A stretch of 64,000 bases of DNA, from NCBI GenBank assembly GCA_949299395.1, contig CASGAB010000001.1, positions 8,365 to 72,364 of the forward strand, written 5' to 3'. Position numbers and translations under genes: made by a program. Below are positions 1 to 64,000 of the stretch, in pieces. This DNA comes from an uncultured bacterium. GTDB taxonomy: Bacteria > Bacillota_I > Bacilli_A > RFN20 > CAG-826. Position 1 is the first letter of the stretch; the number at the start of each line of letters is the position of its first letter. The notes under the pieces were generated by a model. That model was not told the origin of the DNA. It saw only the letters and a list, made by a program, of their open reading frames with translations, and searched no databases.

Positions 1-447
1 GGTGCTTTACTTGTTTTAAAAGAAATGAATGATGATTTATGTTTTAGGCTTAGAGAAATTGGTAAAAAAACGAGTGTTATTCATCTTTTTGTAGGTTATT
101 CTTTAACAGTAGAAGAAATGGGTTTTGCTCATGAACTTTCTTTGTCTTATCCAACCGATAATAATAAAGAAATTTATGAAGGAATTAAGTATTTATTTGA
201 AAAATATTGTGAAAATAAACCAATTAGAAGATTGGCAATTACTTTTTCTCATCTTTCAAACCCTAGTTTTGAACAACTTGATCTATTTAAAGATTATGGT
301 GAACTTAATAAAGACGAACAAATGTATGATTATATCGATTTGATTCAAGAAAAATATGGAAAAAATAAACTATTAAAATTAGATAGTAAAAAAGAAGATT
401 CTACAATCAAAGAAAGACATAATCAAATTGGTGGACACCGAAAGTAA
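1..447 (+). CDS. Y-family DNA polymerase (DinB/UmuC-like), C-terminal little-finger fragment; the 5' end lies outside the window
   Basis: The C-terminal motifs 'IRRLAITFSHLSN...QLDLF' resemble the DinB tail 'RLLGVxxSNL...QLxLF'. The track ORF at 25..447 begins at an internal Met, and the frame is open back to the window edge. Confidence 0.45.
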   Translation, partial: GALLVLKEMNDDLCFRLREIGKKTSVIHLFVGYSLTVEEMGFAHELSLSYPTDNNKEIYEGIKYLFEKYCENKPIRRLAITFSHLSNPSFEQLDLFKDYGELNKDEQMYDYIDLIQEKYGKNKLLKLDSKKEDSTIKERHNQIGGHRK

Positions 448-448
448 A

Positions 449-874
449 TTAATTTATATCAATTACTTCAATGGTTTTATCTAAAGCTTTTAATAATTTT
501 ATTGCGGTAGAAATTGTTGGAGAGGTTACTCCTGATTCAATTCTAGCAATCATGGCTTGTTTTATTCCGGTTTTTTCTTCTAAATCTTTTTGGGTTAAAC
601 CTTTTTCTTTACGAGCAAGAATAAGTTCATGAGAAAATTTATTATCTAATCGATCATATTCATTTTCTTTGTTAACTGGTAAAAAATCATTAATCGATTC
701 ATCATAATAAAAATCTACTTTATATTTTTTCTTTAATCTTTTTGTTTCTTTTTTAACAAAATTATCGTGGATTTTAGCAATTTTTTTATGATTTTCTTGA
801 ATTTCTTCTTCATTAAATAATTCTTTTTCAATATTTTCCCAGCTTTCATATGGGAGGTTTTTATTTTCTTTCAT
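449..874 (-). CDS. XRE-family HTH transcriptional regulator with a C-terminal HTH_3 domain
   Basis: 'LTQKDLEEKTGIKQAMIARIESGVTSPTISTAIKLL' is a typical HTH_3 helix-turn-helix. A Shine-Dalgarno AGGAGA sits about 10 nt upstream of the ATG. Confidence 0.6.
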   Translation of the reverse strand: MKENKNLPYESWENIEKELFNEEEIQENHKKIAKIHDNFVKKETKRLKKKYKVDFYYDESINDFLPVNKENEYDRLDNKFSHELILARKEKGLTQKDLEEKTGIKQAMIARIESGVTSPTISTAIKLLKALDKTIEVIDIN

Positions 875-1069
875 TAATAGCCATCTCCTTTTTAAATTCT
901 ATAAATAATTTTTCCGCTTTTACTATCTCAATAAGAGGTGCTTGTTTACTCTTTTTAATAAAATAAGTAAGAATTACAATATAGTTTTTATAAAATCCAC
1001 ACGTAATCCTTATATCAAGAGCTCATAATTCATAAATTTCACTCTTAAATGTTTTAAAAAATTTTCCTT

Positions 1070-1216
1070 TTAATAATAACTTTTAGAAATTACTTCTTCG
1101 ATTGATCGATGAATACTTTTAAATCTTATTCTTGAATCTTTATCAATCTTACTTTTTAATTCTTTTAATAAATTCACTACTGAATTATTCTTTTTATAAA
1201 ATATCGATTCAAACAT
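1070..1216 (-). CDS. Small hypothetical protein of 48 aa, absent from the ORF track because it is below the length cutoff
   Basis: Reverse-strand ORF MFESIFYKKNNSVVNLLKELKSKIDKDSRIRFKSIHRSIEEVISKSYY. A strong Shine-Dalgarno 'AAGGAGA' lies 6-7 nt upstream of the ATG. Confidence 0.3.
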   Translation of the reverse strand: MFESIFYKKNNSVVNLLKELKSKIDKDSRIRFKSIHRSIEEVISKSYY

Positions 1217-1315
1217 TTTATTCTCCTTGTTTATTTATCTATATATAAACAAGAATGCTCGAATTAAGAATTTTTTATGGTTTTTTTAAATAATCCTATC
1301 TCTATTATATATAAT

Positions 1316-1331
1316 ATAACTAATTAGTTAT
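1316..1331. promoter_or_regulatory. Perfect 16-bp palindrome ATAACTAATTAGTTAT, candidate operator
   Basis: Read directly from the sequence; it is self-complementary. It lies in the leader region upstream of the small ORF and the XRE regulator gene on the minus strand. Confidence 0.3.
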
Positions 1332-1356
1332 ATTTGGTCAATATTATTACAATATA

Positions 1357-1387
1357 AAATCTCCTTATACATAGTATAAGGAGATTT
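1357..1387 (-). terminator. Perfect 14-bp inverted repeat with a 3-nt loop (AAATCTCCTTATAC-ata-GTATAAGGAGATTT), likely intrinsic terminator of the upstream membrane-protein gene
   Basis: The hairpin lies about 27 nt downstream of the stop of the 1414..1815 minus-strand gene. It is followed on the minus strand by a U-rich stretch (UAUAUUGUAAUAAUAU). Confidence 0.4.
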
Positions 1388-1413
1388 ACTATTATAATAA
1401 CTATATAAATATA

Positions 1414-1815
1414 TTATTTAATATTATCTAATCTATCTAATAATAGATGGATATTATTTTTATTAATTCTTTTATTAGATAAATAAATAATAAATAGGAC
1501 TACTCCTATAACTAATAAGATTGATCCTATACCAATCCCTAAATAAACAAAGAAAGCTTCTAAAGAAAGATAAGCAAAATATTGATCTCTAATAGTAGTA
1601 ATAATACTCATTGGAATAAAGATAATTCCGATGATGAGAAGAATTAAACCAATTAAAAATAAACATAAAGAAAAATTTCTTTTTTCTTTTAAGATCTCTT
1701 CATTTTGATATTCTTTTTTTAAAATTTCTCTTAATTTTTCTTTATTAGACAAAAAAGAAGATATTTCATTAATATCTATTTTATTAACTTTAAATATCTT
1801 CTTTTCTTTTTTCAT
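1414..1815 (-). CDS. Hypothetical small membrane protein with two predicted TM helices
   Basis: It has two hydrophobic stretches (LCLFLIGLILLIIGIIFIPM and IGIGSILLVIGVVLFIIYL). I recognise no conserved motif. Confidence 0.45.
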   Translation of the reverse strand: MKKEKKIFKVNKIDINEISSFLSNKEKLREILKKEYQNEEILKEKRNFSLCLFLIGLILLIIGIIFIPMSIITTIRDQYFAYLSLEAFFVYLGIGIGSILLVIGVVLFIIYLSNKRINKNNIHLLLDRLDNIK

Positions 1816-1871
1816 AAATAAATTATTTAATTAATTAAACGTAAATGATAAATCTCTAATAAAACCAAATA

Positions 1872-3392
1872 TTAGATATTATCATAAGCAGTTTGTAATG
1901 TAGTTTTAATAAAGTTAGTGAGTTCTTCACCAGTTAAATTACTCTTTAAAACTTCAAATAAAACTGTTCCAACACTATCTCTAACACTAGAAGAGAATTG
2001 AGAAACTGGAGCGATAAATCCTTGGTTATTTTCAGTATATTCACCATATACATTATAAATTTGGCCTAACATATATGCTTGTTCATCACTAAAATCTCCA
2101 CTTTCAGGTGTTGATTCTTTAGTATTTAAAATAGCTTTAATATTTTCTTCTTCATAAGAAGTTGCTCTAATTGGAGCAGCACCATAGTTTTCACTTAAAA
2201 CAGCATTATTTGTAGTATTTGTTAAGAATTTATAAAGTAACCATGCACCTTTATTTTCTTCATCACCCTTATCAAACATACAAACAGATGGTCCTTGAGA
2301 CATAACACTAGCTGTAGTAGCAGTGACAACTTCACCCTTTAAAATCTTATCATCAATTGCAGGCATTGCAGCAATTCCTGGAACGAATGTATCTTCTTCA
2401 ATCCAGCCTGAACCAGTAGTTGAATTTAAAACAACTAATGATTGTTCTGTTTCAAATGGTTCATCAATCCAGTGATCATATGGTTCAGCATGAACAAGTG
2501 TTGTTGAAATAGTAATTAAACCTTCATCATACCAACCCTTAATCATTTCAATCATTTTAGCCATTTTATCGTTATTAAATAAAACTGCTTCTTCTTTTGT
2601 TAATGTTCCGTCGTTATTTTTATCAACGTTACTTGAAAGTTCAATGTTCATCATTTTTGCAAATGTAATGACCATATTATCGTATGAATCATAGCCAATT
2701 GGAGCAACAGCACCTTCTCCAGCATTACCCTTATTTTCTTCAGTATAAAGATCTGGGAAATCTGCTCTCATTTGACGAGCTAAATCAATTAAATCACTCC
2801 AATTTGTTGGAACTTCATAACCTTTTTCTTCAAATTTAGTAGCGTTATAATACATAACTTCACTTGTTCTAGCAAAAGGCATTGAATATGTACCTTCTTT
2901 TTGAAAACCTTGTCCATCAGAAAGATATGATAAATCTTCTTTTTTAGTAGTTGGATCATCAACAACATTTCCATCAGCATCATAAGTTTTTCCAAAACCA
3001 TATTCACTATTATCCATAAAATCATCAAAATTCATAACGATTCCATCATTTAACCATTGATAAACGTAGTCTGGATAACAAACTGCTAATGAAGGAAGTC
3101 TAGTTGGAGTGTTTTTAACTTGTTCGATTGATGCTTGAATATCTGGATAGTCTCCACTTTTTTCCCAAACAACATCATATTGAGGATAAAGTGCTTCAAA
3201 TTCAGCTTCTTTTTCATCCATCCATTGAACTTGGTTGTCTCTATAAAAGTTTGTCCAGAATGTAACTGTTGTTTTTTCTGGAGTATTTGGACCGCAGCTA
3301 GCTATAGCAACGACAGATGCGCTTGCAACAACTAAAGGCATAACTCTTTTCATAAATTTGTTCATAAATCTATTTTTCTCCTTTATTAACAT
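1872..3392 (-). CDS. ABC transporter substrate-binding lipoprotein, family-1 (CUT1) sugar-binding protein
   Basis: It has a signal peptide with lipobox 'IASCG'. It is paralogous to the 13108..14646 product (shared 'P.LAV.YPD'). It is the last gene of an ATPase-permease-permease-binding-protein operon. Confidence 0.8.
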   Translation of the reverse strand: MLIKEKNRFMNKFMKRVMPLVVASASVVAIASCGPNTPEKTTVTFWTNFYRDNQVQWMDEKEAEFEALYPQYDVVWEKSGDYPDIQASIEQVKNTPTRLPSLAVCYPDYVYQWLNDGIVMNFDDFMDNSEYGFGKTYDADGNVVDDPTTKKEDLSYLSDGQGFQKEGTYSMPFARTSEVMYYNATKFEEKGYEVPTNWSDLIDLARQMRADFPDLYTEENKGNAGEGAVAPIGYDSYDNMVITFAKMMNIELSSNVDKNNDGTLTKEEAVLFNNDKMAKMIEMIKGWYDEGLITISTTLVHAEPYDHWIDEPFETEQSLVVLNSTTGSGWIEEDTFVPGIAAMPAIDDKILKGEVVTATTASVMSQGPSVCMFDKGDEENKGAWLLYKFLTNTTNNAVLSENYGAAPIRATSYEEENIKAILNTKESTPESGDFSDEQAYMLGQIYNVYGEYTENNQGFIAPVSQFSSSVRDSVGTVLFEVLKSNLTGEELTNFIKTTLQTAYDNI

Positions 3393-3419
3393 TTATAAAC
3401 GTAAATATTATACACTAAT

Positions 3420-4379
3420 TTATCCTTTTATACCTGCTCTTCCTACGCCTCGCATAATAAATTTTCTAAATATGATAAATAGGATTAAAAGTGGGACAGT
3501 AACAATGACCGTTCCAGCCATTTGTAAAGTAACTAATTCTCTTCTTTCAGCTCCGTTTCCGATATAAAATTCAGCAAAATCTCTTAAACCAACGGTAATT
3601 TGAGCATATGCAGGATCATTTAAAACAATTGTCTTTGGCCAAGCATATGCATTCCATCCACTAATAACCTTTAAAATAATTATTGTTATTAAAGTAGGAG
3701 AAGCAATTGGAACCATAACTTTCCATAAATATTGCCAATCATTTTTTCCATCGACTTTACTTGCTAAATATAATTCATTTGGAATTTGTTTAAAGTTTTC
3801 ATTAAGTAAATAAATATAGAAAACATTTACTAAAAATGGAGCCATCGTTGCAAAATAAACTTGCCATCTACCGTCAAGTAAATTGAGTCGATACATTGTA
3901 ATAAAATTTGAAGTAACAAAAAGTTCGGTTGGAACCATCATTGTAGCTAAAAAGATGAAAAATATAGCATCTCTTCCTTTAAATTGAAGTCTAGTAAAAG
4001 CAAAAGAAGCAAAAACTGTGATAAAAAATGTTCCGATTGTCGATAAAATAACAACGGTCAATGTATTAATTAATAAATTTGGAATATCAAAACCATTAAC
4101 TTGGAAAACTTTTACATAATTTGACCAGGCAATTTCATCAAAAGGAATAAAAAAATCATTTCCAATTTGATAATGTTGAGCATCTTGGAATTTTAAAGAT
4201 GTTAAAATCATCCAATAAAATGGTAAAAGACAGAAAAAAGCAAAACAAATTAAGAAAACATAAACAAAAATTAGTCCAATAATTCTTAAGACTATATCTA
4301 ACTTTTTTCTTTCGTTTAAATTCTTACCTTTTGTAACAATAACTAAACGAGTATTTTTATCCAAAACTGAAGTTTTCAT
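3420..4379 (-). CDS. ABC sugar transporter permease (MalG/UgpE-like)
   Basis: Polytopic membrane protein with a conserved EAA-loop region 'ELYLASKVDGKNDWQYLWKVMVP', in an operon with an ABC ATPase and a binding protein. Confidence 0.8.
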   Translation of the reverse strand: MKTSVLDKNTRLVIVTKGKNLNERKKLDIVLRIIGLIFVYVFLICFAFFCLLPFYWMILTSLKFQDAQHYQIGNDFFIPFDEIAWSNYVKVFQVNGFDIPNLLINTLTVVILSTIGTFFITVFASFAFTRLQFKGRDAIFFIFLATMMVPTELFVTSNFITMYRLNLLDGRWQVYFATMAPFLVNVFYIYLLNENFKQIPNELYLASKVDGKNDWQYLWKVMVPIASPTLITIIILKVISGWNAYAWPKTIVLNDPAYAQITVGLRDFAEFYIGNGAERRELVTLQMAGTVIVTVPLLILFIIFRKFIMRGVGRAGIKG

Positions 4380-4381
4380 TT

Positions 4382-5314
4382 TTAATAAACAACCCTCTTT
4401 TTAGAAACTAAATATTGTAAGAAAGTAAATAAAAGTATGATTAAAAATAATACTATTGCCGCAGCACAAGCATAATTTATATTTCTTCCACCGGTTTGGA
4501 TTTGATCATAAATAAAATAAACTACTGTATAAAGATTATATGAAAGTGGTGATGTACCTCTTGCATTAAATAAACCAGCAATTGCTTGATATTCTTTAAA
4601 TCCATCAATAAAAGAGGTAATTGAAATGTATAAAATTTGAGGAGAAAGTAAAGGAACTGTAATTTTCCAAAATTTCTTAATTGTTGGAGTTGAGTCAACT
4701 CTTGCTGCTTCATAATATTGTTTATCAATATTTTGTAATCCACCAATAAAAACTAAAATTTTAAATGGCATTTCATACCAAATAAGTTCAATACATAAAA
4801 CAACCATTGCATGGAAATAGGTTGTTTCTCCTCCAGCACTAGGAAGCCAAGAAATATCTAAATTAAAAATATCGTTAATTAAGCCATTTTGAGAAAATAA
4901 AACTCCAAAAACCATACCAATAGCAATAATATTAGTAACGTATGGGGTGAAAAATACGGTTTGGAAAAACTTTTGCAAAGCTTTAATTGAATTTAAAGCA
5001 ACGGCAACAATCAAAGAAAAAATAATTGAAATTGGGACTGTAATAAAAGTAATTAACATCGTATTAGGTAAAGCATATCTTAAAAAAGCTTCTACCTGAC
5101 CTTTACCCGTAATATTAGAAGGAAACTCAGTGAATCCTAAAATAACCCCATAATTATCCAATGTAAAACCAGTACTTGCTCCAGTTGCATAGTTATAATC
5201 TTTTAAAAATGAAATATAAAAAGTATTAATAATTGGATAGATAGTAAAAACAACTATCAAAATGATAGCAGGTAATAAATATAGCCATCCTTTATAGTTA
5301 TTTTTATTTTCCAT
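4382..5314 (-). CDS. ABC sugar transporter permease (MalF/UgpA-like)
   Basis: Polytopic membrane protein with the EAA motif 'YEAARVDSTPTIKKFWKITVPLL'. It is separated from the next permease by 2 nt. Confidence 0.8.
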   Translation of the reverse strand: MENKNNYKGWLYLLPAIILIVVFTIYPIINTFYISFLKDYNYATGASTGFTLDNYGVILGFTEFPSNITGKGQVEAFLRYALPNTMLITFITVPISIIFSLIVAVALNSIKALQKFFQTVFFTPYVTNIIAIGMVFGVLFSQNGLINDIFNLDISWLPSAGGETTYFHAMVVLCIELIWYEMPFKILVFIGGLQNIDKQYYEAARVDSTPTIKKFWKITVPLLSPQILYISITSFIDGFKEYQAIAGLFNARGTSPLSYNLYTVVYFIYDQIQTGGRNINYACAAAIVLFLIILLFTFLQYLVSKKRVVY

Positions 5315-5318
5315 TTTT

Positions 5319-6785
5319 TTATTCTATAGAAATTCTTTCTTCACTTTCTTTATCAAAAACAAACATTTTATTTTCTTTAACTTTAAAGCGATAAGTAGCA
5401 ATAGAAAGAGCTAAATCACTATCTACAACAATCTTAATTTCTTCTCCTAAAAAAGAATCGTGTTCTAAAGTTAAAGTTGTATCTTTACCGTTTAATGTAA
5501 TTTCTTTAACTCTTAAAGAAATACCTAAATCTTCATCATTTTCGTTTAAAATAAAGCCTTCTGGTCTAATTCCAACATAAACTTCTTTATTGATATAATC
5601 ATTATTTTTTAAAGATGAAACTTTTTCATTATCAACATAAATTCCATCTTCTTTAATTAAACCTTTAAAAACATTAATTGGTGGAGTACCCAAAAATTTA
5701 GCAACAAAAAGATTATTTGGATTTTTATAAATATCAATTGGTTTACCACTTTGCATGACTTTACCTTGATTCATAACAACGATTTCATCACAAATTGACA
5801 TTGCTTCTTCTTGATCATGAGTAACAAAAACAGTGGTAATACCAGTTTCTTTTTGAATTCTTTTAATTTCTTCTCTAGTTTTTATTCTGAGTCTTGCATC
5901 TAAATTAGATAAAGGTTCATCTAAAAGTAAAACTCTTGGTTTTTTTACTAACGCTCTAGCAATAGCAACCCTTTGTTGTTGACCTCCACTTAATTCTTTA
6001 GGTTTTTTATCAAGTTGGTCTTCAATTTGAACAAGTCGAGCAACTTCTCTTACCATTAAATCAATTTCATCTTTACTTAATCTTCTTCTTTCTTTTATTC
6101 TTTCATTATTTCTATCAACTAAATAAAATTCTTCATCGATTTTAATATCTTTTCTAAGATATTTTTCTTTGATATTTTCAATTTCTTTTAAATTATCTTC
6201 TTTTATTTCTTTAACTCTATTATTTAACAAAGTATTATCTTCAATTAAAAATAACTTATAAGAATATAATCTTTTAGCAAAAGAAGGTGAAATAATATAT
6301 TTATCAATTAAAAATAAAATTGCTCTTTCTTTACTAATTTTATTTTTAATTGAACTAGAAATAATAACTTCATTTAATTCTTTAATGTTTTCTAATAATT
6401 TATTTTCTAAAACTAAACTTTCAATTTTATTTTCTTTTTTATATGCTTCTACTTTTAAATTAGTTAATGGAAAAGAAATGTTTTTATAAACATTCATATG
6501 AGGATATAAAGCATAGTTTTGGAAAACAAATCCAATACCTCTTTTTTCACTTGCTAAATTAGTAACTTCTTCATTATCAAACCAGATTTCACCATTTGAT
6601 GGTTCTTTTAATCCAGCAATCATATATAAAGTAGTTGATTTTCCACATCCAGAAGGACCTAAAATACCAACTAATTCATTATCTTTCATATCGATAGTTA
6701 CATTATCTACAGCGATAGTATCTTCAATACTTTTTTTAGGATCACCTTTAAATATTTTACTTAAATTTTTAATTAATATTTCCAT
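5319..6785 (-). CDS. ABC transporter ATP-binding protein (MalK/UgpC-like) with a ~150-aa insertion in the helical subdomain
   Basis: Walker A 'GPSGCGKST', Q-loop, signature 'LSGGQQQRVAIARAL', Walker B 'LLLDEPLSNLD' and a C-terminal TOBE-like region. About 150 lysine/glutamate-rich residues are inserted between the Q-loop and the signature motif. Confidence 0.85.
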   Translation of the reverse strand: MEILIKNLSKIFKGDPKKSIEDTIAVDNVTIDMKDNELVGILGPSGCGKSTTLYMIAGLKEPSNGEIWFDNEEVTNLASEKRGIGFVFQNYALYPHMNVYKNISFPLTNLKVEAYKKENKIESLVLENKLLENIKELNEVIISSSIKNKISKERAILFLIDKYIISPSFAKRLYSYKLFLIEDNTLLNNRVKEIKEDNLKEIENIKEKYLRKDIKIDEEFYLVDRNNERIKERRRLSKDEIDLMVREVARLVQIEDQLDKKPKELSGGQQQRVAIARALVKKPRVLLLDEPLSNLDARLRIKTREEIKRIQKETGITTVFVTHDQEEAMSICDEIVVMNQGKVMQSGKPIDIYKNPNNLFVAKFLGTPPINVFKGLIKEDGIYVDNEKVSSLKNNDYINKEVYVGIRPEGFILNENDEDLGISLRVKEITLNGKDTTLTLEHDSFLGEEIKIVVDSDLALSIATYRFKVKENKMFVFDKESEERISIE

Positions 6786-6832
6786 AACTAGATATATTTT
6801 ATTTAATAAATAAAATATTTTAAATAGAAAGA

Positions 6833-7183
6833 TTAAACTTCATTAGTTTCAATAGAATTAACTAAAACCTTTTTTAAAGTTACTAAATCACGAGTTATGT
6901 TTTTATAAACAATCATGTAATCAGTTTTAGTATAAGCGTGAACTAAACGGTTTCTAAAACCAATTATTTGTCCCCAAGGTATTTCTTTATGATTGTTACG
7001 ATATTCATCACTTAAAAATTTAACATTCTCAACCATTTAAATGAAATGAAGAAGAATTGCATCAATTATCATTCAGTCTTTAATAAATTCTTCATATTCT
7101 TTATTATCGAAATATTTAAAAATAGTCTCTATTTCTTGTAAAGCTCTTAAAATAAAGAATCTATCATCTTTAATATTATCCAT
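6833..7183 (-). pseudogene. hepT: HepT-like (HEPN/DUF86) toxin gene disrupted by two in-frame stop codons
   Basis: The full frame reads MDNIKDDRFFILRALQEIETIFKYFDNKEYEEFIKD-TGA-MIIDAILLHFI-TAA-MVENVKFLSDEYRNNHKEIPWGQIIGFRNRLVHAY..., which aligns with HepT along its whole length and carries the HEPN Rx4-6HxY motif 'RNRLVHAY'. The stops are TGA at 7073-7075 and TAA at 7037-7039 (minus strand). The track reports only the ORF 6833..7036 after the second stop. The ATG overlaps the mntA stop (ATGGATAA). Confidence 0.6.
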
Positions 7184-7673
7184 AAATTTTTATTCCATTT
7201 TTTAATATTTCATTTAGAATATCATAATCTTTTAAACAATCTTTAAAATCTAGTAAATCTACCCTTTTATGAAGTCCCACTCTAAAAGCTTCGATTAACC
7301 CGAAATATTCTAATCCATCCAGATTACCACTATAAGCTAAATCAACATCACTTCCTTCTTTTTGATAACCTTTCGCATAGCTTCCAAATAGATATACACA
7401 TTGAATTTTTCCTTTAAACTCTTTACTCTCACAAATTTTGGTAACGGTTTCTTTGATAAAATCCAAAGTTAATATTCCCTTTTCTTCATTAACTTCGTAT
7501 TTTTCCTTTAATAACTCTAAAAATTTAATTCTTTTTAGATTATTCCCATATTGTTCATCATTTTCATAACGAACATATGTTCTTAAAGGAATAGATAAAA
7601 AATCAGCTACTTCTTTTTGCGATAAATTAAGATTTTCTCTAGTTTTTTTAAGATTATTAAATTCAAATTCCAT
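7176..7673 (-). CDS. mntA: MntA-like minimal nucleotidyltransferase fused to an N-terminal XRE HTH domain; antitoxin partner of HepT
   Basis: N-terminus is an HTH_3 ('LSQKEVADFLSIPLRTYVRYEN'). C-terminus is a nucleotidyltransferase with 'VYLFGSYAKGYQKEGSDVDLAY' (GS...DxD). Its stop overlaps the hepT start. Confidence 0.65.
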   Translation of the reverse strand: MEFEFNNLKKTRENLNLSQKEVADFLSIPLRTYVRYENDEQYGNNLKRIKFLELLKEKYEVNEEKGILTLDFIKETVTKICESKEFKGKIQCVYLFGSYAKGYQKEGSDVDLAYSGNLDGLEYFGLIEAFRVGLHKRVDLLDFKDCLKDYDILNEILKNGIKIYG

Positions 7674-7704
7674 ATTTTTTACCTTATTTAGACATATTCA
7701 TACA

Positions 7705-7822
7705 TCCTTGACATGCCAAATTGACATATCTTCATCTATGTAATATGACAAAATGGCACATTTGGATGATATCTATATGCCAAAATGTCATATTTTGTAA
7801 CACTTGATGTGCCAAAATAAAG
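7705..7822. promoter_or_regulatory. Cluster of at least 4 related repeats (TGCCAAA(A/T)T / TGACAAAATGGCA / TGACAT) in the mntA-hepT leader, candidate operators
   Basis: Seen in sequence: TTGACATGCCAAATTGACATATC, ATGACAAAATGGCACAT, ATGCCAAAATGTCATAT and GATGTGCCAAAATAAAGG, all within about 120 bp upstream of mntA. Confidence 0.35.
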
Positions 7823-7835
7823 GTATCTAAATGAA

Positions 7836-7868
7836 AAATTAAAAAGCCTCCTTATATACAAGAAGGCT
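7836..7868 (-). terminator. Intrinsic terminator for the 5'-nucleotidase gene
   Basis: On the minus strand, a 9-bp stem AGCCUUCUU/AAGGAGGCU (one G-U pair) with loop GUAUAU is followed by UUUUUAAUUUUU. It lies about 30 nt after the stop of the 7897..9336 gene. Confidence 0.45.
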
Positions 7869-7896
7869 GGAATTTCAAAAATTTTTCACTTTTTTA

Positions 7897-9336
7897 TTAA
7901 ATATTTATAAATCCTTCAGTTTTTAATGTTTCTGCTACAATATTTCTAGCTAAAACATTAGTTGTAATAACTTCTTCTGCTAAACTTGAAGAACCTGGTT
8001 TATATGCAACATAATCAATTGTTGCTAGATAAAATTTATTATTATGAGTAACAGGAGGATTTGCTCTAACTACGTTTTCTTGACCATTTAAAAACATTGA
8101 ATATAAAGAAGGATCAAATTTCATTAAACATAACATATTTTCAAATGGATATACTTTTAAAAGATCTCCATAAGTAAAATCTCCTGCTACAATGTTACTT
8201 CTTATTCCTCCACTATTAACACTTCCGCTATCACAAGGAATAGCAATATCCTCATTATTAGTAGCATATTTCATTAAAGAATAAGAAATAAATCGAGCAA
8301 ATTCACCTTTTGAAACATTTGTTTCAAAAGTATATAAAACTTCATCTCTAACACTTTCAATATCTTCTCTATAAGTTTCATATAGTTCATCTATTTTAGA
8401 TGAACTATCTTTAAATATAGTATCTTTATTATTAAAAGTATTAATATTTTTTGCTTCACTAGAAATTACTTCATATCTATTAGTTTTTTCATTTAATTTT
8501 AAATCTAAAGAAATATGAGAAAGATATTCTCCTAAAGTAGAACCTTCTACATATGGTACTTTATTATTCTTTTCATCTAAATATCCTTCTTTTAAATCAT
8601 GATCATGACCTAAAAATAAAGCATCAATATAATTGACTAATTCTAAATAATAAGAATAATTTCCATCGTGAGATGATAAAACTACTACATCACAGTTTTC
8701 TTTATTTTTTAATCTTTCTGCTTCTTTTTTAATTAATTCTATACTTGAATCAAATATAAAATCATCCGCAATAGTTGCTAAAATATCGTCTCCAATATTA
8801 GGCATAATTGAACCAATTATGCCTACTTTAATACCTTCTTTTTTAACTATAGTAGATGGAGTTAAAAAAGAAGGTATTTTATTATCACTAGCATTAAAAA
8901 TATTAATACCTAAAAGTGGAAAATCCATTTTTTCTTTCATTTTCTCAAGTTTTTCTATTCCCCAATCAAATTCATGATTACCAATAGTCATTGAATCAAA
9001 ACCTATTAGGTTCATTGATTCAATGACTATTTCTCCATAAGTAAGATTAGATTCTGCTCCACCTTGAAACATATCTCCACTAGAAAGAATAAAAGTATTA
9101 TCAAAGTCTTTTTCTTTTTGATTTATTAAATAGTTTCCTATTTTAGATAATCCAACTTGTTCATAACTTTCATCATAAAGGTATGCTCCATGGAAATCAT
9201 TTAAAGCATAAAAATTTAAAGTTCTTTCATCTACCTTAACTCCTAAATCTTCGTTATTTTGGTTATTACAGGAAGCAATAGTTAATAATGAAAGTAAAAA
9301 GACAGTTGTATTTAATATTATTTTTTTAAGTTTCAT
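7897..9336 (-). CDS. Surface lipoprotein, bifunctional metallophosphatase/5'-nucleotidase family (UshA-like)
   Basis: Lipobox 'TIASCNN'. Metallophosphoesterase motifs 'NDFHG', 'SSGDMFQGG', 'GNHEFD', 'GHDHD'. The length fits a phosphatase domain plus a 5'-nucleotidase C-terminal domain. Confidence 0.7.
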   Translation of the reverse strand: MKLKKIILNTTVFLLSLLTIASCNNQNNEDLGVKVDERTLNFYALNDFHGAYLYDESYEQVGLSKIGNYLINQKEKDFDNTFILSSGDMFQGGAESNLTYGEIVIESMNLIGFDSMTIGNHEFDWGIEKLEKMKEKMDFPLLGINIFNASDNKIPSFLTPSTIVKKEGIKVGIIGSIMPNIGDDILATIADDFIFDSSIELIKKEAERLKNKENCDVVVLSSHDGNYSYYLELVNYIDALFLGHDHDLKEGYLDEKNNKVPYVEGSTLGEYLSHISLDLKLNEKTNRYEVISSEAKNINTFNNKDTIFKDSSSKIDELYETYREDIESVRDEVLYTFETNVSKGEFARFISYSLMKYATNNEDIAIPCDSGSVNSGGIRSNIVAGDFTYGDLLKVYPFENMLCLMKFDPSLYSMFLNGQENVVRANPPVTHNNKFYLATIDYVAYKPGSSSLAEEVITTNVLARNIVAETLKTEGFINI

Positions 9337-9390
9337 ATTTTTAATTTATCCCATTATTATGCATATTTTATCGTAGTTAGCCTTTATAGT

Positions 9391-9422
9391 CAAAAAAGAG
9401 TATGGCTCTTCACCATACTCTC
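9391..9422 (-). terminator. Intrinsic terminator after the Big_2/OB lipoprotein gene
   Basis: Stem AGAGTATGG/CCATACTCT with a 7-nt loop. On the minus strand it is followed by a TTTTTTG run. It lies 33 nt downstream of the 9455 stop. Confidence 0.5.
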
Positions 9423-9454
9423 CTTTGTTTGTTTGTTACTATCTATTAGATAGA

Positions 9455-11641
9455 TTAAGCTTTTCTAACGTTATCAATAACTAATTGGACTGTTCCGTTA
9501 TAGTCACTTCTAACACATTCGAAGGTAATCTTATCACCTGGCTTAAGATCTTTAGTAACTTCGTTTGTTAAGAAGTCTTTTGGATTTCCCATTGAATATT
9601 TCCAACTATCATTATAGTTGAATGAAATAGCAGTTGAAGCTGTTGCACCGTAAGCAAAGACTTCTCCATCAATAGATTCATCTTTTAAGTAAAGATTACC
9701 ATATTGATCAGGTTCTTCACCTTTAAATCTTGAAATTTCAGCAGTAACTTCATAGACATATTGTGAAGTCATACCATCAACAGGTCCTTTGATAACATCA
9801 GCTAATGTAGCTTTTGTAGCTGTTGATCTTTCATCGTTAAGTGAAGTTAAAACACCTTGAATTTCTTTTGTTTCTTTATAGTCAGCTCTAATAGCAACCA
9901 TTGTGACAATATCACCAACTTTAATACCTTTAGTTAATGGGTTATCTAATGCATTTTTAGGATTTTCAAATACATATTCTCCTGTAGCTGCATCAAATGT
10001 TAAAGCATCGTATTCAGCAGTAATACCGTAAACTAAAATTTCTTTTGATGGATCGTTTTCATCTTCAAGAATGAGATTACCATATTTAGTAACATCAGAA
10101 TCATCACCATATTGACCTAAAGCTTTAACTTTACCTCTAACAACATAAGCTTGTGTTGTGTTATTTTGAGCTTCTAAGATTTCTGAAACGCTTGCTTTAA
10201 CATAAGCTGGCTCACCTTGTCTTTCACTACAGTCTAATGTGACAACACCGATTGCACCGCTTTCTGTAGTAACACTGATTGTAACAGCACCTTCAGAAAT
10301 ACCTGTAACGACACCATTTTGATCGACAGTAGCAACTGATGTATCTGATGAACTCCATGTGAATACTGGATTTTCTTCGCCTTCAACTGTAGCTTTTAAT
10401 GGTAATGTAGAACCAACAAATAAATTACCTGTATATGTAATAGTTGCAGCTTTTGCTTCAACGTATGGTTCGTTAACGACTTCACAGCCTTCTGTAGAAA
10501 CAAACATTAATGCACTTTCACCACTAACAGCTATCATATCAGTATTTCCTGTTCCTGGATCAAGATTGTATGTTTTTCTTTGTGATTGCATACCAGTGAA
10601 GTTAATTGTTTTTTCGCCGTTTGAATCTAAAGCTTCTTTAAACATATCATAAAGGTCTAATTTGCCTTGTTGATCGTGGTTATATCTATCAGCGTAAACA
10701 TAGACTTCAGAACCTTTATATAAAACTTTTGCCTCTAAGAAGTCATCTTCTGTAACTTTTCCGTTATAGCTATTATCGTAAAGATTAACTTCTAAGACTT
10801 TAGCACCACTAATTGTTGATAATGAAGCGTATGTAGCTGGAGACATAAAGCCTGGGTGATTTAATTCAGAAACAGTAGGTTTTTCTACACCTTCAACATC
10901 TTTTCCACTTAAAATTGTGATAACAGCTTTACTACCAGTAATTTGTCTTGTGCTGTTGTATGGTGATGACTCACCAGAAACTTCAATACAATCACCAACT
11001 TTTAATCCGTTTGGAACGTTTTTCTTTGGAATATCATAAATCATAAAGCCGTAATTTCCAGCTTGAACAAGAATTCCATACCAGTTATCTGGGTCTGTAT
11101 CTGGGATAAATGATGTAACATAGCCTTGAACAGCACAAGTAACACCTTTGCCTGGCATATCTTTAATAGGAACGATATTTTTATTACTATTAATATCAAC
11201 ATTAAATTTTAATGATGCAGTAGCATTATTCAATTTTGCTGTACCTGTGATAGTTGTTGATTTAACTGTACCAAATTCACCCCAAACTGGGTTTAATTGT
11301 AAATATGATGAACCATTTGCTTCAACAGTTTCACTTGTGAATAATGTTGAATCAAAATCCCAATCAACAACAACATCAAATGTATTGCCGCTATCTGTTA
11401 AATAGCTGTAATTTGTTTGAGCAATAATGTAGTGAGCTGCCTTTTGTTCAATATTATTTTTAAGACCATATGATTCATCTCTAATAGGAGCTTTGACACT
11501 ATTTGTTAAAACTGCAGCAGAAGAGATAACAGCTTTACAGATTTCTTCATCAGTCATTGTTTCGTTAGTAGCTGGAGCACAAGCACTAACAAGTGCTGTA
11601 GCACTTAATGCAAAAGCGATTAATAATTTAGTTTTTTTCAT
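9455..11641 (-). CDS. Surface lipoprotein with a Big_2 Ig-like domain and three repeated OB-fold-like modules, a putative nucleic-acid-binding accessory protein
   Basis: Lipobox 'LVSACAP'. Big_2-like 'TWSSSDTSVATVDQNGVVTGISEGAVTISVTTESG'. Three repeats of the pattern '...V.G.V....YGN(L/Y).L.DE.....(I/V).VYG'. The same OB-like module occurs at the C-terminus of the adjacent nuclease. Confidence 0.5.
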   Translation of the reverse strand: MKKTKLLIAFALSATALVSACAPATNETMTDEEICKAVISSAAVLTNSVKAPIRDESYGLKNNIEQKAAHYIIAQTNYSYLTDSGNTFDVVVDWDFDSTLFTSETVEANGSSYLQLNPVWGEFGTVKSTTITGTAKLNNATASLKFNVDINSNKNIVPIKDMPGKGVTCAVQGYVTSFIPDTDPDNWYGILVQAGNYGFMIYDIPKKNVPNGLKVGDCIEVSGESSPYNSTRQITGSKAVITILSGKDVEGVEKPTVSELNHPGFMSPATYASLSTISGAKVLEVNLYDNSYNGKVTEDDFLEAKVLYKGSEVYVYADRYNHDQQGKLDLYDMFKEALDSNGEKTINFTGMQSQRKTYNLDPGTGNTDMIAVSGESALMFVSTEGCEVVNEPYVEAKAATITYTGNLFVGSTLPLKATVEGEENPVFTWSSSDTSVATVDQNGVVTGISEGAVTISVTTESGAIGVVTLDCSERQGEPAYVKASVSEILEAQNNTTQAYVVRGKVKALGQYGDDSDVTKYGNLILEDENDPSKEILVYGITAEYDALTFDAATGEYVFENPKNALDNPLTKGIKVGDIVTMVAIRADYKETKEIQGVLTSLNDERSTATKATLADVIKGPVDGMTSQYVYEVTAEISRFKGEEPDQYGNLYLKDESIDGEVFAYGATASTAISFNYNDSWKYSMGNPKDFLTNEVTKDLKPGDKITFECVRSDYNGTVQLVIDNVRKA

Positions 11642-11660
11642 ATTATTTTTAATTTCCTCC

Positions 11661-13070
11661 CTAATTAATATGTTCGCTTACATAGTTTTTATATTCGGTT
11701 GCTTTGAACGAAGGGAATTCAACTTGATATTCACCGTCTGCGTCTTCATTATATTGGAAGACTCCAAGCATAACCTTAACGTCGTAACTCTTACCTCTTT
11801 CAAAAACAGATGCAATTGTACTCAAACTGCTAAAGAAAGTGTGAGATTCAAAACGTATATTTAATTTAATATTGTTACAAGTTGCATGAACAGTGAAAAC
11901 ATTATTTACAACATCTTTTTCTGACTGATAAATATAGTCTTCACTATCTTCAATATCAATGGTTGTAGATATGAAGTTTCCAGCATATGGATCATAGGAA
12001 GATGTTGAAGTAATAGTTTTTGGATCCATATAAACTGGATCAACATTATAGGTATAACCTAAAGCTTCAGCTTCTTCTTTTGATGAGGCTAAAATTTCAA
12101 AAGGATAATGGTCATCACGAATACGAACGTCAGTTAATTGGAAATTACCATAATATTTTGTGATTTTTGCATAGAATCTAACGATATCACCAACTTTTGC
12201 GCCTGTATTTTTATATAAAGTAAATACAAAAATTGAAGCAGGAACAATGTCTTCATCGCTAGGATTTACGTCTCTAATATATAAATCACTTCCGCTAACA
12301 CCAATAACTTGTCCGGTAATTCTTAATTGTTTACCACTACTTCCTGTTGAATCATTAACTCCTAAAGTGTCGAAATTTGCTTTCGCATTAGAAATTGTTG
12401 TTTCAACTACTTCTCCACTTGAATCAAAATCACAATCTTTTTCACCATTAACTCTTCTACCTTCAGCTGCTTTTTGAGCTTCTTGGAAAGCTTCAAAATA
12501 ACCATCTAAAATGGAAGAATTTTGATTTAAATAGTTACGTGAATAGCCTTGTTCAACGATTTCTAAATTTAATAATCTAAAATCATCGCCTTCTTCAGGT
12601 TGATACCAAACAAAGCCCATATATCTTCCACCACTAGAATCATATTTTTCAAACATATCTAAATCGTTTAAAACAACGATTCTATTTGCGGTAGTAAGTT
12701 TTGATTTTGTAAAGTGAGAAGCTTTGATACCCCGTTCTTGGATAGCTCCTGTTGATTCAGGAGTATCAATAGCTTCATATCTAAATCTAAATCTTCTAGC
12801 GGTATTATCATCACTTGCAGGATAGAAATTTGATGTGTCTCCATCTGTATTTGAAGCGAGTTTAACTTCCATGATTGCTAAGCCGCTAGTAACATTTAAG
12901 AAATTATCGCTTGGAATACTAGCTTCATTAGCAAACTTAAAAGCATCTGTAACGGGAGTTGCATATTCTTCTGTTGACCCACAAACATCTTGTTTTTCTC
13001 CACACGAAGAAACTGCAAGGGTTGTAAATAAACCTAATACTAAGTATCTAAATAATTTCTTAAATTTCAT
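11661..13070 (-). CDS. Secreted/surface lipoprotein nuclease of the staphylococcal-nuclease (thermonuclease) family with a C-terminal OB-fold-like module
   Basis: Lipobox 'AVSSCGE'. SNase core 'GDTSNFYPASDDNTARRFRFRYEAIDTPES...KASHFTKSKL' (compare 'GDT...R(L)IGIDTPE'). C-terminal 'LRITGQVIGVSGSDLYIRDV...YYGNFQLTD'. Confidence 0.7.
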   Translation of the reverse strand: MKFKKLFRYLVLGLFTTLAVSSCGEKQDVCGSTEEYATPVTDAFKFANEASIPSDNFLNVTSGLAIMEVKLASNTDGDTSNFYPASDDNTARRFRFRYEAIDTPESTGAIQERGIKASHFTKSKLTTANRIVVLNDLDMFEKYDSSGGRYMGFVWYQPEEGDDFRLLNLEIVEQGYSRNYLNQNSSILDGYFEAFQEAQKAAEGRRVNGEKDCDFDSSGEVVETTISNAKANFDTLGVNDSTGSSGKQLRITGQVIGVSGSDLYIRDVNPSDEDIVPASIFVFTLYKNTGAKVGDIVRFYAKITKYYGNFQLTDVRIRDDHYPFEILASSKEEAEALGYTYNVDPVYMDPKTITSTSSYDPYAGNFISTTIDIEDSEDYIYQSEKDVVNNVFTVHATCNNIKLNIRFESHTFFSSLSTIASVFERGKSYDVKVMLGVFQYNEDADGEYQVEFPSFKATEYKNYVSEHIN

Positions 13071-13107
13071 AATCTTTTATCTCGATTTATAAACAATAAA
13101 CACTTAA

Positions 13108-14646
13108 TTAAGCAGGAATATTATTTGGATTTAATTTATAGAATTCATCAAGAATTGCTTCCCATGTAGCATCGCTAGCAGCTTCTTCTGAAGAAACGTC
13201 TCTACATCTAGCCATGATACCACCAACGTTGTTTCTGATTGATGATGAACCAACGAAACCTGGATCAACGTATTGTGTCCAACCAACATTACCTTGATAA
13301 ACATCGAAGTTAATTAAGACTGCGTCTCTCATGGTTTTTGATGTACCTTTTAATGTTGTATCGTTTAAATAATCTTGATAAACAGTTGATTCATATGCAT
13401 CTGTTGTAACTGGGATATAGCCAGTATTTTTAGCAAATGTAGCATTTGTTGTTGGATCATATGTTAATGTTTTTAAAAGTTCAAATGTTGCAGCTCTATT
13501 TTCTTCATCTGCGTTTCTGAACATAACTAAGTTAGTACCTTGAGAAATAACATATTTATTTTCAGGTTTATCAGCATTGAATGGAACTGGATTAACTTCT
13601 ACTTCGAAAGCGTCACCTGCTGGAACACAGTTACTAACACCTGCTGAAGAACCGATTGTAAAGACTGTTTTATAAGCCTTGAATGGCGTAGATGTATAAC
13701 TTGTTTCACCAAATGAAGCTGGAATAGCCATGATGCCTTCATTGAATAATCTGTTGAAGAATTTTAACATTTCAACAGTTTCAGCACTCTTATAGTGCAT
13801 ATAACCTTGTGTTTTACCGTTTGGTAAAGATTCAACTGTTGTATATGTTCCACCCCATTGTCTAACCATTGTAATAAAGAAGTTAGCTTGTGAGTCATAT
13901 GAACAGACATAGAAATCATTTTCACCAACTTTTGTTAAATCAATAGCAACTTCAACACCTGCATCTGCAGCAGCTTTTGAGTCGTTATAAACGACACCAT
14001 CAGTACCAATAACTTTGTTGAAAGCACCTTTTTCTTTTAAAACTTTTCTTGTTGCGAGACCAAATTTTTCAACTTCTTGCCATGTTGTAGGAACACCAGT
14101 GATTTTATCATCACCTTCTGCTGTTTCTGTCATTTTAATTAAGACTTCAACGAAAGTTTGGTTTGTAGTCATAACTTCAGTTGATTTATTGAATGGTAAA
14201 CCCATGACTCTATCTGGAACGATTTCAAGGTTTTCTTGTAAATAGTTGTCATAGAATTTGTCTAAATCCATACCATCAGCTTCGATAGTTGAAGTTAAAT
14301 CAAATAAAATACCTGATTCACTATATTGAGCCATGTGGTCTGGATAAGCAACAGCTAATTGTGGGTAAGTTCTTGTTGAAACTGAACCAACGATTGCAGC
14401 AAGTAAGTTATCATAACCACCTTGTCCAGTATGAACAATGTCATAACCTTCATGATTTGCTTCATAATCGGTTAAGATGTTTTCTAATTGGGTGGTCATT
14501 GATTCGCCAAAACCAGTCCAAACATTAATTGTAGTAGCACCACTTGCTTCTTGACCACAGCCGGTTAAGCCGAGTAAGCCAACAAATGGGACAGCAACTA
14601 ACAACTTAATTTTTCTGTTCATTAATAATTTCCTCCCTTTGAACAA
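13108..14646 (-). CDS. ABC transporter substrate-binding lipoprotein (family 1/CUT1), paralog of the 1872..3392 product
   Basis: Lipobox 'LTGCGQE'. Paralog-level similarity to the other binding protein ('PQLAVAYPDH' versus 'PSLAVCYPDY'). Confidence 0.8.
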   Translation of the reverse strand: MFKGRKLLMNRKIKLLVAVPFVGLLGLTGCGQEASGATTINVWTGFGESMTTQLENILTDYEANHEGYDIVHTGQGGYDNLLAAIVGSVSTRTYPQLAVAYPDHMAQYSESGILFDLTSTIEADGMDLDKFYDNYLQENLEIVPDRVMGLPFNKSTEVMTTNQTFVEVLIKMTETAEGDDKITGVPTTWQEVEKFGLATRKVLKEKGAFNKVIGTDGVVYNDSKAAADAGVEVAIDLTKVGENDFYVCSYDSQANFFITMVRQWGGTYTTVESLPNGKTQGYMHYKSAETVEMLKFFNRLFNEGIMAIPASFGETSYTSTPFKAYKTVFTIGSSAGVSNCVPAGDAFEVEVNPVPFNADKPENKYVISQGTNLVMFRNADEENRAATFELLKTLTYDPTTNATFAKNTGYIPVTTDAYESTVYQDYLNDTTLKGTSKTMRDAVLINFDVYQGNVGWTQYVDPGFVGSSSIRNNVGGIMARCRDVSSEEAASDATWEAILDEFYKLNPNNIPA

Positions 14647-14679
14647 ACTTTTAATCTATCTAATATGCGTAACGCATTA

Positions 14680-15729
14680 TTAGCCCTTAATACCACTTCT
14701 TGAGACACCTCTCATAATATACTTATGGAAGAATATAAAGAGGATAAAGAGTGGAAGTGTAACGACAACGGATCCAGCCATTTTACCTGGTTGGTTATCG
14801 CTAAATTCTGAAGAGAATGAAGCCATTAATCCGTTTGAAACTAATCTAATATCGTAATTATCTCCGAAGATAATGGAGTGTTGCATTCTGCCGTTAGCAA
14901 CAAGTTGAGGCCAAACGTATGCGTTCCATCCACCCATCAAGGAGAGAATGATAATAGTAACAATAGTTGGCATACCAATAGGAACCATAACTCTTAAAAG
15001 ATATTTCCAATCAGTATAACCATCGACTTTTGCAGCTAAATATAATTCATTTGGAATTTGTTGGAATGTTTGTCTTAAATAGAAAATATAGAAGACGCTA
15101 ACACCATGGACTAAAATTAAAGCTGCGAATGTATTTTCCCAACCGAATTCTTTAACTAAAGCATAGTTAGTAATAACCATCATTTCGCCAGGAATCATCA
15201 TGGTTGCTAAGATAATTAAGAATAATAAGTTTTTACCTTTGAAATTTAATCTAGCAAAAGCAAATGCTGCTAAAACTGATGTAATAACTGTAACAAGCAT
15301 TCCACCTGCCGAAGAAATAAATGTATTTAAGAAATAAATCCAGAAAGATGTTTTTTCTTGAACAATACCTAAATTATCAACATATGTAGGAGCGAAAACC
15401 GATACATAATTTTCCATTGTAAATGGAATTGGCAATAAGGTAATTGTGTTATTCGACTTATTCATTTCAAAAGTTTGTTGAGAAATAAATGAAGTTGAAA
15501 TCATGAATAAGAATGGTAAAAGAATGAAAATAGCAAAAACGATTAAAAAAGCATACATCAAAGATTGAGAAATAATTAATTTTGGTAAATATGATTTTCC
15601 AACGTGATAACCTTCACTATTAGCTTTACCTTTTCTTTCTAAACGATAATTTTCGCTTTCTGCGAGTTTTTGATTACCACTTTCTAAGTAGGCTTGTAAT
15701 TCTAATTCACTTTTAATAGCTTTTTTCAT
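14680..15729 (-). CDS. ABC sugar transporter permease (MalG/UgpE-like) with an N-terminal extension
   Basis: EAA region 'ELYLAAKVDGYTDWKYLLRVMVP'. It is a paralog of the 3420..4379 product. Confidence 0.8.
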   Translation of the reverse strand: MKKAIKSELELQAYLESGNQKLAESENYRLERKGKANSEGYHVGKSYLPKLIISQSLMYAFLIVFAIFILLPFLFMISTSFISQQTFEMNKSNNTITLLPIPFTMENYVSVFAPTYVDNLGIVQEKTSFWIYFLNTFISSAGGMLVTVITSVLAAFAFARLNFKGKNLLFLIILATMMIPGEMMVITNYALVKEFGWENTFAALILVHGVSVFYIFYLRQTFQQIPNELYLAAKVDGYTDWKYLLRVMVPIGMPTIVTIIILSLMGGWNAYVWPQLVANGRMQHSIIFGDNYDIRLVSNGLMASFSSEFSDNQPGKMAGSVVVTLPLFILFIFFHKYIMRGVSRSGIKG

Positions 15730-15743
15730 AAATTACTACCTCC

Positions 15744-16976
15744 TTAATAGTGGACTCTCTTCTTACTTACAGCAAATTGAACTGCGGTAATAAGAAGAAT
15801 GACACATAAAAGAACGATACTTCCTGCGGCTGCATAGCCAGGATTAAGTGGATTAATTTGTTTCATATCTCTATAAAGATAACCGACAACTGTAATCCAT
15901 TCGACACCTTGATATCCACCGAAGAAATAGTTGTTTTGTGAAATATAAATCGATCTAACATCGGTATACATTTTAAATGCACCAATGAATGATGTGATTG
16001 TGATATATAAAATTTGAGGAGAAAGGAGAGGGACTGTAATCTTTCTAAAGATTTTTCCACCTTTTGCTCCATCAATTCTAGCTGCATCGTAATATTGTTT
16101 ATCAATAGTTGATAAGCCAGAAAGGAAGACTAAAATCTTAAATGCCATTTGATTCCAAACTGAATAAGTAACAATAACTACTGCTTGTGCCCATCTTGGT
16201 GCACCTTCTGTGACCCATTGTTGATTTAAACCAAAGAGGGTATTAATTAAACCACCACCAACTGCACCATTTGTATAGCTTGAGAAGATAAGGTTAAAAA
16301 CCATACCTAAAGCGATAGTATTGGTAACATATGGAAGGAAGAAAACAGTTTGAAAAAATCCCTTTAAAAACTTAATTCTATGTATGAAATAAGCAATTAA
16401 AAGGGATACAAAAATTGTAAGTGGGACTTCTAAAATAACAAGTTCGAAAGTATTCCATAAACTCTTAATGAATAATGAGGTAGGAATAGTTTGACCAAAA
16501 AGTACGATAGAATAGCTAGTATTGCTAAATAAATAGGTGAAATTTCCAAAACCAAAAGTTGTTGGATAAGGAGCTTCAGTACAAACAATACCGCTTCCAC
16601 CAACAGAACTCATGTCTTCACAAATAACTGAGTTACCTTTAATGATGTTTGCAATAGAAAAAGATCCAGCACCATCAACCCAAGTAAAATCTTCAGTAAA
16701 TGCGATAACAAAGCTGTTAAAAATTGGATAAATCATGAATAAACAAATCAAAATAAAGGCTGGAATTAAAACCAAGAAAGCCAATAAATTTTGATTCATA
16801 TGGAATTTTCTTTTTTTGGTTTCTAAAGGACGATGAATGTCAAATTTACATGTTCCATCTTCATTGTAATAATAAGATTCTTCGTGTCCTCTATGTCTTA
16901 AACGAATAGAGATGTTTTCGAAAGTATCTTTACATCTTTGAAGGAACTTTTTTTCACTTTTCGCTTCGTTTTTCAT
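15744..16976 (-). CDS. ABC sugar transporter permease (MalF/UgpA-like) with an N-terminal cytoplasmic extension
   Basis: EAA region 'YYDAARIDGAKGGKIFRKITVPLL'. It is a paralog of the 4382..5314 product. Confidence 0.8.
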   Translation of the reverse strand: MKNEAKSEKKFLQRCKDTFENISIRLRHRGHEESYYYNEDGTCKFDIHRPLETKKRKFHMNQNLLAFLVLIPAFILICLFMIYPIFNSFVIAFTEDFTWVDGAGSFSIANIIKGNSVICEDMSSVGGSGIVCTEAPYPTTFGFGNFTYLFSNTSYSIVLFGQTIPTSLFIKSLWNTFELVILEVPLTIFVSLLIAYFIHRIKFLKGFFQTVFFLPYVTNTIALGMVFNLIFSSYTNGAVGGGLINTLFGLNQQWVTEGAPRWAQAVVIVTYSVWNQMAFKILVFLSGLSTIDKQYYDAARIDGAKGGKIFRKITVPLLSPQILYITITSFIGAFKMYTDVRSIYISQNNYFFGGYQGVEWITVVGYLYRDMKQINPLNPGYAAAGSIVLLCVILLITAVQFAVSKKRVHY

Positions 16977-16996
16977 ATTAAATTACCTTTTAAGAA

Positions 16997-18781
16997 TTAG
17001 AAAATTCTTTCTCCAGTTTCTTCAAATACGTAAATTCTCTTAGCTGAGAAATTAAGATATTCATTTCCTTCACATTCTTTTGCGAGTTCAGAAGAAATAA
17101 TAATTTTAACGTGTCCTTCTTCTACTCCAACGACATCTCCAACAACGGAAATATCTCTACCAATATGTTCAATATTGAAGACTTTAACTTGGATAGGACC
17201 GTTTGGATCTAAAGCAAAATGTTCTGCTCTAATACCAACTTTAACAGTTCTTGTTGGGTTTAATCTTGATTCTAATGAAGCAATAATTCTTTGAACTCTA
17301 TCTTTTGCTTCATCTGTTTGAACACCATTTGAATTTCTTAAGATTTCAATTTGGTGATCTTTAATAGCTTTTGTTCCTTCCCAATCACTTGAAGCATATA
17401 ATTCTTCAATTTGATGAGCATAAGGAATAACTTCAAGAGAAACTTTAGCTTTTTTAGCAAGTTTTTTAACAGTTTTGAATCCAGCTGGTGATGATGCGTT
17501 TTCAACAGCGTCTAATTCATGTAAAACTGCTTCAACTAATGCTTTTTCTTCATCATTATGAGTTTCTACTCTATTAACAAGCATTTTTCCTCTTGCAATA
17601 GCTACTTTATCTTTAACTTCGATAACTTTCTTATTTAATTCTTCTTCACTTGCGTTAAGTAAGACACTAACTTCATTATTAAAGACATCAATAACAGATT
17701 GATCATCATATTTAGTTAAATAGCTCTTAGCATCTTTTAAAGCTTTTCTAACTTCTTTTCTATCTGTAGTAGGTAATACAACATTTGTATAGCAATCAAA
17801 TGTTGGTAAAGATTCTAATAATTCTTTTTCTTTAGCTTTTTGTTCTTTTTTAGAAATAAAATCGTTTGTACCAGAAATAATGTTTGTACCACAAGCATTA
17901 CAATATTTACCATTATGTGAAACAACATTACCACAGTTTGGACAAATAACTTCTTCAATGTGAACTCTATTTAGTGCTTCATCATAGAAAACTTCTTTTT
18001 CAGCAACAAATAATTTACCGTTTTCAACTCTTCCATCAAAAACGTTAATTGCAGGAGTTCCTAAGAACTTAGCAACAAAGAGGTTTGCTGGTTCTTCATA
18101 AACTTTTTGAGGTTCATCTTTTTGTTGAACAATACCATCTTTCATAACAACAATAAAGTCAGAAATTGACATAGCTTCTTCTTGGTCGTGTGTAACAAAG
18201 ATAGTTGTAATTCCTGTTTCTTTTTGAATTCTTTTAATTTCTTCTCTAGTTTGAAGTCTTAATCTAGCATCTAAGTTAGATAAAGGTTCATCTAAAAGAA
18301 GAACTCTAGGTCTTTTTGCTAAAGCTCTAGCGATAGCAACACGTTGTTGTTGACCACCAGAAAGTTCTTTTGGTTTTCTATCTAATAATTTTTCAATATT
18401 AACAATTTTTGCGTTTTCTAAAGCGATTGCGCATTTTTCATCAAATGTGAGCTTTGGAACAACGTTATCTAAAGGGAACATAATGTTTTGTCTAACGTTG
18501 AAATGAGGATAAAGTGCATAGTTTTGGAAAACTAATCCGATTCCACGATTTTCTGGTGGAACATTTGTAACATCTTCGTTTCCAAAGAAGACTTTTCCTT
18601 CAGTGACGGTATGAATACCGGCAATCATATAAAGGGTTGTAGATTTACCACAACCAGAAGGACCTAAAAGACCACAAAGTTTTCCATCTGGGATGTCAAA
18701 AGTCATATTATTAACAGCGACTGTCTTAGCACCTTTCTTTCCTTCAAAAGTTTTAACGAGGTTTTGAATCTTTACTTCCAT
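16997..18781 (-). CDS. ABC transporter ATP-binding protein (MalK/UgpC-like) with a ~270-aa insertion, including a CxxC...CxxC zinc ribbon, inside the C-terminal regulatory domain
   Basis: Walker A 'GPSGCGKST', signature 'LSGGQQQRVAIARAL', Walker B 'LLLDEPLSNLD'. The regulatory domain is interrupted by 'CPNCGNVVSHNGKYCNACG' plus about 250 residues before it resumes 'VKVGIRAEHFAL...'. Confidence 0.85.
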   Translation of the reverse strand: MEVKIQNLVKTFEGKKGAKTVAVNNMTFDIPDGKLCGLLGPSGCGKSTTLYMIAGIHTVTEGKVFFGNEDVTNVPPENRGIGLVFQNYALYPHFNVRQNIMFPLDNVVPKLTFDEKCAIALENAKIVNIEKLLDRKPKELSGGQQQRVAIARALAKRPRVLLLDEPLSNLDARLRLQTREEIKRIQKETGITTIFVTHDQEEAMSISDFIVVMKDGIVQQKDEPQKVYEEPANLFVAKFLGTPAINVFDGRVENGKLFVAEKEVFYDEALNRVHIEEVICPNCGNVVSHNGKYCNACGTNIISGTNDFISKKEQKAKEKELLESLPTFDCYTNVVLPTTDRKEVRKALKDAKSYLTKYDDQSVIDVFNNEVSVLLNASEEELNKKVIEVKDKVAIARGKMLVNRVETHNDEEKALVEAVLHELDAVENASSPAGFKTVKKLAKKAKVSLEVIPYAHQIEELYASSDWEGTKAIKDHQIEILRNSNGVQTDEAKDRVQRIIASLESRLNPTRTVKVGIRAEHFALDPNGPIQVKVFNIEHIGRDISVVGDVVGVEEGHVKIIISSELAKECEGNEYLNFSAKRIYVFEETGERIF

Positions 18782-18917
18782 ACTAAGTTTCCTTTTAATT
18801 TATGAACTATATTTTAGCATTTTAAATCACCAAAAAAAACGATAAAAAAGCATTGTTTTAGATAAGGGAAAAATTAAAAAAAACGCTCGACTCTTTTTTT
18901 ATAAAAAAGGTACGTTT

Positions 18918-20126
18918 TTAATCATTTTTTCCTTCATTATTATCGATATTTTCTAAATTTTGATTAATAACAATATTTTCATCTTTTTTAAAAGAATTTG
19001 TTCTTTCTTCAATTTGCGCCATTAATTTTTCTTCAGTTTCACGATTTAAGAACCAAACACTATTCTTTGTGTCGATTACTTTTGTTAAAGAAATTAAATC
19101 ACTTAAAGAAGTATGATTCTTAGTAAAAATTATTAATGCAAAATCAATTAAATAGAATAATCCTAAAGAAAAATAACCTGCAAAAGCTTCAGCACTAATA
19201 AATAAATATTTAGTTAATATCTGTAATTTAGATACTTGATAATCTTTATTATTCACTAATGCTAAATGCATCATTCTATTAGATATAGTTTGACCATTTT
19301 TTGATAATAACGGTATTATCAAAAAATAGATTATTAGAGCTATTCCTAAAGATACATATAAAGAGTATCTACCAACTCTTTCTAATTCAGTATAAATAGA
19401 ATAATAATTATCTGTATCTCTTAAATAAAAACATGCTTGATGATAACTTCCTGGATAAGATTCAGTATCTGCAAAAATTCTAATATATGCTCTTATATAA
19501 TTTTGATTTTCTGGTGAAGAAAATGGTTTATTTGGGTTTTTTTCATAGATAACACTGCTATAAGTAACTTTATCTAAAATACCAATATTAGAAGAAACAA
19601 CTTCTCCTTTTTCATCAAATGTTAATGGATCACTATATTTATCACCATTAATGATATAAAAAGCTTCAAAATTAGGATATTCTTCGTTATCAATGTTACA
19701 AACATTTTTATAAAACCAAGCATTAAGCTCTTCTTTTGTTGGATCTTTTTCAAAAATAATGCCATAAGAATCAATTTCATCTAAATAAACATAATAAAAG
19801 TTATAAAGCATTTTTAAAAAGACCATGTGAGAGTCTTCATAAGTAAAATAACCATTTTCATCAGTTAGTTTTTCTGCCGAAATATAATTAACTTCACTTA
19901 AAGGTGGTTGACCTAGCTTTGTATCATCAAAAAATAATCCACTATCAACTTGAATTTGTTTAATTTCATTTAATTTTTGAGGAATACGAAAACCATAATC
20001 GATATATCCTTCAACAGTTGGAAGATAAGTAATTGCAACTAAAAAAAGGATAAATAATAAATCTAATAAAAATCCAAAAGCTCTTTTTCCTAAAGAACCA
20101 AGATGAATATCACTAATCTTCTCCAT
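18918..20126 (-). CDS. RDD-family membrane protein with a large inserted soluble domain (paralog D of four)
   Basis: N-terminal 'GKRAFGFLLDLLFILFLV' matches the RDD signature (R...D) followed by a TM helix. A Y/D/E/N-rich domain of about 230 aa follows. C-terminal RDD core 'SKNGQTISNRMMHLALVNNKDY' and TM helices. The start overlaps the upstream paralog by 14 nt. Confidence 0.55.
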   Translation of the reverse strand: MEKISDIHLGSLGKRAFGFLLDLLFILFLVAITYLPTVEGYIDYGFRIPQKLNEIKQIQVDSGLFFDDTKLGQPPLSEVNYISAEKLTDENGYFTYEDSHMVFLKMLYNFYYVYLDEIDSYGIIFEKDPTKEELNAWFYKNVCNIDNEEYPNFEAFYIINGDKYSDPLTFDEKGEVVSSNIGILDKVTYSSVIYEKNPNKPFSSPENQNYIRAYIRIFADTESYPGSYHQACFYLRDTDNYYSIYTELERVGRYSLYVSLGIALIIYFLIIPLLSKNGQTISNRMMHLALVNNKDYQVSKLQILTKYLFISAEAFAGYFSLGLFYLIDFALIIFTKNHTSLSDLISLTKVIDTKNSVWFLNRETEEKLMAQIEERTNSFKKDENIVINQNLENIDNNEGKND

Positions 20127-21108
20127 TTTCTTGATCTGCCTCTAATTCTTCTAAATTTTCATAGATTGTTGATTCTTTCGTGTTACAAACTCTAGAAAAA
20201 GAAATTAAATCTAAAATCGATGCATTTTCTCTATTCATTAAAGTTGCTAACCAGTTAAAAAGGAAGAAAGCTCCATAAATTGGTGCAAGAACAAAGATAT
20301 TATCTTCAATCAAAATGATACAAAGTAAAATAATTGTTGGAATATTTCTAATTAAAAAGAAATATCTTTTTTGATAAATTCCATCTTTTGAAACTAAACC
20401 AACCTTTGTTAAGAATCTTCCTAAAGTAAATCCATATTTATTAGTAAGTGGAGGAATTGCAAAAACTAAAACATAAGGGATGATTGCAGAACAAAAAATA
20501 CGATAAACTCCCTTATTTATAACGCTTTCTCTAGCTATCGAATAAAAATTATCTTTATATAAATCAGAATAAATTTCTCGGTAATGGCGAGAATAAAAAA
20601 CCATTAAATTATTTTTTGCTTCAATTGTTAAAGTTCCGTTTTCACGATCATTCTCGGTATAATTCTCTTCTTTTAAAATACCTAATTTATTTTCATCGAT
20701 ATTATTATTTTCATCGTATTGATATTCAAAATAGGTGTAATCGGTGCCTAATTCTAAGATTTTTGTATTATATTCTTTAATTGTATAAGGTTTTCTATCT
20801 CCACTATTTTCTTTATAAAATTCACTACCAAAATATTTATCGGTTAAATAATATGTTTCAACTACTTCTTTATAATCTTCATAATCACTTGAATGTAATT
20901 GTTGATAATATCCATTTTTATCTTTAACTAATAACCCACTTTCTACTTGAGCAGTAGCAATTAAATTATCTTCGGCTTGAGAATCAAAAGTATATCTAAA
21001 AACAAAAGATGATAAAACAAAAAACAAGACTCCAAAAAGGAAGAAATCAATTAAGACTCCTAAGAAACGGAATGACATTTTTGAATAAGCTACTTTTTTG
21101 TTGATCAT
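20113..21108 (-). CDS. RDD-family membrane protein with an inserted soluble domain (paralog C)
   Basis: 'FRFLGVLIDFFLFGVLFF' and a C-terminal canonical RDD core 'KYGFTLGRFLTKVGLVSKDGIYQKRYFFLIRNI'. A conserved post-TM motif 'VESGLL' is shared with the other paralogs. Confidence 0.6.
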   Translation of the reverse strand: MINKKVAYSKMSFRFLGVLIDFFLFGVLFFVLSSFVFRYTFDSQAEDNLIATAQVESGLLVKDKNGYYQQLHSSDYEDYKEVVETYYLTDKYFGSEFYKENSGDRKPYTIKEYNTKILELGTDYTYFEYQYDENNNIDENKLGILKEENYTENDRENGTLTIEAKNNLMVFYSRHYREIYSDLYKDNFYSIARESVINKGVYRIFCSAIIPYVLVFAIPPLTNKYGFTLGRFLTKVGLVSKDGIYQKRYFFLIRNIPTIILLCIILIEDNIFVLAPIYGAFFLFNWLATLMNRENASILDLISFSRVCNTKESTIYENLEELEADQENGED

Positions 21109-21152
21109 AACTTTTAAACGAATATTACTTTAACATAAAATTATTAATTTTA

Positions 21153-22109
21153 TTAATTACTATTTTTCTTCTTTTCAAAATAATATTCTTCATAATCTAA
21201 ATAAAACTTATTACTTTCATTCATCAAAGAATAAGTTTTAGACATATATTCATTAAAATTCTGTTTGTTTTTAGATATAAACATCATTCCAACACTAAAA
21301 ATAAACGGAATTCCAATAGTAAAAATAGATAGAATAACTTCAATTAAAAAGAACCATAAAAACTTAATAAAAAAATCTTTTTTAGTTAAACATAATCCTT
21401 TTTCATTTAAAGACCCAAATCTAAATATTAGTTTTCCTAAACTTTTATTTCCTCTTTTAAAAATAAGTGGAAATAAAAGATAGAAAACTAATATTGAAAC
21501 TATAAATGAGATTAAAACTATTAGAAGTTGAACAATAAAAATATTAATACTTTCTTTTAAATAAATAGAAGATTGAGTTAAATAAGCTAATGCATTGTTA
21601 TCAATTAAATAAGTATAAAATTTAATAAAATCACCATCTAAAACGTCTTCTTTTTCAATATAAATGTTATTTTCTTTATCAAAAACAAAATAATCTAAAC
21701 CATATTCTTCAATAAATGAATTTAAAATATCTCTTCCTTCGTTTTCTTTTTCGCTATATGAATTAAGTTCGATATAAAAATAATTAGCTCTCTCACTTAA
21801 TTCTTTCTTTTTAACTTCATTAGTTAAGTCTTTATTATCTAAGGAATAATATGAAGAAATCGCAATTAAATCACTATTTTGTTTAACAAAAAGTTTAGAT
21901 TCTAAGCAAACATTTTCAATATTATTAATCGAAGTTTTATAAAAACTGGTTTCTTGATAAACAAGAAGAGATAATAAAACTAAGATAATTGTTAAAAGAA
22001 TTGTCGAAAAAAGATCGATTAATCCAGCAAAAAATCTCTTATATAAAGGGACTTCCTGATAACTTAATTCAATAGTATTGTTATTTTTTTCCAAAACTTC
22101 TTGATTCAT
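21153..22109 (-). CDS. RDD-family membrane protein with an inserted soluble domain (paralog B)
   Basis: 'KRFFAGLIDLFSTILLTIIL' is a classic RDD N-terminus. 'KRGNKSLGKLIFRFGSLNEKG' is the RDD core. Multiple TM helices. Confidence 0.6.
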   Translation of the reverse strand: MNQEVLEKNNNTIELSYQEVPLYKRFFAGLIDLFSTILLTIILVLLSLLVYQETSFYKTSINNIENVCLESKLFVKQNSDLIAISSYYSLDNKDLTNEVKKKELSERANYFYIELNSYSEKENEGRDILNSFIEEYGLDYFVFDKENNIYIEKEDVLDGDFIKFYTYLIDNNALAYLTQSSIYLKESINIFIVQLLIVLISFIVSILVFYLLFPLIFKRGNKSLGKLIFRFGSLNEKGLCLTKKDFFIKFLWFFLIEVILSIFTIGIPFIFSVGMMFISKNKQNFNEYMSKTYSLMNESNKFYLDYEEYYFEKKKNSN

Positions 22110-22124
22110 AGAAATAATTATAAA

Positions 22125-23324
22125 TTATTTTTTTTCTTTCTCGGTTTCTTTGTCTTCGATAATAAAATCTTCACCATTTTTAATTTCTTCATTAGAAACA
22201 AGATTTAAAAGGGATAATCTTTTTTTAGTAAATGGAATTGTAACCATATTAAATAATACGAGAATTATCGAGAAAATTGATACATTCAATATGCTAAATA
22301 AGCCAATAAATAGCATCTGACTATATGAAGGGAAGAATAAAAGAGTAAAAATTAGAGAGACGAAAAGACCTGATAAAAATAACAAAGAAAATTTAGCTAA
22401 ATAATTTAAAAAAGTAAGATTTTTGTTAGTTCTTCGATTATTTCCAACAATTTTAAACATTTTCATCATAAATGTTTGATCTTTTTTAAATATTAAAATA
22501 GGTAAACCAAAATATATTAAGAAAGAAAAAACATAAGAAATAATCATTTCAATAATTAAATAATTGTAATAATCATAATTTAATTGTTCAAAAGCTACAA
22601 AATTAGGGAAATAATTTTTATCATTTGTCTCAAAATCTTTGATAAGTGAATAATAAAAATTAAGATAATCATCATAATATTCATTATAAAGATCTGTATA
22701 ATCGGTCGAATAATCTTCTTCAAAAACATATTTTGCTAAATCTAAAGCAACTTCTTCTTTTAAAACAAATCTTCCTGTTTCGAAGTAATTTTCCTTATAA
22801 TAATCAGCTAAAAATTGATTAAAAGAATTAACAATTCTCTCATTGCTTAAACTTTCATTATCATCTAAAAGGTTGTCTAAGCGATATTCAAAAACATAAT
22901 AATTGATATTTTCTTCGCTATATTCATTAAAAACTTCATAATTTTCATGAATTGAGCCTTTGAAATCATAATTTATATCAGCTAAATAGGTTTTTAAAGA
23001 TCTTCTAACTTCTTTATAAACAACACCGTTTAAACTTAAGAGTTCTTTATCTTCGTTCATCTCTAAAAGACCAGAATCTACCCCGTTTTGATATAATTCA
23101 CTTCTTTTTTCGTTAATTTTAATAATTTTATCATTTACAACAGATACTAAATTACCTAAAGGATAGGCGATTACTCCATTAATAAGTGAAAAAAATATAA
23201 AAAATAATGCTAAATCTAATAAAAAGACTAAAAATCTTTTACCTAATTTAGTTTTTGAATTTTTTGAATAATCTATATCTTTGTTATTAATATTTTTTTT
23301 AGATATTGAAAAAATATTTTTCAT
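22125..23324 (-). CDS. RDD-family membrane protein with an inserted soluble domain (paralog A)
   Basis: 'GKRFLVFLLDLALFFIFFSL', 'VDSGLL', and 3-4 C-terminal TM helices. It starts 3 nt after the stop of the SIR2-like gene. Confidence 0.55.
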   Translation of the reverse strand: MKNIFSISKKNINNKDIDYSKNSKTKLGKRFLVFLLDLALFFIFFSLINGVIAYPLGNLVSVVNDKIIKINEKRSELYQNGVDSGLLEMNEDKELLSLNGVVYKEVRRSLKTYLADINYDFKGSIHENYEVFNEYSEENINYYVFEYRLDNLLDDNESLSNERIVNSFNQFLADYYKENYFETGRFVLKEEVALDLAKYVFEEDYSTDYTDLYNEYYDDYLNFYYSLIKDFETNDKNYFPNFVAFEQLNYDYYNYLIIEMIISYVFSFLIYFGLPILIFKKDQTFMMKMFKIVGNNRRTNKNLTFLNYLAKFSLLFLSGLFVSLIFTLLFFPSYSQMLFIGLFSILNVSIFSIILVLFNMVTIPFTKKRLSLLNLVSNEEIKNGEDFIIEDKETEKEKK

Positions 23325-23327
23325 TTT

Positions 23328-24626
23328 TTAATCAAGTTTATTAAGCCGCTCACCAATTTCTTTATAATCATCAATCCAAATAGTAATTAAATCATAACTA
23401 AAGAAATAATTTGTAACGTCTCTAAAAGTATTTGAATCAAAATTATCTTCTTTTTTCATAAAAATGAAATTAAATTTTAAGAAATTAGATGCTAATTCTA
23501 ATAATCTTTTCATATTTGGATCGGTTAAAGAAATTCCAATAAAAATATTCGTTTTAAAGATGAAATCGTGTAATTGTTTAGCGATATTCCAAGAATATGG
23601 ATTATTATAAAGATAATAATATTCACTTTCATTAAATATTAATGAATCTGTAAACTTTTCTTCATTATATTTATCAAAAGGAAGTAAACCATGAACATGA
23701 TAAATATCTACTTTTGCATCTTTAATTAAAAAAGCATTATCATCATAAACCGTGTTATATAAAATACCTCTTTTTTTAAGGATATATTCTAAATTTGTAT
23801 CGTAATTATATGTAATTACAGTAGTTTTATTATGTTTATCAATAAAATTAGTTAATTCATATAAGGTTGAAGAAGGATCTGTAAAATCAACATAATCTTT
23901 AAATAAATATAATTCTTTATTTAATTCTTTATAAGTATCAAATCCATTAGTTTTTAAAATTTTTGAAGATACAAAAAGTTCATTACCAACATAATGTCTA
24001 ATTTCTTCAATTCTTTCTTCATTTCCTTCATAAAATCTTTCATTTAGAGCCGAAATTAAATTTTTCCAATCTTTAGCACCGTAATTTACATTCATTCCTG
24101 CTCCTAAAATTAAGGAAGTATCAAGTTTATAGGTAAAAAGTTTAAGTAAATAAAGAATAAAAGAATCTTCATTTTCTTCTTTTTTATCTAAATTTAATAA
24201 ATATAAAAGTTCATCTTTAAATATTGAACTACCTTCTTTTTTAAGAGTATATCTAATCTTTTTACCTTCAATAAAACCAATTGCTAAAAAATTATTTTCA
24301 TCAAAATAAATATTTAAAGATGATAAAGGAATATATGGGTCAAAAGTTTTTAAGTTCTTAATTTTAAAGAAATTAACATTACCCATAACATCAATTTCTT
24401 CTAAATTAACTTTAAAAATCGAATTATAAATATGAACGACATATTTATGAATATGATCATGAGAAGAATTAACAACAACTTTAAAATTACATTTTGGATC
24501 AAAATGGAATCCAAAAGAACGAAAAACGATGTTTTTATAGCTAACTCCATTTAAATAATATAAATAAAGTAAAATTAATAAACATTTCTTATTAAATATA
24601 TAGTTCTCGCGATCTTTTTTTCTCAT
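23328..24626 (-). CDS. SIR2_2-family (defence-type sirtuin-like) domain protein with a ~165-aa N-terminal domain of unknown function
   Basis: The C-terminal ~270 aa carry the SIR2_2 hallmark blocks in order: 'LILGAGMNVNYGAKDWKNLISAL' (GAG...W..L), 'TTVITYNYDTNLEYIL' (TNYD.LLE), 'IYHVHGLL...LIFNESEYY' (HxHG...DY), 'IFIGISLTDPNMKRLLE' (FIGYSL.D). It is the first gene of a 5-gene minus-strand operon. Confidence 0.55.
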   Translation of the reverse strand: MRKKDRENYIFNKKCLLILLYLYYLNGVSYKNIVFRSFGFHFDPKCNFKVVVNSSHDHIHKYVVHIYNSIFKVNLEEIDVMGNVNFFKIKNLKTFDPYIPLSSLNIYFDENNFLAIGFIEGKKIRYTLKKEGSSIFKDELLYLLNLDKKEENEDSFILYLLKLFTYKLDTSLILGAGMNVNYGAKDWKNLISALNERFYEGNEERIEEIRHYVGNELFVSSKILKTNGFDTYKELNKELYLFKDYVDFTDPSSTLYELTNFIDKHNKTTVITYNYDTNLEYILKKRGILYNTVYDDNAFLIKDAKVDIYHVHGLLPFDKYNEEKFTDSLIFNESEYYYLYNNPYSWNIAKQLHDFIFKTNIFIGISLTDPNMKRLLELASNFLKFNFIFMKKEDNFDSNTFRDVTNYFFSYDLITIWIDDYKEIGERLNKLD

Positions 24627-24736
24627 AAATATTACCTAAAATATTTTATCAAGAATTAAAGACTATTTCTTTATATTAATTAAGATTCTCTTTTTAAAAG
24701 ATTTAAAAAATAATAAATAGAAAATAAAATATAAGC

Positions 24737-25699
24737 ATGAGATATTTATTATTTAAAATGATTTTTAAAAATATTTGGGAAAAAGCAGATGAAGGTGACC
24801 GTAAAATCAAAGATAATGAGATAAAACCTGAAGGAATTATTAAAAAAGAATATGAAATTCTTTTTCCTAAAAACACTAAGGTTAAATATAAAAGCGATTC
24901 TTTAAAATTTAATATTTATTACAACGAAGAAATCAAAGATCGCCCAGTAATTTTAGATATCCATGGTGGTGGATGGGCTTATGGAAATAAAGATTTAAAT
25001 GATAATTTTTGTTATCACCTTGCTAAAGAAGGTTTTAACGTCGTTTCTTTATCTTATACTCTTGCTTTTAAGGCTCGTTTAATTAATCAACTTCAAGAAA
25101 TTCATTTTTTAGTAAATCATTTAAAAACTAATGAAACAAAATATAATCTTTTAATGGATGATTTCTTCCTTACCGGAGATAGTGCTGGAGGAGAATTATC
25201 ATTTTTATATACTGCAATTATCGTAAATAACTATAAATATGGAGATATTTATAAAATTCATAATAAAAATAATATCGAAATTAAAGGAATCGCCCTAAAT
25301 CATGCTACTTGTTATTTAAAAGATTTAGGAGGACTTCCAGGACATAAAATTATTTCTCATATTTGTGAAGTTGGGGCTAAAAAAATGCTATATGGATCAT
25401 TTGGGAAATTTAAAAAATATTATAATAAAACTGATCCAAATGAGATTTTCCCTACCTCAAATACCTTCCCTCCAATCTTAATTTTAACTAGTAGAGGAGA
25501 TAAGCTTTACAGTTTCCAATCAATTTTATTAAATGATGATTGTAATCTTTATAATATTCCTCATAAATTCATTAATTTAGATAATGAAAAAGCAATTCAT
25601 GTTTTTAACGTTTTATATCCTGATTTAGAAGATTCAATCTATTTCAATACTTCAATTACGAATTATTTCAAAGAAATATTAGAAAAAGGTGGCGAGTAA
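24737..25699 (+). CDS. Alpha/beta-hydrolase fold-3 esterase/lipase (HGGG / GDSAG family)
   Basis: Oxyanion motif 'DIHGGGWAYG' and nucleophile motif 'LTGDSAGG'. Confidence 0.65.
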   Translation: MRYLLFKMIFKNIWEKADEGDRKIKDNEIKPEGIIKKEYEILFPKNTKVKYKSDSLKFNIYYNEEIKDRPVILDIHGGGWAYGNKDLNDNFCYHLAKEGFNVVSLSYTLAFKARLINQLQEIHFLVNHLKTNETKYNLLMDDFFLTGDSAGGELSFLYTAIIVNNYKYGDIYKIHNKNNIEIKGIALNHATCYLKDLGGLPGHKIISHICEVGAKKMLYGSFGKFKKYYNKTDPNEIFPTSNTFPPILILTSRGDKLYSFQSILLNDDCNLYNIPHKFINLDNEKAIHVFNVLYPDLEDSIYFNTSITNYFKEILEKGGE

Positions 25700-25700
25700 A

Positions 25701-26630
25701 CTACCTTTTAAGTTGACTAACTACTTCTGTTTCACCAATATAACAATTTGAATAATGATTATCACTTATTTCATATAAAGCTGGAACATAGCGATAATAT
25801 GTATTTTTTAATTCAGTTTCTTTATTTTTAATATTTTCTTCAATAAATCTTTTAAAATCTTTTGATGATGTTGCTTCTTCTGCAAGTTTAAATTTAGCTC
25901 TATTTTCTTTACCTTCTTCACTTAAAGAAGATTTCATATCAAATACAAATATAGGAACTTCTTTATTTTTTTCACTTAAAAGATAAGAAATAATTTCACC
26001 CTTAATCTTTAAACAGTATGGGCAAGTTTCAAAATAGATATAAACATAATATTTTTTATAATCTTGAAGATAAAAATTATCTAAATTATCAAGTAAAGCA
26101 CCTGGAATATCTTTATAACTTCTTGAATCTAAAGTTGTTTCAAGTAAATATTTAGCTGGTTCAATTCCTCCAGCAATAAAATCATTTAAAACACCTTGAT
26201 TAATAATATATAAAGATGGAACTACGTTAATTATCGTATCTTTTAAGGTTGAAACTTTTTTACTTAACATCTCATTTCTTGTTTCATCAACACTTAAAAC
26301 TCGATCATCATAAACTGCACCTTCTTCTTTTAAACGAACGGTATTATAAATATAGATTTTAAAATTCTTGTTTCCTTTTTTATATTCATTTAAATGATTT
26401 AAAACTACATTTTTATTTTCATTACAAGCATCACAATCAACTCGATATAAATAAATTCCATAGACTTCTTCTTTTTGAAGATAAAAATCATTAATTGACT
26501 CTAAATAACAATCTTTAAAAGAAGGGTAATCTAAAGAAGGATCTAACTCAAAATGAGGTAAAGATCCACAACTTGTAATAAAAATAGTTAAAAATAATAT
26601 TAAAGCTTTAAAAAACTTTTTCATTCTCAA
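25701..26630 (-). CDS. Lipoprotein with two thioredoxin-fold-like CxxC modules
   Basis: Lipobox 'FITSCGS'. CxxC motifs 'CDAC' and 'CPYC' each sit in a ~130-aa repeat. It is convergent with the esterase gene with a 1-nt spacer. Confidence 0.45.
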   Translation of the reverse strand: MRMKKFFKALILFLTIFITSCGSLPHFELDPSLDYPSFKDCYLESINDFYLQKEEVYGIYLYRVDCDACNENKNVVLNHLNEYKKGNKNFKIYIYNTVRLKEEGAVYDDRVLSVDETRNEMLSKKVSTLKDTIINVVPSLYIINQGVLNDFIAGGIEPAKYLLETTLDSRSYKDIPGALLDNLDNFYLQDYKKYYVYIYFETCPYCLKIKGEIISYLLSEKNKEVPIFVFDMKSSLSEEGKENRAKFKLAEEATSSKDFKRFIEENIKNKETELKNTYYRYVPALYEISDNHYSNCYIGETEVVSQLKR

Positions 26631-26694
26631 AATTATATCTTATTTTTATTTTTATTTAATAAATAAAATAGAAGAAATTTGCTATAATTTAGCC

Positions 26695-28335
26695 ATGCAA
26701 AAAGAATTCAAAAAAGCAAAATTATCAATTTTACCTCCACTTTTAGCTTTCATACTTATCTTGATATTTTTTGCTTTAAATTTATATGGTTTATATAAAG
26801 AATATTTACTAGTTAATTTAATAGTTGAAATATTTTTAGGAATTGCCTTAATTATTCCTTTATTTTTTATATTTAGTTTTCTTTTAACACCTTCTAAACC
26901 TTTATGGTTAGATGATAATTATTTAGAAGTAAGAATTTTAAATAAGAAAATAACTTTAAAATACGATGATATTTTTACTGTTTATCATGGTGGTGAAACT
27001 GTTTTAACTGCCTCTATTTTTGTTATTTATTTAAAAGATGGAAGAAAAATAAAAATTAAATATCTTAAAGAAGGAAGACTCGCTTCAATGATTATTTATT
27101 CTAAACTTGATCATAACTTCTTTATTGACAAAGTAAATTTAATTCATAAGTTTTTTATTAGAATTTTTAATCTTTTAACTTCCTTCTTTGAAAGATTTTT
27201 AGGTTATAAACCTCCTAAAAAGTTAGAAAAAATAGAAGAAATTGTTCAAAAATATAAAGAAAAAGGTATAAAAAAAGTTTTTATCGTTAAATATAATCAT
27301 TTAGATTTAAAACTTATTGATAAAATCTTTGAAAATTCAGATATTTCTTACTTTGTTTTTGATAAAAGCATTCCAAACCCAACTAATGAAATAGTTTTAG
27401 AGGCAAAAAATAAATATATCGAAAATAATTGTGATGCTATTTTAGCAATTGGTGGAGGAAGCGTTATTGATTTAGCAAAAGCTCTTGGAGTTAGTATCAA
27501 TAACAATAAATCTTTGGATAATTATGCTGGTTTATTAAAAGTTAAAAAGAAAACACCTCTTTTAATTGCGATTCCTACTACTCCAGCAAGTGGAAGCGAA
27601 GTAACTTGGGCAAGTGTTATTGTTTTTGGTAATAAAAAGTGTTCGATTACTTCTCCAAAAATTATTCCTTCATATTTTTATGTTGGTGAAGAATTTATTT
27701 CTTCTTTATCAAAGGAAAATTTAATTAATAGTGTAATGGATGCATTAACTCACGCTATTGAAGCTTATTTAAATGTTTTCAAAAACAAAAAATATGATGT
27801 TTATGCTGTTTCTGCAATAAAACTTATCTATGAAAATTTAGAAAACGCGATTGAAAATAACGACATTAATGCGAAACTTGCTTTATTTGATGCATCTTCT
27901 ATAGCTGGACTTGCTTTTTCTATTAAGGGTGTAGGAAATGTTCACGCTTTATCTCATGCTCTTTCTTATAAATATAATCTTCCACACGCTAAAACTAACG
28001 GTATTATCTTACCAACTGTTTTAAAAACATATATTTATAATAAAAACGCACGCAAAAAGATGGCTTTTTTAGCTAAAGATTTAAATATTTCTAAAGAAAG
28101 TTCTTCATATAACCAAGCAAAAGATTTCATAAATTATATTGATTTATTAGTTAAAAAATATAAACTCGATGTTAATATTAAAGAAATTCAAAAAGATGAT
28201 ATTAACTTTTTAGCAAAACATGCTAAAAAAGAAGCCGTTCCACTATACGGAACACCAATTTTATATTCAAAATATATGTATTCATACATGTTTTTAAATT
28301 TATTTAGTTATTATAAAAAGAAGGAGAAAAAATAA
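26695..28335 (+). CDS. Membrane-anchored iron-containing alcohol dehydrogenase family protein (N-terminal TM domain fused to an Fe-ADH domain)
   Basis: The N-terminal ~170 aa hold 2-3 TM helices. The C-terminal Fe-ADH motifs are 'AIGGGSVIDLAKA' and 'PTTPASGSEVT'. Confidence 0.6.
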   Translation: MQKEFKKAKLSILPPLLAFILILIFFALNLYGLYKEYLLVNLIVEIFLGIALIIPLFFIFSFLLTPSKPLWLDDNYLEVRILNKKITLKYDDIFTVYHGGETVLTASIFVIYLKDGRKIKIKYLKEGRLASMIIYSKLDHNFFIDKVNLIHKFFIRIFNLLTSFFERFLGYKPPKKLEKIEEIVQKYKEKGIKKVFIVKYNHLDLKLIDKIFENSDISYFVFDKSIPNPTNEIVLEAKNKYIENNCDAILAIGGGSVIDLAKALGVSINNNKSLDNYAGLLKVKKKTPLLIAIPTTPASGSEVTWASVIVFGNKKCSITSPKIIPSYFYVGEEFISSLSKENLINSVMDALTHAIEAYLNVFKNKKYDVYAVSAIKLIYENLENAIENNDINAKLALFDASSIAGLAFSIKGVGNVHALSHALSYKYNLPHAKTNGIILPTVLKTYIYNKNARKKMAFLAKDLNISKESSSYNQAKDFINYIDLLVKKYKLDVNIKEIQKDDINFLAKHAKKEAVPLYGTPILYSKYMYSYMFLNLFSYYKKKEKK

Positions 28336-28339
28336 GATT

Positions 28340-29362
28340 ATGGAACAAAAAGAATTAAAAGAAGGTCGTTTACTCGATTATGATGGTAACTTATATGAAG
28401 CTGGTTATAGCACTTCTTTAATTAAAAAATATAAAAGAAAAGATATTGTTGGATTAAAAACTAGAATTAAGGAATGGGATTATTACGCAATTAATTTTAG
28501 TGATTTTATGCTTTGTTTTACTATTTCTGATTGCTCAATGTTCTCCCTTATTTCTGCTTCTTTAATCGATTTAACTAAAAAAACATTTAAAACTAAATCT
28601 AAATTACAATTCTTTACTTTTGGTAAGCTTAATCTTCCTTCAACTAGTGAAATTGGTGATACAATCTATAATTCGAAAGACTTCAAATTATCTTTTATAA
28701 ATAATGGAACAAGTAGAGAAATTAAAGCTTCGATTAAAAACTTTAAAGATAATAAAGATTTAGAAGCGGATATTATTCTATCTTCTTCCTCTAATAAATC
28801 GATGGTTATCGCTACTCCTTTTAAAAAGAAAAGACATTTTTACTATAATCAAAAGATCAATAACCTTATTGCAAATGGTTACTATAAACTTGGTGATAAA
28901 TTATATTCAATTAAAGATGGTTTAGCAGTTTTAGATTGGGGAAGAGGAGTATGGACTTATTCAAATACCTGGTATTGGGCTTCCACTTCCACAAAAGATA
29001 AAGATGGTTATAAAGGCTTTAATTTAGGATATGGCTTTGGAGATACTTCTTCTAGTAGTGAAAATATGCTCTTTTTAAATAAAGAAGCTTATAAACTTAA
29101 TGATGTTAAGTTTTATTTTAAAAAGAAAAACGGAAGAGAAGATTTTAACGCTCCTATTAAAGTAGTTAGTGAATCTAAAGATATTAATCTAACGTTTACT
29201 CCTATTATTGACCGTCATGAAGATACTAACTTTTTAATCTTAGCATCATTTCAACATCAAATATTTGGTAAATTTAACGGCACTATTAAAACAAGCGATA
29301 ATAAAATAATCGAATTTAATGATAGTATTGGATTCTTAGAAAAAGTAAAAAATAGATGGTAG
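28340..29362 (+). CDS. Hypothetical protein (possibly DUF2804-like)
   Basis: It starts 4 nt after the Fe-ADH fusion gene. I recognise no catalytic motif, and the family assignment is from memory only. Confidence 0.35.
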   Translation: MEQKELKEGRLLDYDGNLYEAGYSTSLIKKYKRKDIVGLKTRIKEWDYYAINFSDFMLCFTISDCSMFSLISASLIDLTKKTFKTKSKLQFFTFGKLNLPSTSEIGDTIYNSKDFKLSFINNGTSREIKASIKNFKDNKDLEADIILSSSSNKSMVIATPFKKKRHFYYNQKINNLIANGYYKLGDKLYSIKDGLAVLDWGRGVWTYSNTWYWASTSTKDKDGYKGFNLGYGFGDTSSSSENMLFLNKEAYKLNDVKFYFKKKNGREDFNAPIKVVSESKDINLTFTPIIDRHEDTNFLILASFQHQIFGKFNGTIKTSDNKIIEFNDSIGFLEKVKNRW

Positions 29363-29378
29363 CAAGCCATCTATTTTT

Positions 29379-30065
29379 TTAATATTCTCTCTTTTTAAAG
29401 ATATAAAGTGATAAAAAATAACAAAGTAAATATAATCCTACACCACAAATTAAAAATCCAATTAGTGAGAATAGCCAAATTTGGGACATCATCATAGGAT
29501 CAACAAGAGGAACAGCTATAAATAAAAGAGGTAATGCTGAAGTAAAAATAGAAATAATACTTCCTATAACTACACCCTTATTTGATCCAACAACTATACA
29601 AATCAATAATGAAGTTGAACCAGAAATTAGGCAACTTGAAAAGAAAGTAAGGATTAATCCAACATAAATATTTAAATCAAAGTCCGCATCAACAATAAAT
29701 AAGGATATAAAAAACGGAATACAAAGAATTAATACCATAAAGAAATGTAAAATAACTTTTGATAATAAAATCTTTGGTTTTTTAACTCCAACCGAAAGAA
29801 TAAATGGAGTCCAATGAGCTTTCTCATCAAAACCAAATGAAGAAACAAGCATATTTCCTGGATAAAATCCGGAAATAAATATAACAGGAAGAAGAGTTAA
29901 AATGCCGGTTTTTTGAATTTCTTCAATTGTCGGAATTTCATCTTCTCCAAAAGAACCCTTAATATCGGTTCCTAAACCAATAAAGGCAATAAAAATAACG
30001 ATAAGAATGTAAAAAATAAATACCATTCTTATGTTATAAAACTCTTTTAAAAGGAGTCCTTTCAT
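29379..30065 (-). CDS. ABC-2 type transporter permease
   Basis: Six hydrophobic helices. It overlaps the upstream ABC ATPase gene by 4 nt. Confidence 0.5.
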   Translation of the reverse strand: MKGLLLKEFYNIRMVFIFYILIVIFIAFIGLGTDIKGSFGEDEIPTIEEIQKTGILTLLPVIFISGFYPGNMLVSSFGFDEKAHWTPFILSVGVKKPKILLSKVILHFFMVLILCIPFFISLFIVDADFDLNIYVGLILTFFSSCLISGSTSLLICIVVGSNKGVVIGSIISIFTSALPLLFIAVPLVDPMMMSQIWLFSLIGFLICGVGLYLLCYFLSLYIFKKREY

Positions 30066-30904
30066 ACATTTCTCCCCCTAACAATTAAAATCATAATTTC
30101 AGATAAACCAGCTTTTCTTTTTCCTTCAAGATCATATTTATCACTTAAAGCAATAAATTCAACGCTATCTTCACTTAAATTTTTATATTTAATAACGTGT
30201 TCTTTATCAAGATTTTCAAATTCGTCACGACTAATTTTGAAATAATCATACATATTAATAAGATCTTTTTTATTGCTATTAATAATGATTTCTCCTTCAT
30301 GAATAAATACGATTTGATTACAAATTCTTTCTAAATCTTCAACAATATGAGAAGAAATTAAAACACTTCCTCCGTTATAAGCAAATTCTTGTAAGATATC
30401 TAAGATTTCATCTCTAGCAATTGGATCTAAACCATTAGTTGGTTCATCTAAAATAAATAATTTTGCTTTATGAGAAAAAGCGATTGCTAAATTAAGTTTA
30501 ACTTTCATACCTTTAGAAAGTTGACTACACTTTTTGCTCTTATCAAGTCCAAAATTATTTAAATATTTAAAGAAAGTATCTTTTTCCCGATTTTTAAAGA
30601 TATTTCTTAAGATTTTTTCAAGTTGGAAAAGTTTAATATTTTCTGGGAAATTTAATTCATCAAGAATAAAAGAAATATTTTCTCTTTCCGATGAAGTTAA
30701 TTCATCGATTGGCTTACCAAAAATTTTTGCCTCTCCGCCATTAGGAATGGTAATTCCAGCCAAAATCTTCATAGTTGTAGATTTACCAGCACCATTTTCA
30801 CCGATAAAACCACAAATTTGACCTTCTTCGATAGAGAAAGAAACTTCATTTAAAGTGAAAGTTTTATATTTTTTTAAGACTTTATTAAGATCTATTACCC
30901 TCAT
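30062..30904 (-). CDS. ABC transporter ATP-binding protein (ABC-2 / bacitracin-type export family)
   Basis: Walker A 'GENGAGKST', signature 'LSKGMKVKL', Walker B 'LFILDEPTNGLD'. Confidence 0.8.
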   Translation of the reverse strand: MRVIDLNKVLKKYKTFTLNEVSFSIEEGQICGFIGENGAGKSTTMKILAGITIPNGGEAKIFGKPIDELTSSERENISFILDELNFPENIKLFQLEKILRNIFKNREKDTFFKYLNNFGLDKSKKCSQLSKGMKVKLNLAIAFSHKAKLFILDEPTNGLDPIARDEILDILQEFAYNGGSVLISSHIVEDLERICNQIVFIHEGEIIINSNKKDLINMYDYFKISRDEFENLDKEHVIKYKNLSEDSVEFIALSDKYDLEGKRKAGLSEIMILIVRGRNV

Positions 30905-30915
30905 TTCTTTCTCCT

Positions 30916-31485
30916 TTATTCCATATAATTTGAAGAACCTAAGTAAGTTAATACCTCTAAAACAATATTTTTAAGTATTTTATCGTTTTCTTCTTCGTTA
31001 TTAACTTCTAAACGGTGATTTCCGTTTTGAATTACATTTAAATTAACATAACGATATTTAAGTAAGTTTCTTGCTTCTTCAGATAAATATTTATCGTTAG
31101 TTCCATAAACGATATAGTCTGTTTGATCAAAACTTTTTATTGCTTCATCAAGTGGAGTTAACCAAACATATTTAAATTTTCTTATATTTTTTTCATCTTT
31201 TTTAACTACTTCTTCTTTATAACGAGCTGTTAATACAGTTCCGATACTTTTTGATATAAGAATTATTTCGCTATATTCATCAAAGTTTATATCTTTTAAA
31301 CTATCTATAACAAATAAATAAGCGTTTTCTTTATCAAAACTATCGTTTTCAGAATTGTAAAATTTAGAATAATCTAAATAGATAGTTTCACCATTAATAT
31401 TTTCATTTAAAGATTTAAGTAATGGTTTAGTAATATCATACTTAATTCCTGGAAAAATTATTTTAAGCGTTTTGAGTAGATTCAT
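30916..31485 (-). CDS. Hypothetical protein
   Basis: ORF only. It overlaps the upstream ORF by 23 nt. I recognise no motif. Confidence 0.35.
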   Translation of the reverse strand: MNLLKTLKIIFPGIKYDITKPLLKSLNENINGETIYLDYSKFYNSENDSFDKENAYLFVIDSLKDINFDEYSEIILISKSIGTVLTARYKEEVVKKDEKNIRKFKYVWLTPLDEAIKSFDQTDYIVYGTNDKYLSEEARNLLKYRYVNLNVIQNGNHRLEVNNEEENDKILKNIVLEVLTYLGSSNYME

Positions 31486-31975
31486 ATTTATTTAACTCTT
31501 TGATTTTTGAAGTAATCTCATCAACTACCTCATTATTATATATTTGAACTGTATTTTTTAATATTCTTTTCATTATTTTAATTGTAAAAATTTCTTCATA
31601 TTCTTTCACTTTTTTAAATCTATCAAAGATTGGATATGAATAAAGCTCTAGATTGTTAAATTTACTAAGATTAATTCTTAAAAACTCCTCAAGTTTTGCG
31701 AGCTTTTTATAAGGATTTTCGATTTCAATAACACCTTTATATCGGTCATCGATTTTAATGAATTCATCTTCTTTTTTTACATAAGAAATAAGTTCGCCTT
31801 CATTAGGAATAATATCAAAAAGATAAATTCCGCTAGAAGCAATAATTATCGTAAAATCGTACTCATCTTCGTTATTTATTTTAAAGTTATAAATTAAATT
31901 TTCCTTTTCAAAAAGACATTCATATAACTTATTAGCGACTTTTTCTTTGTATGGTTTGTTGAAAAATAAACCCAT
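31463..31975 (-). CDS. Hypothetical protein (possible NERD-like nuclease-related domain), with the start placed at Met14 of the track ORF
   Basis: 'EDEYDFTIIIASSGIYLFDIIPNEG' weakly resembles the NERD core. The ATG at 31973-31975 abuts the NUDIX stop, so the 13-aa extension in the track ORF (to 32014) probably belongs to the overlap with the NUDIX gene. Confidence 0.3.
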   Translation of the reverse strand: MGLFFNKPYKEKVANKLYECLFEKENLIYNFKINNEDEYDFTIIIASSGIYLFDIIPNEGELISYVKKEDEFIKIDDRYKGVIEIENPYKKLAKLEEFLRINLSKFNNLELYSYPIFDRFKKVKEYEEIFTIKIMKRILKNTVQIYNNEVVDEITSKIKELNKYESTQNA

Positions 31976-32586
31976 TAAATACTTCCTTCTTCTTTTTTTA
32001 ATAAATATAAACAAAATGCATGAACAGTTTTAGCATCTCTAATCTCGCCATTAGCAATCATTTTCTTAATTTCATCTTCTGTTTTATACAAAACTTCAAC
32101 AAATTCATTTTCATCAAGATTTGTTTCTTTTAAAGCAAGATCTTCACAGTAATATAAATAAATTACTTCATTTGTATAAGCGACACTTGGATAAGTTGCT
32201 CCTAAAAATATACATTTATTTGCAACATAGCCAGTTTCTTCTTTGAGTTCTCTTAAAGCAGTAATTTTTGTATCTTCATTTGGATCGGTTTTTCCTGCAG
32301 GAAATTCATATATTGTATTGTCGTAAGGATATCTAAATTGTCTTTCTAAAATAAATTTTCCATCATTAGTTTTAGCAAGAACACATGCAGCTGGACCTTT
32401 ATTAATATATTCACGATATGACTCGTGATTATTAGGACATAAGACCTTATCCTTATGAACTTCTAATAAATGTCCATTAAAAACTATTTCACCATTAAGT
32501 TTCTTCTCTTTTAAATCCATATGAAATATACCTCGCACAAAAAAATTATATATTGTTTTGACACATAAACCTATCAAATTGAACAT
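31975..32586 (-). CDS. NUDIX hydrolase (ADP-ribose pyrophosphatase-like)
   Basis: Nudix box 'GKTDPNEDTKITALRELKEETGY' (Gx5Ex7REUxEExGU). Confidence 0.75.
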   Translation of the reverse strand: MFNLIGLCVKTIYNFFVRGIFHMDLKEKKLNGEIVFNGHLLEVHKDKVLCPNNHESYREYINKGPAACVLAKTNDGKFILERQFRYPYDNTIYEFPAGKTDPNEDTKITALRELKEETGYVANKCIFLGATYPSVAYTNEVIYLYYCEDLALKETNLDENEFVEVLYKTEDEIKKMIANGEIRDAKTVHAFCLYLLKKEEGSI

Positions 32587-32782
32587 TTTTTAACTTTTTT
32601 TCAGAAAAAGTGTAATTTTTTTCGTTTCGCAACATTCTTGTTTATATACAAGGCGTGTGGGTGGGAATTAATTAACCCTCTATATATACAAGTAAAAGTA
32701 TTTATAACAAATAGAGCAAAACTATTTATTTTTAAACCTTGTTAAATTAATATAAATACGAATTTATTTTGAGGAAAAAATT

Positions 32783-33691
32783 ATGGAAAGATTTGACACA
32801 ATCATTATTGGTGCCGGTCCAGCTGGCGTAACTGCTTCAATTTATGCTCATAGAAGCGGATTAAATTATTTACTCTTAGAAAAAGGCGCAATCGGCGGAA
32901 AGGTTGTTACCGCTTTTGAAATAGAAAATTATCCTGGTATTACTAAAATTGGGGGAAGCGAATTAGCTTTAGATTTTAGAAAACAGATTAAAGATTTAGG
33001 AATCAATTTTAAACGTGAGGAAGTTTTAAGTGTTGAAAAATTCGATGATCATCTCTTTTTTGTAACAACTAATAAAGATAAATATCAATGTGAATCAATA
33101 GTTATTGCTACAGGAACAAAAGAAAACGAACTCAATTTACCAAAAGAAGCTGAATTTAGAGGAAGAGGCGTTTCTTTCTGTGCTACTTGCGATGGCGCTT
33201 TCTTTAAAGATAAAGATGTCGTTGTTTATGGCGGAGGAGATAGCGCAATGACTGAAGCTGCTTTTTTAGCTCCAATTGTTCATTCAATTACTATGGTTTC
33301 TCGTCACGAATTAAGAGGAGAAAGAAATAACATTGAAAAATTAAAAGCATTTAATAATGTTAAATATTTACCAAACACCGTTATTACTTCTTTACTTGGT
33401 AGTGAATACTTTGAAGGTGTTGAAGTTTTAAGCGAAGGAAGTAAAACTTCTACTATTAAATGCGATGGCGTGTTTGTTTATATTGGTTCAAAACCTGAAT
33501 TAAAATTCTTAAATCATTTAGATATTTTAAACGCTAAAGGTTATATTGAAGTTGATAATGAATTTAGAACTCGTGTTAAAGGGGTTTATGCAGTAGGTGA
33601 TGTTATTGAAAAAGAACTAAGACAAATCGTTACAGCAACAAATGATGGAGCAATTGTTATTCATACACTCCATAAAGATTTAAATAAATAA
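32783..33691 (+). CDS. trxB: Thioredoxin-disulfide reductase
   Basis: FAD site 'IIGAGPAG', redox-active 'CATCDG', NADPH site 'GGGDSA'. Length 302 aa. Confidence 0.85.
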   Translation: MERFDTIIIGAGPAGVTASIYAHRSGLNYLLLEKGAIGGKVVTAFEIENYPGITKIGGSELALDFRKQIKDLGINFKREEVLSVEKFDDHLFFVTTNKDKYQCESIVIATGTKENELNLPKEAEFRGRGVSFCATCDGAFFKDKDVVVYGGGDSAMTEAAFLAPIVHSITMVSRHELRGERNNIEKLKAFNNVKYLPNTVITSLLGSEYFEGVEVLSEGSKTSTIKCDGVFVYIGSKPELKFLNHLDILNAKGYIEVDNEFRTRVKGVYAVGDVIEKELRQIVTATNDGAIVIHTLHKDLNK

Positions 33692-33694
33692 TTT

Positions 33695-33727
33695 AAAAAG
33701 CCTTCCGTCGCGGAAGGCTATTTTTTT
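33695..33727. terminator. Bidirectional intrinsic terminator between trxB (+) and lysS (-)
   Basis: AAAAA-GCCTTCCG-tcg-CGGAAGGC-TATTTTTTT. The 8-bp GC-rich stem is flanked by an A-tract and a T-tract. Confidence 0.7.
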
Positions 33728-35264
33728 ACTTTTGATCTTTCATTGTTGGGAAGAGGATAACTTCTCTAATTGATGGTTGGTTAAGTAATAACATAACAAG
33801 TCTATCAATACCAATTCCAATACCACCTGTTGGAGGTAGTCCATAATCCATTGCTTCTAAGAAATCATAATCCATTTCATTAGCTTCATCATCACCTAAC
33901 TCTTTAGCTTTAAGTTGAGCAACAAATCTTTCTTTTTGATCCATTGGATCATTAAGTTCGCTATATGCATTAGCAATTTCCCATCCGTTAATATAAAGTT
34001 CAAATCTTTCTGTAAAACGTGGATCTGGGCTCTTTTTAGTTAATGGTGAAGTTTCAATTGGGTGATGATAAACGAATGTTGGCTGAATAAGTTCATCTTC
34101 ACATAATACATCAAATAATGCATTTAAATAATATCCCGTTGAAGTCCAGTGATTTTCTGATTTAATACCATGCTTATCGCATAAAGCCTTTGCTTCTTCT
34201 AATGAAATATCATCTTTAAAATCAACACCAGTTTTTTCTTTGACAAGTTCAGACATTTCAACCCATCTAAATTCAGGTCTAAAATCGATTTCTTTACCTT
34301 GATAATTTAAAACGTCTGTTTTGATAACGTTTTTTAAAACGTGTCTAATAACATTTTCACATAAATATCTAACTGTTGATAAATCACCATACGCTTCATA
34401 AAGCTCGACAGTAGTGAATTCAGGATTATGTCGAGTATCCATACCTTCGTTTCTAAATAATCTACCAAATTCATAAACTTTTTCTAAACCACCAACAATT
34501 AATTTCTTTAATGGTAATTCAGTAGCGATTCTTAAATAGAAATCTTTATCTAAAGTGTTATGGTGAGTAATAAATGGTCTAGCATTTGCTCCGCCTAATA
34601 TTGGAGATAAAACACTAGTTTCAACTTCAACGAATCCTAATGAATCAAAATAATTTTGCATACATCTGACGATTTTTGGTCTTAATAATGCAACTTGTTT
34701 TGCTTCATCATTCATGATTAAGTCAACATATCTATGTCTATATCTTTCTTCGACATCGGTTAAGCCATGGAATTTTTCTGGTAATGGTCTTAATGATTTT
34801 GTTAAGAATGTAAAATCAGTAACTTTTAAAGTTAATTCGCCGGTTCTTGTTCTCATTAAATGACCACCTAAACCAACGATATCGCCGACATCACAAAGCT
34901 TAAAAATAGCATAATTATCAGCATTAACAGTTTCAACTGAGATATACGCTTGCATTCTACCTTCTTTATCTTGGATAGTAACAAAAGATGCTTTACCCAT
35001 CTTTCTTAAAAGCATAATTCTACCTGCAATTTTAACTTCAATAGGATTTGCTTCTAATTCTTCTTCGCTTTTTTCACCAGCTTTTTCTCTACATGTAGCT
35101 GTTGAATCAGTTCTATCGTATTTTTGACCCCAAGGGTTAACTCCAAGTTCAATTAATTTTTGTAACTTTTCTCTTCTTGCTAATTCTTGATCTGTTAACT
35201 TGTTTTCCATAAAAACACCTTTCCTTCTCTTAATCTTTACTATTTTAATAAATATATCGTTCAA
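33726..35264 (-). CDS. lysS: Lysine--tRNA ligase (class II)
   Basis: Class II motif 2 'FRNEGMDTRHNPEFTTVELY' and motif 3 'GGIGIGIDRLVMLL', plus an N-terminal OB anticodon-binding region. Confidence 0.95.
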   Translation of the reverse strand: MNDIFIKIVKIKRRKGVFMENKLTDQELARREKLQKLIELGVNPWGQKYDRTDSTATCREKAGEKSEEELEANPIEVKIAGRIMLLRKMGKASFVTIQDKEGRMQAYISVETVNADNYAIFKLCDVGDIVGLGGHLMRTRTGELTLKVTDFTFLTKSLRPLPEKFHGLTDVEERYRHRYVDLIMNDEAKQVALLRPKIVRCMQNYFDSLGFVEVETSVLSPILGGANARPFITHHNTLDKDFYLRIATELPLKKLIVGGLEKVYEFGRLFRNEGMDTRHNPEFTTVELYEAYGDLSTVRYLCENVIRHVLKNVIKTDVLNYQGKEIDFRPEFRWVEMSELVKEKTGVDFKDDISLEEAKALCDKHGIKSENHWTSTGYYLNALFDVLCEDELIQPTFVYHHPIETSPLTKKSPDPRFTERFELYINGWEIANAYSELNDPMDQKERFVAQLKAKELGDDEANEMDYDFLEAMDYGLPPTGGIGIGIDRLVMLLLNQPSIREVILFPTMKDQK

Positions 35265-35308
35265 TTTACAACAATATTTATAAATAAATATTGATAAATA
35301 TCGTAATT

Positions 35309-36313
35309 TTATAATACTTCGTTATTCTTTAAATAGTTGTCAACGATATTAAATAATGAATCGATTGTAGTGATTGTTGTGGCAATTTCGTTTTTTAATT
35401 TCTTAGTATTTGAAAACATATTGAAGAATTTTGGAGCAATACCTCTTAAAATTGAGACCGCTCTTTTTTCACCAAATTCATCGACTAATAAATCACAAAA
35501 TTCTTTTAAAAAATTAATTTGCCCTTCAATAGTTGGCTCTTCAATTTTATCCATTTCACCATTTAAATAATGGTTAATATTTTTAATTAATAACGGATTT
35601 CCAATTCCGCCTCTAGCAACTGCAACAGCATCTGCTTTTGAGATTTCTAAAGCTTTAATTGCATCATTAAGTGTAAAAATATTTCCGCTTACTGCATAAG
35701 GAATTTTTATATAGTTTTTTAAATCTTTTAAAGCTTCATAATGAGCTTCGCCAATATAAAGTTCTTTTTTAGTTCGACAATGGATTGTTAAAAAAGAAAT
35801 TCCAGCTTCTTCAAGAACTTTAGCAATTTCTATAACATTGTTTTCGTCCCATCCTAATCGTATTTTTGCACTAACTGGTTTATGAGATTTTGCTACAACT
35901 TTTGTCATCACTTCTTTCATAGCAGGGATATCTTTTAACCAACTACTTCCACCATTTGATTTAGTAACTTTAGGAACTGGGCAAGCTAAATTGATATCTA
36001 AAATATCATAATCAATTCCACTATTTTCTAATATTTCTACACCTCTTAATAATGTTTCTTCTGATCCTCCAAAAAGTTGGATAGCAAGAGGTTTATCACT
36101 ACCATCAGTTTTTATCATTTCGAATGTTCTATTATTGTTATAAACAAGTCCGCAATCTGAAATCATTTCAGTATAGGTTAAAGAACATCCAAATTTATTT
36201 AAAAACTTTCTATAAGAAAAAGAAGTTATTCCAGCCATTGGGGCCAAAATAACTTTTCCTTTTAATTCGATATTTTTGATTTTTAAACTATTCATCAGTT
36301 TTTTTGTCTTCAA
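35309..36313 (-). CDS. dusB: tRNA-dihydrouridine synthase
   Basis: 'VILAPMAGITSFSYR' and 'NLACPVPKV' with a catalytic Cys. It sits between ftsH and lysS, as in Bacillus. Confidence 0.85.
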   Translation of the reverse strand: MKTKKLMNSLKIKNIELKGKVILAPMAGITSFSYRKFLNKFGCSLTYTEMISDCGLVYNNNRTFEMIKTDGSDKPLAIQLFGGSEETLLRGVEILENSGIDYDILDINLACPVPKVTKSNGGSSWLKDIPAMKEVMTKVVAKSHKPVSAKIRLGWDENNVIEIAKVLEEAGISFLTIHCRTKKELYIGEAHYEALKDLKNYIKIPYAVSGNIFTLNDAIKALEISKADAVAVARGGIGNPLLIKNINHYLNGEMDKIEEPTIEGQINFLKEFCDLLVDEFGEKRAVSILRGIAPKFFNMFSNTKKLKNEIATTITTIDSLFNIVDNYLKNNEVL

Positions 36314-38324
36314 TATTTTCTGTATTAACAGGTTCTTTTTCTTTTTTATTTTCAGTTTGAGTAACGGGGGTTTCTTCGGTTTTTACTTCTTCAGTTTTTG
36401 TTTCTGTTAAATGATCTTTATCTTCAGGTAATTCACGATGTTCTAAAAGATAATTAATTTGTTCTTCAGTAATTGTTTCGTTTTCGATTAATGTTTTAGC
36501 AATTAATTCCATATCATCTTTTCTTTCAGTGATAATTTTTCTTGCTAATTCATGAGCATCTTCAACAATTTTTCTAACTTCTTTATCAATTTCATTAGCA
36601 ACATCAGCAGAGAAGTTTTTAGTTGTATTAGTATAATCTCTTCCTAAGAAGACGTTACCGCTTGGTTTTTCATATTGAATAGGACCAAGTGAAGACATAC
36701 CGAATTCAACAACCATACTTCTAGCAATTAAAGTTGCTCTTTCAATATCGTTACTTGCACCAGTAGAAACATCATTAAAGAAAATTTCTTCTGCTGTTCT
36801 ACCACCTAATAAGCCGCAAATTTCAGCTTCAAGTTCATTTTTTGTTAATAAGAATCTATCTTCTTCCGGACCCATTAAGACGTGACCGCCTGTTCTTCCG
36901 CGAGGAATGATAGTAATTTTTCTAACCTTATCAGCGTGAGGAAGTGTTAAGCCAATAATTGCGTGACCACTTTCGTGATATGCAACTCTTAATCTTTCTT
37001 GTTCGCTTAATCCTTTTGAACTTCTTGCTGGACCAGCGATTCTTCTATCAATAGCTTCATCAATATCAGATAAAGTAATGTGTTCTTTTTTACCTCTGAT
37101 AGCTAAGATTGCTGCATCATTTAAGATAGAAGCAATATCAGCACCTGAGAATCCAACAGTTCTTTTTGCTAAGAAACCAAAATCAATTGATGGATCGAGT
37201 TTTTTATTTTTAGCATGGACTTTGAAGATAGCTTCTCTTCCTGCTCTATCAGGAAGTGAAACTGTAACTTGTCTATCAAATCTTCCTGCTCTTAATAAAG
37301 CTGGGTCTAAGACGTCGTCTCTATTAGTTGCAGCAATAACGATAATTCCGCTATTTTCTTCAAAACCGTCAAGTTCAACTAATAATTGGTTGAGGGTTTG
37401 TTCTCTTTCATCGTTCCCACCACCTAAACCAGCACCTCTTTGTCTACCAACAGCATCTATTTCGTCGATGAAGATAACACAAGGAGCGTTTTGTTTAGCA
37501 GTTTTAAATAAATCTCTAACTCTACCAGCACCGACACCAACGAACATTTCGACGAAATCAGAACCTGAAATAGAATAGAATGGAACTCCTGCTTCACCAG
37601 CACAAGCTTTAGCAAGCAAAGTTTTACCAGTTCCTGGAGGACCTACAAGTAAAATACCTTTTGGTAATTTAGCACCGTATTTTGTATATTTTTTAGGATC
37701 TTTTAAATAGTCAACAACTTCGACTAATTCAGCTTTTTCAGCATCACATCCTGCAACATCACTAAATCTAACTTTTGAATCATCTACCTTTCTAGCTCTA
37801 GATTTATTAAAATCCATTGCTTTTTGGTTTCCACCAGCTGAAGACATTAATAATCTAAAGAAGAAGATTGCGATTGCTACCATAACAACTGTTGTAATAA
37901 TTGTTGGTAACCATGAAATAAACCGGTTTTCAGTATAAATTGATCCATAAATACCAGGATGAACTCCACAATCAATAATTTGAGAAGATAATGCTTCTGC
38001 AAAAGTAACATTTGCTCCTTCATAATTATAAGGATAGTTATTGAAAGCATCCTTACTCATTTTGAATGTGTAATATTTTTGATTGTTATATGGATTATCT
38101 AATTGAATATAAACTTGGACTTCTTCTCCGCTTTCAACGGCTGCAGCATATTCAACTTTATAATTGTCTTCTTCATTTAAAACAAGGGTAATACCTTGAT
38201 CAGTTGAAAGACTTGTATATTGTTGATTATTAATTCCAACAAGGAAATAAATCATTAAGCCTAAAAAAGCGAAAAGAATTATATAGATTAAGATGTTAAA
38301 CCAATTAAATCTCTTTTTTTCCAT
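36288..38324 (-). CDS. ftsH: ATP-dependent zinc metalloprotease FtsH
   Basis: Two N-terminal TM helices, AAA Walker A 'GPPGTGKT', SRH, and zinc-binding 'HESGHA'. Confidence 0.95.
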   Translation of the reverse strand: MEKKRFNWFNILIYIILFAFLGLMIYFLVGINNQQYTSLSTDQGITLVLNEEDNYKVEYAAAVESGEEVQVYIQLDNPYNNQKYYTFKMSKDAFNNYPYNYEGANVTFAEALSSQIIDCGVHPGIYGSIYTENRFISWLPTIITTVVMVAIAIFFFRLLMSSAGGNQKAMDFNKSRARKVDDSKVRFSDVAGCDAEKAELVEVVDYLKDPKKYTKYGAKLPKGILLVGPPGTGKTLLAKACAGEAGVPFYSISGSDFVEMFVGVGAGRVRDLFKTAKQNAPCVIFIDEIDAVGRQRGAGLGGGNDEREQTLNQLLVELDGFEENSGIIVIAATNRDDVLDPALLRAGRFDRQVTVSLPDRAGREAIFKVHAKNKKLDPSIDFGFLAKRTVGFSGADIASILNDAAILAIRGKKEHITLSDIDEAIDRRIAGPARSSKGLSEQERLRVAYHESGHAIIGLTLPHADKVRKITIIPRGRTGGHVLMGPEEDRFLLTKNELEAEICGLLGGRTAEEIFFNDVSTGASNDIERATLIARSMVVEFGMSSLGPIQYEKPSGNVFLGRDYTNTTKNFSADVANEIDKEVRKIVEDAHELARKIITERKDDMELIAKTLIENETITEEQINYLLEHRELPEDKDHLTETKTEEVKTEETPVTQTENKKEKEPVNTENIEDKKTDE

Positions 38325-38386
38325 TTTTTCTCCTTTAACACGCTTATTTATTTTAATATAAATAAGTGTTTTTTTATAGTAGATTG

Positions 38387-39619
38387 CTACTTAATTTTAA
38401 TCAAACTTTCGATGTCAAAAATTAAAAATGACTTGTTTGTATATTTTATCCTTTCCATATAGCGTGGTAGATATAATAATTCCCCTTTTTTATCATAAAC
38501 TCCAGGCCATATTTCTCGATATGAGGAAGGTAATTTCATATCGATAAATATCTTAGAAACGCGTTTTTTCTCGCCTTTATAGCTATAAAAATCGCTTCTA
38601 GATACCGGATGAATAATTATGGTATCACATTTTGAAAAAATTTCATTATATTTTGTATCTACTAAAAAGCGAAAATATTTGTTCCCTTTTTTAGTGAGTT
38701 CAAAGGAATATTTGTTGGTATAAATTTTTCCAATTTTTAAATATCTATATTCGATAAAAAGGTAATAATCTGTACCAACAATCTTTTCTTTAATATTCTT
38801 ATTTAAAAATAATTTAGAATATAAATCTTCAATTTTTTGTTTAGAAAAAGGTTTTAAGAATGGGAAATATGATAAATACAAATAAAATAGATTAGTAAAT
38901 TCATTAATATCGATACTTGTCGCTTTTTTTAAAGAAATTTTATTATCAATAATCATCTTTTTAAAGCGAGAATTTTCACTTCTTTTTTCTTTGTTTTTCT
39001 CTTTTATCTCATTTAAAATCTCTTTCATTTCAAAATCAGAAAGTCTAGAAACATATTCGTTTCTTAATTTGTTTCTTTTATATGAATTATCAAAATTTGA
39101 TTTATCAATATTAAAAGGAACGTTGTTTTTTAAACAATATATTTCCAATTCTTTTTTTCTAGTATCTAAAATGGGGCGAATATAACAAACGTCTTCTTTA
39201 TAAGATAATGTTTTTAAACCATAATAATTTACATAAGAATTTCTTTCTTTTTGAATTAAATAAGTTTCAATTAAATCATCTAAATTATGAGCAATTAAAA
39301 CTGCTTCATAATTATTATTATTATTTAATTCCTTAAAGAAGTCATAACGAATTTTTCTAGCCCAAGCTTCGATATTTTTATCTTCTTTTTTATAAAAAAC
39401 GCTCTTTTTATATAGTTTTATATTATTTTCTTTACAAAAACTTGTTAAATAGCGATCTTCATAGTTTGATTCTTTTCTTAAATGATAATTTACAAAAGCA
39501 ATATCAAAATCGAACTTATTTTTCATTAAATAATAAGCTAAAGCCATTGAGTCTGGCCCAAAAGAACACCCTAAAAGGTATTTTTTATTGCTCTTCAATA
39601 AATTCTTCTTTAATTTCAT
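38387..39619 (-). CDS. tilS: tRNA(Ile)-lysidine synthetase
   Basis: PP-loop 'LLGCSFGPDSMAL' (SGGxDS-type). Its position between mfd/yabO and ftsH is conserved. Confidence 0.8.
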   Translation of the reverse strand: MKLKKNLLKSNKKYLLGCSFGPDSMALAYYLMKNKFDFDIAFVNYHLRKESNYEDRYLTSFCKENNIKLYKKSVFYKKEDKNIEAWARKIRYDFFKELNNNNNYEAVLIAHNLDDLIETYLIQKERNSYVNYYGLKTLSYKEDVCYIRPILDTRKKELEIYCLKNNVPFNIDKSNFDNSYKRNKLRNEYVSRLSDFEMKEILNEIKEKNKEKRSENSRFKKMIIDNKISLKKATSIDINEFTNLFYLYLSYFPFLKPFSKQKIEDLYSKLFLNKNIKEKIVGTDYYLFIEYRYLKIGKIYTNKYSFELTKKGNKYFRFLVDTKYNEIFSKCDTIIIHPVSRSDFYSYKGEKKRVSKIFIDMKLPSSYREIWPGVYDKKGELLYLPRYMERIKYTNKSFLIFDIESLIKIK

Positions 39620-39860
39620 CTTTTAATATTTCATACATTTTAGAAGCGTCATCTTTTAATATATGATCTTTAATAAATAAAACTTTTACAACAAGATGAT
39701 GTCTTCCTAAAGTTAAATCGATAATGTCACCTTCTTTTACTTCACTTGAAGGTTTACAAGGACGATTGTTAAGTAAAAAAATATCGCGAGAAACAAGTTC
39801 TTTTGCAATAGTTCTTCTTTTAATTAATCTACTAACTTTCAAAAATTTATCTAATCTCAT
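39585..39860 (-). CDS. S4-domain RNA-binding protein (YabO/Hsp15-like)
   Basis: 'MRLDKFLKVSRLIKRRTIAKELV...GDII' is an S4 domain. It lies immediately downstream of mfd, as yabO does in Bacillus. Confidence 0.65.
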   Translation of the reverse strand: MRLDKFLKVSRLIKRRTIAKELVSRDIFLLNNRPCKPSSEVKEGDIIDLTLGRHHLVVKVLFIKDHILKDDASKMYEILKDEIKEEFIEEQ

Positions 39861-42800
39861 TGTTTAAAGCCTCTTCATGAATAATTTTTAATACTTCGAC
39901 AAGTAATTTTGGATAATCATCCTTTTTAGAAATAATAATTTCTAAGCATTTATTCTGATAAGTTAATTTTAATTTATTTACATAATTTATCAATTTCATA
40001 AATATTGTTGTTCCAATCGCATTTATTGAAGAAAATTCTCTAGAAAGTACGATATTTAAGGAAATTTGAGTATTTTTTAACTCTTTAAATTCACTAAAAG
40101 ATAGGTAAATATCAATTTCTCTTTGCCTTAAAATATTTAAGAAAGATTCAGGAATTTCTCCTCCATACATATCTTTAATATGGTTAGCTAAATTAGCAAG
40201 TTTATCAAAATCATCAGCTTCACTAATTTTTTGATAGAGTTCAATTTTTTCACTATCACTAGCAAAATATGATGGAATATATGCGTTATTGATAACAGTT
40301 GGATTACTTTTCTCTTCATTTTCTTTAATAATTTGCCCATCTTTTTTCTCTTTTAATGCTTCGTTTAAAAGCTTTAAGTATAAATCAATACCAACATCAT
40401 CAATAAATCCAGCTTGTTCTCTTCCTAAAATTTCACCAGCACCTCTAATTAATAAATCTCTTTGAGCAATTTTATAGCCACTTCCAAGTTCAGTGAAATC
40501 TTGTAAAGCCTTTAATCTTTTTTTAGCTTCATCATTTAATTGTTTATTTTTGTCAACTAAAAGATAGCAATAAGCCATTCTATCTCCTCGACCAACTCTA
40601 CCTTTAATTTGATAAAGTTGAGATAATCCAAATCTGTCGGCTTGATCAACAATAATTAAGTTAGCGTTTCTAACATCAATTCCGTTTTCAATAATTGATG
40701 TTGCTAAAAGTAGATCAATATCGTCTAAATAGAAATCAGCCATGACATCATTAACGGCTTTTTTATCCATTTTTCCATGAACAATTCCTATTCTTAAATC
40801 AGGAATCATGTCTTGTAATTTAGTACCTAACTCATAAATATCGGAAATATTATTATGAACAAAATAAATTTGTCCGCCTCTTGCTAATTCTCTTGTAATA
40901 ATTTCTTTTAAAACTTTTTCATCTTTTTGAATAACATAAAGTTGGATAGGAAGTCTTTCTTTTGGCGGAGTTTGGATAGTTGAAACACTCTTTAAACCAA
41001 CAAGTGAAGATTGCAAAGTTCTAGGAATTGGAGTTGCTGAAAGAGTTAAAACATCGATGTTTTCCTTATTTAATTTAATTCTTTCTTTTTGTTCAACACC
41101 AAATCGTTGCTCTTCATCAATAATTAAAAGTCCTAAATCATTAAATTTTATTTTGTTAGATAAAGCCTTGTGAGTACCAATTAAAAAATTAACTTTCCCG
41201 CTTTCAACACCATCTAAAATTAGTCTTGTTTCCTTAGGTGTTTGATTTCTTGTTAAAAGTTTGATGTTTATATCAAATTTTCTAAACCTATTAAGGGCAA
41301 CTTCAAAGTGTTGTTTTGCTAAAAGTGTTGTAGGAGCAATTAAAACTACTTGTTTACCACTTAACATTGCTTTAAAAGCAGCACAAAAAGCAACTTCTGT
41401 TTTACCAAAACCAACATCACCACATAATAAGCGGTCCATTGGTTCTTCTTTTTCCATATCTTCTTTGATTTCTTTTAAGGATCTTTTTTGATCTTCGGTT
41501 AACTCGTGTTTGAATTGTGCTTCAAACTCTTGTTGAAGTTCATCATCTTCTTCAAATTTAATCCCTTTAATAAGCGCTCTATTTTTATATAAGAATAATA
41601 ATTTATCTGCTAAATCATTAACCTTATCTTTAATTCTTTTCTTGGTTTTTTTCCACGTGTCACTGTGTAAAGACGATAATTTAGGTATTCTTCCTTCTTG
41701 ACCAGCATATTTTCTAATTAAATTAAATGAATATAAAGGAACAAAAAGTTCATCGCTTCCAGCAAATTTAATCTCTAAATAATCTTCTTTTTTGCCTTGA
41801 AGTTCCATTTCACTAATTCCAACATATTGCCCAATACCATAACTTTCGTGAACAACATAATCACCTTTTTCCAATTCTAAATAAGAACCTAAAACAACAC
41901 CTTCTTTAAATTTAGAAGTATAAGTTAAACTTGCATGTCTTTTATTAAATAATAATTTTGGTGTAACAATAGCAAAACTATCTTCTTTATCTTCGATTGC
42001 AATATTAAAATCTGAAATCAAAACATTAATTTTTTCAGTATATTTGTCTGTAATTTTGCCTAAAATACTAAAATTAACATGTAAAAATTTTAAATAGTCT
42101 ACAAGTGTTGAAAACTCTTCTTTATTTTTTACAATAAACAAAACTTTTTCATATTCGGCTAAATATAAATCAACTATTTTTTGGAACTCAATTCCTTTTT
42201 TTGCTTCAAAAAGTGGTGTAGATAAAGGTATATTTTTAGCATCTAAATGATTTAAATCAAATCCAGAAATATATAAAAGTTCTTCTGCTTTATCACTAGT
42301 TAAGCCTATCTTATCGTTAAAATATTCAAGATGAGTTAAACTTCTTCCACCGTCAAAAAGATCCATCATTAATTCGTGTGATTCATAATATAATTGTTTT
42401 TTTGATTCTAAGATGTCCTTTTCTTCTAAAATAATCTCAATAAAATCGGATAAATAAGTCAAAATTGAATCATGATTATTTTTTAAGAAACCATAATATT
42501 TATATAAACTAGGGGAAAAATTATTAGTTTTTAAATTTTCTATATCTTCATTTACTTGTGCTTCAAAAATGTCTTTTAAATCATTTCTAACTCTTTTTAA
42601 ATCTTCTTCTTTTCTAAAATTCATTTTTTCTTCAATATGAGAAAATTCTAAATCATTAAAAATGAGTGTTGTTGCAGGCAAAATATCGATTTTATCTATA
42701 TTTTTTATTGAGCCTTGTGTAGCAATATCAAAGAAACGAATTGACTCAATTGTATCATCAAAAAATTCGATTCTTATCGGATTATCATAATTCATTGAAA

Positions 42801-43332
42801 AAATATCAATAACATCACCACGAGATGCAAATTGTAAAGATTGATCTATTTTTGGAACTTTATAGTAACCAAGTTTTATTAACTTATTTATTAATTCATT
42901 TAAATCATATGTTTGATTGATTCTTAAACTAATAGTTGAATCGATAAATTCCTCTTTTTTAGGATAAAATCTATAAAAAGATGAAGGTGTAAAAATAAAA
43001 ACTTTATGTTTTGAATTAATCATTTCATAAAGAGCATAAATTTTATTAGCTAATATATCCTTACTTTCAGAAATATATTCAACTCTTATCATTTCATTAT
43101 CTAAAAATAAAACGATGTCATCTTTGTTTATTAAATTAGCTAAAGATGCATAAAGTTTATTAGCTTTATAGGTTGAAGAAACTAATAAAACAATGTTTTT
43201 TGAGTAATTTTCGATATATTTTTTGTATGTTAAAAACGTTCCACCAATTATTTCATCAACAGCAAAAAAAGCCTCTTTCTTATCTAAGAGGGGGGTGAAA
43301 TAATTTAATAAATCATTTAAATAGTTAATCAA
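39847..43332 (-). CDS. mfd: Transcription-repair coupling factor
   Basis: 1161 aa, with UvrB-like N-terminal and RNAP-interaction regions and a helicase core with 'LLCGDVGFGKTEVA' and a DEEQ box. Confidence 0.95.
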   Translation of the reverse strand: MINYLNDLLNYFTPLLDKKEAFFAVDEIIGGTFLTYKKYIENYSKNIVLLVSSTYKANKLYASLANLINKDDIVLFLDNEMIRVEYISESKDILANKIYALYEMINSKHKVFIFTPSSFYRFYPKKEEFIDSTISLRINQTYDLNELINKLIKLGYYKVPKIDQSLQFASRGDVIDIFSMNYDNPIRIEFFDDTIESIRFFDIATQGSIKNIDKIDILPATTLIFNDLEFSHIEEKMNFRKEEDLKRVRNDLKDIFEAQVNEDIENLKTNNFSPSLYKYYGFLKNNHDSILTYLSDFIEIILEEKDILESKKQLYYESHELMMDLFDGGRSLTHLEYFNDKIGLTSDKAEELLYISGFDLNHLDAKNIPLSTPLFEAKKGIEFQKIVDLYLAEYEKVLFIVKNKEEFSTLVDYLKFLHVNFSILGKITDKYTEKINVLISDFNIAIEDKEDSFAIVTPKLLFNKRHASLTYTSKFKEGVVLGSYLELEKGDYVVHESYGIGQYVGISEMELQGKKEDYLEIKFAGSDELFVPLYSFNLIRKYAGQEGRIPKLSSLHSDTWKKTKKRIKDKVNDLADKLLFLYKNRALIKGIKFEEDDELQQEFEAQFKHELTEDQKRSLKEIKEDMEKEEPMDRLLCGDVGFGKTEVAFCAAFKAMLSGKQVVLIAPTTLLAKQHFEVALNRFRKFDINIKLLTRNQTPKETRLILDGVESGKVNFLIGTHKALSNKIKFNDLGLLIIDEEQRFGVEQKERIKLNKENIDVLTLSATPIPRTLQSSLVGLKSVSTIQTPPKERLPIQLYVIQKDEKVLKEIITRELARGGQIYFVHNNISDIYELGTKLQDMIPDLRIGIVHGKMDKKAVNDVMADFYLDDIDLLLATSIIENGIDVRNANLIIVDQADRFGLSQLYQIKGRVGRGDRMAYCYLLVDKNKQLNDEAKKRLKALQDFTELGSGYKIAQRDLLIRGAGEILGREQAGFIDDVGIDLYLKLLNEALKEKKDGQIIKENEEKSNPTVINNAYIPSYFASDSEKIELYQKISEADDFDKLANLANHIKDMYGGEIPESFLNILRQREIDIYLSFSEFKELKNTQISLNIVLSREFSSINAIGTTIFMKLINYVNKLKLTYQNKCLEIIISKKDDYPKLLVEVLKIIHEEALNNEIR

Positions 43333-43350
43333 TAAAGGAAAATCTCCTTT

Positions 43351-43905
43351 CTATTTATTATAAAGACTCATTGCTTTATTAAAGCTTTCTTTAATAGCTA
43401 TTTTTAAAGCACTGACTGCGTTATTTTGAGCTTCTTCAAGAAGTTCTTTTTCTTCTTTTGAAGGTTTTCCTAAAACAAAATCAATATTGTTATAGGTTGG
43501 AGCGCCAATTCCTACACGGATTCTTTTAAAATTTTGACTTCCAAGATGAGCAATAATAGATTTTATCCCATTATGTCCACCGCTACTTCCATCTAATTTA
43601 ATCTTTAAATGACCGATTTGAATATCCATATCATCATAAATTACGATTAAATCATCGATGGAAATATCAAAGTAATCCATTATTTCTTTAATAGCTATTC
43701 CACTATTGTTCATATAGGTTTGAGGTTTTAAAAGAATAACATCTTCATTCATATATTTAGTTTTTAAATATAAAGAATGAAAACCTGAACGAGAAATATC
43801 TTCGCCTAATGAATCAGCGAATTTATCTACTACATCAAAGCCCATGTTATGACGAGTATGTTCATATTCTTTTCCAAAATTTCCTAAACCAGCAATAAGT
43901 TTCAT
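43351..43905 (-). CDS. pth: Peptidyl-tRNA hydrolase
   Basis: 'MKLIAGLGNFGKEYEHTRHNMGF' is the canonical Pth N-terminus with the catalytic His. Confidence 0.9.
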   Translation of the reverse strand: MKLIAGLGNFGKEYEHTRHNMGFDVVDKFADSLGEDISRSGFHSLYLKTKYMNEDVILLKPQTYMNNSGIAIKEIMDYFDISIDDLIVIYDDMDIQIGHLKIKLDGSSGGHNGIKSIIAHLGSQNFKRIRVGIGAPTYNNIDFVLGKPSKEEKELLEEAQNNAVSALKIAIKESFNKAMSLYNK

Positions 43906-44004
43906 AACGTCTAATATATTACATAATTTTCTTTAAAAAATTAAGAATTTAACACTTTTTTTAACATTATTTTTTATGTCGAATAAAAAGAGATAATATT
44001 TTAA

Positions 44005-44033
44005 TTGACTAATCGGTCAATGAATATTAATAT
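44005..44033 (+). promoter_or_regulatory. Candidate tetR promoter with an overlapping inverted repeat TTGAC-N6-GTCAA (putative TetR operator)
   Basis: TTGACT (-35) is followed at 17 bp by TAATAT (-10). The -35 element is one arm of the inverted repeat TTGACtaatcgGTCAA, 35 bp upstream of the TetR start. Confidence 0.35.
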
Positions 44034-44054
44034 TTTTAAACGGAGGAAAAGAAT

Positions 44055-44648
44055 ATGCCAAGAACCGCTGAAGCAAATCAATTTTTAAAAGAAAAAAGAA
44101 AAAAACAAATTCTTCTTTCCGCTTTAAAATTATTTTGCCTTGAAGGTTATGAAAATATCACGATGGATCGAATTGCCAAAGAATCTAAAATTTCTCATGG
44201 CTTAATCTATCATTACTTTGATAAAAAGAGTGATATCTTACAGGAACTTATTGCTGAAAGTAAAAGAAAATTCTCTCTTATTTTTGATTTAAGCAATATG
44301 AAAACCTTAAAAGGTGCAGACTTTTTTAAAGCATTAACAGATTTTATTATTTCCGCTGTAACTTTAGGTGAAGAATATGCCTTTTTTATCGCATTATATT
44401 TAAACTTTAAGATTTCTCCAGATATGTATGAACAATTTGGTCAAACTTCTTATCTTAAAAATCTTGAAAATAATTTTAAGATTGCTCAAGAAGACGGAAC
44501 ATATCAAAAAGGAAATCCAAAAGAATTCTTACTTTGTTATTTTTACTTATTAAAATCAATAACCATGTCTGCAATTATTTCTAAAAACACATCAACCATT
44601 CCAAGTGCTGATGTTGTCTTAAATTTATTTAAAAGGAGCGTTATCTAA
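44055..44648 (+). CDS. TetR/AcrR-family transcriptional regulator
   Basis: N-terminal HTH 'ITMDRIAKESKISHGLIYHYFDKK'. Confidence 0.75.
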   Translation: MPRTAEANQFLKEKRKKQILLSALKLFCLEGYENITMDRIAKESKISHGLIYHYFDKKSDILQELIAESKRKFSLIFDLSNMKTLKGADFFKALTDFIISAVTLGEEYAFFIALYLNFKISPDMYEQFGQTSYLKNLENNFKIAQEDGTYQKGNPKEFLLCYFYLLKSITMSAIISKNTSTIPSADVVLNLFKRSVI

Positions 44649-46819
44649 TGATCAAACTATTCAAAATTGCTGGAAAACGCCGGTATTTTATCCTTTTAGC
44701 TGTTGTAACTATTATTTTTCAATGTTGGTTTCAACTTAATCTCCCTGAATATATGGGAAATATTCAAACCATCCTTACTTGTAAAGAATTTGCACCAGCT
44801 TCACCAATTGAATTAATAAATCCTTTAAGTAAAGAAGTTATTACTATCTCAACTATGTTAACTCAGGATGAATTAACTTCTCTTATCTTAAATCAAGGTG
44901 GTTGGATGATACTTTGTTGCGTTATTATCCTTTCTTTAGCTGTTTGCCAATTCTTTGGTGCATCAAGTGTTGGTGCTTTTGTTGGTAAAGAATTAAGAAA
45001 AGAAATGTATGCAAAAGTTAATACATTATCTTTATCTGATTACAATAAATTTGGAACAGCTACTCTTATTACAAGAACTACCAACGATATCGAACAATTA
45101 AAAAACTATGTCATTATGTTTATCAGAATGATAGTTATGTCCCCAACTTATATGATTATTGGTTTAATTAAAACCTTAACATTGGAAAATCCAGGACCTC
45201 AACTTGCATCTGTTTCAGCAGTTACTATTCCTTTAATTTTAGGCATAATGATCATTATTTTCGTTTATGCAATGCCATTATTTAAACAAATGCAAACAAG
45301 AATTGATAACGTTACTGTTGTCTTAAGAGAAAACTTAACTGGCATTAGAGTTATTAGAGCTTACAATCAACAAAATACTGAGGCTCAAAAATTTGACACC
45401 GTTAATACAGATTTAAAGAAAACTTTAGTTAAAGCAGGAAGAATTATGTCTGTTGCTAATCCAACAATTCAAATTGTCTTTAACTTTGCATTTATTGCAA
45501 TTTATGCTGTTGGTTTCTTCCTTTTAACGGAACTTTCAGCTCAAAGTTTTAATGACTTAGTCTTATTAGCAAGTCAACAAGTTTCAATTATTGCTGTTGT
45601 TGCTCAATATTCAATGCAAATAATGAACTCTTTCTTAATGTTTGCAATGATTATTGCAATGATTCCTCAAGCAGCTGCTTCTTATAAGCGTGTTCTTGAA
45701 GTTTTAAATGTTGAAACATCAATTAACGACAAAGAAGCAAGAGAATATGCAGTTCAACAATATGAAGCTCATTTAAGTAGACTTGAATATAGATTTAAAG
45801 AAAATTATAAAACTACACATGATGGTCATGAATTCTCTTACTCATTATTAAAAGAAAGATATTCAAAAATGAATGAAGAAGAAAAAAATAACGACCCTCA
45901 ATATAAAGATTTCTTAGACTATGTTGCTATTAGAAAAGATAGAGAACATATCTTAAATTCGTTAACTGATGAATCGACTGAAGAATATATAAATATTATT
46001 AATAAAAGTATGCATCATTTAGATCAACATGGTGTTATTGAATTTAGAAACGTAACATTCACCTATCCAGACGCAAATACTCCAACAGTCATGAATATTT
46101 CATTTAAAACTAAACCCGGAACAACCACTGCAATTATTGGTTCAACAGGTAGTGGGAAATCCACATTAATCAACTTAATTCCTCGATTCTATGATGCAAC
46201 AAACGGCGAAGTTTTATTTGATGGAATAGATGTTAAAAAGTTCCCACAAAAGGTATTAAGAGATCATATTGGTTTTGTTCCTCAAAGTGCTGTTTTATTT
46301 ACCGGTTCTATTAAAGATAACATTCGTTATGGTAAAGAGGACGCTACTGAAGAAGAAATTAATGAAGCGTTAAGTGTTGCTCAAGCAGCAAACTTTGTTT
46401 CAAAACTTCCGGATAAACTCGATACTTTTGTTTCTCAAGGTGGTAAAAATTTCTCTGGCGGACAAAAACAAAGATTATCAATTGCTAGATGTTTAGTTAG
46501 AAAACCTGAAATTTATGTTTTCGACGATTCATTCTCAGCATTAGACTTTAAAACAGATGCCCAACTTAGAGCTGCATTAAAAAATTACACAAAAGATGCT
46601 TCAGTAATTGTTGTTGCTCAAAGAGTCTCTTCGATTATTGATGCTGATAATATTATCGTTTTAAATGAAGGCAAATGTGTTGGACAAGGAACACATGCTG
46701 AATTATTAAAAAACTGCCCAATTTATCAAGATATTGTTAAATCTCAACTTGATCCTGAAGAAGTTGAAAAAACTATTCGTCTTGTTCAAGAAGCTAGTTT
46801 GGAAGGAGGTATCAACTAA
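44648..46819 (+). CDS. ABC multidrug-type exporter, fused permease-ATPase subunit 1 of a heterodimer (LmrCD/BmrCD-like), with an extended linker insertion
   Basis: Six TM helices, then Walker A 'GSTGSGKSTL', signature 'FSGGQKQRLSIAR' and Walker B 'IYVFDDSFSALD'. About 110 extra residues lie between the TM domain and the nucleotide-binding domain. The start overlaps the tetR stop. Confidence 0.8.
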   Translation: MIKLFKIAGKRRYFILLAVVTIIFQCWFQLNLPEYMGNIQTILTCKEFAPASPIELINPLSKEVITISTMLTQDELTSLILNQGGWMILCCVIILSLAVCQFFGASSVGAFVGKELRKEMYAKVNTLSLSDYNKFGTATLITRTTNDIEQLKNYVIMFIRMIVMSPTYMIIGLIKTLTLENPGPQLASVSAVTIPLILGIMIIIFVYAMPLFKQMQTRIDNVTVVLRENLTGIRVIRAYNQQNTEAQKFDTVNTDLKKTLVKAGRIMSVANPTIQIVFNFAFIAIYAVGFFLLTELSAQSFNDLVLLASQQVSIIAVVAQYSMQIMNSFLMFAMIIAMIPQAAASYKRVLEVLNVETSINDKEAREYAVQQYEAHLSRLEYRFKENYKTTHDGHEFSYSLLKERYSKMNEEEKNNDPQYKDFLDYVAIRKDREHILNSLTDESTEEYINIINKSMHHLDQHGVIEFRNVTFTYPDANTPTVMNISFKTKPGTTTAIIGSTGSGKSTLINLIPRFYDATNGEVLFDGIDVKKFPQKVLRDHIGFVPQSAVLFTGSIKDNIRYGKEDATEEEINEALSVAQAANFVSKLPDKLDTFVSQGGKNFSGGQKQRLSIARCLVRKPEIYVFDDSFSALDFKTDAQLRAALKNYTKDASVIVVAQRVSSIIDADNIIVLNEGKCVGQGTHAELLKNCPIYQDIVKSQLDPEEVEKTIRLVQEASLEGGIN

Positions 46820-48642
46820 TGCCTAGAAAAGTTGAAGCTGGAAAGCCAAAAGAGTTTAGAAAGACTTTCAAAAGAATGCTAGGTGATTTTAAAAATCAAC
46901 GGCGTGCTATTGTTTTTATTATCATTCTTGCAATTGGTAGTGCAATTTTAAGTGTTGTTACTCCTAGTTTATTAAGAAATATTCTTGATAATCCATTTGA
47001 TTTATTTATTATTGATCCAATTAGTTCAACAATTTTGATGAATTGGTCTCAATTCGCAACAAAATTCGGAACTTTACTTGGATTATATGCGGCGGCTGCA
47101 CTCCTTGCTTGGTTAAGTGAATTCGCTGCAGTTAGTGTTAGTGCTCGCTATTCATATGACATGAGAGTAAAAATTCAAGATAAACTCGATCGTTTACCAC
47201 TTTCATATTTTGATAGAGTTCCTTATGGTGATACTTTATCAATTGGAACAAACGATGTTGATAATATCTCTAGAAACTTACAATCAATCATTACTCAAAT
47301 CTTCTCAGGAATTACATTATTCTTTGGTTCATTAGCCGCAATGTTAATTATTGATTGGCGAATTGCTCCTGTAGCATTTGCTTCACTTCCACTTTCATTC
47401 GTATTTATCATACTTATTTCAACTTTCTCAGGAAAATTATTCTCTTCCTATAGAAAGAATTTAGGTACATTAAATGGTCAAATTGAAGAAACTTATTCTG
47501 GTTATAAAATCATTAAATTATTTAACAAAGAAAAAGATGTTGAAGCAGAATTTGATAAAACTAACTTAAAAATGGAATCTAGTGATAGATTCTCTCAATT
47601 CTTATCAGGTTTAATCTTCCCAACAACATTCTTCGTCAATAACCTTGCTTATGTTGGTATTGCAGTTGTTGCTGGTATTGTTTCAACAGCTGGAACAATG
47701 ATTTCATTCTTCATTTACTTAAATTTATTCACTAGACCTCTTCAACAAATTGGTCAAATTGCAAATATTATCCAATCAGTCGTTGCTTCTGGTGAAAGAA
47801 TTTATGATTTATTAGAAGAACCTGAACAAGATCCAGATAAAGAAGGTGCAATTGATAATGAAGATTGCATCGAAGGTAACTTTGATTTCGAAAACGTAGA
47901 TTTCAGCTATACACCTGATAAACCATTAATCGAAGGCATGAATTTACATGTTAATAAAGGCGATATGGTTGCAATTGTCGGTCCTACTGGAGCTGGAAAA
48001 ACTACTTTAGTTAACTTAATTATGAGATTCTATGAAATCAATAGTGGAAAAATCTCATTAGATAATATTTCAACTCTCGACTATACAAGAAATTGTTTAA
48101 GAGGATCGGTTGGAATGGTTTTACAAGAAACTTGGTTATTTAAAGGAACAATTAGAGAAAATCTTCTTTATGGAAACCAAGATGCCACCGATGAAGAAAT
48201 TATTCAAGCATGTAAAGATGCTCATATTCATCACTTTATTGAAACATTACCTGGTGGATATAACTTCATGTTAAATGAAGATGGAAATAATATTTCTCAA
48301 GGTCAAAGACAATTATTAACTATCGCTAGAGCTATTATTTCAAAACCAAAAATTATGATTTTAGATGAAGCTACTTCTTCAGTTGATACCCGTACTGAAC
48401 AATTAATTCAAGATGCTTTAGACAAAATTATGCAAGGAAGAACATCTTTTGTTATTGCTCACCGTTTATCAACAATTAAAAATGCAAAAACAATTATTGT
48501 AATGAAAAAAGGTCACATCGTTGAAACCGGAAATCATCAAGAATTACTTGCAAAAGGCGGCTTCTATGCTGACTTATATAACGCTCAATTCGCTGGAGTT
48601 AACCCAATGGCTAAAGCCGATGAAGGTGTTTTAGAAAGTTAA
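46819..48642 (+). CDS. ABC multidrug-type exporter, fused permease-ATPase subunit 2
   Basis: Walker A 'GPTGAGKTT', signature 'ISQGQRQLLTIARA', Walker B 'IMILDEATSSVD'. The TAATG start overlaps the stop of subunit 1. Confidence 0.85.
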   Translation: MPRKVEAGKPKEFRKTFKRMLGDFKNQRRAIVFIIILAIGSAILSVVTPSLLRNILDNPFDLFIIDPISSTILMNWSQFATKFGTLLGLYAAAALLAWLSEFAAVSVSARYSYDMRVKIQDKLDRLPLSYFDRVPYGDTLSIGTNDVDNISRNLQSIITQIFSGITLFFGSLAAMLIIDWRIAPVAFASLPLSFVFIILISTFSGKLFSSYRKNLGTLNGQIEETYSGYKIIKLFNKEKDVEAEFDKTNLKMESSDRFSQFLSGLIFPTTFFVNNLAYVGIAVVAGIVSTAGTMISFFIYLNLFTRPLQQIGQIANIIQSVVASGERIYDLLEEPEQDPDKEGAIDNEDCIEGNFDFENVDFSYTPDKPLIEGMNLHVNKGDMVAIVGPTGAGKTTLVNLIMRFYEINSGKISLDNISTLDYTRNCLRGSVGMVLQETWLFKGTIRENLLYGNQDATDEEIIQACKDAHIHHFIETLPGGYNFMLNEDGNNISQGQRQLLTIARAIISKPKIMILDEATSSVDTRTEQLIQDALDKIMQGRTSFVIAHRLSTIKNAKTIIVMKKGHIVETGNHQELLAKGGFYADLYNAQFAGVNPMAKADEGVLES

Positions 48643-48652
48643 AAACTAAATT

Positions 48653-48687
48653 AACCGCGTTAAAATATGACGCGGTTTTTTATTTTA
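48653..48687 (+). terminator. Intrinsic terminator after the ABC exporter operon
   Basis: AACCGCGT-taaaatatg-ACGCGGTT followed by TTTTTTATTTT. Confidence 0.65.
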
Positions 48688-48762
48688 AGAATAATTAATT
48701 ATTCTTGTCTCTTTTTTCATCAAGTCTCATTCATTATAATTATTTTTAGTTATAGATTTTTT

Positions 48763-51700
48763 ATGGAAAACGAAGTTATTAATAACTCTCAAAAAGATAG
48801 TAACAAATATAAAAAAATAAAAAACATCTTCAAATATTTATCTTTGGGTGTTTTTATTATTGCTTCAATTGTTATTTTAATTGAATCAGCAATCCCTGGC
48901 GATATTAGTGCAGATCAATCTAACGATATTACCGATATTGTCGATGATAATATTAACAACAATTACGATAAAGATAACATTATCGATATTAAAGATATCG
49001 GCGTTACCTTTAATAATTCCGCCGTTAGTGTTGATAAAGAAAATAATGTTAATGTTAATGATGTTTTATCTTATGAAATCGGTTTTATTCCTGAAGATAC
49101 ATCTTTTAAAAATATAAAAATTGAAGCTTCTAATACTGAAATCGTTAAAATTGATGAAGTTTCAAAAACTATAACTTTCAATAAAGAAGGAAAAACCAAT
49201 ATTTCCTTTATTTCTACAGAAAATCAATATGACAAAGAAGAAACAGATAAAGATATTAAAAAGGTTTTTACTTTTGTTGTTAATGAAATAAAACTCCTAT
49301 CTTTTGATGTTTCTTTATCAAAAAATAATATTGATAAAGAAGACACTTTATATTTAACAAATAATGAAAAAATAAAATTAGATGTTTCCTATAATCCAGT
49401 TGATGCTACTTATAAAGAATTAACTTACTCTGATTACGATGAAAAATTAATTAGTGTTGATCCAATAAATAATGAAGTTAAAGTTAATGATTTAAGTAAA
49501 ACTTTAGGTGATTCTTATAAAGAAAATGAAGTTTACAAGACAAAACTTACTATTAAGAGTCAAAAATATCCTTCATTAAGTGAAACAATTAACATCAGCA
49601 TTTCTTCTTTATATCAAAATGAAATTAGAAATTTATCATTGGATAACTCACTTTCAAATCTCGAATTTTATCCATCAAATTCTAACAATTTATTAAAGAT
49701 CAATTATTCTTCATATTCTTCTTTTACTTCTTTTGATATCAATAAAGTAAAAATTAATATTAAAAACGATGAAGAAAATATTATTTCTTCTTATTTAGTT
49801 AAAGAAAACAACTTAAAAGAAAATTATTTTGTTATTGAATTTAAAATTAATGAAAATAAACTCAAAAATAATTCAAGCGTTTTAGTTGATATTTCATATT
49901 CAAACGGTTCCTTTAACCCTCGCCTTGAAAATATTAATGTTTCATTAAATCCACTTGTTAAACTATCTTCATCATTAATTAATACTGGTAGCACTCATCA
50001 AAATAGAAGAATGGATGTTTATAAGCTTAATAATTATGATGTTTTTTATAATGATTTAAATATTGATATTGCTTATAACGATTCAATTTCAAATAAACTT
50101 TATAAATATGATATTTCTAATGTTTCATATAACTTAGAAGATCCAAATTTATTTAAAGTTAAAAGTTTTAATTACGATAAATTAACTCTTTCAATCAACA
50201 AAGCCTATTTAAGTGATAATTTAAAAGATAATTATTATGTCGATGTTATTTATAATGAAAACAACGATATTTATCGCTTTAATATTGATTTTAATTATGT
50301 AAACGAATCTTTAAATAACCTTGATAATATCTATAAAGATTTAAAATTTAATTATTTAGAAAGAAACACTGCAAGTAAAAATATCTTAGTTGATGATTAT
50401 ACTTACGATAACATCTTAACTTTTAATAATGATTTATCTTCTTATTCAACAAAAGATATCGATAAATTCTTTAATTCTTATTTATTTAACAATGTTAATT
50501 ACACTGTTGTTAATAATGAAGAATTAACTAAAAACGGGGTCAGTATTTTATATAAAAATAATAAGATTAATGGTTTAAAAATTAATGACGTTTTTAATAA
50601 TGGAATCAATCTTTATCAAAATAAAAAAATCAATTTAACTTTGAGAAATAACTATTTTGATTATTTAAATATCTCAACATTTGATATAAAACTAGAAATT
50701 GATATTAAGCCTTTCTATAACCTTAATTATCGAGTTAATTTAGACAATGAAAATATTTATGATTCTTTAACTGGATTATCAAATTTATCGATAAATATCG
50801 AAAAAGCTCAATCTAAAAAGTTAGATTTTGTTATTTATTCTTCTTATTTAGTTAATAATAAATATGAAGTTTATAAAGAATATAATGATTCTTCTTTATA
50901 TAAGGTTGAAACTCCAGCTAACTTTGCTTCATATTTATATTTTGATATTAATAAAAACTTATTAAACGGCTTAAATGAAGGTGATACTTTTCTTATTTTC
51001 AAATCGAATATTGATAATAAAAGCATAAAAATAAATATTAATGTTAGTTATGTTCCTTTAATTTTATCTTTTGATAATTTAAAGATTTCTTTAATTAATG
51101 ATGCTGCAAATGATATTTATAACGTCGATAACACTAATATTAATAATGAAAATGTTTATAAAGTTGCATTAAATAATGATTTTAGAGTTGATATTGATTT
51201 AGTTAATAAAAATGAAGCATCTTCTTCTTTAATTGATTATCGAATTGCTGATGAAAGTATTGTTTCTTATATTTCGCTTTCAGCTAATGAATTTAAAGCA
51301 GTTAAACTTGGTAAAACCTCATTAACTATTTCTTCAAAAATTGATCCTTCAATTAATATTGTTAAAGAAATTGAAGTTGTTGATTCTACTTCTCCATTTA
51401 CTTTAAATATTGATGAACTTAAACCTTTAGCATCATCATTCAATAAAAAAGAAAGTCGTTATGATTTAACTTTAGATTATGCAAAATCTTATAAATTTAA
51501 CTTTGTTCATGAATATAAAAATGTAACTTCAACTATTTATAATTATGAATATTATGAATATAAAAATTCAGAAAATAAACTAGATGAAAATACGATAAAA
51601 TCCGACCTTTTAAGTATTGATTCATCTAATAATATGACTTTTAAAGATGTAGGAAAAGTAACTTTAAAAATCACAAACGGCGATAAAGAAAATTCAATTT

Positions 51701-52098
51701 CCACATATGATTTAATAATTGATTTAACTATTAAAAGAGATACTCGTTTTACTTTCCAAGAATTAGCTCATTTAGTTAGAAAAGGGCTAGGACATTTTGG
51801 TTTATTCCTTTTAACTGCATTAAGTGGATCAATCTTCCTCTTCTTTGCTTTTGAAAAATATTTATATCGCTATTTATCTTTAATAGGATATACAGTTACA
51901 GGATTTTTAATTGCTTTAGCTAGTGAAGGAATTCAAGCTTTAACTCCAGGAAGAGGTCCATCATTTAAAGACGTAATGATTGATACCGTTGGCTTTGTTG
52001 TTGGCGTAGGAATTATCCTTGTCACCTTTATAATTATTCATGTTGTTCAAATAATTCTAAATAAGAAAAAGAATAAAAATAACGATAATAATGATTAA
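48763..52098 (+). CDS. Giant N/D/K/Y-rich membrane-anchored surface protein with Big_2-like Ig modules and a C-terminal VanZ-like polytopic domain
   Basis: The start is placed at 'MENEV...' because the track ATG at 48667 lies inside the upstream terminator loop. N-terminal TM helix 'YLSLGVFIIASIVILIESAI'. A ~1000-aa low-complexity ectodomain. C-terminal 'SEGIQALTPGRGPSFKDVMIDTVGFVVG' matches the VanZ-family core. Confidence 0.5.
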   Translation: MENEVINNSQKDSNKYKKIKNIFKYLSLGVFIIASIVILIESAIPGDISADQSNDITDIVDDNINNNYDKDNIIDIKDIGVTFNNSAVSVDKENNVNVNDVLSYEIGFIPEDTSFKNIKIEASNTEIVKIDEVSKTITFNKEGKTNISFISTENQYDKEETDKDIKKVFTFVVNEIKLLSFDVSLSKNNIDKEDTLYLTNNEKIKLDVSYNPVDATYKELTYSDYDEKLISVDPINNEVKVNDLSKTLGDSYKENEVYKTKLTIKSQKYPSLSETINISISSLYQNEIRNLSLDNSLSNLEFYPSNSNNLLKINYSSYSSFTSFDINKVKINIKNDEENIISSYLVKENNLKENYFVIEFKINENKLKNNSSVLVDISYSNGSFNPRLENINVSLNPLVKLSSSLINTGSTHQNRRMDVYKLNNYDVFYNDLNIDIAYNDSISNKLYKYDISNVSYNLEDPNLFKVKSFNYDKLTLSINKAYLSDNLKDNYYVDVIYNENNDIYRFNIDFNYVNESLNNLDNIYKDLKFNYLERNTASKNILVDDYTYDNILTFNNDLSSYSTKDIDKFFNSYLFNNVNYTVVNNEELTKNGVSILYKNNKINGLKINDVFNNGINLYQNKKINLTLRNNYFDYLNISTFDIKLEIDIKPFYNLNYRVNLDNENIYDSLTGLSNLSINIEKAQSKKLDFVIYSSYLVNNKYEVYKEYNDSSLYKVETPANFASYLYFDINKNLLNGLNEGDTFLIFKSNIDNKSIKININVSYVPLILSFDNLKISLINDAANDIYNVDNTNINNENVYKVALNNDFRVDIDLVNKNEASSSLIDYRIADESIVSYISLSANEFKAVKLGKTSLTISSKIDPSINIVKEIEVVDSTSPFTLNIDELKPLASSFNKKESRYDLTLDYAKSYKFNFVHEYKNVTSTIYNYEYYEYKNSENKLDENTIKSDLLSIDSSNNMTFKDVGKVTLKITNGDKENSISTYDLIIDLTIKRDTRFTFQELAHLVRKGLGHFGLFLLTALSGSIFLFFAFEKYLYRYLSLIGYTVTGFLIALASEGIQALTPGRGPSFKDVMIDTVGFVVGVGIILVTFIIIHVVQIILNKKKNKNNDNND

Positions 52099-52102
52099 AT
52101 TT

Positions 52103-52140
52103 AAAAGCCATCCTTATTATAGGGATGGCTATTTTTTATT
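52103..52140. terminator. Bidirectional intrinsic terminator between the giant surface protein gene (+) and the FGGY kinase gene (-)
   Basis: AAAAGCCATCC-ttattatag-GGATGGCT-ATTTTTTATTT. Both strands have a flanking T-tract. Confidence 0.65.
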
Positions 52141-53701
52141 TATTATTAACTTTATGCATCTCTTCTAAATAATCAGATAAAGATGTATATGTTTTCTTTA
52201 ATTTTGGATAAATTGTTGAATAAACTTTTTTATAAAGATATTCATATTTTTTATTATCTTCTTTATTAGGTTTAAATATCTTTTCATATTTAACCATCGC
52301 TTTTTTAGCATCTTCTGGTCCATTAAATACTTTTAAAGCAATAAATTGAGCCATAGCACAGCCAAGTGAAGAAGCTTCATAATGTTCTGGTTTATAAACT
52401 GGAAGACCTAAAATATCTGCAGTAATTTGACAAATTGCATCACTTTTTGATCCGCCACCGCTAATTGTTACATATTTACAATTAACATGTGCTCTTTTTT
52501 GAATTGATAAGATACCTTCTTTTAAGGCATAACATAAGCCCTCAATAATAGCACGATAAATATGGTATTTATTATGAACATCATCATAGAAACCAATCAT
52601 TGAACCTTTGCCTAAAGGTTTATCAAGTTGAGGTCCCCAATATGGTTGAACAACAAGTCCATCGCTTCCTGGAGGTATATCTAAAACTTTTTGATTTAAG
52701 ACTTCTTCTGGAGCAATTTTTTCAATTGTTGCTTCGGTAACTTCTTCTTTCGCAAATTCTTTAGAGAACCAATTTAACATCCATGCTCCTCTATAAATTT
52801 GAACTTCAGAATTATAATAGCCTGGATAAGCACTTATATATGAAGGTAAAAATCTTACTGGTTCAACATATTTTTTACTAGCTAAGGAAATAGAACAACT
52901 CGTTCCAAAGCTTGCATGAGCTGCATCACTTTCAATTGCTCCAGCCCCTAAACCTTCACAAGATTTATCGTTTCCTGTTCCAATATATTGAAGTCCTTCA
53001 GGTAAACCAGTATCCACGTGGGAAGTTTCTGTTAAATGACCAATAACCCCACCGACTCCATAAATCTTTGGAAGCATTTTTGGATCGATTCCAAAAATAA
53101 TTCCTTTAATATGATTTTTACTATATGGTTTTCCCGTTTTAAAACAAACAGGTGCATGACCAATCATATTTGAAGCAGTATCACCTAAAACACCGAATAA
53201 TCTATAGTTTAAATATGAGTTTAAAGGCGCATAATAATGGGCTTTTTGCCAATTTTCTTTCTCATTTTCTTGAAGCCATAAAGCAGGTGTTCTTTTTCTA
53301 TTTAATCGAACAGTTTCACTCATTCCAACAATCCAAAAAGCAGCTGAATAAATAAAAGGGATTTTCTTTTCTAATTTAGCTTTTCTTTGATCTAACCAAA
53401 TAATTGCTGGACGAATAACCTTATAATCTTTATCTAAAAGTACATAAGTATCTCTAAAACATGTTGAAGAAATTGATGAACATTGATTGACTAAAGTCTT
53501 GTTTTTTCTTACTAATCTTTTTGCTGCTTTACACATCATTTCATAGTAATAATCAGGATTTTGTTCACAATATCCAGGTTTTATTGAGAAATATGGTGGG
53601 TTATATTTTTCTTGCTCGAAAGCTAGAAATTCACCCTTGTCATTAACAACGGAAACTCTAACAGATTGAGTTCCATAGTCTATACATAAAACACAACTCA
53701 T
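52136..53701 (-). CDS. FGGY-family carbohydrate kinase (xylulokinase/glycerol-kinase-like)
   Basis: N-terminal 'CVLCIDYGTQSVRVSVV' and C-terminal 'VTISGGGSKSDAICQITADILGLPVY' are the FGGY N- and C-domain signatures. Confidence 0.75.
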   Translation of the reverse strand: MSCVLCIDYGTQSVRVSVVNDKGEFLAFEQEKYNPPYFSIKPGYCEQNPDYYYEMMCKAAKRLVRKNKTLVNQCSSISSTCFRDTYVLLDKDYKVIRPAIIWLDQRKAKLEKKIPFIYSAAFWIVGMSETVRLNRKRTPALWLQENEKENWQKAHYYAPLNSYLNYRLFGVLGDTASNMIGHAPVCFKTGKPYSKNHIKGIIFGIDPKMLPKIYGVGGVIGHLTETSHVDTGLPEGLQYIGTGNDKSCEGLGAGAIESDAAHASFGTSCSISLASKKYVEPVRFLPSYISAYPGYYNSEVQIYRGAWMLNWFSKEFAKEEVTEATIEKIAPEEVLNQKVLDIPPGSDGLVVQPYWGPQLDKPLGKGSMIGFYDDVHNKYHIYRAIIEGLCYALKEGILSIQKRAHVNCKYVTISGGGSKSDAICQITADILGLPVYKPEHYEASSLGCAMAQFIALKVFNGPEDAKKAMVKYEKIFKPNKEDNKKYEYLYKKVYSTIYPKLKKTYTSLSDYLEEMHKVNNK

Positions 53702-53722
53702 ACGTTAATTATTATATTCTTT

Positions 53723-53761
53723 TTGATATTTATATCAAATCTCAATTAAAAATGTTATAAT
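53723..53761 (+). promoter_or_regulatory. ppdK promoter with an extended -10 (TGtTATAAT) and an upstream 16-bp inverted repeat TTGATATttATATCAA
   Basis: TG-n-TATAAT lies at 53753-53761. The palindrome at 53723-53738 occupies the -35 region. A Shine-Dalgarno AGGAGG lies about 11 nt before the ppdK ATG. Confidence 0.45.
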
Positions 53762-53812
53762 CACGTGGTAAGGTTTTGAACCAAACATTTTTTTAGGAGG
53801 AAATATAAGAAA

Positions 53813-56470
53813 ATGGCAAAACAATATGTTTACCTTTTTAAAGATGCATATGGCTTAGGTAAAGAGCTTTTAGGTGGTAAAGGTGCTGGTCTTGCAGAAA
53901 TGACCCACATCGGAGTCCCAATTCCTCAAGGTTTTACAGTTTCAACCGAAGCATGTACTCTTTATTATCAAAGCAATAAATCAATGCCTGATTATTTAAT
54001 TGCTCAAATTGATGAAGGTATTAGAGACGTTGAAAAAGAAACAGGAAAATCATTTGGTGGTGTTGACGCATCAAAAATGCCTTTACTTGTTTCAGTTCGT
54101 TCTGGCGCAAGAGTCTCAATGCCAGGTATGATGGATACAATTTTAAACTTAGGTTTAAATGATGCATCTGTTGAATTATTAGCAAAAGCTAGCGGAAACG
54201 AACGATTTGCTTACGATTCATATCGTAGATTTATCTTAATGTTCACAAACATTGCTAAAGGTCATCCAAGAACTAACATGGATAAAATGTTAGAAGAATT
54301 AAAGGAAACTAAAGGCTATAAAGTTGATAGTGATATCCCAGCTGAAGATTTAAAAGAATTAGTCGCAAAATATAAAGAATATTATAGAAACACATTCGGC
54401 GAAGACTTCCCAAGCGATCCTTATGAACAATTACACGAAGCAGTTACAGCTGTCTTTAGATCCTGGGATAACGATAGAGCAAACGTTTACCGTAAGATGA
54501 ATGGTATTCCTTATGAATGGGGTACAGCAGTTAACGTTCAATCAATGGTTTTCGGTAACTTAAACGATAATTCTGGTACAGGTGTTGCTTTCTCAAGAGA
54601 CCCATCAACAGGTAAAAAAGAAATTTATGCTGAATATTTACCATGTGCACAAGGTGAAGACGTTGTCGCAGGTATTAGAACTCCAATGCATATCGATGAA
54701 TTAAAGAGAAGAATGCCAGATGTCTATGAACAATTCGCAAGAACAATCAAAGACATGGAAGCTCACTATAAAGATATGCAAGATATGGAATACACCGTTG
54801 AAAACGGAAAACTCTATTTCTTACAAACAAGAAATGGTAAGAGAACAGCTCAAGCTTCATTACAAATCGCATTCGACTTATTAGATGAAGGCGTTATCGA
54901 TGAAGAAACCGCAGTTTGTAGAATCGAACCACAATTATTAGATTCACTCTTACACCCAACATTCGATAAGGATGAATTAAAAGCTCATACTCCAGTCGCA
55001 AGTGGTAACCCAGCTTCGCCAGGTGCAGGTGTTGGTAAATTATCATTTGATGCTAAAGATGCTGAAGAAAGACATGCAAACGGCGAAAAAGTCGTCTTAG
55101 TCAGAGCTGAAACATCTCCAGAAGATATCGAAGGTATGGTCGCTGCAGAAGGTATCTTAACTATGAGAGGTGGTATGACTTCTCACGCTGCAGTTGTTGC
55201 TAGAGGTATGGGTAAATGCTGTATTACAGGTTGTAGCGCAGCTATCGTTGATGAAGAAGCAAGAACTTTAACAATTAACGGTAAAGTCTATACTGAAAAC
55301 GATACAATTTCTCTTAACGGTTCAACCGGTGAAGTTTACGAAGGTGCTATTAAATTAGTCGAAGCTGATACATCATCAGGTAACTTCGGTAGATTAATGA
55401 CCTTAGCTAACAAATATAAGAGATTATCAATTAGAACAAATGCCGATACTCCACGTGATGCTATCCAAGCTGCAAAATTCGGTGCTGAAGGTATCGGTTT
55501 ATGTAGAACAGAACACATGTTCTTCGATAAAGATAGAATCTTCCACATGAGAAAAATGATTCTTTCTGACACAGTCGAAGAAAGAGAAGCAGCATTAGCA
55601 GAACTTCTCCCATATCAAAGAGATGACTTCTATGGATTATATATGTCCATGAAAGACTTAAACGAAATCAACGTTAATGTTAGATTACTCGACCCACCTC
55701 TTCACGAATTCTTACCTCAAGAAGAAGATAAGATTCAAGAATTAGCAACTGCTTTAAATAAGAGCGTTCAAGATATTAAAGATAGAATCGCTTACTTACA
55801 TGAATTCAACCCAATGATGGGCCACAGAGGATGTAGATTAGACGTTTCTTATCCAGAAATCGGTAGAATGCAAGCAAGAGCTATCATGGAAGCTGCTATT
55901 AAAGCTAGTGAAGAATTAAAACGTGATATTCAACCAGAAATCATGATCCCATTAACACTTGATATTAAAGAATTCAAATATGTTAAGAAGATTGTTTGTG
56001 AAGAAGCTGAAAAAGTCTTAGCTGAACACAATTCACACTTACATTACCATGTCGGTACTATGATTGAAATTCCACGTGCTGCATTACTCTCAGGTGAAAT
56101 CGCAACTGAAGCTGAATTCTATTCATTCGGTACAAATGACTTAACACAAATGACATTCGGTTTCTCAAGAGATGATGCTTCTAAATTCTTACCAGACTAC
56201 TATAAGAATAAGATCTTAGAATTTGATCCATTCCAAACTGTCGACCAAAAAGGTGTCGGTAAATTAATTAAAATGGCAGTTAAAGATGGTAAAGAAGCTC
56301 GTCCAACACTCTTAACAGGTGTTTGTGGTGAACACGGTGGTGATCCAAGAAGTATTGAATTCTTCAATAGAGTTGGATTAGACTACGTCTCATGTTCTCC
56401 ATTCAGAGTCCCAATCGCAAGATTAGCAGCTGCTCAAGCTGAAATCTTACTCAAAAAGGAAGGTAAATAG
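53813..56470 (+). CDS. ppdK: Pyruvate, phosphate dikinase
   Basis: 885 aa, with 'GGKGAGLAEMT' (ATP-grasp), phospho-His 'GGMTSHAAVVARGMG', and 'CGE' in the PEP-utilising TIM-barrel domain. Confidence 0.95.
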   Translation: MAKQYVYLFKDAYGLGKELLGGKGAGLAEMTHIGVPIPQGFTVSTEACTLYYQSNKSMPDYLIAQIDEGIRDVEKETGKSFGGVDASKMPLLVSVRSGARVSMPGMMDTILNLGLNDASVELLAKASGNERFAYDSYRRFILMFTNIAKGHPRTNMDKMLEELKETKGYKVDSDIPAEDLKELVAKYKEYYRNTFGEDFPSDPYEQLHEAVTAVFRSWDNDRANVYRKMNGIPYEWGTAVNVQSMVFGNLNDNSGTGVAFSRDPSTGKKEIYAEYLPCAQGEDVVAGIRTPMHIDELKRRMPDVYEQFARTIKDMEAHYKDMQDMEYTVENGKLYFLQTRNGKRTAQASLQIAFDLLDEGVIDEETAVCRIEPQLLDSLLHPTFDKDELKAHTPVASGNPASPGAGVGKLSFDAKDAEERHANGEKVVLVRAETSPEDIEGMVAAEGILTMRGGMTSHAAVVARGMGKCCITGCSAAIVDEEARTLTINGKVYTENDTISLNGSTGEVYEGAIKLVEADTSSGNFGRLMTLANKYKRLSIRTNADTPRDAIQAAKFGAEGIGLCRTEHMFFDKDRIFHMRKMILSDTVEEREAALAELLPYQRDDFYGLYMSMKDLNEINVNVRLLDPPLHEFLPQEEDKIQELATALNKSVQDIKDRIAYLHEFNPMMGHRGCRLDVSYPEIGRMQARAIMEAAIKASEELKRDIQPEIMIPLTLDIKEFKYVKKIVCEEAEKVLAEHNSHLHYHVGTMIEIPRAALLSGEIATEAEFYSFGTNDLTQMTFGFSRDDASKFLPDYYKNKILEFDPFQTVDQKGVGKLIKMAVKDGKEARPTLLTGVCGEHGGDPRSIEFFNRVGLDYVSCSPFRVPIARLAAAQAEILLKKEGK

Positions 56471-56496
56471 TTAACCTTCCTTTACTAAAGTAATAT

Positions 56497-56530
56497 AGAG
56501 ACCAGGATTTCCTGGTCTCTTTTATTTTTC
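56497..56530 (+). terminator. Intrinsic terminator after ppdK
   Basis: A 10-bp stem AGAGACCAGG/CCTGGTCTCT with loop ATTT, followed by TTTATTTTT. Confidence 0.7.
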
Positions 56531-56571
56531 TAACTTTCTATTTATAATTAATTTTATAAAGGATAAACAAT

Positions 56572-56916
56572 ATGAAATATTGTGTATTTTGTGGAAAAAA
56601 AATTAATGATGATAATTTATTTTGTCCATATTGTGGAAATAAACAACCAGAATTAAAAGAAATTTCAGAACAAAATGAAGTTATTAGCGAAAAAAAGAAA
56701 GAATCTAAAACAAGTTTAGTTTTAGGTATTCTTTCAATTATTTTTACTCTTTCTTTAGGATTATCTTTTATCGGTGCAATTTTAGGTATGATTGGTTTAT
56801 TAAAATCTAAAAATGGTGAATATAAAACACTTAACGCGATAGGAATAATTGTTTTTATAGTAGAAGCATTAATTGGATTAATTATTACAATTATTCTTCT
56901 ATGTCTATATGCATAA
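56572..56916 (+). CDS. Small membrane protein with an N-terminal zinc ribbon
   Basis: 'CVFCGKKINDDNLFCPYCG' (CxxC-x10-CxxC) followed by two TM helices. A Shine-Dalgarno AAGGA lies upstream. The overlapping minus-strand ORF 56538..56927 is judged spurious. Confidence 0.5.
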   Translation: MKYCVFCGKKINDDNLFCPYCGNKQPELKEISEQNEVISEKKKESKTSLVLGILSIIFTLSLGLSFIGAILGMIGLLKSKNGEYKTLNAIGIIVFIVEALIGLIITIILLCLYA

Positions 56917-56948
56917 GAAAAGGCCAAGTAGACGGCCTTTTTATTTAA
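56917..56948. terminator. Bidirectional intrinsic terminator between the zinc-ribbon membrane protein gene (+) and ispE (-)
   Basis: AAAAGGCC-aagtagac-GGCCTTTTTATTT. Both strands have a T-tract and an A-tract. Confidence 0.6.
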
Positions 56949-57792
56949 TTAATTTAGTTAATTCAGTGTGAAAACCTTTAAAATATAATTCTTTTTCTGC
57001 TTTTTTAAGTAGGTTGATATTTTCACTTATTGCATAAATTGTTGAACCGCTTCCACTCATATCAACAATTTCAAATCCATATTCTTTTACGCTGTTATAA
57101 GTTTCAACAATAGAAGGCTGTAAACGTGAAGCTGGTCCATATAAAGAATTAAAAACGTGTTTTCCTGTTTCAATTAAATCACCATTTTTAAAATGTTTTA
57201 AAACCTCATCAACATCTCCATGAACTAAATCATGATTATTTGCTTCTTCAAAAACTTGAGCAGTACTACTTCCAAAAATAGGTTTAACAAGTAATACATA
57301 ATAAGATTTAGGAATATCAATAAATGTTAATTTATCGCCCTTATCTTCAATAATTGCAGGTTTATTATAATATTGAACATAAACATCACTTCCAATCGAA
57401 GAACAAATTTCTTTAATTTCTTCATCACTTGGATGTAATTTTAAGATTTTAATTAATCCTCTTAAAGCAGCTGCTGCATCAGCACTTCCTCCACCAAGTC
57501 CAGCTTGAAGAAAGATATTTTTATGTATTTCAACGTTGAAATGTTCTTCAAAATGCCATTTTTCTCTACAAACTTCAATCATTTTATGAACTAAATTATA
57601 TTTAGAAATACGTAATGAAAAATCATCACAAACAACAAAGTCATCTGGAGTATTCTTTGATAATTTTGAAATATCTAAAGTATCGTGAAGTTCTATAGGA
57701 AGAACTATTGATTTTAAATTGTGATAACCATCTTCTCTTAAACCTAAACAGTCTAAAGAAAGATTAATTTTTGCGTAAGCTTTTACTATCAT
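56941..57792 (-). CDS. ispE: 4-diphosphocytidyl-2-C-methyl-D-erythritol kinase
   Basis: 'KAYAKINLSLDCLGLREDGYH' and the GHMP-kinase ATP-binding motif 'LQAGLGGGSADAAAAL'. Confidence 0.85.
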   Translation of the reverse strand: MIVKAYAKINLSLDCLGLREDGYHNLKSIVLPIELHDTLDISKLSKNTPDDFVVCDDFSLRISKYNLVHKMIEVCREKWHFEEHFNVEIHKNIFLQAGLGGGSADAAAALRGLIKILKLHPSDEEIKEICSSIGSDVYVQYYNKPAIIEDKGDKLTFIDIPKSYYVLLVKPIFGSSTAQVFEEANNHDLVHGDVDEVLKHFKNGDLIETGKHVFNSLYGPASRLQPSIVETYNSVKEYGFEIVDMSGSGSTIYAISENINLLKKAEKELYFKGFHTELTKLIK

Positions 57793-57803
57793 AATGCCTT
57801 AAA

Positions 57804-58628
57804 TTATAAAGAAATTATTTTAAGATTCAATAATTCCTTAGTTAAATTTATAAAATCATTTACACTTAATTCTTCGGCTCTCATATTTTGTTTTAAAGAG
57901 CAGTTTTGTATGACTTTTTTGATTGTTTCATCATCATTTATCATGGTTTTAAAATTGTTATAAATTGTTTTTCTTCTTAATTTAAATAACGTTTTAGAAA
58001 CCTTTAATAAAGCTAAATTAAATTTATGATCAAAGCCCTCTTTGATAGTCATTTTAAAAACAATACTATCAACGTTTGGAACAGGGAAGAATGAGTTTTT
58101 TGAAACTAAAAATAGCTTTTTAATGTTATATGCATAATTAATTACAACATTTAAAGCGTTATAATCCTTTCCTTTTAAAAAAAGTAAACGACTTAAAGCT
58201 TCGTTTTGAACCATAAAAACACCTTCTTTAAAGTTATTAAAGTGTTTAATGATATGTTCGATAATTTCGGTTGTAATATAATAAGGAAGATTTCCAATTA
58301 TTTTTTCAAATTTATAATCTTTATAATGTAAAAAATTGCCTTTAATAACAGTTAAATTTGTATTTTTTGAATAACAATTATTTAAAAAATTAACAAGTTT
58401 TTGATCATATTCAACCGCAGTAAGATTAATATTTTTTTTAATCAATTCGCCAGTTAAAGCACCTAAACCAGGTCCAATTTCTAAAACTTCTTCTTTTTCA
58501 GTTGTAGATAAAGAAGAAACAATTTCGTTAATAACTTTTTCATCAATCAAAAAGTTTTGGCCGAGTTCTTTTTTAGCATGTGAGTATTCTAAAAGGAAAA
58601 AATCTTTAATTTCATCTTTATTTAACAT
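57804..58628 (-). CDS. rsmA: 16S rRNA (adenine1518/1519-N6)-dimethyltransferase RsmA/KsgA
   Basis: 'LGQNFLIDEKVINEIV' and the SAM-binding 'VLEIGPGLGALT'. Confidence 0.9.
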   Translation of the reverse strand: MLNKDEIKDFFLLEYSHAKKELGQNFLIDEKVINEIVSSLSTTEKEEVLEIGPGLGALTGELIKKNINLTAVEYDQKLVNFLNNCYSKNTNLTVIKGNFLHYKDYKFEKIIGNLPYYITTEIIEHIIKHFNNFKEGVFMVQNEALSRLLFLKGKDYNALNVVINYAYNIKKLFLVSKNSFFPVPNVDSIVFKMTIKEGFDHKFNLALLKVSKTLFKLRRKTIYNNFKTMINDDETIKKVIQNCSLKQNMRAEELSVNDFINLTKELLNLKIISL

Positions 58629-59166
58629 CTTTTAAAACCTCCTCAAGTTCTTTTTTACTAATATTTAGCATATTTATTCTTTTTAAGAATGATTTTGAAT
58701 TATTAAAACCAATTTTGAAATATTCAGATAGATATTTGCGTTTTTTAAATGAGTCTTCTTTTCCTGTTAAACCTAAATCATATAAATCTAAAGTGGAAAT
58801 TTTGTTTTTATTATCTGAAATTGGTTCAAAATTCTTTGGGTTAGTTAAAGCAGTTAAAATTTCTTCTTTTGTTGATTCAGCAACTCCTACTTTATGATGT
58901 TTAATAGAAACTTCTTTTCTAATAAATGCATCATGGATTTTTGGGCATTTTTCCTTAATTTTATTCCTTATTTGTATTCCAGGAAAATCTGGATCAGTCA
59001 ATACTATTACGTTTCCACGTGATAAGTATTCATTAATAAAATTAAAATCTTTTTCTTCGACTGCAGATCCATTAACACTATAAAAATCCGCCTCTATAAA
59101 TGAAGATAAAAAGTCTATATCAGTCTTACCTTCGACTACTATTAAAGCGTTGACTTTAGTCTTCAT
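58618..59166 (-). CDS. rnmV: Ribonuclease M5 (Toprim-domain RnmV)
   Basis: Toprim 'ALIVVEGKTDIDFLSSF' and 'VIVLTDPDFPG'. Its position between tatD and ksgA matches Bacillus yabF. Confidence 0.8.
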   Translation of the reverse strand: MKTKVNALIVVEGKTDIDFLSSFIEADFYSVNGSAVEEKDFNFINEYLSRGNVIVLTDPDFPGIQIRNKIKEKCPKIHDAFIRKEVSIKHHKVGVAESTKEEILTALTNPKNFEPISDNKNKISTLDLYDLGLTGKEDSFKKRKYLSEYFKIGFNNSKSFLKRINMLNISKKELEEVLKDVK

Positions 59167-59944
59167 TTTTGTTTTTCACGTGAAAAATTGAACAAGAATT
59201 TGTGAAAACTTGTTCTTCAAATTGTTTCACATCCATATTTAATAAATTAGCAGCAAAAATCGAAGTATTATTTATGAATTTTGGTTCATTTAATCTTCCT
59301 CTATAAGGCATTGGAGCTAAATAAGGGGCATCAGTTTCTAAAACTATGCTTTCAAGTGGTATTGAAGTCAAAACTTGTTTAGAAACAATACTATTTTTAA
59401 AGGTTAAAACACCACCGAAAGCGATTTTATAGCCAATTTTTACAAATTCTTTAGCCATTTCAACACTTCCTGAATAACAATGCATTACTCCACCTTGTTT
59501 AACAGGATTGTTTTTTAAAATATCAAAAGTATCTTGAATAGCATCTCTACAATGAATTGTAACTGGCAAATTATATTTATTAGCCAATTCAATATGTTTT
59601 AAAAACATTTCTTTTTGTTTTTCTTTGATAGAATCTTCTTTTTCCCAATAATAATCAAGTCCTGTTTCACCAATAGCAACTATTTTTGAAGAAGTTTTTA
59701 ATAATTCTTCGAGTTTTTTGAAATCTTCTTCGTTATACTGTTCATGTTCTGTTGGCATGATTGCAATCGCTGCATATATATAAGGATAAATAGTAGCTAA
59801 TTCGACTGCTTTTTTCGAGGATTCATAATCCCAACCAACACATAAAAATTTAGAAACTCCTTCTTTTAGAGCTTCTTCTAAATAATTATCTAAATTTGAT
59901 AATATTCTCTCTTCATTTAAATGGATATGAGTATCAAAAATCAT
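59156..59944 (-). CDS. tatD: TatD-family metal-dependent DNase/hydrolase
   Basis: 'MIFDTHIHLN' and later His/Asp metal ligands ('VTIHCRDA', 'HCYSG', 'TDAPY'). Confidence 0.85.
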   Translation of the reverse strand: MIFDTHIHLNEERILSNLDNYLEEALKEGVSKFLCVGWDYESSKKAVELATIYPYIYAAIAIMPTEHEQYNEEDFKKLEELLKTSSKIVAIGETGLDYYWEKEDSIKEKQKEMFLKHIELANKYNLPVTIHCRDAIQDTFDILKNNPVKQGGVMHCYSGSVEMAKEFVKIGYKIAFGGVLTFKNSIVSKQVLTSIPLESIVLETDAPYLAPMPYRGRLNEPKFINNTSIFAANLLNMDVKQFEEQVFTNSCSIFHVKNKNED

Positions 59945-59945
59945 A

Positions 59946-61268
59946 TTATTTTCCTACACAGAAACGTGAAAATATCTCTTTCGCAATATCAAAATCATGA
60001 TCTTCACCGGTAATTGATAAAACTTGAAGATACATATCTTTAATATCCGCACTTAAAAGATCAATTGAAATACCATTTTCGTTGTCTTCTTTAACTTTTT
60101 TCATCATTTCCAAGATATTTTTTAATATTCCTAACTCTCTAACACTAGATATCAATGGATTTATATAGTTTTCTTTAGATAAATTTAATTCGTTCATAAT
60201 AGCTTTTTTAAGCGAATCAATTTCTTTATTTAAGGCTGAAATATAAAGATGGTTATCATCTTTTTCACTAATTAAATCAGCTTTATTATTAACAACGATA
60301 TAATGTTTATCTTTAATTAATTCCAAAATTTCTTTATCTTCATCATCAAAAATAGAATTATCAAAAACAGCAATGACTAAATCAGCATCTTGAAGTTTCT
60401 TTTTACTTTTAGAAATACCAATTCCTTCGATTAAATCGTCACTTTCTCTAATTCCGGCTGTATCAAAAAGATTAATAACAACACCGTTTAAAATAAATTT
60501 GCCTTCAACAACGTCTCTTGTTGTTCCTTTTATATCACTAACAATAGCTTTATCTTCATTTAAAAGTGCGTTTAAAATTGATGATTTTCCAACGTTTGGT
60601 TTACCAACAATTGCAACATTAATACCATCTCTAATGATATTACCTTTACTTCCGTTTTTAATTAAATCCTCAATATACACGACATTTTTATTCATTACAT
60701 CCCTGATTTTTTCTTTATTTACTTCTTCTATATCTTCATATTCAGGATAATCAATATTTACTTCAATTAAACTTAATAAATCTCCTAAATCTTGTTTAAT
60801 AGGATTAATTAATTTTGAAGTTGAACCATCTAAAGACATCATTGCAATCTTTTTAGCTTCTTTTGATTCAGAATTAATTAAATCATTAATAGATTCAGCT
60901 TGAATAAGATCCATTTTTCCATTCATATAAGCTCTTGAAGTGAATTCTCCTCCACTTGCAAGACGAGCACCATTTTTAATAGCTAATTCTATAATTTGAT
61001 TAAAAATAATAGGAGAACCATGGGAAATAATTTCTACACTATCTTCTCCAGTAAATGATTTTGGACCCTTATATGCAAGCAAAACTACTTCATCTATTTT
61101 TTCATTATTATCTAATATATATCCATACATGATTGTTGATTTATCAACATCTATTTTTTTAGAGAAAAAAGATGAGCAGATTTTAAAACAATCTTCTCCA
61201 GATAATCTAATAATAGCAAGCGCGCTTCTTAATGCTGGTGTAGCTAATGCAACAATAGTTTCTAACAT
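59946..61268 (-). CDS. mnmE: tRNA modification GTPase MnmE (TrmE)
   Basis: G1 'GKPNVGKSSILNAL', G3 'DTAG', and the C-terminal 'CVGK' tetrapeptide. Confidence 0.9.
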   Translation of the reverse strand: MLETIVALATPALRSALAIIRLSGEDCFKICSSFFSKKIDVDKSTIMYGYILDNNEKIDEVVLLAYKGPKSFTGEDSVEIISHGSPIIFNQIIELAIKNGARLASGGEFTSRAYMNGKMDLIQAESINDLINSESKEAKKIAMMSLDGSTSKLINPIKQDLGDLLSLIEVNIDYPEYEDIEEVNKEKIRDVMNKNVVYIEDLIKNGSKGNIIRDGINVAIVGKPNVGKSSILNALLNEDKAIVSDIKGTTRDVVEGKFILNGVVINLFDTAGIRESDDLIEGIGISKSKKKLQDADLVIAVFDNSIFDDEDKEILELIKDKHYIVVNNKADLISEKDDNHLYISALNKEIDSLKKAIMNELNLSKENYINPLISSVRELGILKNILEMMKKVKEDNENGISIDLLSADIKDMYLQVLSITGEDHDFDIAKEIFSRFCVGK

Positions 61269-61294
61269 ACCTTGATTATATTAAAAAAGGAGAA

Positions 61295-61960
61295 TTAATT
61301 CTCCTTATTTTCATCATTATGAGTTTTTTCAACTGTGATATTAGTTGTTGGAGCACTTCCACCTATATATTTAACGACGATTGCTCTATCTTTTCCATCT
61401 CCAATTGATTCAGTTTTAATGTTTTTCCATGTTGTTAAAGCGTTATGAACTTTCTTTCTTTCATCAGGAGTCATTGGATCAAGTTTGATATCAATATGAG
61501 TTCTACTAACTTCTTTTGCAGCTCTTTTAGCAACGCTAACAACACGAGCATATTTTTTATCTTTATAATCACCAATATCTAAAAGAATTCTGAATTTTCT
61601 TTTAAATTTGCTTGAAACAGCAAGTTTTGTTAATTCATTTAACGATTGTAAGGTTTGACCATTTTTACCAATTAATAATGAATTTCTATCAGTTTCAATT
61701 AAGATTTTAATTAATCCGTTTCTGAAGAATGCTTTTAAAGAAACATCGATTCCTAAGCCGTTTTTGACAACGCCACTAATATAATTTTCAGCATATTCAA
61801 TAACGTCTGCATTATCATAAACTACAATAATTGCTTTTTTAGAAAATAAGCCTTTCTTTTCTTCTTCAACTTCGTAAAGTAATTCTTCAACAGTTAAATT
61901 TAATTCACTTGAAGCATTTGCTAAAGCTTCTTCAACTGTCTTTGCACTAAATCTTTTCAT
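61295..61960 (-). CDS. jag: Jag/KhpB RNA-binding protein (Jag_N, KH and R3H domains)
   Basis: 'MKRFSAKTVEEALANASSELNLTVEEL' is a Jag N-terminus, followed by a KH-like region 'NGLGIDVSLK' and a C-terminal R3H. It lies downstream of yidC. Confidence 0.8.
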   Translation of the reverse strand: MKRFSAKTVEEALANASSELNLTVEELLYEVEEEKKGLFSKKAIIVVYDNADVIEYAENYISGVVKNGLGIDVSLKAFFRNGLIKILIETDRNSLLIGKNGQTLQSLNELTKLAVSSKFKRKFRILLDIGDYKDKKYARVVSVAKRAAKEVSRTHIDIKLDPMTPDERKKVHNALTTWKNIKTESIGDGKDRAIVVKYIGGSAPTTNITVEKTHNDENKEN

Positions 61961-61962
61961 TT

Positions 61963-63783
61963 TTATTTAACTCCTTTTTTAACAAAAACAAAGTGTAAAA
62001 TTAAGCTTTGAATAATTGTAAATATTGATCCAGCAAACCAATAAACACCCATAGCTGCAGGGAGTGTGAAGCCCATAACAATAACGAAGATTGTCATGAC
62101 CCATTGGGTAATTTTCATTGTTTTTGCATTTTTATCCATTGTTTCTGATTTAACAGTCTTAGCAACTTCTTTTGTTCTCTTTTTATTTAACCATTGTGGT
62201 AAAAGCATACCAACAATTTGTCCAGCAGACATAATTAAAATTAAGATTAATGCTGTCCACCATCCTGGATTATTTGGCCAATTTGCAAAATTAGATAAAA
62301 CAGACCAAATTGAATCAGCTAAGTTAAGACCTAAAACTGCGTCAGTTCCTAAAGATGCACTTCCTTGTAATGCATTCCAAACACAAATAAATAATGGGAA
62401 TTGAATAATTAAAGTAACCATCGATAAGAATGGATGGACTTTATGCTTTTTATATAAAGCCATTTGAGCTTGACTAAGTCTTTGCTTATCGTATTCATTT
62501 GTGGTTGCATTAGGATATTTTTGTTGTAATTTAGCAATTTCTGGTTGTAAATAAGACATTTTTTGTTGAGATAAGGTTGATGGGAATGTAATTGCCATAA
62601 ATAAGAATCTAACAATTAAAGTCATAACTAAAACAGCTGCGACTTGTCCCCAACCATTCATTCCAAATGCGTGTGATAAATTTTCAACGCCAACTGCAAT
62701 TGGATAAACAAGTAATCCTTCTAAAAAACCGTGTTTTGTAAAAGCATTACCCCAATCTGCCCAGAAATCAACAGATTTACCTTCAACTTTAACAGTATTA
62801 TTAAGTGGATCGTTAGTTAAATTACCATAGAATCCATCATTAACTGTAATACATGTTCTAACTGTAGAAACTTCTTGATTTAAAAGTAGTTCATAAGCTT
62901 TGATATAGTTTAAAGTCATGACTTTATCTGCGCCTATATCTTTACTAATTTCATCATTCCAAGTCAAAACTCTAGCAAAATAATCAGCAACTTCGTTGCC
63001 TTTATCATCAGTTTTAATACCATAATGTTTTAAATATCCATAATGAGCTAAAATTGAACCATCTTCTCTATCTTTTTGCATTTTATCTAATAAAGCTTCT
63101 TTTTCAGCGCTATCTTCCATAACTTTATAGGAAGCTAAATCTTGAGCACTATAGCCATATAAAGTAGCAAAATCTAAATTAGAAAAATCACTAGAAATTG
63201 TTGAATCAATAACACCCATTTGTTTGTTTGCTTCTTCAACAATTAAAGATAAAGTTTTTTTATCAAGTTCATTAATAAATGAATAACTAGGAATAATATA
63301 GTTTTGTTGTTGAGATGTTGAATTAGTAAAAAGTTGTAAAGTTAAATCGTTTAAACCTGTATACATTTTATATGTAGTTTCAGTTTCATCAGTTTCATTA
63401 ACCTTTACACTAACAACTAATTGACCAGCGTTAACACTATAAAGATTGTCGTTTATATCATTAAATAATCTATTTTCGAATTCTTCTTTGTTTTCGCTAT
63501 ATTTTACAACACCATTATCATCAACAAATTCAAATTCATTCCAGGTTAAAAGTTCTTCTTTTAAACCACTTTTACTTTGAAATTCATTATAAAGATCATC
63601 CATTGCTTCTTTATAAGGATCATTTTCATTTAATGGTTCATAAAAAGTTGTATTTATAGGGTCATATGCATATCTAAAATTTGAAGTATCAGTTACACTA
63701 CAAAAAGAGTTACAAGAAGCTAAAATAGCAAGTGTTCCAATTCCTCCAACTATTGCAAGTGTATTTCTTAAACTTTTTTTCAT
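61963..63783 (-). CDS. yidC: Membrane protein insertase YidC/Oxa1 family with an unusually long (~330-aa) N-terminal lipoprotein ectodomain
   Basis: Lipobox 'ILASCNS'. The C-terminal 60-kDa-insertase core has five TM helices ('VAAVLVMTLIVRFLFMAITFP'...). The start overlaps the rnpA stop (TAATG). Confidence 0.85.
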   Translation of the reverse strand: MKKSLRNTLAIVGGIGTLAILASCNSFCSVTDTSNFRYAYDPINTTFYEPLNENDPYKEAMDDLYNEFQSKSGLKEELLTWNEFEFVDDNGVVKYSENKEEFENRLFNDINDNLYSVNAGQLVVSVKVNETDETETTYKMYTGLNDLTLQLFTNSTSQQQNYIIPSYSFINELDKKTLSLIVEEANKQMGVIDSTISSDFSNLDFATLYGYSAQDLASYKVMEDSAEKEALLDKMQKDREDGSILAHYGYLKHYGIKTDDKGNEVADYFARVLTWNDEISKDIGADKVMTLNYIKAYELLLNQEVSTVRTCITVNDGFYGNLTNDPLNNTVKVEGKSVDFWADWGNAFTKHGFLEGLLVYPIAVGVENLSHAFGMNGWGQVAAVLVMTLIVRFLFMAITFPSTLSQQKMSYLQPEIAKLQQKYPNATTNEYDKQRLSQAQMALYKKHKVHPFLSMVTLIIQFPLFICVWNALQGSASLGTDAVLGLNLADSIWSVLSNFANWPNNPGWWTALILILIMSAGQIVGMLLPQWLNKKRTKEVAKTVKSETMDKNAKTMKITQWVMTIFVIVMGFTLPAAMGVYWFAGSIFTIIQSLILHFVFVKKGVK

Positions 63784-64000
63784 TAATTATCCCCTTGAAT
63801 ATCTCTAAAAAGATCTTTTAAGAGTATAAAATTCTCATTAAATTCACTCGTTTTGTAGGTTTTAGAAATTAAAATAATCATATCGATATTTTTTGAATAA
63901 TCAGTTAGATGATCAATCATATTTCTAACCTGTCTTTTAATTTTATTTCTAATAACCGCATTTCCGTTTTTCTTACTAACTAAAAGTCCAATACGGGTAT
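63783..64000 (-). CDS. rnpA: Ribonuclease P protein component, 3' part only (the gene continues beyond the window end)
   Basis: The reverse-strand translation is '...LLVSKKNGNAVIRNKIKRQVRNMIDHL...KDLFREIQGDN*'. The 'GNAV.RN+IKR' motif is typical of RnpA. The stop is TAA at 63783-63785. Confidence 0.8.
   Translation of the reverse strand, partial: TRIGLLVSKKNGNAVIRNKIKRQVRNMIDHLTDYSKNIDMIILISKTYKTSEFNENFILLKDLFRDIQGDN

What the first reader, a model, noticed from the sequence alone, without database searches (positions are those of the whole stretch)
6833..7673. MntA/HepT toxin-antitoxin pair in which the HepT toxin frame is intact in register but killed by two in-frame nonsense codons
The minus-strand frame starting at 7183 (ATG overlapping the mntA stop as ATGGATAA) aligns end-to-end with HepT/DUF86. 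It includes the HEPN 'RNRLVHAY' (Rx4-6HxY) motif. It contains TGA at 7073-7075 and TAA at 7037-7039 with no frameshift, each replacing a single residue. The MntA partner (HTH-XRE fused to a GSx9-DxD nucleotidyltransferase) is intact. This could be a recently inactivated toxin, with the antitoxin/regulator retained. It could also be a naturally suppressed or readthrough toxin, or a truncated C-terminal HEPN fragment (MVENV..., 67 aa, retaining the RNase motif) still expressed from the internal ATG.
Basis: seen in the sequence. Interest (0 to 1): 0.6.

Follow-up and report, generated by a model that had tools for sequence, protein, structure and literature searches.

The report
Dead HepT toxin beside intact MntA
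This is a two-gene toxin-antitoxin module in which the RNase toxin gene (hepT) has been killed by two nonsense mutations while its antitoxin/regulator gene (mntA) stays intact; this kind of decay is known, and it recurs in about a third of related gut bacteria.

Summary
On the minus strand an intact mntA (7673..7176, XRE-type HTH fused to a GSX10DXD nucleotidyltransferase) overlaps by 8 nt a 116-codon HepT/DUF86 frame (7183..6833). That frame keeps RX4HXY and aligns without gaps to intact homologues. It is broken by TGA (7073-7075, codon 37) and TAA (7037-7039, codon 49).

The stops are real nonsense codons:
- The window's real genes contain 112 TGG and no in-frame TGA.
- TAA is the main terminator (41 of 52).
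- Codon 49 is Gln in 47 of 49 intact homologues, so CAA->TAA.

A syntenic orthologue (L089) has Gln at both positions but carries its own stop elsewhere. Between the two, hepT evolves faster than any of 59 intact-intact pairs (dN ratio to mntA 2.25 against a median of 0.98), while mntA has omega 0.11.

Among 80 species-level homologous loci, hepT is intact in 49, visibly broken in 13 and absent in 16. mntA nearly always remains whole.

An array of four 13-bp dyad motifs at 32-bp spacing upstream of mntA is conserved across the family and is probably the HTH operator.

Verdict: an ordinary, fairly recent toxin pseudogene with a retained antitoxin. Interest is low.

The parts
7176..7673 (-). mntA: intact 165-aa antitoxin/regulator. 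It has an N-terminal XRE-type HTH (about residues 7-42) fused to a minimal nucleotidyltransferase (about residues 76-164) with G97-S98-X10-D109-x-D111.
   Evidence: The ORF is listed. Pfam gives HTH_3 at 27.6 bits (cut-off 23), Polbeta at E=5.5e-13 and NTP_transf_2 at 30.1 bits. It keeps all 33 invariant columns of a 30-sequence family alignment. The NTase domain matches solved Shewanella MntA 5yep_A at E=3.4e-6. NCBIfam MntA_antitoxin scores 49.1 bits. Omega is 0.11 against the orthologue L089.
6833..7183 (-). hepT pseudogene: a 116-codon HepT/DUF86 (HEPN RNase) frame plus its TAA terminator. It is in register throughout, retains R77-N-R-L-V-H82-A-Y84 (RX4HXY), and is interrupted by two nonsense codons.
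   Evidence: Translation is. PF01934 matches at E=1.8e-20 over profile 2-117/120. Alignment to intact partners is gapless. A family profile hits solved HepT 5yep_B/6m6u_B at E about 1e-8. Relaxed constraint is shown.
7073..7075 (-). In-frame TGA, codon 37 of hepT. It corresponds to the first residue of HEPN helix 2.
   Evidence: The column is E(24)/D(9)/G(5) in 49 intact homologues and Q in the orthologue L089. No other in-frame TGA occurs in any real gene of the window. Helix mapping comes from the AF2 model of the closest intact homologue.
7037..7039 (-). In-frame TAA, codon 49 of hepT, in the middle of HEPN helix 2. It is most simply a CAA(Gln)->TAA C-to-T transition.
   Evidence: The column is Gln in 47 of 49 intact homologues and in the orthologue L089. 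CAA is the dominant Gln codon here (457 against 16 CAG). TAA is the main terminator (41/52).
7073..7183 (-). Residual 36-aa N-terminal ORF of hepT (helix 1 only), translationally coupled to mntA through the ATGGATAA overlap.
   Evidence: The ORF is listed and called as a 36-aa gene in public assemblies. It has no family hit on its own.
6833..7036 (-). Residual 67-aa C-terminal ORF (MVENV...). It contains the end of helix 2, helix 3 with RX4H, and helix 4. Its ATG directly follows the TAA (TAAATG).
   Evidence: The ORF is listed. PF01934 matches at E=3.3e-14. There is no SD upstream. The Met is ancestral, since homologues have Q-M/Q-L at this point. The fragment lacks H1 and most of H2.
7714..7726 (.). 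Operator-like unit O4, nearest to mntA: the dyad-symmetric 13-mer TGCCAAATTGACA (TGNCA-N3-TGNCA).
   Evidence: Found. It is conserved in the orthologue L089 while the flanking spacers diverge. The same motif lies within 200 nt upstream of mntA in 28 of 75 homologous loci: 42 hits in 15 kb against 2 in 409 kb elsewhere.
7746..7758 (.). Operator-like unit O3 (TGACAAAATGGCA), 32 bp from O4.
7778..7790 (.). Operator-like unit O2 (TGCCAAAATGTCA), 32 bp from O3.
7807..7818 (.). Degenerate fourth unit O1 (ATGTGCCAAAAT; only one half-site is clear), 32 bp from O2.
   Evidence: It is family D2. The TGGCA half-site is conserved in L089.
7682..7685 (-). Weak Shine-Dalgarno (AAGG), 8 nt upstream of the mntA ATG.
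   Evidence: L089 has AAGGAG at the same place.
7845..7868 (-). Terminator-like hairpin of the upstream 5'-nucleotidase lipoprotein gene. It marks the 5' boundary of the mntA-hepT transcription unit.
   Evidence: It is perfectly conserved in L089.

Best explanation
The locus is a chromosomal type VII (HepT/MntA, HEPN/MNT class I) toxin-antitoxin module of a subfamily common in gut and rumen Bacilli. In this subfamily the MntA adenylyltransferase carries an N-terminal XRE-type HTH.

In intact members the likely mechanism is as follows; these steps are inferred from the characterised Shewanella and Aphanizomenon systems.
- mntA and hepT are co-transcribed and translationally coupled through the ATGnnTAA overlap.
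- HepT dimers cleave RNA through RX4H.
- MntA neutralises HepT by oligo-AMPylating the Tyr of RX4HXY.
- The HTH probably represses the operon by binding an array of 13-bp dyad operators (TGNCA-N3-TGNCA) spaced about 32 bp apart upstream of mntA.

In this genome hepT is a genuine pseudogene. A CAA->TAA change at codon 49 and a TGA at codon 37 truncate the protein inside or before helix 2 of the four-helix HEPN bundle, so no full-length toxin can be made under the organism's standard code.

The inactivation is recent. The frame has no indels, keeps the catalytic residues, and needs only about 0.05-0.1 neutral substitutions per site to explain the stops. It is nevertheless old enough for a measurable excess of nonsynonymous change.

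mntA remains intact and under purifying selection. It probably persists as an autoregulated orphan antitoxin/regulator. What that orphan does (pure autoregulation, cross-neutralisation of other HepT toxins, or other AMPylation targets) is not shown.
For: What the sequence shows directly:
- The gene pair, the overlap, the motifs and the two stops.
- Standard code. There are 112 TGG and no in-frame TGA in about 21,000 codons of long ORFs. Stop usage is TAA 41, TAG 10, TGA 1. Every TGA in a long table-4 frame lies upstream of a start codon or at a true gene end.

Comparative evidence:
- Intact HepT partners of 109-127 aa follow MntA homologues with the same overlap and align gaplessly to the window frame.
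- Codon 49 is Gln in 47/49.
- The syntenic orthologue L089 (71.6% nt identity, same 5'-nucleotidase neighbour) has Gln at both positions, but has its own TGA at a different codon and W70R.
- Window against L089: mntA dN/dS 0.11, hepT 0.32, dN(hepT)/dN(mntA) 2.25. In 59 intact-intact pairs of similar divergence that ratio has median 0.98 and maximum 1.85, and hepT omega has median 0.15 and maximum 0.30.
- Of 80 species-level loci, 49 have intact hepT, 13 have it disrupted at various positions, 16 have no significant hepT and 2 are not assessable. In the disrupted and absent loci, mntA is full length in 25/29 and keeps GSX10DXD in 27/29.

Structure:
- The AF2 model of the closest intact homologue (pLDDT 83.8) gives H1 6-24, H2 36-54, H3 69-81 and H4 88-108. 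Its best PDB fold matches are HEPN toxins of HEPN-MNT systems.

Operator:
-.

Literature:
- RX4HXY/GSX10DXD and AMPylation (PMC7641770).
- HEPN dimerisation is needed for activity (PMC13000451).
- Toxin pseudogenes and orphan antitoxins are known (PMC7354431).
Against: - No read-level data were inspected. The three identical assemblies may share a sample.
- Against distant homologues the window's hepT is not significantly more diverged than its MntA predicts. The relaxed-constraint signal therefore rests on a single orthologue pair with saturated dS (1.1-1.5).
- In that orthologue (L089) mntA itself has TAA at codon 2. Retention of mntA by selection is thus not universal in the clade, or that contig carries an error.
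- Both stops are followed immediately by in-frame ATGs, so termination-reinitiation could still yield the 67-aa fragment.
- No biochemical activity, DNA binding or expression was tested.
- The promoter could not be located by the sigma-70 scan.
Confidence: 0.85

Rival explanations
1. The 67-aa C-terminal fragment (and perhaps the 36-aa and 11-aa pieces) is still made by termination-reinitiation at the TGA-ATG and TAA-ATG junctions. It would have a function, for example as an AMPylation substrate or decoy for MntA, a co-repressor, or a weak RNase.
For: Both stops are directly followed by in-frame ATG. The native hepT start also lacks an SD and relies on coupling, so ribosomes do reach this region. 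The fragment keeps W70, R77, N78, H82 and Y84 and still scores as PF01934.
Against: The fragment lacks helix 1 and about two thirds of helix 2 of the four-helix HEPN core, and HEPN activity needs a folded dimer (PMC13000451). The Met after the TAA is ancestral (Q-M/Q-L in homologues), so the TAAATG junction is a by-product of CAA->TAA rather than a design. In other species hepT is broken at unrelated positions or removed entirely, and no recurrent split architecture is seen. The orthologue L089 is broken elsewhere and has lost the invariant Trp. hepT shows an elevated dN.
Confidence: 0.07
2. The stops are decoded (natural suppression, readthrough or an altered genetic code), so a full-length HepT is made.
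For: TGA is very rare as a terminator here (1 of 52 long ORFs). The organism looks Mollicute-related, with Mycoplasma-type YidC models as best hits, and Mollicutes include lineages that read TGA as Trp. The orthologue's lesion is also a TGA.
Against: There are 112 TGG and no in-frame TGA in about 21,000 codons of real genes, the opposite of a TGA=Trp genome. One gene ends in TGA in a typical ATGA overlap. The second stop is TAA, the organism's main terminator (41/52). No tRNA gene lies in the window. The family column at codon 37 is E/D/G, not W.
Confidence: 0.03
3. The two stops are sequencing or assembly artefacts, and the real gene is intact.
For: The window comes from a metagenome-type assembly. 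The three matching records (NCBI, ENA, Logan) may derive from the same reads.
Against: Two different assemblers give 100% identical sequence over 10.5 kb and 2 kb, and the Logan contig was seen in 2 samples. The errors would have to be two separate substitutions, with no indels, confined to one gene within a 64-kb window whose other genes are uninterrupted. The orthologous locus in a related organism is independently broken, and 13 further species show broken hepT. Elevated dN is consistent with true loss of function.
Confidence: 0.03
4. The whole module is a decaying relic. mntA is intact only because it has not yet been hit, not because selection retains it.
For: In the orthologue L089 mntA has TAA at codon 2, and its called product is a 121-aa HTH-less protein. 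TA modules are often lost entirely.
Against: mntA dN/dS is 0.11 between the window and L089, at or below the family median of 0.14. The window's MntA keeps all 33 invariant family columns. The operator array is conserved between the window and L089 while the spacers diverge. In 29 species with broken or absent hepT, mntA is full length in 25 and keeps GSX10DXD in 27.
Confidence: 0.1

Closest known systems
[quoted passage not shown]
   Same: The gene order is mntA then hepT, with overlapping start and stop. The domains are PF01934 HEPN with RX4HXY and PF01909/PF18765 MNT with GSX10DXD. The NTase domain matches 5yep_A (E=3e-6), and a family HepT profile matches 5yep_B (E=1e-8). The predicted fold of the closest intact homologue matches these solved toxins (PMC7641770).
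   Different: The toxin here is a pseudogene with two nonsense codons. MntA carries an extra N-terminal XRE-type HTH, and the operon has a conserved upstream array of four dyad operators. HepT is shorter (about 110-116 aa against 133-157). Both proteins score below NCBIfam's equivalog cut-offs (49.1 and 39.5 against 60 bits), so this is a divergent subfamily.
Degraded TA loci with orphan antitoxins (e.g. the parE pseudogene beside parD in Caulobacter, frameshifted yacB in Shigella, orphan antitoxins of Klebsiella; reviewed in PMC7354431)
   Same: The toxin is inactivated by point lesions while the adjacent antitoxin stays intact. This is the expected order of decay, because losing the antitoxin first would be lethal. 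The same pattern recurs across the family here.
   Different: Those examples are type II systems with protein-binding antitoxins. Here the antitoxin is an enzyme (an AMPylase) fused to a DNA-binding domain, so the orphan could plausibly keep catalytic or regulatory roles.
Xre-MNT module of Streptococcus suis (PMC8406773)
   Same: It combines an XRE-family HTH regulator that binds its own promoter with an MNT-domain protein.
   Different: In S. suis the two are separate genes, the MNT protein is reported as the toxin and no HEPN partner is involved. Here the HTH and MNT are one polypeptide, paired ancestrally with a HepT toxin.
Fused MNT-HEPN proteins (FhepTA, Shewanella mobile elements; PMC13000451)
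   Same: The domain families are the same, and HEPN is controlled by oligoAMPylation and dimerisation.
   Different: There the fusion joins MNT to HEPN. Here the fusion joins HTH to MNT, and HEPN is a separate gene that is now dead.

Membership tests
Type VII HepT/MntA (class I HEPN/MNT) TA system | Toxin with a HEPN domain of the DUF86/HepT-like family (PF01934) | tested here: met
   PF01934 scores E=1.8e-20 and 73.3 bits (cut-off 23.5) over profile 2-117/120 with the stops masked. The family profile hits solved HepT 5yep_B.
Type VII HepT/MntA (class I HEPN/MNT) TA system | RX4HXY motif in the toxin (RNase site plus the AMPylated Tyr) | tested here: met
   R77-N-R-L-V-H82-A-Y84 is read directly. 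R, H and Y are invariant in 49 intact homologues. The motif definition comes from PMC7641770.
Type VII HepT/MntA (class I HEPN/MNT) TA system | Adjacent upstream MNT gene (PF01909) with GSX10DXD | tested here: met
   NTP_transf_2 scores 30.1 bits (cut-off 21) and Polbeta scores E=5.5e-13. G97-S98-X10-D109-V-D111 is read from the translation. The two genes overlap by 8 nt.
Type VII HepT/MntA (class I HEPN/MNT) TA system | Uninterrupted, translatable toxin ORF | tested here: not met
   TGA at codon 37 and TAA at codon 49. The code is standard. The locus is therefore a decayed member, not a working system.
Type VII HepT/MntA (class I HEPN/MNT) TA system | NCBIfam equivalog thresholds for MntA_antitoxin (NF047752) and HepT_toxin (NF047751) | tested here: not met
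   The scores are 49.1 and 39.5 bits against cut-offs of 60. These are the best-hit families but fall below equivalog level, so this is a divergent subfamily.
Type VII HepT/MntA (class I HEPN/MNT) TA system | HepT toxicity (RNA cleavage) and neutralisation by MntA-catalysed oligoAMPylation of the Tyr | not testable with these tools
   This needs expression of a repaired ORF with and without MntA, plus mass spectrometry. It is inferred from PMC7641770 only.
HEPN fold (four-helix bundle with Rx4-6H at the end of helix 3) | Four core helices with the RX4H motif on helix 3 | tested here: met
   The test was done on the closest intact homologue, not on the pseudogene product. The AF2 model has pLDDT 83.8 with helices 6-24, 36-54, 69-81 (R76..H81) and 88-108. 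The top Foldseek PDB hits are 7ae6, 7bxo, 7ae9 and 7ae8 at probability 0.96-1.0. The helix-3 location agrees with PMC3710099.
XRE-family HTH autoregulator | HTH_3 domain above the Pfam threshold | tested here: met
   PF01381 scores 27.6 bits against a cut-off of 23, over residues 8-40.
XRE-family HTH autoregulator | Cognate operator in its own promoter region | tested here: inconclusive
   Three exact TGMCAAAWTGNCA dyads plus one degenerate unit sit at 32-bp spacing. The motif is about 460-fold enriched upstream of mntA homologues and is footprinted against L089. Binding was not tested, and no sigma-70 promoter was located.
Genetic code 4 (TGA = Trp, Mycoplasma/Spiroplasma) | In-frame TGA at Trp positions of conserved genes, with TGA not used as a terminator | tested here: not met
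   There is no in-frame TGA against 112 TGG in long ORFs. All TGAs in table-4 frames lie 5' of start codons or at a gene end.

The most novel reading that the evidence does not exclude
The HTH-MntA adenylyltransferase is kept by selection after its cognate toxin is lost because it has a job of its own. One version is immunity or 'anti-addiction': AMPylating HepT toxins that arrive on mobile elements or are encoded elsewhere in the genome. Another is a role as a transcription factor and AMPylase with other targets. In about a third of gut-Bacilli lineages this type VII antitoxin would then have been domesticated into a stand-alone enzyme-regulator. A weaker variant is that the 67-aa HEPN remnant is still made by termination-reinitiation and serves as MntA's substrate or co-repressor.
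Probability: 0.15. Interest if true: 0.45.

Novelty: new member of a known kind. Interest (0 to 1): 0.2.

Why it matters
On its own the locus matters little. It is a textbook example of how TA modules die, toxin first and antitoxin later, and annotators should mark 6833-7183 as a hepT pseudogene rather than as two small 'HepT-like' ORFs.

The comparative by-products are modestly useful:
- They define an uncharacterised, abundant HTH-fused MntA subfamily in gut and rumen Bacilli (more than 1,300 database proteins).
- They give a testable operator (TGNCA-N3-TGNCA in about 32-bp phased arrays).
- They show that about 36% of species-level loci keep an intact, catalytically competent mntA without a working hepT. 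This is a quantitative data point for the debate on whether orphan antitoxins are relics or anti-addiction/immunity genes.

Tried and rejected
- Table 4 (TGA=Trp) was considered because of the 27.8% GC content and the Mollicute-like genes. It was rejected on codon counts.
- The word-index homologue search with the X-masked HepT frame returned only the window's own 67-aa product.
- The first genome-contig scan, with the single MntA sequence, found nothing. The second, with an alignment, worked. The window's own species is not in that collection, so the organism could not be named beyond 'Mollicute-like, low-GC Bacilli'.
- Source names were absent for the window's proteins.
- phmmer of the single HepT frame against the PDB found nothing. 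A family profile was needed.
- Tests of excess divergence against distant homologues were not significant. Only the close orthologue L089 gave a signal.
- There was no tRNA and no Rfam family in the window.
- No second HepT-like sequence was found in the window.
- There was no plasmid homologue. The single 'phage' hit is an unverified, bacterial-looking contig with an intact pair, so the anti-addiction idea has no support from a mobile-element reservoir.
- PADLOC gave only weak candidate-system hits for the NTase domain and nothing for HepT.
- The sigma-70 scan found no promoter in the mntA upstream region.
- A recurrent or programmed stop position was looked for across 80 loci and not found.
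Full report
**1. What is in the sequence**

On the minus strand, a 165-aa ORF (7673..7176) is followed by a frame that starts at ATG 7183 and overlaps the first ORF's stop by 8 nt (ATGGATAA). This frame runs 116 codons to TAA at 6835-6833.

The second frame reads MDNIKDDRFFILRALQEIETIFKYFDNKEYEEFIKD*MIIDAILLHFI*MVENVKFLSDEYRNNHKEIPWGQIIGFRNRLVHAYTKTDYMIVYKNITRDLVTLKKVLVNSIETNEV. The stops are TGA at 7073-7075 (codon 37) and TAA at 7037-7039 (codon 49).

With the stops masked, the frame matches Pfam HepT-like PF01934 at E=1.8e-20 over profile positions 2-117 of 120.

The upstream protein has HTH_3 (27.6 bits, above its cut-off), Polbeta (E=5.5e-13) and NTP_transf_2.

The frame has 2 internal stops, against 7-25 in the other five frames and 11.7 expected from its base composition (Poisson P(<=2)=7e-4). 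'Intact in register' is therefore real and not chance.

An ENA metagenome contig and a Logan assembly of ERR10610673 are 100% identical to the window over 10.5 kb and 2 kb, stops included. Both have the locus called as 36-aa and 67-aa genes.

**2. The stops are true nonsense codons**

The window is 27.8% GC and looks Mollicute-related: the best YidC hits are Mycoplasma-type models, and it also carries mfd and ftsH. I therefore tested whether TGA is read as Trp.
- Long ORFs contain 112 TGG and no in-frame TGA.
- Stop usage in ORFs of at least 120 aa is TAA 41, TAG 10, TGA 1.
- Every TGA inside a long table-4 frame lies upstream of the real start codon. The one exception is a genuine gene end in an ATGA overlap at 30062.

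The code is standard, and the hepT TGA is the only TGA inside a conserved coding frame in 64 kb. TAA is the organism's main terminator.

**3. Comparison with relatives**

MntA belongs to a large family of about 159-aa HTH-NTase proteins at roughly 50% identity, with 1,377 hits. The window's MntA keeps all 33 invariant columns of a 30-sequence alignment.

Neighbourhoods of several homologues show an intact HepT of 109-119 aa with the same overlap. These align to the window frame without a single gap.
- In 49 intact HepT partners the column of codon 49 is Gln in 47. CAA->TAA, one C-to-T transition, explains that stop, and CAA is the usual Gln codon here (457 against 16 CAG).
- The column of codon 37 is variable: E 24, D 9, G 5.
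- W70, G75, R77, N78, H82 and Y84 are retained.

**4. A true orthologue**

L089 (Logan SRR12763692) is syntenic, with a 5'-nucleotidase gene followed by mntA and hepT. It is 71.6% identical in DNA to window 9300-6901.
- Its hepT has Gln at both of the window's stop positions.
- It carries its own TGA at the equivalent of window codon 14 and has Arg in place of the invariant Trp.

Nei-Gojobori estimates between the two loci:

| Gene | dN | dS | omega |
|---|---|---|---|
| mntA | 0.162 | 1.45 | 0.11 |
| hepT | 0.365 | 1.14 | 0.32 |

As a baseline I used 59 pairs of loci in which both hepT genes are intact and MntA identity is 62-85%.
- dN(hepT)/dN(mntA) has median 0.98 and maximum 1.85. The window-L089 pair, at 2.25, exceeds all 59.
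- hepT omega has median 0.15 and maximum 0.30.

hepT has therefore evolved under relaxed constraint in this clade while mntA has not.

The lesions differ between the two loci, the alignment is still almost gapless, and omega is far below 1. I infer independent and fairly recent inactivations rather than one ancient event. If functional omega is 0.15 and neutral omega is 1, roughly a fifth of the combined branch was neutral. dS is saturated, so this is rough.

Against distant homologues, the window's hepT is not significantly more diverged than its MntA predicts. That agrees with a recent event.

Of all possible single-nucleotide changes in the repaired frame, 56 of 1,044 create a stop. About 0.05-0.1 neutral substitutions per site are enough to give one or two stops.

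**5. The pattern is common**

A scan of one genome per species returned 80 loci, mostly gut and rumen Erysipelotrichaceae, 'Bacilli' and 'Mollicutes' MAGs, plus Anaeroplasma bactoclasticum and some Clostridia. Downstream of mntA:

| hepT state | Loci | Detail |
|---|---|---|
| Intact | 49 | |
| Clearly disrupted | 13 | nonsense in L019, L023, L031, L034; frameshifts in L061, L076, L081, L082; deletion remnants in L015, L054, L063, L066, L070 |
| No significant hepT | 16 | 10 have no profile hit at all and unrelated genes follow |
| Not assessable | 2 | |

The lesions sit at different positions, so there is no sign of a programmed recoding site or a recurrent split architecture.

In the 29 loci with broken or absent hepT, mntA is full length in 25 and keeps GSX10DXD in 27. 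Toxin-first decay with a surviving antitoxin is a documented pattern (PMC7354431).

**6. Where the stops fall in the fold**

A family profile matches solved Shewanella HepT (5yep_B/6m6u_B, E about 1e-8) over both halves. The MntA NTase domain matches 5yep_A.

An AlphaFold2 model of the closest intact homologue (pLDDT 83.8) has H1 at 6-24, H2 at 36-54, H3 at 69-81 (carrying R..H) and H4 at 88-108. Its best PDB fold matches are the HEPN toxins 7AE6, 7BXO, 7AE9 and 7AE8.

Window numbering is +1 relative to this model. The TGA therefore sits at the first residue of helix 2 and the TAA in the middle of helix 2.

The 67-aa ORF would contain only the tail of H2 plus H3 and H4.
- It has no Shine-Dalgarno sequence, whereas 25 of 47 genes here have one.
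- Both stops are followed at once by in-frame ATGs (TGA-ATG, TAA-ATG), so termination-reinitiation could in principle make it.
- The Met after codon 49 is ancestral (Q-M or Q-L in homologues), so this junction is a by-product of the mutation.
- HEPN RNases act as folded dimers (PMC13000451).

I rate a functional fragment as unlikely but not excluded.

**7. How the module most likely works**

By homology with the characterised systems (PMC7641770), the intact ancestor was a type VII TA pair.
- HepT cleaves RNA through RX4H.
- MntA neutralises it by adding AMPs to the Tyr of RX4HXY using GSX10DXD.

These steps are inferred, not shown here.

What is particular to this subfamily is the XRE-type HTH fused to MntA. 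Upstream of mntA there are three exact 13-mers (TGCCAAATTGACA, TGACAAAATGGCA, TGCCAAAATGTCA; dyad TGNCA-N3-TGNCA) plus one degenerate unit, at exactly 32-bp spacing (7714, 7746, 7778 and about 7807).
- The same motif occurs within 200 nt upstream of mntA in 28 of 75 homologous loci. That is 42 hits in 15 kb against 2 in 409 kb elsewhere, about 460-fold, with 31-33-bp spacing. It also occurs upstream of orphan mntA genes.
- In the window-L089 alignment the four units are conserved while the spacers between them have diverged.

I infer that this is the operator array for HTH-mediated autorepression. Binding was not tested, and the sigma-70 scan found no promoter there.

**8. Comparison with what is known, and novelty**

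The locus meets the sequence-level definition of class I HEPN/MNT: PF01934 with RX4HXY, next to PF01909 with GSX10DXD. It fails the requirement for a translatable toxin. It also scores below NCBIfam's equivalog cut-offs (49.1 and 39.5 against 60 bits).

It is therefore a decayed member of a divergent, HTH-fused subfamily of a known kind. I found no paper describing this HTH-MntA architecture or its operator. The nearest relatives in concept are the separate Xre plus MNT genes of S. suis and the MNT-HEPN fusions of Shewanella.

No plasmid homologue was found, and only one unverified 'phage' contig carries the pair. The idea that the orphan MntA protects against incoming HepT toxins has no direct support.

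**9. Verdict**

The readthrough alternative is not supported. The fragment alternative is unlikely.

The finding is ordinary: interest 0.2, a new member of a known kind.

The most useful by-products are the family-wide frequency of hepT loss with mntA retention, and the conserved operator array.

Noticed in passing
window 7700-7830 (units at 7714-7726, 7746-7758, 7778-7790, about 7807-7818); also L003-L089 upstream of mntA: An array of 13-bp dyad motifs (TGNCA-N3-TGNCA) phased at 32 bp lies upstream of mntA. The motif is about 460-fold enriched upstream of mntA homologues in dozens of species, and it is conserved against the orthologue L089 while the spacers diverge. It is probably the operator of the HTH-MntA subfamily, and I found no description of it in the papers I searched.
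   Followed up: yes
L009-L088 (80 species-level loci): In this HTH-MntA/HepT subfamily, hepT is intact in 49 loci, visibly broken in 13 and absent in 16. mntA nearly always stays full length with GSX10DXD, so orphan enzyme-antitoxins are common in gut and rumen Bacilli.
   Followed up: yes
L089:1646-1651 (orthologue of window 7673-7668): In the syntenic orthologue, mntA begins ATG TAA (the window has ATG GAA) behind a good AAGGAG Shine-Dalgarno sequence. The rest of the HTH is almost identical to the window's. This could be a very recent knockout, a sequencing error in a single-run Logan contig, or a start-stop arrangement.
   Followed up: partly
whole window (e.g. gene end at 30062-30064): TGA is almost unused: it terminates 1 of 52 long ORFs (in an ATGA overlap) and never occurs in frame, while TGG (112) encodes all Trp. 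Such avoidance in a 27.8% GC, Mollicute-like genome might reflect weak RF2 usage, a possible step towards TGA reassignment. Both hepT pseudogenes (the window and L089) contain a TGA.
   Followed up: partly
window 5319-6785 (-) and 16997-18799 (-): Two MalK/UgpC-type ABC ATPases are unusually long (488 and 600 aa). The 488-aa protein shows a lysine/glutamate-rich insertion inside the nucleotide-binding domain. The two are about 79-86% identical in DNA over short stretches, so they are paralogous transporter operons.
   Followed up: no
window 7897-11677 (-) and beyond (L001 genes): The cluster upstream of the TA module encodes a lipoprotein 5'-nucleotidase (lipobox LLTIASC), a 728-740-aa Big_2 surface protein with no NCBIfam hit, and a staphylococcal-nuclease-domain protein. 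This looks like a nucleic-acid scavenging surface cluster typical of wall-less or reduced Bacilli.
   Followed up: no
window 48664-52098 (+): A 1,144-aa ORF with no NCBIfam match at E<=1e-10 sits next to two MsbA-like ABC exporter genes (44633-48642).
   Followed up: no
L090 (MT836394.1 6486-10654): A GenBank record labelled 'UNVERIFIED: Bacteriophage sp.' from human faeces carries an intact HTH-MntA/HepT pair (157 + 110 aa) next to a 657-aa sugar-kinase/nucleotidyltransferase-like gene. The stretch looks bacterial rather than phage.
   Followed up: partly

Follow-up and report, generated by a model that had tools for sequence, protein, structure and literature searches.

An ABC importer and surface nuclease gene row in an uncultured gut Bacilli member, probably for feeding on extracellular nucleic acids

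What does an ABC importer carry when the genes that follow it encode a surface nuclease, an OB-repeat protein and a nucleotidase? We addressed this question in a 64,000-nucleotide stretch of DNA (the window) from an uncultured, low-GC (about 27%), Mollicutes-like member of the gut Bacilli, in which the locus is chromosomal and the genetic code standard (in-frame TGA is absent, and TGA is the stop codon of only 1 of 48 genes). An earlier, sequence-only reading had placed three lipoprotein genes directly after the genes of a CUT1-type ABC importer on the same strand, and open reading frames, family assignments and lipoboxes confirm this. All seven proposed reading frames are present on the minus strand, in the order ABC ATPase, two permeases, binding lipoprotein, SNase-type nuclease, OB/Big_2 protein and metallophosphatase/5'-nucleotidase, and each of the four extracytoplasmic proteins carries a lipobox (LTGC, VSSC, VSAC and IASC). 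We consider it fairly probable that the row is an operon through which the cell feeds on extracellular nucleic acids, with the ABC system importing the products of the nuclease.

The nuclease, a lipoprotein of 469 aa (11661..13070, minus strand), matches the SNase profile (4.2e-8; 34 bits, cut-off 21) and consists of an SNase domain (residues ~60-215), an OB-like barrel (248-313) and a second barrel (366-451). In Foldseek its AF2 model (pLDDT 83.6) aligns with S. aureus nuclease at TM 0.81-0.83, and equivalents of the S. aureus residues D19-G-D21-T, R35, D40-T-P-E43 and R87 are all present. Among homologues DGDT, R97, TPES and R149 are invariant, as is Cys23 in 18 of them. Failure of the SNase assignment in profile searches had been named beforehand as grounds for refutation; the assignment holds in profile searches and in the structure match, and the enzyme is probably Ca2+-dependent.

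The next gene encodes an OB-repeat/Big_2 lipoprotein of 728 aa (9455..11641, minus strand; Big_2 2.7e-10), which runs N-domain, OB1, barrel with helix, Big_2, OB3, OB4. The three OB-fold-like repeats first ascribed to it appear as OB-like barrels in the AF2 model (pLDDT 83.5; ~165-245, 481-601 and 610-727), to which the model adds a fourth, helix-bearing barrel (270-385). OB3 and OB4 are 32% identical (E 4e-15), 4 of 8 family members match PF01336, and the Foldseek matches are tandem-OB DNA binders (p204 HINab-dsDNA at 2.6e-8, RPA and Ifi202 HINa). The suggestion that one OB module is common to this protein and the nuclease fares weakly overall, failing in BLASTP (E 0.28) and finding moderate support from hhalign, which aligns nuclease residues 221-314 with residues 608-722 of the Big_2 protein (probability 68%, E 4.7e-5). 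In 49 of 78 loci the nuclease gene is followed by one with homologous OB modules, and we regard the lipoprotein as a probable nucleic-acid capture protein.

The importer itself comprises a UgpC/MalK-type ATPase of 594 aa (16997..18781; ABC_tran 1.7e-35; UgpC 3.4e-98 over residues 2-261), a UgpA/MalF-like permease of 410 aa (15744..16976; BPD_transp_1 6.8e-15; UgpA 2e-17), a UgpE/MalG-like permease of 349 aa (14680..15729; BPD_transp_1 7.8e-20; UgpE 5.9e-23) and a substrate-binding lipoprotein (13108..14622; lipobox LTGC; SBP_bac_8 2e-23), all on the minus strand. The regulatory OB domain at the C-terminus of the ATPase is interrupted by an insert of ~230 aa containing a Cys4 zinc ribbon and helices; in Pfam and NCBIfam, zinc-ribbon matches fall at residues 276-301 and OB_MalK resumes at 499-522. 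For the binding protein the reading frame 13108-14646 stands, with the likelier start being the ATG at 14622, which carries a GGGAGG ribosome-binding site and gives a protein of 504 aa.

The closest solved chains to the binding protein belong to the 7C0F family (1.6e-19), followed by UgpB 9LFF (3.5e-12), with UgpB structures 6X84 and 4AQ4 also among its solved relatives; the 7C0F match is seven orders of magnitude better than that of any UgpB. 7C0F is the dinucleotide (U3G) CUT1 binder of Thermus thermophilus (Chandravanshi et al. 2021, cited by PMC12718374). Both proteins contain QGGY, PFNKS, (S/T)SAG, QGTNLV and TGY(I/V)PVT motifs, in a similarity that is low in identity, local and limited to two stretches, and the window's protein, whose ligand we infer, is ~100 aa longer and a lipoprotein. 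We know of no reported nuclease linkage for the Thermus protein. Residues Y78, K154-S155, S333 and Y410 each recur in 100-102 of the 102 family members and would correspond to published phosphate contacts: two tyrosines and two serines touch phosphate in UgpB, GPC and U3G binders and are absent from sugar binders (PMC12718374). These comparisons point to a place in the UgpB/dinucleotide-binder branch of CUT1. Because of the 7C0F/UgpB kinship and the kept motif residues, the likeliest substrates of the transporter are nuclease products that carry phosphate, rather than nucleosides or sugars; a glycerophosphodiester could be an alternative ligand, given the resemblance to glycerol-3-phosphate binders. 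A second, clearly paralogous CUT1 operon (operon A) lies 1 kb downstream, and its binding protein has only weak matches, to sugar binders.

The linkage of importer and nuclease extends well beyond this genome. In all 76 related loci that hold upstream DNA, the nuclease gene abuts genes for an ATPase, two permeases and one or more binding proteins on the same strand, across uncultured Bacilli/Mollicutes, Erysipelotrichaceae, Acholeplasmatales, Ca. Izimoplasma, Lachnospiraceae, Oscillospiraceae and Christensenellaceae, a span from Mollicutes-like Bacilli to Clostridia. When sampling started from the binding protein and not the nuclease, 4 of 4 loci showed the same RDD and ABC row, three of them with a confirmed nuclease gene downstream of the binding-protein genes. 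Since loci were gathered through one or other of these two proteins and many belong to related lineages, these counts do not represent independent events; the ABC-nuclease linkage is nevertheless not due to chance, and the core of the locus is widespread in Firmicutes. Genes for cytoplasmic NrnA-like DHH/DHHA1 proteins adjoin the module in Ca. Izimoplasma and 14 other loci, which fits import of short oligonucleotides. The conserved gene set of the related loci contains no glycoside hydrolase.

The core of the gene set first proposed stands, but that reading overlooked co-conserved RDD genes upstream, which lie directly 5' of the ATPase gene in 50 of 67 related loci. In the window, synteny and PF06271 matches identify RDD family membrane proteins 1 (18918..20126; 402 aa; 4.1e-12) and 2 (20113..21108; 331 aa; 1.7e-6), and RDD protein 3 (21153..22109; 318 aa) matches at 1.3e-8 (35.6 bits, cut-off 24.1); all are on the minus strand. 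The gene for RDD 2 overlaps the next by 14 nt, and RDD 1, whose product has TM1, a loop of ~220 aa and two further TMs, ends 136 nt before the ATPase gene. The 399-aa product of 22125..23324 (minus strand) gave no match in a Pfam search and resembles the three adjoining paralogues in topology and motifs: KRFLVFLLDL at the N-terminus in TM1, a loop of ~210 aa that we take to be extracytoplasmic, and C-terminal TMs. It probably belongs to the unit as a fourth RDD-like protein.

The last gene of the row encodes a UshA-family metallophosphatase/5'-nucleotidase lipoprotein of 479 aa (7897..9336, minus strand; lipobox IASC; Metallophos 5.4e-7; 5_nucleotid_C 3.3e-7), with DxH, GD, GNHE and GHDH motifs. 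In the C-terminal domain, the match covers just positions 24-76 of the 158 in the 5_nucleotid_C profile; NCBIfam matches are UshA-like (1.5e-39) and the 5'-nucleotidase half of YfkN type (2.4e-41), and the closest solved chains are 3IVD and UshA (3e-22). The sequence-only reading saw here a complete route from nucleic acid through nucleotide to nucleoside beside a transporter. The enzymes are present, but SNase-type enzymes leave 3'-phosphates (stated for YhcR, PMC4714964) and the phosphatase is nearest to 5'-nucleotidases, so the route is not chemically self-evident. Moreover, the binding protein resembles phosphodiester/dinucleotide, not nucleoside, binders, and the nucleotidase would therefore not feed the transporter. 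The M. bovis protein MBOVPG45_0690, a surface Metallophos and 5_nucleotid_C lipoprotein that acts after the nuclease MnuA, is reported to be active on both 5'- and 3'-nucleotides (PMC11729948), and such dual activity would resolve the mismatch; that protein is 680 aa long, against 479 aa in the window, and its gene adjoins neither nuclease nor ABC operon. The nucleotidase gene is nearly confined to the closest clade (loci L003, L004, L006, L008-L012 and L022, and also L083, in which it precedes the ATPase gene) and is a lineage-specific parallel side branch.

Taking as established the domain identities, lipoprotein signals, intact active-site motifs and a conserved gene order, we infer a scheme of ligand, product chemistry and protein contacts. 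DNA or RNA would be held at the cell surface by the OB-repeat lipoprotein and the OB-like domains of the nuclease, which would cut it to mono-, di- and short oligonucleotides. The UgpB/U3G-like lipoprotein would catch small phosphate-bearing products and pass them to the UgpA/E-like permeases, powered by the long UgpC/MalK-like ATPase. Alongside this, mononucleotides would lose their phosphate to the UshA-family lipoprotein, leaving nucleosides and phosphate for other carriers, and the two to four RDD proteins encoded upstream are probably accessory membrane partners.

Systems of this kind are known from the literature: the nuclease-ABC "nucleotide transporter" operons of mycoplasmas and the DNA-degradation loci of Izemoplasmatales. 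Genes for the SNase lipoproteins Mpn133, MG_186, Mhp379, MAG_5040, MHO_0730 and MbovNase adjoin ABC operons (PMC9740415), and in M. bovis MBOVPG45_0307-0311, a putative nucleotide transporter operon, the ATPase gene spans 2103 bp and P81/MslA is the DNA-binding lipoprotein (PMC4045577). These papers bear out the earlier claim that a mycoplasma nuclease lipoprotein gene lies beside an ABC transporter with a long ATPase; together with synteny and the profile assignments, the mycoplasma literature upholds the core of a Mycoplasma-like nucleic-acid scavenging locus. Compared by description, the mycoplasma operons (including MGA_0676 with MslA) likewise place a Ca2+-type SNase-fold lipoprotein beside a UgpC/A/E-like ABC transporter, have an unusually long ATPase and include a large nucleic-acid-binding lipoprotein (MslA/P81) in the same operon; their proposed role is the supply of nucleotide precursors (PMC9740415, PMC4045577, PMC12115388). 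They differ in that the nuclease and MslA genes lie 5' of the ABC genes there and 3' here, whereas the window has a recognisable CUT1 binding lipoprotein, an OB/Big_2 protein as DNA-binding partner (set beside MslA by description), attached nucleotidase and RDD genes, and the standard code.

The Ca. Izemoplasmatales "DNA-degradation loci" (Wasmund et al. 2021, PMC8289736) and the Hujiaoplasma nucleasis locus of RecR, ABC transporters and extracellular nuclease, induced up to 27-fold by DNA plus RNA (PMC10470597), likewise cluster extracellular nucleases with an ABC transporter, and its binding protein has nuclease-linked homologues; the Ca. Izimoplasma sp. ZiA1 locus (L070) has a homologous ATPase-permease-permease-binding protein-SNase core. 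Those loci follow dnaX-recR, are without RDD genes and include a giant lamin-tail/aBig_2 protein, two NrnA-like genes and a phosphate transporter, where the window has the OB/Big_2 protein and the UshA-type nucleotidase instead. Their authors proposed nucleoside/nucleobase transport, whereas our binding-protein comparison points to phosphorylated ligands. B. subtilis YhcR displays the same three activities or domains at the cell surface. Oussenko et al. (in 2004) reportedly described it as OB folds, SNase and metallophosphatase/5'-nucleotidase on one chain. It is a single polypeptide, anchored by LPXTG/sortase, in contrast to three lipid-anchored lipoproteins here, and yhcR is not coupled to an ABC importer as the genes here are. 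YhcR is a Ca2+-dependent non-specific nuclease that yields 3'-mononucleotides and reclaims extracellular DNA (PMC4714964, PMC11458576).

Could the importer instead scavenge phosphate as a Ugp-type system for glycerol-3-phosphate or glycerophosphodiesters, with the enzymes adjoining as fellow phosphate harvesters and nuclease products not its ligand? The best NCBIfam matches of the four ABC components are UgpC, UgpA, UgpE and UgpB, the three UgpB structures are among the solved relatives, the Ca. Izimoplasma locus runs on into Na/Pi cotransporter-PhoU, response regulator and PstS-like genes, and YhcR reclaims extracellular DNA for phosphate (PMC11458576). We nevertheless find this unlikely: all Ugp matches fall far under equivalog cut-offs (UgpB, for example, 53.5 bits vs 411), the dinucleotide binder outscores every UgpB, strict abutment of nuclease and binding-protein genes over phylum-level distances exceeds what a shared regulon needs, and NrnA-like genes lie near the module in 15 loci. 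It is quite improbable, too, that an ordinary CUT1 sugar or oligosaccharide importer merely neighbours lipoproteins that remove extracellular DNA (from biofilm, host traps or competitors), without nutritional link. Homologues of the binding protein are publicly annotated "multiple sugar transport system substrate-binding protein", operon A has a sugar-binder-like binding protein, and mycoplasma SNase lipoproteins have mostly been studied as cytotoxins and NET-degrading factors (PMC9740415); against this, the ABC-nuclease order is found in all loci holding upstream DNA, free-living sediment Izemoplasmatales included, the binding protein retains the residues matched to phosphate contacts, and the conserved set is devoid of glycoside hydrolases.

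That the genes adjoin by accident in a compact genome, as unrelated transcription units, seems hardly credible to us. From ATPase to OB protein, successive genes are just 14-57 nt apart, a hairpin scan found no intergenic terminator within 18781-9455, and the sole strong terminator-like intergenic hairpin (7845..7868, minus strand; a 10-bp stem and TTTTAATTTT) follows the last gene, 29 nt past the nucleotidase stop codon; the row is thus presumably co-transcribed. The exception is the 118-nt gap before the nucleotidase gene, which holds a weaker hairpin with a T-run (9421-9397, minus strand) and, 3' of it, a promoter-like TTGACT-17-TAAAAT (9393-9365, minus strand). As consensus matches, these may function in termination and initiation, and the nucleotidase gene may have its own promoter or separate transcript. 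With synteny across 80 or more loci, accident is contradicted for the ABC-nuclease-OB core and could hold for the nucleotidase gene alone. Promoter-like matches number 84, fewer than in shuffled sequence (108 +/- 10), which also counts against separate units. Such matches are common in AT-rich DNA.

The ABC transporter genes and the three lipoprotein genes form one close-packed row on the minus strand, running from 18781 to 7897, and every family assignment in the row lies above its curated cut-off; the arrangement proposed by the sequence-only reading, a lipoprotein trio in one row with a CUT1 importer, is thus borne out. In reading order, the row encodes an ATPase of 594 aa (16997-18781), permeases of 410 aa (15744-16976) and 349 aa (14680-15729), a binding lipoprotein of 504 aa (13108-14622, counted from an ATG at 14622 that has a GGGAGG ribosome-binding site), a nuclease lipoprotein of 469 aa (11661-13070), a Big_2/OB lipoprotein of 728 aa (9455-11641) and a metallophosphatase/5'-nucleotidase lipoprotein of 479 aa (7897-9336). 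Intergenic gaps are 14-57 nt, except for 118 nt ahead of the nucleotidase gene. Because this gap holds a T-run hairpin and a promoter-like TTGACT-17-TAAAAT, the nucleotidase gene may be partly independent of the rest of the row; a 10-bp hairpin followed by a T-run lies 29 nt past its stop codon.

The window is chromosomal DNA of an uncultured organism, with a GC content of about 27%, and its remaining genes are of the housekeeping kind (YidC, Jag, MnmE, KsgA, Pth, Mfd, TilS, FtsH, Dus, LysRS). Stop codons of the 48 window genes are TAA (39), TAG (8) and TGA (1). TGA never occurs in frame and table 11 gives long open reading frames, so genetic code 4 can be set aside in favour of the standard code, in which TGA is here used hardly at all. 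An Rfam scan of the whole window returned no riboswitch or other RNA family. ENA and Logan metagenome contigs, as well as an NCBI record, carry identical copies of the nuclease protein. Among the best 80 of at least 557 relatives, the closest GTDB species genomes carry nucleases of 75-76% identity and are labelled 'uncultured Bacilli bacterium', and the remoter ones are labelled Mollicutes, Erysipelotrichaceae, Acholeplasmatales, Ca. Izimoplasma, Anaeroplasma and several Clostridia families.

These relatives come from a nuclease-profile scan of one genome per GTDB species, which confirmed at least 557 of them; we compared the best 80 together with seven loci from metagenome contigs (87 loci). 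The order ATPase, permease, permease, binding protein (one or two copies) and nuclease, same strand and abutting, is found in 76 of the 76 loci in which upstream DNA is present, a count that spans Bacilli and Clostridia but does not represent independent events, as many of the sampled lineages are related. In the reverse direction, we sampled four binding-protein homologues (37-41% identity) on contigs of 0.7-1.5 Mb; all four stand in an RDD and ABC gene row, and in three the nuclease gene follows that row (E 1e-136 to 1e-177 with the nuclease profile). In the fourth, the ABC row is followed by a 374-aa open reading frame without a match to the nuclease profile. The linkage between the ABC and nuclease genes is beyond chance.

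A further component, absent from the sequence-only reading, adjoins the ABC operon directly on its upstream side. Three genes for RDD-family membrane proteins (18918-22109, minus strand) match PF06271 at 47, 28.8 and 35.6 bits (cut-off 24.1), and a fourth RDD-like gene (22125-23324, minus strand) is recognized by motif and topology only. The products have a first transmembrane segment with an R..D motif, a loop of 150-220 aa that we take to be extracytoplasmic, and then further transmembrane segments; all four share a (V/L)(D/E)SGL(F/L) motif in the large loop. RDD genes occupy this place ahead of the ATPase gene in 50 of the 67 loci with enough upstream DNA, and in the four loci sampled through the binding protein as well. 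Loci lacking them belong mostly to Acholeplasmatales and Izemoplasmatales, where the operon follows dnaX-recR (L044, L047, L054 and L070, the last from Ca. Izimoplasma sp. ZiA1). We know of no established function for the RDD family, and the sole precedent that we found for such an association comes from Mce importers, whose accessory proteins Mam1B/Mas1B have RDD domains.

The transporter itself is of the CUT1 type (TC 3.A.1.1) and probably of its UgpB/phosphodiester-ligand branch; it combines an SBP family 1/8 binding protein and a pair of BPD_transp_1 permeases with an ATPase of the MalK/UgpC type that has an OB domain at its C-terminus. At 594 aa the ATPase is over-long by an insert of about 230 aa, and called genes in relatives encode 456-653 aa, varying by lineage. 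Between residues ~265 and 500, its MalK-type regulatory OB domain is interrupted by a Cys4 zinc ribbon (CPNCG...CNACG) together with an inserted helical stretch of about 200 aa. The nearest solved relative of the binding protein is the 7C0F family (E 1.6e-19), followed by UgpB proteins, which bind glycerol-3-phosphate. 7C0F is a Thermus thermophilus binder of uridylyl-3'-5'-phosphoguanosine (U3G), and in UgpB, GPC and U3G binders, as opposed to sugar binders, two tyrosines and two serines contact the ligand phosphate (PMC12718374, SI table S5 for 7C0F). Residues Y78, S155, S333/S334 and Y410 of the binding protein align with Y, S, S and Y of a 7C0F-family chain and are kept in 100-102 of 102 family members. 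By our own mapping of the numbering, we infer that these four residues correspond to the published phosphate contacts. The transporter probably carries a phosphorylated ligand of the (di)nucleotide type, which differs in class from what the sequence-only reading had supposed.

Homologues of the binding protein (P0264-P0357) are publicly named 'multiple sugar transport system substrate-binding protein'. Because of the gene neighbourhood and the residue pattern, this naming of nuclease-linked binding proteins is probably a systematic mis-annotation. The paralogous CUT1 operon downstream of the nucleotidase gene (operon A, 1872-6785, minus strand) has the same gene order, with an ATPase of 488 aa, two permeases and a binding protein of 506 aa; the binding protein (1872-3392) matches sugar binders only, and weakly. 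In the operon A ATPase, some 120 additional residues interrupt the nucleotide-binding domain between residues ~116 and 234. Operon A is also present in the 75%-identity relatives (L008, L009), directly after the nucleotidase gene.

NrnA-like genes near the core elsewhere fit this ligand class. In Ca. Izimoplasma ZiA1 (L070, 14933-20500), the genes that follow the core encode a giant aBig_2/lamin-tail protein and two NrnA-like DHH/DHHA1 proteins that have no signal peptides, and the same stretch holds phosphate transport genes (Na/Pi cotransporter-PhoU, a response regulator and a PstS-like protein). Within the DNA available for each locus, NrnA-like genes lie near the module in 15 loci, Clostridia included. 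Cytoplasmic enzymes predicted to degrade short oligonucleotides agree with an import of short phosphorylated fragments.

On the surface side, the nuclease scores 34 bits with PF00565 (SNase; cut-off 21 bits, E 4.2e-8) over residues 95-208, so its family assignment held in the profile search. It has a signal peptide with lipobox VSS-C23, whose cysteine is invariant. Residues D78, R97, D102, T103, E105 and R149 align with the Ca2+-ligand and catalytic residues D21, R35, D40, T41, E43 and R87 of S. aureus nuclease, and across 18 homologues the columns for DGDT, R, TPES and R do not vary. A sequence search of the PDB gave no match for the nuclease at E <= 0.01, and a fold search was used instead: the model (pLDDT 83.6) shows an SNase OB-type fold, with Foldseek TM scores of 0.81-0.83 normalized to S. 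aureus nuclease (E 5e-9). Beyond the SNase domain, two barrels follow in the model, the first five-stranded (248-313) and the other at 366-451. By its family membership, the protein is predicted to be a Ca2+-dependent DNase/RNase that leaves 3'-phosphates. The nuclease family comprises 472 clusters at 50% identity (E <= 1e-30).

The Big_2/OB lipoprotein gave no NCBIfam match, and its place in the operon is analogous to that of the mycoplasma MslA/P81 lipoprotein. Its model (pLDDT 83.5) has six parts, in the order N-terminal beta domain, OB1 (residues 165-245), a barrel with a helix (270-385), Big_2 (395-472), OB3 (481-601) and OB4 (610-727), the last two being a clear duplication (32% identity, E 4e-15). 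Foldseek, queried with the whole 728-aa chain, matched tandem-OB DNA binders (p204 HINab-dsDNA, RPA, Ifi202 HINa) at probability 1.0, with low TM scores owing to the many domains of the query and with many Ig-repeat proteins among the matches. PF01336 is matched by 4 of 8 family members at a best E of 1.1e-5, and by the window protein at only E 0.028. Searched with domain-wise profiles of this protein, 49 of 78 loci encode its N-domain and/or OB modules in the gene that abuts the nuclease gene downstream; these loci include Clostridia and Acholeplasmatales, and the proteins measure 157-1712 aa. An OB-type partner of varied size is thus a common and plastic component. The further proposal that the nuclease and the Big_2 protein share one OB module is weak: BLASTP between them is not significant (E 0.28), and hhalign lends it moderate support (probability 68%, E 4.7e-5).

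The nucleotidase is a more local addition, found mainly in the closest clade. It matches Metallophos at 30.7 bits (cut-off 21.5) with its metal-binding motifs intact (NDFHG, SGDMFQGG, GNHEFD, SHDG, GHDHD), and 5_nucleotid_C at 31 bits (cut-off 23.6), but only over profile positions 24-76 of 158; it is about 70 aa shorter than UshA. In NCBIfam it ranks nearest to UshA and the 5'-nucleotidase half of YfkN-type enzymes (1e-39 to 1e-41) as against CpdB (1e-21), which is only a hint of 5'- rather than 3'-nucleotide specificity. SNase-type enzymes leave 3'-phosphates, as described for YhcR (PMC4714964), and a surface 5'-nucleotidase of M. bovis is reported to act on both 5'- and 3'-nucleotides (PMC11729948); a like dual activity here would offer a way round the mismatch. 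In the sequence-only reading, the nucleotidase completed a route from DNA/RNA to nucleosides beside the transporter. The enzyme would not feed this transporter; the nucleosides and phosphate that it releases would go to other carriers. In some relatives the cluster also contains a gene for an Endonuclease_1 (EndA/NucM-type) enzyme and a second gene for a nucleotidase (L004, 14370-16001; L007, 1-1986), so the set of accessory enzymes is modular.

That mycoplasmas carry SNase lipoprotein genes next to ABC operons is well documented, and nucleotide uptake has repeatedly been put forward as their role (PMC9740415, PMC12115388). In M. bovis, MBOVPG45_0307-0311 has been termed a putative nucleotide transporter operon; it encodes the DNA-binding lipoprotein P81/MslA, a nuclease lipoprotein and a long ATPase, whose gene (0309) measures 2103 bp (PMC4045577), in keeping with the over-long ATPase that had been claimed for these operons. 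By gene content and published descriptions, the window locus resembles them in its lipoprotein SNase-type nuclease gene, set on the same strand next to UgpC/A/E-like ABC genes, and in its over-long ATPase. It differs in that the nuclease gene lies downstream of the ABC genes, and it has a recognizable binding protein and attached RDD genes. No Mycoplasma is found among the best 80 of at least 557 nuclease-family loci in GTDB species genomes. The Mycoplasma-like nucleic-acid scavenging reading is supported overall, with corrections to the class of ligand, to what the nucleotidase does and to the shared OB module, which is weak. A link to the mycoplasma operons through P68, suggested by a weak, below-cut-off NCBIfam match of the binding protein to 'P68 family surface lipoprotein' (8.4e-14), was dropped because P68 is mhp390, which lies outside the mhp379 operon (PMC10213202).

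Outside the mycoplasmas, DNA-degradation loci are described from Izemoplasmatales, with the remark that homologues of the ABC binding protein have nucleases nearby (Wasmund et al., PMC8289736). In Hujiaoplasma, DNA and RNA together induce, up to 27-fold, a locus that encodes RecR, ABC transporters and an extracellular nuclease (PMC10470597). B. subtilis YhcR has nuclease activity (PMC4714964, PMC11458576). In the window locus, YhcR-like domains are split over three open reading frames, each with its own lipoprotein signal, and inspection of the three lipoproteins found no LPXTG motif. YhcR itself reportedly joins OB, SNase and nucleotidase domains on one sortase-anchored polypeptide. The locus joins nuclease-ABC systems that are already described, and its own traits are the gene order, the binding protein, the three split lipoproteins and the RDD genes. 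In the literature consulted, we found no earlier description of the phylum-wide conservation of an ABC-binding protein-SNase-OB core, of its association with RDD genes or of the link to a solved dinucleotide binder.

Nucleotide precursor uptake in Mollicutes and other bacteria unable to make nucleotides of their own is still argued from gene neighbourhoods, and to our knowledge no ligand has been demonstrated for the mycoplasma nuclease-linked ABC transporter. The conserved core, the RDD association and a conventional binding protein with a solved dinucleotide-binding relative make this old question directly testable with one recombinant protein. Given 472 clusters and at least 557 relatives, the module may represent a common, mis-annotated route of extracellular DNA/RNA recycling in gut and sediment Bacillota. 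We tentatively raise a bolder proposal, which we consider rather less probable than its failure: that RDD proteins, CUT1 ABC transporter, binding protein, SNase and OB protein make up a dedicated machine of Bacillota, mycoplasmas perhaps included, for cleaving nucleic acids at the surface and taking up the phosphorylated di-/oligonucleotide products intact, with the RDD proteins as obligatory membrane subunits and cytoplasmic NrnA finishing the degradation. If true, the route of nucleotide uptake long postulated for Mollicutes would gain a molecular identity and the RDD family its first function, and hundreds of 'multiple sugar transporter' annotations would be wrong.

Two other accounts of the locus were considered and rejected. 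For a competence-like role in DNA uptake, neither the window nor the conserved set offers a ComEA/ComEC-like gene. A mobile or defence island is suggested by the flanking genes, an MntA-like antitoxin gene with a broken HepT and a SIR2/ThsA-like gene; the surroundings are housekeeping genes, the module keeps its synteny across distant genomes, and the 75%-identity relatives lack the toxin-antitoxin remnant, all of which speaks against it.

The remnant (6833-7673, minus strand) sits between the two ABC operons. Its first gene (7176-7673) is for an HTH-MntA-like nucleotidyltransferase antitoxin, and the HepT-like toxin after it is split into open reading frames of 36 and 67 aa; as L008 and L009 are the relatives that lack it, the remnant is a recent insertion that has since decayed. 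On the other side, a gene at 23328-24626 (minus strand) ends 3 nt ahead of the first RDD-like gene and encodes a 432-aa protein with a C-terminal SIR2_2 domain and a weak PADLOC match to ThsA of Thoeris (7.9e-9); it may be a defence gene, or unrelated. Farther along, an open reading frame of 1143 aa (48667-52098, plus strand) has a C-terminal VanZ-like domain as its sole Pfam match.

Follow-up and report, generated by a model that had tools for sequence, protein, structure and literature searches.

A SIR2_2-domain gene linked to paired RDD membrane-protein genes and a CUT1-type importer in uncultured gut Bacilli

The window analyzed here is a 64,000-nucleotide stretch of DNA from an uncultured bacterium, and all of the genes considered lie on its minus strand. 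Five open reading frames were confirmed within positions 18918-24626, with the coordinates and spacings of a preliminary description: a gene encoding a 432-aa SIR2 protein (23328..24626), followed by four genes for RDD-family membrane proteins, RDD_A (399 aa; 22125..23324), RDD_B (318 aa; 21153..22109), RDD_C (331 aa; 20113..21108) and RDD_D (402 aa; 18918..20126). The intergenic spacings from SIR2 through RDD_A and RDD_B to RDD_C are 3, 15 and 44 nt, and RDD_C and RDD_D overlap by 14 nt. These genes are followed by the importer ABC1 (13108..18781), made up of a 594-aa ATPase with a zinc-ribbon insert (16997-18781), two permeases (15744-16976 and 14680-15729) and a binding lipoprotein (13108-14646). 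Next come extracellular nucleic-acid-degrading genes (7897..13070), which encode an SNase-domain protein (11661-13070), a Big_2 protein (9455-11641) and a 5'-nucleotidase (7897-9336), and then a second importer, ABC2 (1872..6785), with its ATPase (5319-6785), permeases (4382-5314 and 3420-4379) and binding protein (1872-3392). An Rfam scan of the whole window gave no match, and a consensus scan for promoters and terminators was uninformative at 21-25% GC, promoter-like matches being rarer than in shuffled sequence.

The SIR2_2 assignment made in the preliminary description held up, since the Pfam profile (PF13289) scored 50.1 bits (cut-off 24.5; E=4e-13) over residues 269-394 of the SIR2 protein. 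A SIR2_2 domain of the ThsA/DSR2 type spans residues ~170-432, and G175/G177, N274/D276, H310/H312 and D369 were invariant in an alignment of 70 sequences that included distant relatives; the active site is intact, with a conserved Gly-rich NAD loop and conserved catalytic Asn and His. The predicted structure (pLDDT 88) gave ThsA, DSR2 and KomC as top Foldseek matches (1e-11 to 1e-9), with TM 0.65-0.74 against SIR2-only chains, and the best 50 solved-structure matches were all ThsA, DSR2 or KomC, none being a classical deacylase sirtuin. PADLOC ThsA/SIR2 models matched the protein weakly, the ThsA match being confined to the SIR2 part, and a marginal ThsA was the sole match when the PDB was searched by sequence with the SIR2 family profile. 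We infer that the SIR2 protein is a latent NAD+-cleaving enzyme. Its N-terminal domain (residues 1-168; nt 24123-24626), which the preliminary description could not identify, gave no match in Pfam, NCBIfam or PHROG, and Foldseek of this domain against the PDB returned no significant match; its fold may weakly resemble that of PD-(D/E)xK restriction endonucleases. NCBIfam and PHROG searches yielded nothing useful for any of the five proteins.

Pfam RDD (PF06271) recognized RDD_B (35.6 bits, E=1.3e-8), RDD_C (28.8 bits, E=1.7e-6) and RDD_D (47 bits, E=4e-12) above its cut-off of 24.1, whereas RDD_A reached 18.2 bits, at the N-terminus only. When profiles of RDD_A and RDD_B orthologues were compared, however, they aligned over 295 columns with an hhalign probability of 99.7% (E=1.9e-25), indicating that RDD_A is homologous to RDD_B and that all four belong to the RDD family, as first proposed. 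They have a common architecture, with an N-terminal K/R-R-F..L.D motif and TM1, an ectodomain of ~125-210 aa and at least two further TM helices. An N-terminal Arg (R30) and an Asp in TM1 (D37) are invariant across the four paralogues, which are otherwise strongly diverged (19-30% identity where alignable). RDD_A, of the type that we call R1, clusters with 35 SIR2-adjacent first-position RDD proteins of other species and is orthologous to them, and RDD_B, of the R2 type, stands in the same relation to 51 second-position proteins; the RDD_B orthologues have the conserved motifs PLxFxRGxxTLG and KxxQxFxDY. By contrast, RDD_C and RDD_D are the first and second members of a pair linked to ABC1. 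Every RDD_C orthologue is non-SIR2-adjacent, and the finding of only 20 RDD_D homologues indicates fast evolution. From these sequence comparisons, the four genes are two pairs of different origin, each with its own ABC importer. The initial view of four tandem, diversifying paralogues therefore needs correcting, since they do not form one tandem family. We rejected the idea that the RDD genes arose by recent tandem duplication or form a phase-variable surface family, because the paralogues are ancient and their orthologues are position-specific.

Both importers have the composition of the CUT1 type, namely a MalK/UgpC-like ATPase, two BPD_transp_1 permeases and an SBP_bac_1/8 binding protein (Pfam ABC_tran, OB_MalK, BPD_transp_1 and SBP_bac_8 for ABC1; best-hit analysis, Pfam and NCBIfam for ABC2). 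The NCBIfam matches of ABC1 were UgpC/MalK-like and below cut-offs, and the window's binding proteins weakly matched lipo_P68, a mycoplasma family in NCBIfam. Because every equivalog score fell below its cut-off, the substrate of neither importer could be assigned. Best-hit analysis showed that the importer beside SIR2 in ~60 species matches ABC2 and not ABC1, with 40-63% identity for the ATPase and ~42-63% for the permeases. In most other species the ABC2 orthologue directly follows SIR2-R1-R2; here it is displaced to 1872-6785, and RDD_C, RDD_D, ABC1 and the SNase, Big_2 and 5'-nucleotidase genes sit between the SIR2-RDD_A-RDD_B triad and ABC2. The degradative genes were assigned by Pfam SNase, Big_2, Metallophos and 5_nucleotid_C and by NCBIfam nucleotidase families. 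The same ABC1/nuclease cassette is present without SIR2 at two other loci (L086 and L097), where SNase and then Big_2 follow the importer in unchanged order. A tblastn search for SNase over the loci gave 5 matches only, which says little about the generality of the nuclease link, because most loci stop short of the SNase position. The genes from RDD_C to the 5'-nucleotidase constitute an independent inserted cassette, which probably scavenges nucleic-acid breakdown products. It resembles the SNase-ABC operons of mycoplasmas (the MAG_5040, mhp379 and MPN133 loci), in which a surface SNase accompanies a UgpC/MalK-like importer and a large binding lipoprotein and for which uptake of nucleic-acid precursors has been proposed (PMC3585158). 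Gene order differs, however, and that account describes neither an RDD pair nor SIR2.

To see how far the linkage extends, we compared species-level loci. In 44 of 55, SIR2 has an RDD gene no more than 500 bp away, so that the complete lack of co-localization which the preliminary description named as refuting it was not observed, and in 39 of 55 an ABC ATPase gene is no farther than 5 kb away. The SIR2 stop and the R1 start overlap or are separated by no more than 20 nt in 48 of 51 loci. Rearrangements of at least five kinds leave SIR2 and RDD linked: some loci have the importer relocated to the upstream side, others a divergent arrangement, an inverted RDD pair, an ATPase gene inserted between SIR2 and the RDD genes, or duplicated units. 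SIR2-R1-R2 shifts as one unit relative to the importer. The downstream neighbour of SIR2 is kept in 80% of species, whereas the upstream neighbour is variable, with 27 families of which the largest accounts for 20%. In 9 of 55 species SIR2 has no adjacent RDD pair, its neighbours being malQ or psuG/psuK, and the adjacent pair is therefore dispensable for SIR2; these solo copies keep every invariant of the N-domain. Pairwise identities of SIR2 and the ABC2 genes gave rank correlations of 0.37-0.42, compared to 0.72-0.85 among ABC genes, and nearest neighbours agreed between SIR2 and the ABC2 genes in 40 of 49 cases. RDD pairs also stand beside other importers without SIR2, at three loci (L086, L087 and L097) and around a starch importer (L088/L089), with flanks checked for 10 kb on each side and L087 being a 7.7-kb contig.

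The SIR2 family forms a single cluster at 50% identity and was found in at least 95 GTDB species, all of them represented by gut Bacilli MAGs. It is restricted to uncultured RFN20-type Bacilli of human and animal gut, a group in which some families are predicted to be cell-wall-less. Median pairwise identity was 62% for SIR2, 53% for the ATPase, 57% and 54% for the permeases, and 20% and 25.5% for the RDD proteins, and SIR2 is by this measure the slowest-evolving gene of the set. IMG/VR held no relative of the SIR2 family, and phage and plasmid collections gave distant SIR2-domain matches only. The preliminary description had placed the operon among accessory genes. Its surroundings do not support a location in a defence island or among mobile genes: tuf, an esterase gene and ribosomal-protein operons lie upstream and the flanks also contain metabolic genes, PADLOC found no known defence system within ~15 kb but only generic domain matches, and the vicinity of the locus contained neither integrase or transposase genes nor known defence genes. 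On this distribution and context, the SIR2 gene behaves like a vertically inherited core gene and not like a mobile anti-phage system.

SIR2_2-type NADases are known almost solely as mobile, fast-turnover abortive-infection effectors. The SIR2 protein has in common with ThsA, DSR2 and KomC of Kongming the catalytic fold (Foldseek E about 1e-11) and the GAG, TNYD-type Asn and HxHG His motifs. Unlike these proteins, it has no SLOG/STALD domain or DSR2-type C-terminal sensor, its partners are RDD proteins and an ABC importer, and its family is vertically inherited and slow-evolving where theirs are patchy and mobile. Profile searches of the SIR2 protein and its neighbours revealed no STALD, SLOG or TIR domain of Thoeris; at 432 aa the protein lacks the ~1000 aa C-terminal sensor of DSR1/DSR2; and no HerA, short pAgo or KomA/B occurs among the neighbours in ~60 species, which sets the locus apart from SIR2-HerA, SIR2-APAZ/pAgo and Kongming. 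A literature search found no paper pairing SIR2 with RDD, in agreement with the initial claim of a new combination. Closest in sequence, with 31-35% identity across the SIR2 domain, is an uncharacterized sister family of Firmicutes (P0129-P0137, P0293, P0309 and others), whose members are similar in length to the SIR2 protein at ~440-470 aa and likewise consist of an N-terminal ~170 aa and SIR2_2. In contrast to the SIR2 family, this sister family is diverse, has a patchy distribution (Abiotrophia, Granulicatella, Lachnospiraceae, Emergencia) and occurs as a lone gene within defence islands, alongside Gabija-like, Thoeris, RloB and nSTAND genes. As read from the alignment, its N-domain has a D...E-x-K-like consensus pattern, in place of which the SIR2 family carries FDP...HxHKY. 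Profile-profile comparison of the two N-domains gave no signal, and a common origin for them is thus unsupported.

We observed directly that the locus consists of two separable units, that this structure is conserved, and that SIR2 has an intact active site, evolves slowly and is confined to a single lineage. The explanation that we favor, tentatively and at somewhat less than even confidence, is that a defence-derived NADase became fixed in the RFN20-type lineage and coupled to a complex of RDD pair and importer. The first unit is the SIR2-RDD_A-RDD_B triad, which normally runs on into a CUT1-type importer, here ABC2, and the second is the cassette from RDD_C to the 5'-nucleotidase. The RDD pairs would act as membrane accessories, made of two subunits, of binding-protein-dependent importers, with ectodomains diverging very fast, and the SIR2 protein would descend from the single-gene family of N-domain and SIR2 found in defence islands, having since become a vertically inherited core gene. 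Mam1B, the RDD partner of the Mce1 lipid importer, offers a precedent with an ABC-type importer (bioRxiv 10.1101/2025.03.26.645568), and in B. subtilis SppI is reported to be the RDD partner of the protease SppA in an SppI-SppA complex (PMC7568657). In both, an RDD membrane domain is encoded beside another membrane machine and acts with it; here, by contrast, the RDD proteins are paired, carry a 125-210-aa ectodomain after TM1 and accompany CUT1 importers, with one pair type in the SIR2 operon. A cytoplasm-facing intramembrane binding site has been predicted for RDD (PMC12419801). Several observations weigh against the favored explanation: solo SIR2 genes do without an adjacent RDD pair, the SIR2-ABC2 rank correlation is low, co-transcription alone could account for the SIR2-RDD linkage and, to our knowledge, the characterized close structural relatives are all abortive-infection NADases. 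As to the signal for SIR2, an import-linked physiological or envelope state seems somewhat likelier than a classical mobile anti-phage trigger.

The strongest rival, which we rate as possible but distinctly less probable, is a chromosomally fixed abortive infection system in which the RDD_A and RDD_B ectodomains detect adsorbing phage or damage to the membrane and SIR2 then depletes NAD+, which is the leading proposal of the preliminary description stripped of mobility. It fits the kinship of the catalytically intact SIR2 domain to ThsA, DSR2 and KomC, the defence-island location of the sister family and the tight spacing of the triad, and the RDD proteins diverge ~3 times faster than SIR2, as expected for a surface arms race. 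Yet the locus lies outside defence islands, in one lineage, and is absent from mobile-element collections; SIR2 is, unlike typical defence genes, the slowest-evolving gene; solo SIR2 genes occur; and similar RDD pairs accompany importers with no nearby SIR2, which argues against RDD as a sensor dedicated to phage. Somewhat less likely still, SIR2 would be an NAD-dependent housekeeping enzyme that takes part in nutrient salvage or controls transport and is neither toxic nor abortive; it might modify the importer, by ADP-ribosylation or in another way, or serve as a glycohydrolase in nucleotide or NAD salvage. The core-gene behavior of SIR2, its constant linkage to CUT1 importers, the nuclease and 5'-nucleotidase at the same locus, the proposed precursor uptake by the mycoplasma operons (PMC3585158) and the position of solo copies beside nucleoside (psuG/psuK) and maltodextrin (malQ) catabolism genes would all agree with such a role. 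Against it stand the lack of classical deacylase sirtuins among the 50 best solved-structure matches and the below-cut-off NCBIfam scores that leave the substrates of ABC1 and ABC2 unassignable. We also know of no housekeeping role for any protein of the SIR2_2 clade.

It is improbable that SIR2 is a stand-alone gene heading an inherited operon, its adjacency to the RDD genes being historical synteny with no functional coupling. The lone-gene sister family, the solo copies with all their N-domain invariants and the modest identity correlation would be explained in this way, but not the constant downstream neighbour set against 27 upstream families, the short gaps or overlaps in 48 of 51 loci, or the movement of the triad as a unit. 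Finally, a typical mobile anti-phage system in an accessory island or a sirtuin-regulated surface-variation family, the latter proposed in the preliminary description, is very improbable despite the weak PADLOC ThsA/SIR2 matches and the novel domain pairing, given that the family forms a single tight cluster within one lineage and has no copies in viral or plasmid collections, that integrases, transposases and known defence genes are missing nearby, and that the paralogues are ancient (not recently diversified) and lack repeat or switch machinery. The initial interpretation as a whole is therefore partly supported, and the membrane-linked NAD+-depletion module that it raised is possible.

A bolder reading, which we consider unlikely, is that SIR2-RDD_A-RDD_B is a three-protein transmembrane signaling module in which the RDD pair relays a surface event, such as phage docking, envelope distress or importer distress, to the cytoplasmic NADase. 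Such a module, long fixed in the chromosome of the whole lineage, would combine a domesticated defence gene with importer accessory proteins; these would be the first RDD proteins with a sensor function, in an undescribed kind of membrane-sensing SIR2 system. The poorly understood RDD family gains a concrete and testable context, since its genes accompany binding-protein importers in pairs in these bacteria, close to genes for nucleases and amylases. In this uncultured gut lineage, a predicted SIR2_2-type NADase is core-gene-like and belongs to an operon for nutrient import. Should the two be functionally coupled, either physiology can recruit domesticated defence NADases, or defence systems can become fixed and tied to the feeding apparatus of the cell.

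The preliminary description had drawn attention to a SIR2_2 gene in tight linkage with four tandem RDD paralogs and read the locus as defence-like. We found the five co-directional ORFs (18918-24626, minus strand) exactly as claimed, with spacings of 3, 15 and 44 nt followed by a 14-nt overlap; the GC content of the region (21-25%) falls inside the window-wide range of 21-37%. The domain assignments also held. The 432-aa product of the first gene (SIR2, 23328-24626) matched Pfam SIR2_2 with E=4e-13 and 50.1 bits (cut-off 24.5), and gave only weak matches to the PADLOC ThsA/SIR2 models. Of the four proteins encoded downstream, three passed the Pfam RDD cut-off; RDD_A (22125-23324) failed it, and a profile of its orthologues aligned with an RDD_B-type profile over 295 columns with a probability of 99.7% (E=1.9e-25). 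The four are old paralogs (19-30% identity where alignable) that share one plan, in which an R..D motif and a first TM helix are followed by a 125-210-aa ectodomain and further TM helices.

An alignment-based AlphaFold2 model of SIR2 was confident (pLDDT 88), and residues ~170-432 superposed best on ThsA, DSR2 and KomC (Foldseek 1e-11 to 1e-9), which are defence-type NADases. G175, G177, N274, D276, H310 and H312 were invariant in 70 sequences, distant relatives included, so that the predicted active site is intact. We infer that NAD-cleaving chemistry has been retained.

To compare neighbourhoods, ORFs were called in more than 80 loci and matched to the window proteins and to an RDD HMM derived from these same loci. 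Linkage was counted in 55 species-level loci having at least 5 kb on either side of SIR2. Co-localization of SIR2 with RDD genes in other genomes, a check proposed in the preliminary description, was borne out, because RDD genes adjoin SIR2 across species with short gaps: an RDD gene lay within 500 bp in 44 of the 55 loci, and a MalK-like ATPase gene within 5 kb in 39. The order SIR2, RDD, RDD on a single strand was found in 51 loci, in 48 of which the SIR2 stop and the RDD start were at most 20 nt apart or overlapped; independent gene calls likewise gave gaps of 1-4 nt, or overlaps. The linkage was kept despite transposition of the importer upstream, divergent orientation, or an inverted RDD pair, and also with the ATPase gene inserted between SIR2 and the RDD pair or with duplicated units. 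The gene upstream of SIR2 belonged to 27 families, the commonest being tuf (13 of 66 loci), which lies directly upstream on the same strand at 8716-9900 in L002-L005 and in 12 further species; read-through from this very highly expressed gene into the NADase gene is thus possible. A thioredoxin-like lipoprotein gene with a TTG start lies upstream of SIR2 in the window (25701-26630, minus strand). It occupies this position in 17 loci, including several species with a solo SIR2, and in L098 (4864-5814) it is separated from SIR2 by 3 nt; it may be a module member in part of the lineage. Neither an RDD nor a MalK-like ATPase gene was found near SIR2 in 9 of the 55 loci. These solo genes keep all N-domain (residues 1-168) invariants and neighbour malQ/miaB, or psuG/psuK (pseudouridine catabolism) and a ribosomal-protein operon; a TnpB (IS605 OrfB) gene accompanies malQ and miaB downstream (genes after solo SIR2: L090, 11325-13131; L013, 11428-15525; L091, 11408-15524).

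The four RDD genes did not behave as one tandem set. Clustering of 146 RDD proteins separated two pairs: 35 of the 41 members of the RDD_A cluster were first-position and 51 of the 66 members of the RDD_B (21153-22109) cluster second-position SIR2-adjacent proteins, whereas RDD_C (20113-21108) and RDD_D (18918-20126) grouped solely with copies not adjacent to SIR2. Likewise, in about 60 species SIR2-RDD-RDD continues into an importer whose orthologue in the window is ABC2 (1872-6785), not the adjacent ABC1 (13108-18781). Downstream of ABC1 the window encodes an SNase-domain protein, then a Big_2 protein and a 5'-nucleotidase, and an RDD-RDD-ABC1-type importer-SNase-Big_2 cassette also occurs in contigs L086 and L097, where the 10 kb of flank covered on each side contained no SIR2. 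From the ABC2 orthology, the RDD clustering and these SIR2-free cassettes, we conclude that the window order is SIR2-RDD_A-RDD_B-[inserted RDD_C-RDD_D-ABC1-SNase-Big_2-5'-nucleotidase-(toxin-antitoxin remnant)]-ABC2. The remnant (6833-7673), between the 5'-nucleotidase gene and ABC2, looks like an MNT/HEPN pair with a truncated HEPN gene: an HTH and Pol-beta-type nucleotidyltransferase gene (7176-7673, minus strand) is followed by a 67-aa ORF whose 'RNRLVHAY' is a HEPN-like R-x4-H motif.

The ABC1-SNase arrangement recalls mycoplasma SNase-ABC operons, proposed importers of nucleic-acid precursors (PMC3585158), and the binding proteins of ABC1 and ABC2 alike gave weak matches to the mycoplasma family lipo_P68. 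A second case was found in a starch-utilisation locus of L088 and L089 (10001-12041) that also encodes CBM proteins; here an RDD pair without SIR2 lies between a MalK-type importer and GH13 amylases and a pullulanase, which suggests that importers for polymer scavenging generally have RDD pairs as an accessory. RDD pairs thus accompany importers without SIR2 as well, and we conclude that they are general companions of binding-protein importers in these bacteria, not SIR2-specific partners. Both importer ATPases (16997-18781 and 5319-6785, minus strand) carry large inserts. In ABC1 a stretch of about 330 aa that includes a double zinc ribbon separates the nucleotide-binding domain from the MalK OB domain; in ABC2 about 75 aa within the nucleotide-binding domain are unmatched (split profile matches, residues 3-155 and 233-485). 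ATPase lengths across species range from 408 to 658 aa. ABC1 may have its own promoter, given the T-runs and TGcTAAAAT extended −10-like element in the 136-nt gap after RDD_D (18782-18917); a promoter consensus scan was uninformative in such AT-rich DNA.

SIR2 is restricted to one lineage. With a word-indexed search we obtained 243 clusters, the best 120 of which were all full-length matches (57-100% identity); in an exhaustive search with 50% clustering the entire family collapsed to one representative, and the full-length relatives that came next were just 31-35% identical to it over the SIR2 domain. When GTDB species genomes were scanned, SIR2 was confirmed in at least 95 species, and all of those confirmed were MAGs of uncultured gut Bacilli or 'Mollicutes'. 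Carriers include Candidatus Enterosoma (order RFN20, family CAG-288; PMC8035907), Onthovivens, Enteromonas and Clostridium sp. CAG:288. No relatives were found in IMG/VR, and phage and plasmid collections gave distant SIR2-domain matches only. In the 41 species that have every gene of the set, SIR2 was the most constrained gene (median pairwise identity 62%), compared with 53% for the ABC ATPase and 57% and 54% for the permeases; the surface-exposed RDDs diverge very fast (20% for the first, 25.5% for the second). In 40 of 49 species the nearest neighbour by SIR2 was one of the three nearest by the permease. The deep rank correlation between SIR2 and the ABC genes was no higher than 0.37-0.42, compared with 0.72-0.85 for the ABC genes with one another; saturation or old exchanges inside the lineage could account for this.

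The nearest relatives outside the family (about 440-470 aa) have their own N-terminal domain, whose consensus D...E-I-K pattern could be read as a PD-(D/E)xK nuclease signature; ten of the proteins were scanned against Pfam, and no nuclease domain was found in them. This sister family is diverse and patchy over Firmicutes, and its genes stand alone in defence islands: beside RloB/AAA_21 and an nSTAND NTPase in L094, and in an integrase-flanked island in L096 (258-12542) that also holds an OLD-family ATPase with a UvrD helicase (Gabija-like) and a ThsA (SIR2+STALD) and TIR pair (Thoeris). One Abiotrophia copy lies amid ordinary genes. By contrast, the RFN20 gene is confined to one lineage and lacks mobile context, which supports a defence-type ancestor followed by fixation.

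We propose that the RDD pairs would be importer accessory subunits, for which there are precedents in Mam1B with Mce (bioRxiv 10.1101/2025.03.26.645568) and the SppI-SppA complex (PMC7568657); an intramembrane site oriented towards the cytoplasm has also been proposed for RDD (PMC12419801). SIR2 would be a latent NAD+-cleaving enzyme whose activity the RDD_A/B-importer complex gates by way of the N-domain. Its core-gene behaviour and tie to importers incline us towards a physiological or envelope state as the signal. A fixed abortive-infection module, with the exposed membrane proteins as sentinels for phage, is a somewhat less probable but serious alternative. A conventional mobile defence system is poorly supported, given the single lineage and absent mobile context, and so is a sirtuin-regulated surface-variation family. 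The observation in the preliminary description stands, and its interpretation only in part. A literature search found no published SIR2-RDD pairing; with its conserved SIR2-RDD_A-RDD_B(-ABC2) neighbourhood, the unit links a putative NADase of the SIR2_2 type to RDD membrane proteins and an ABC importer, an undescribed partnership that is fixed in one lineage.
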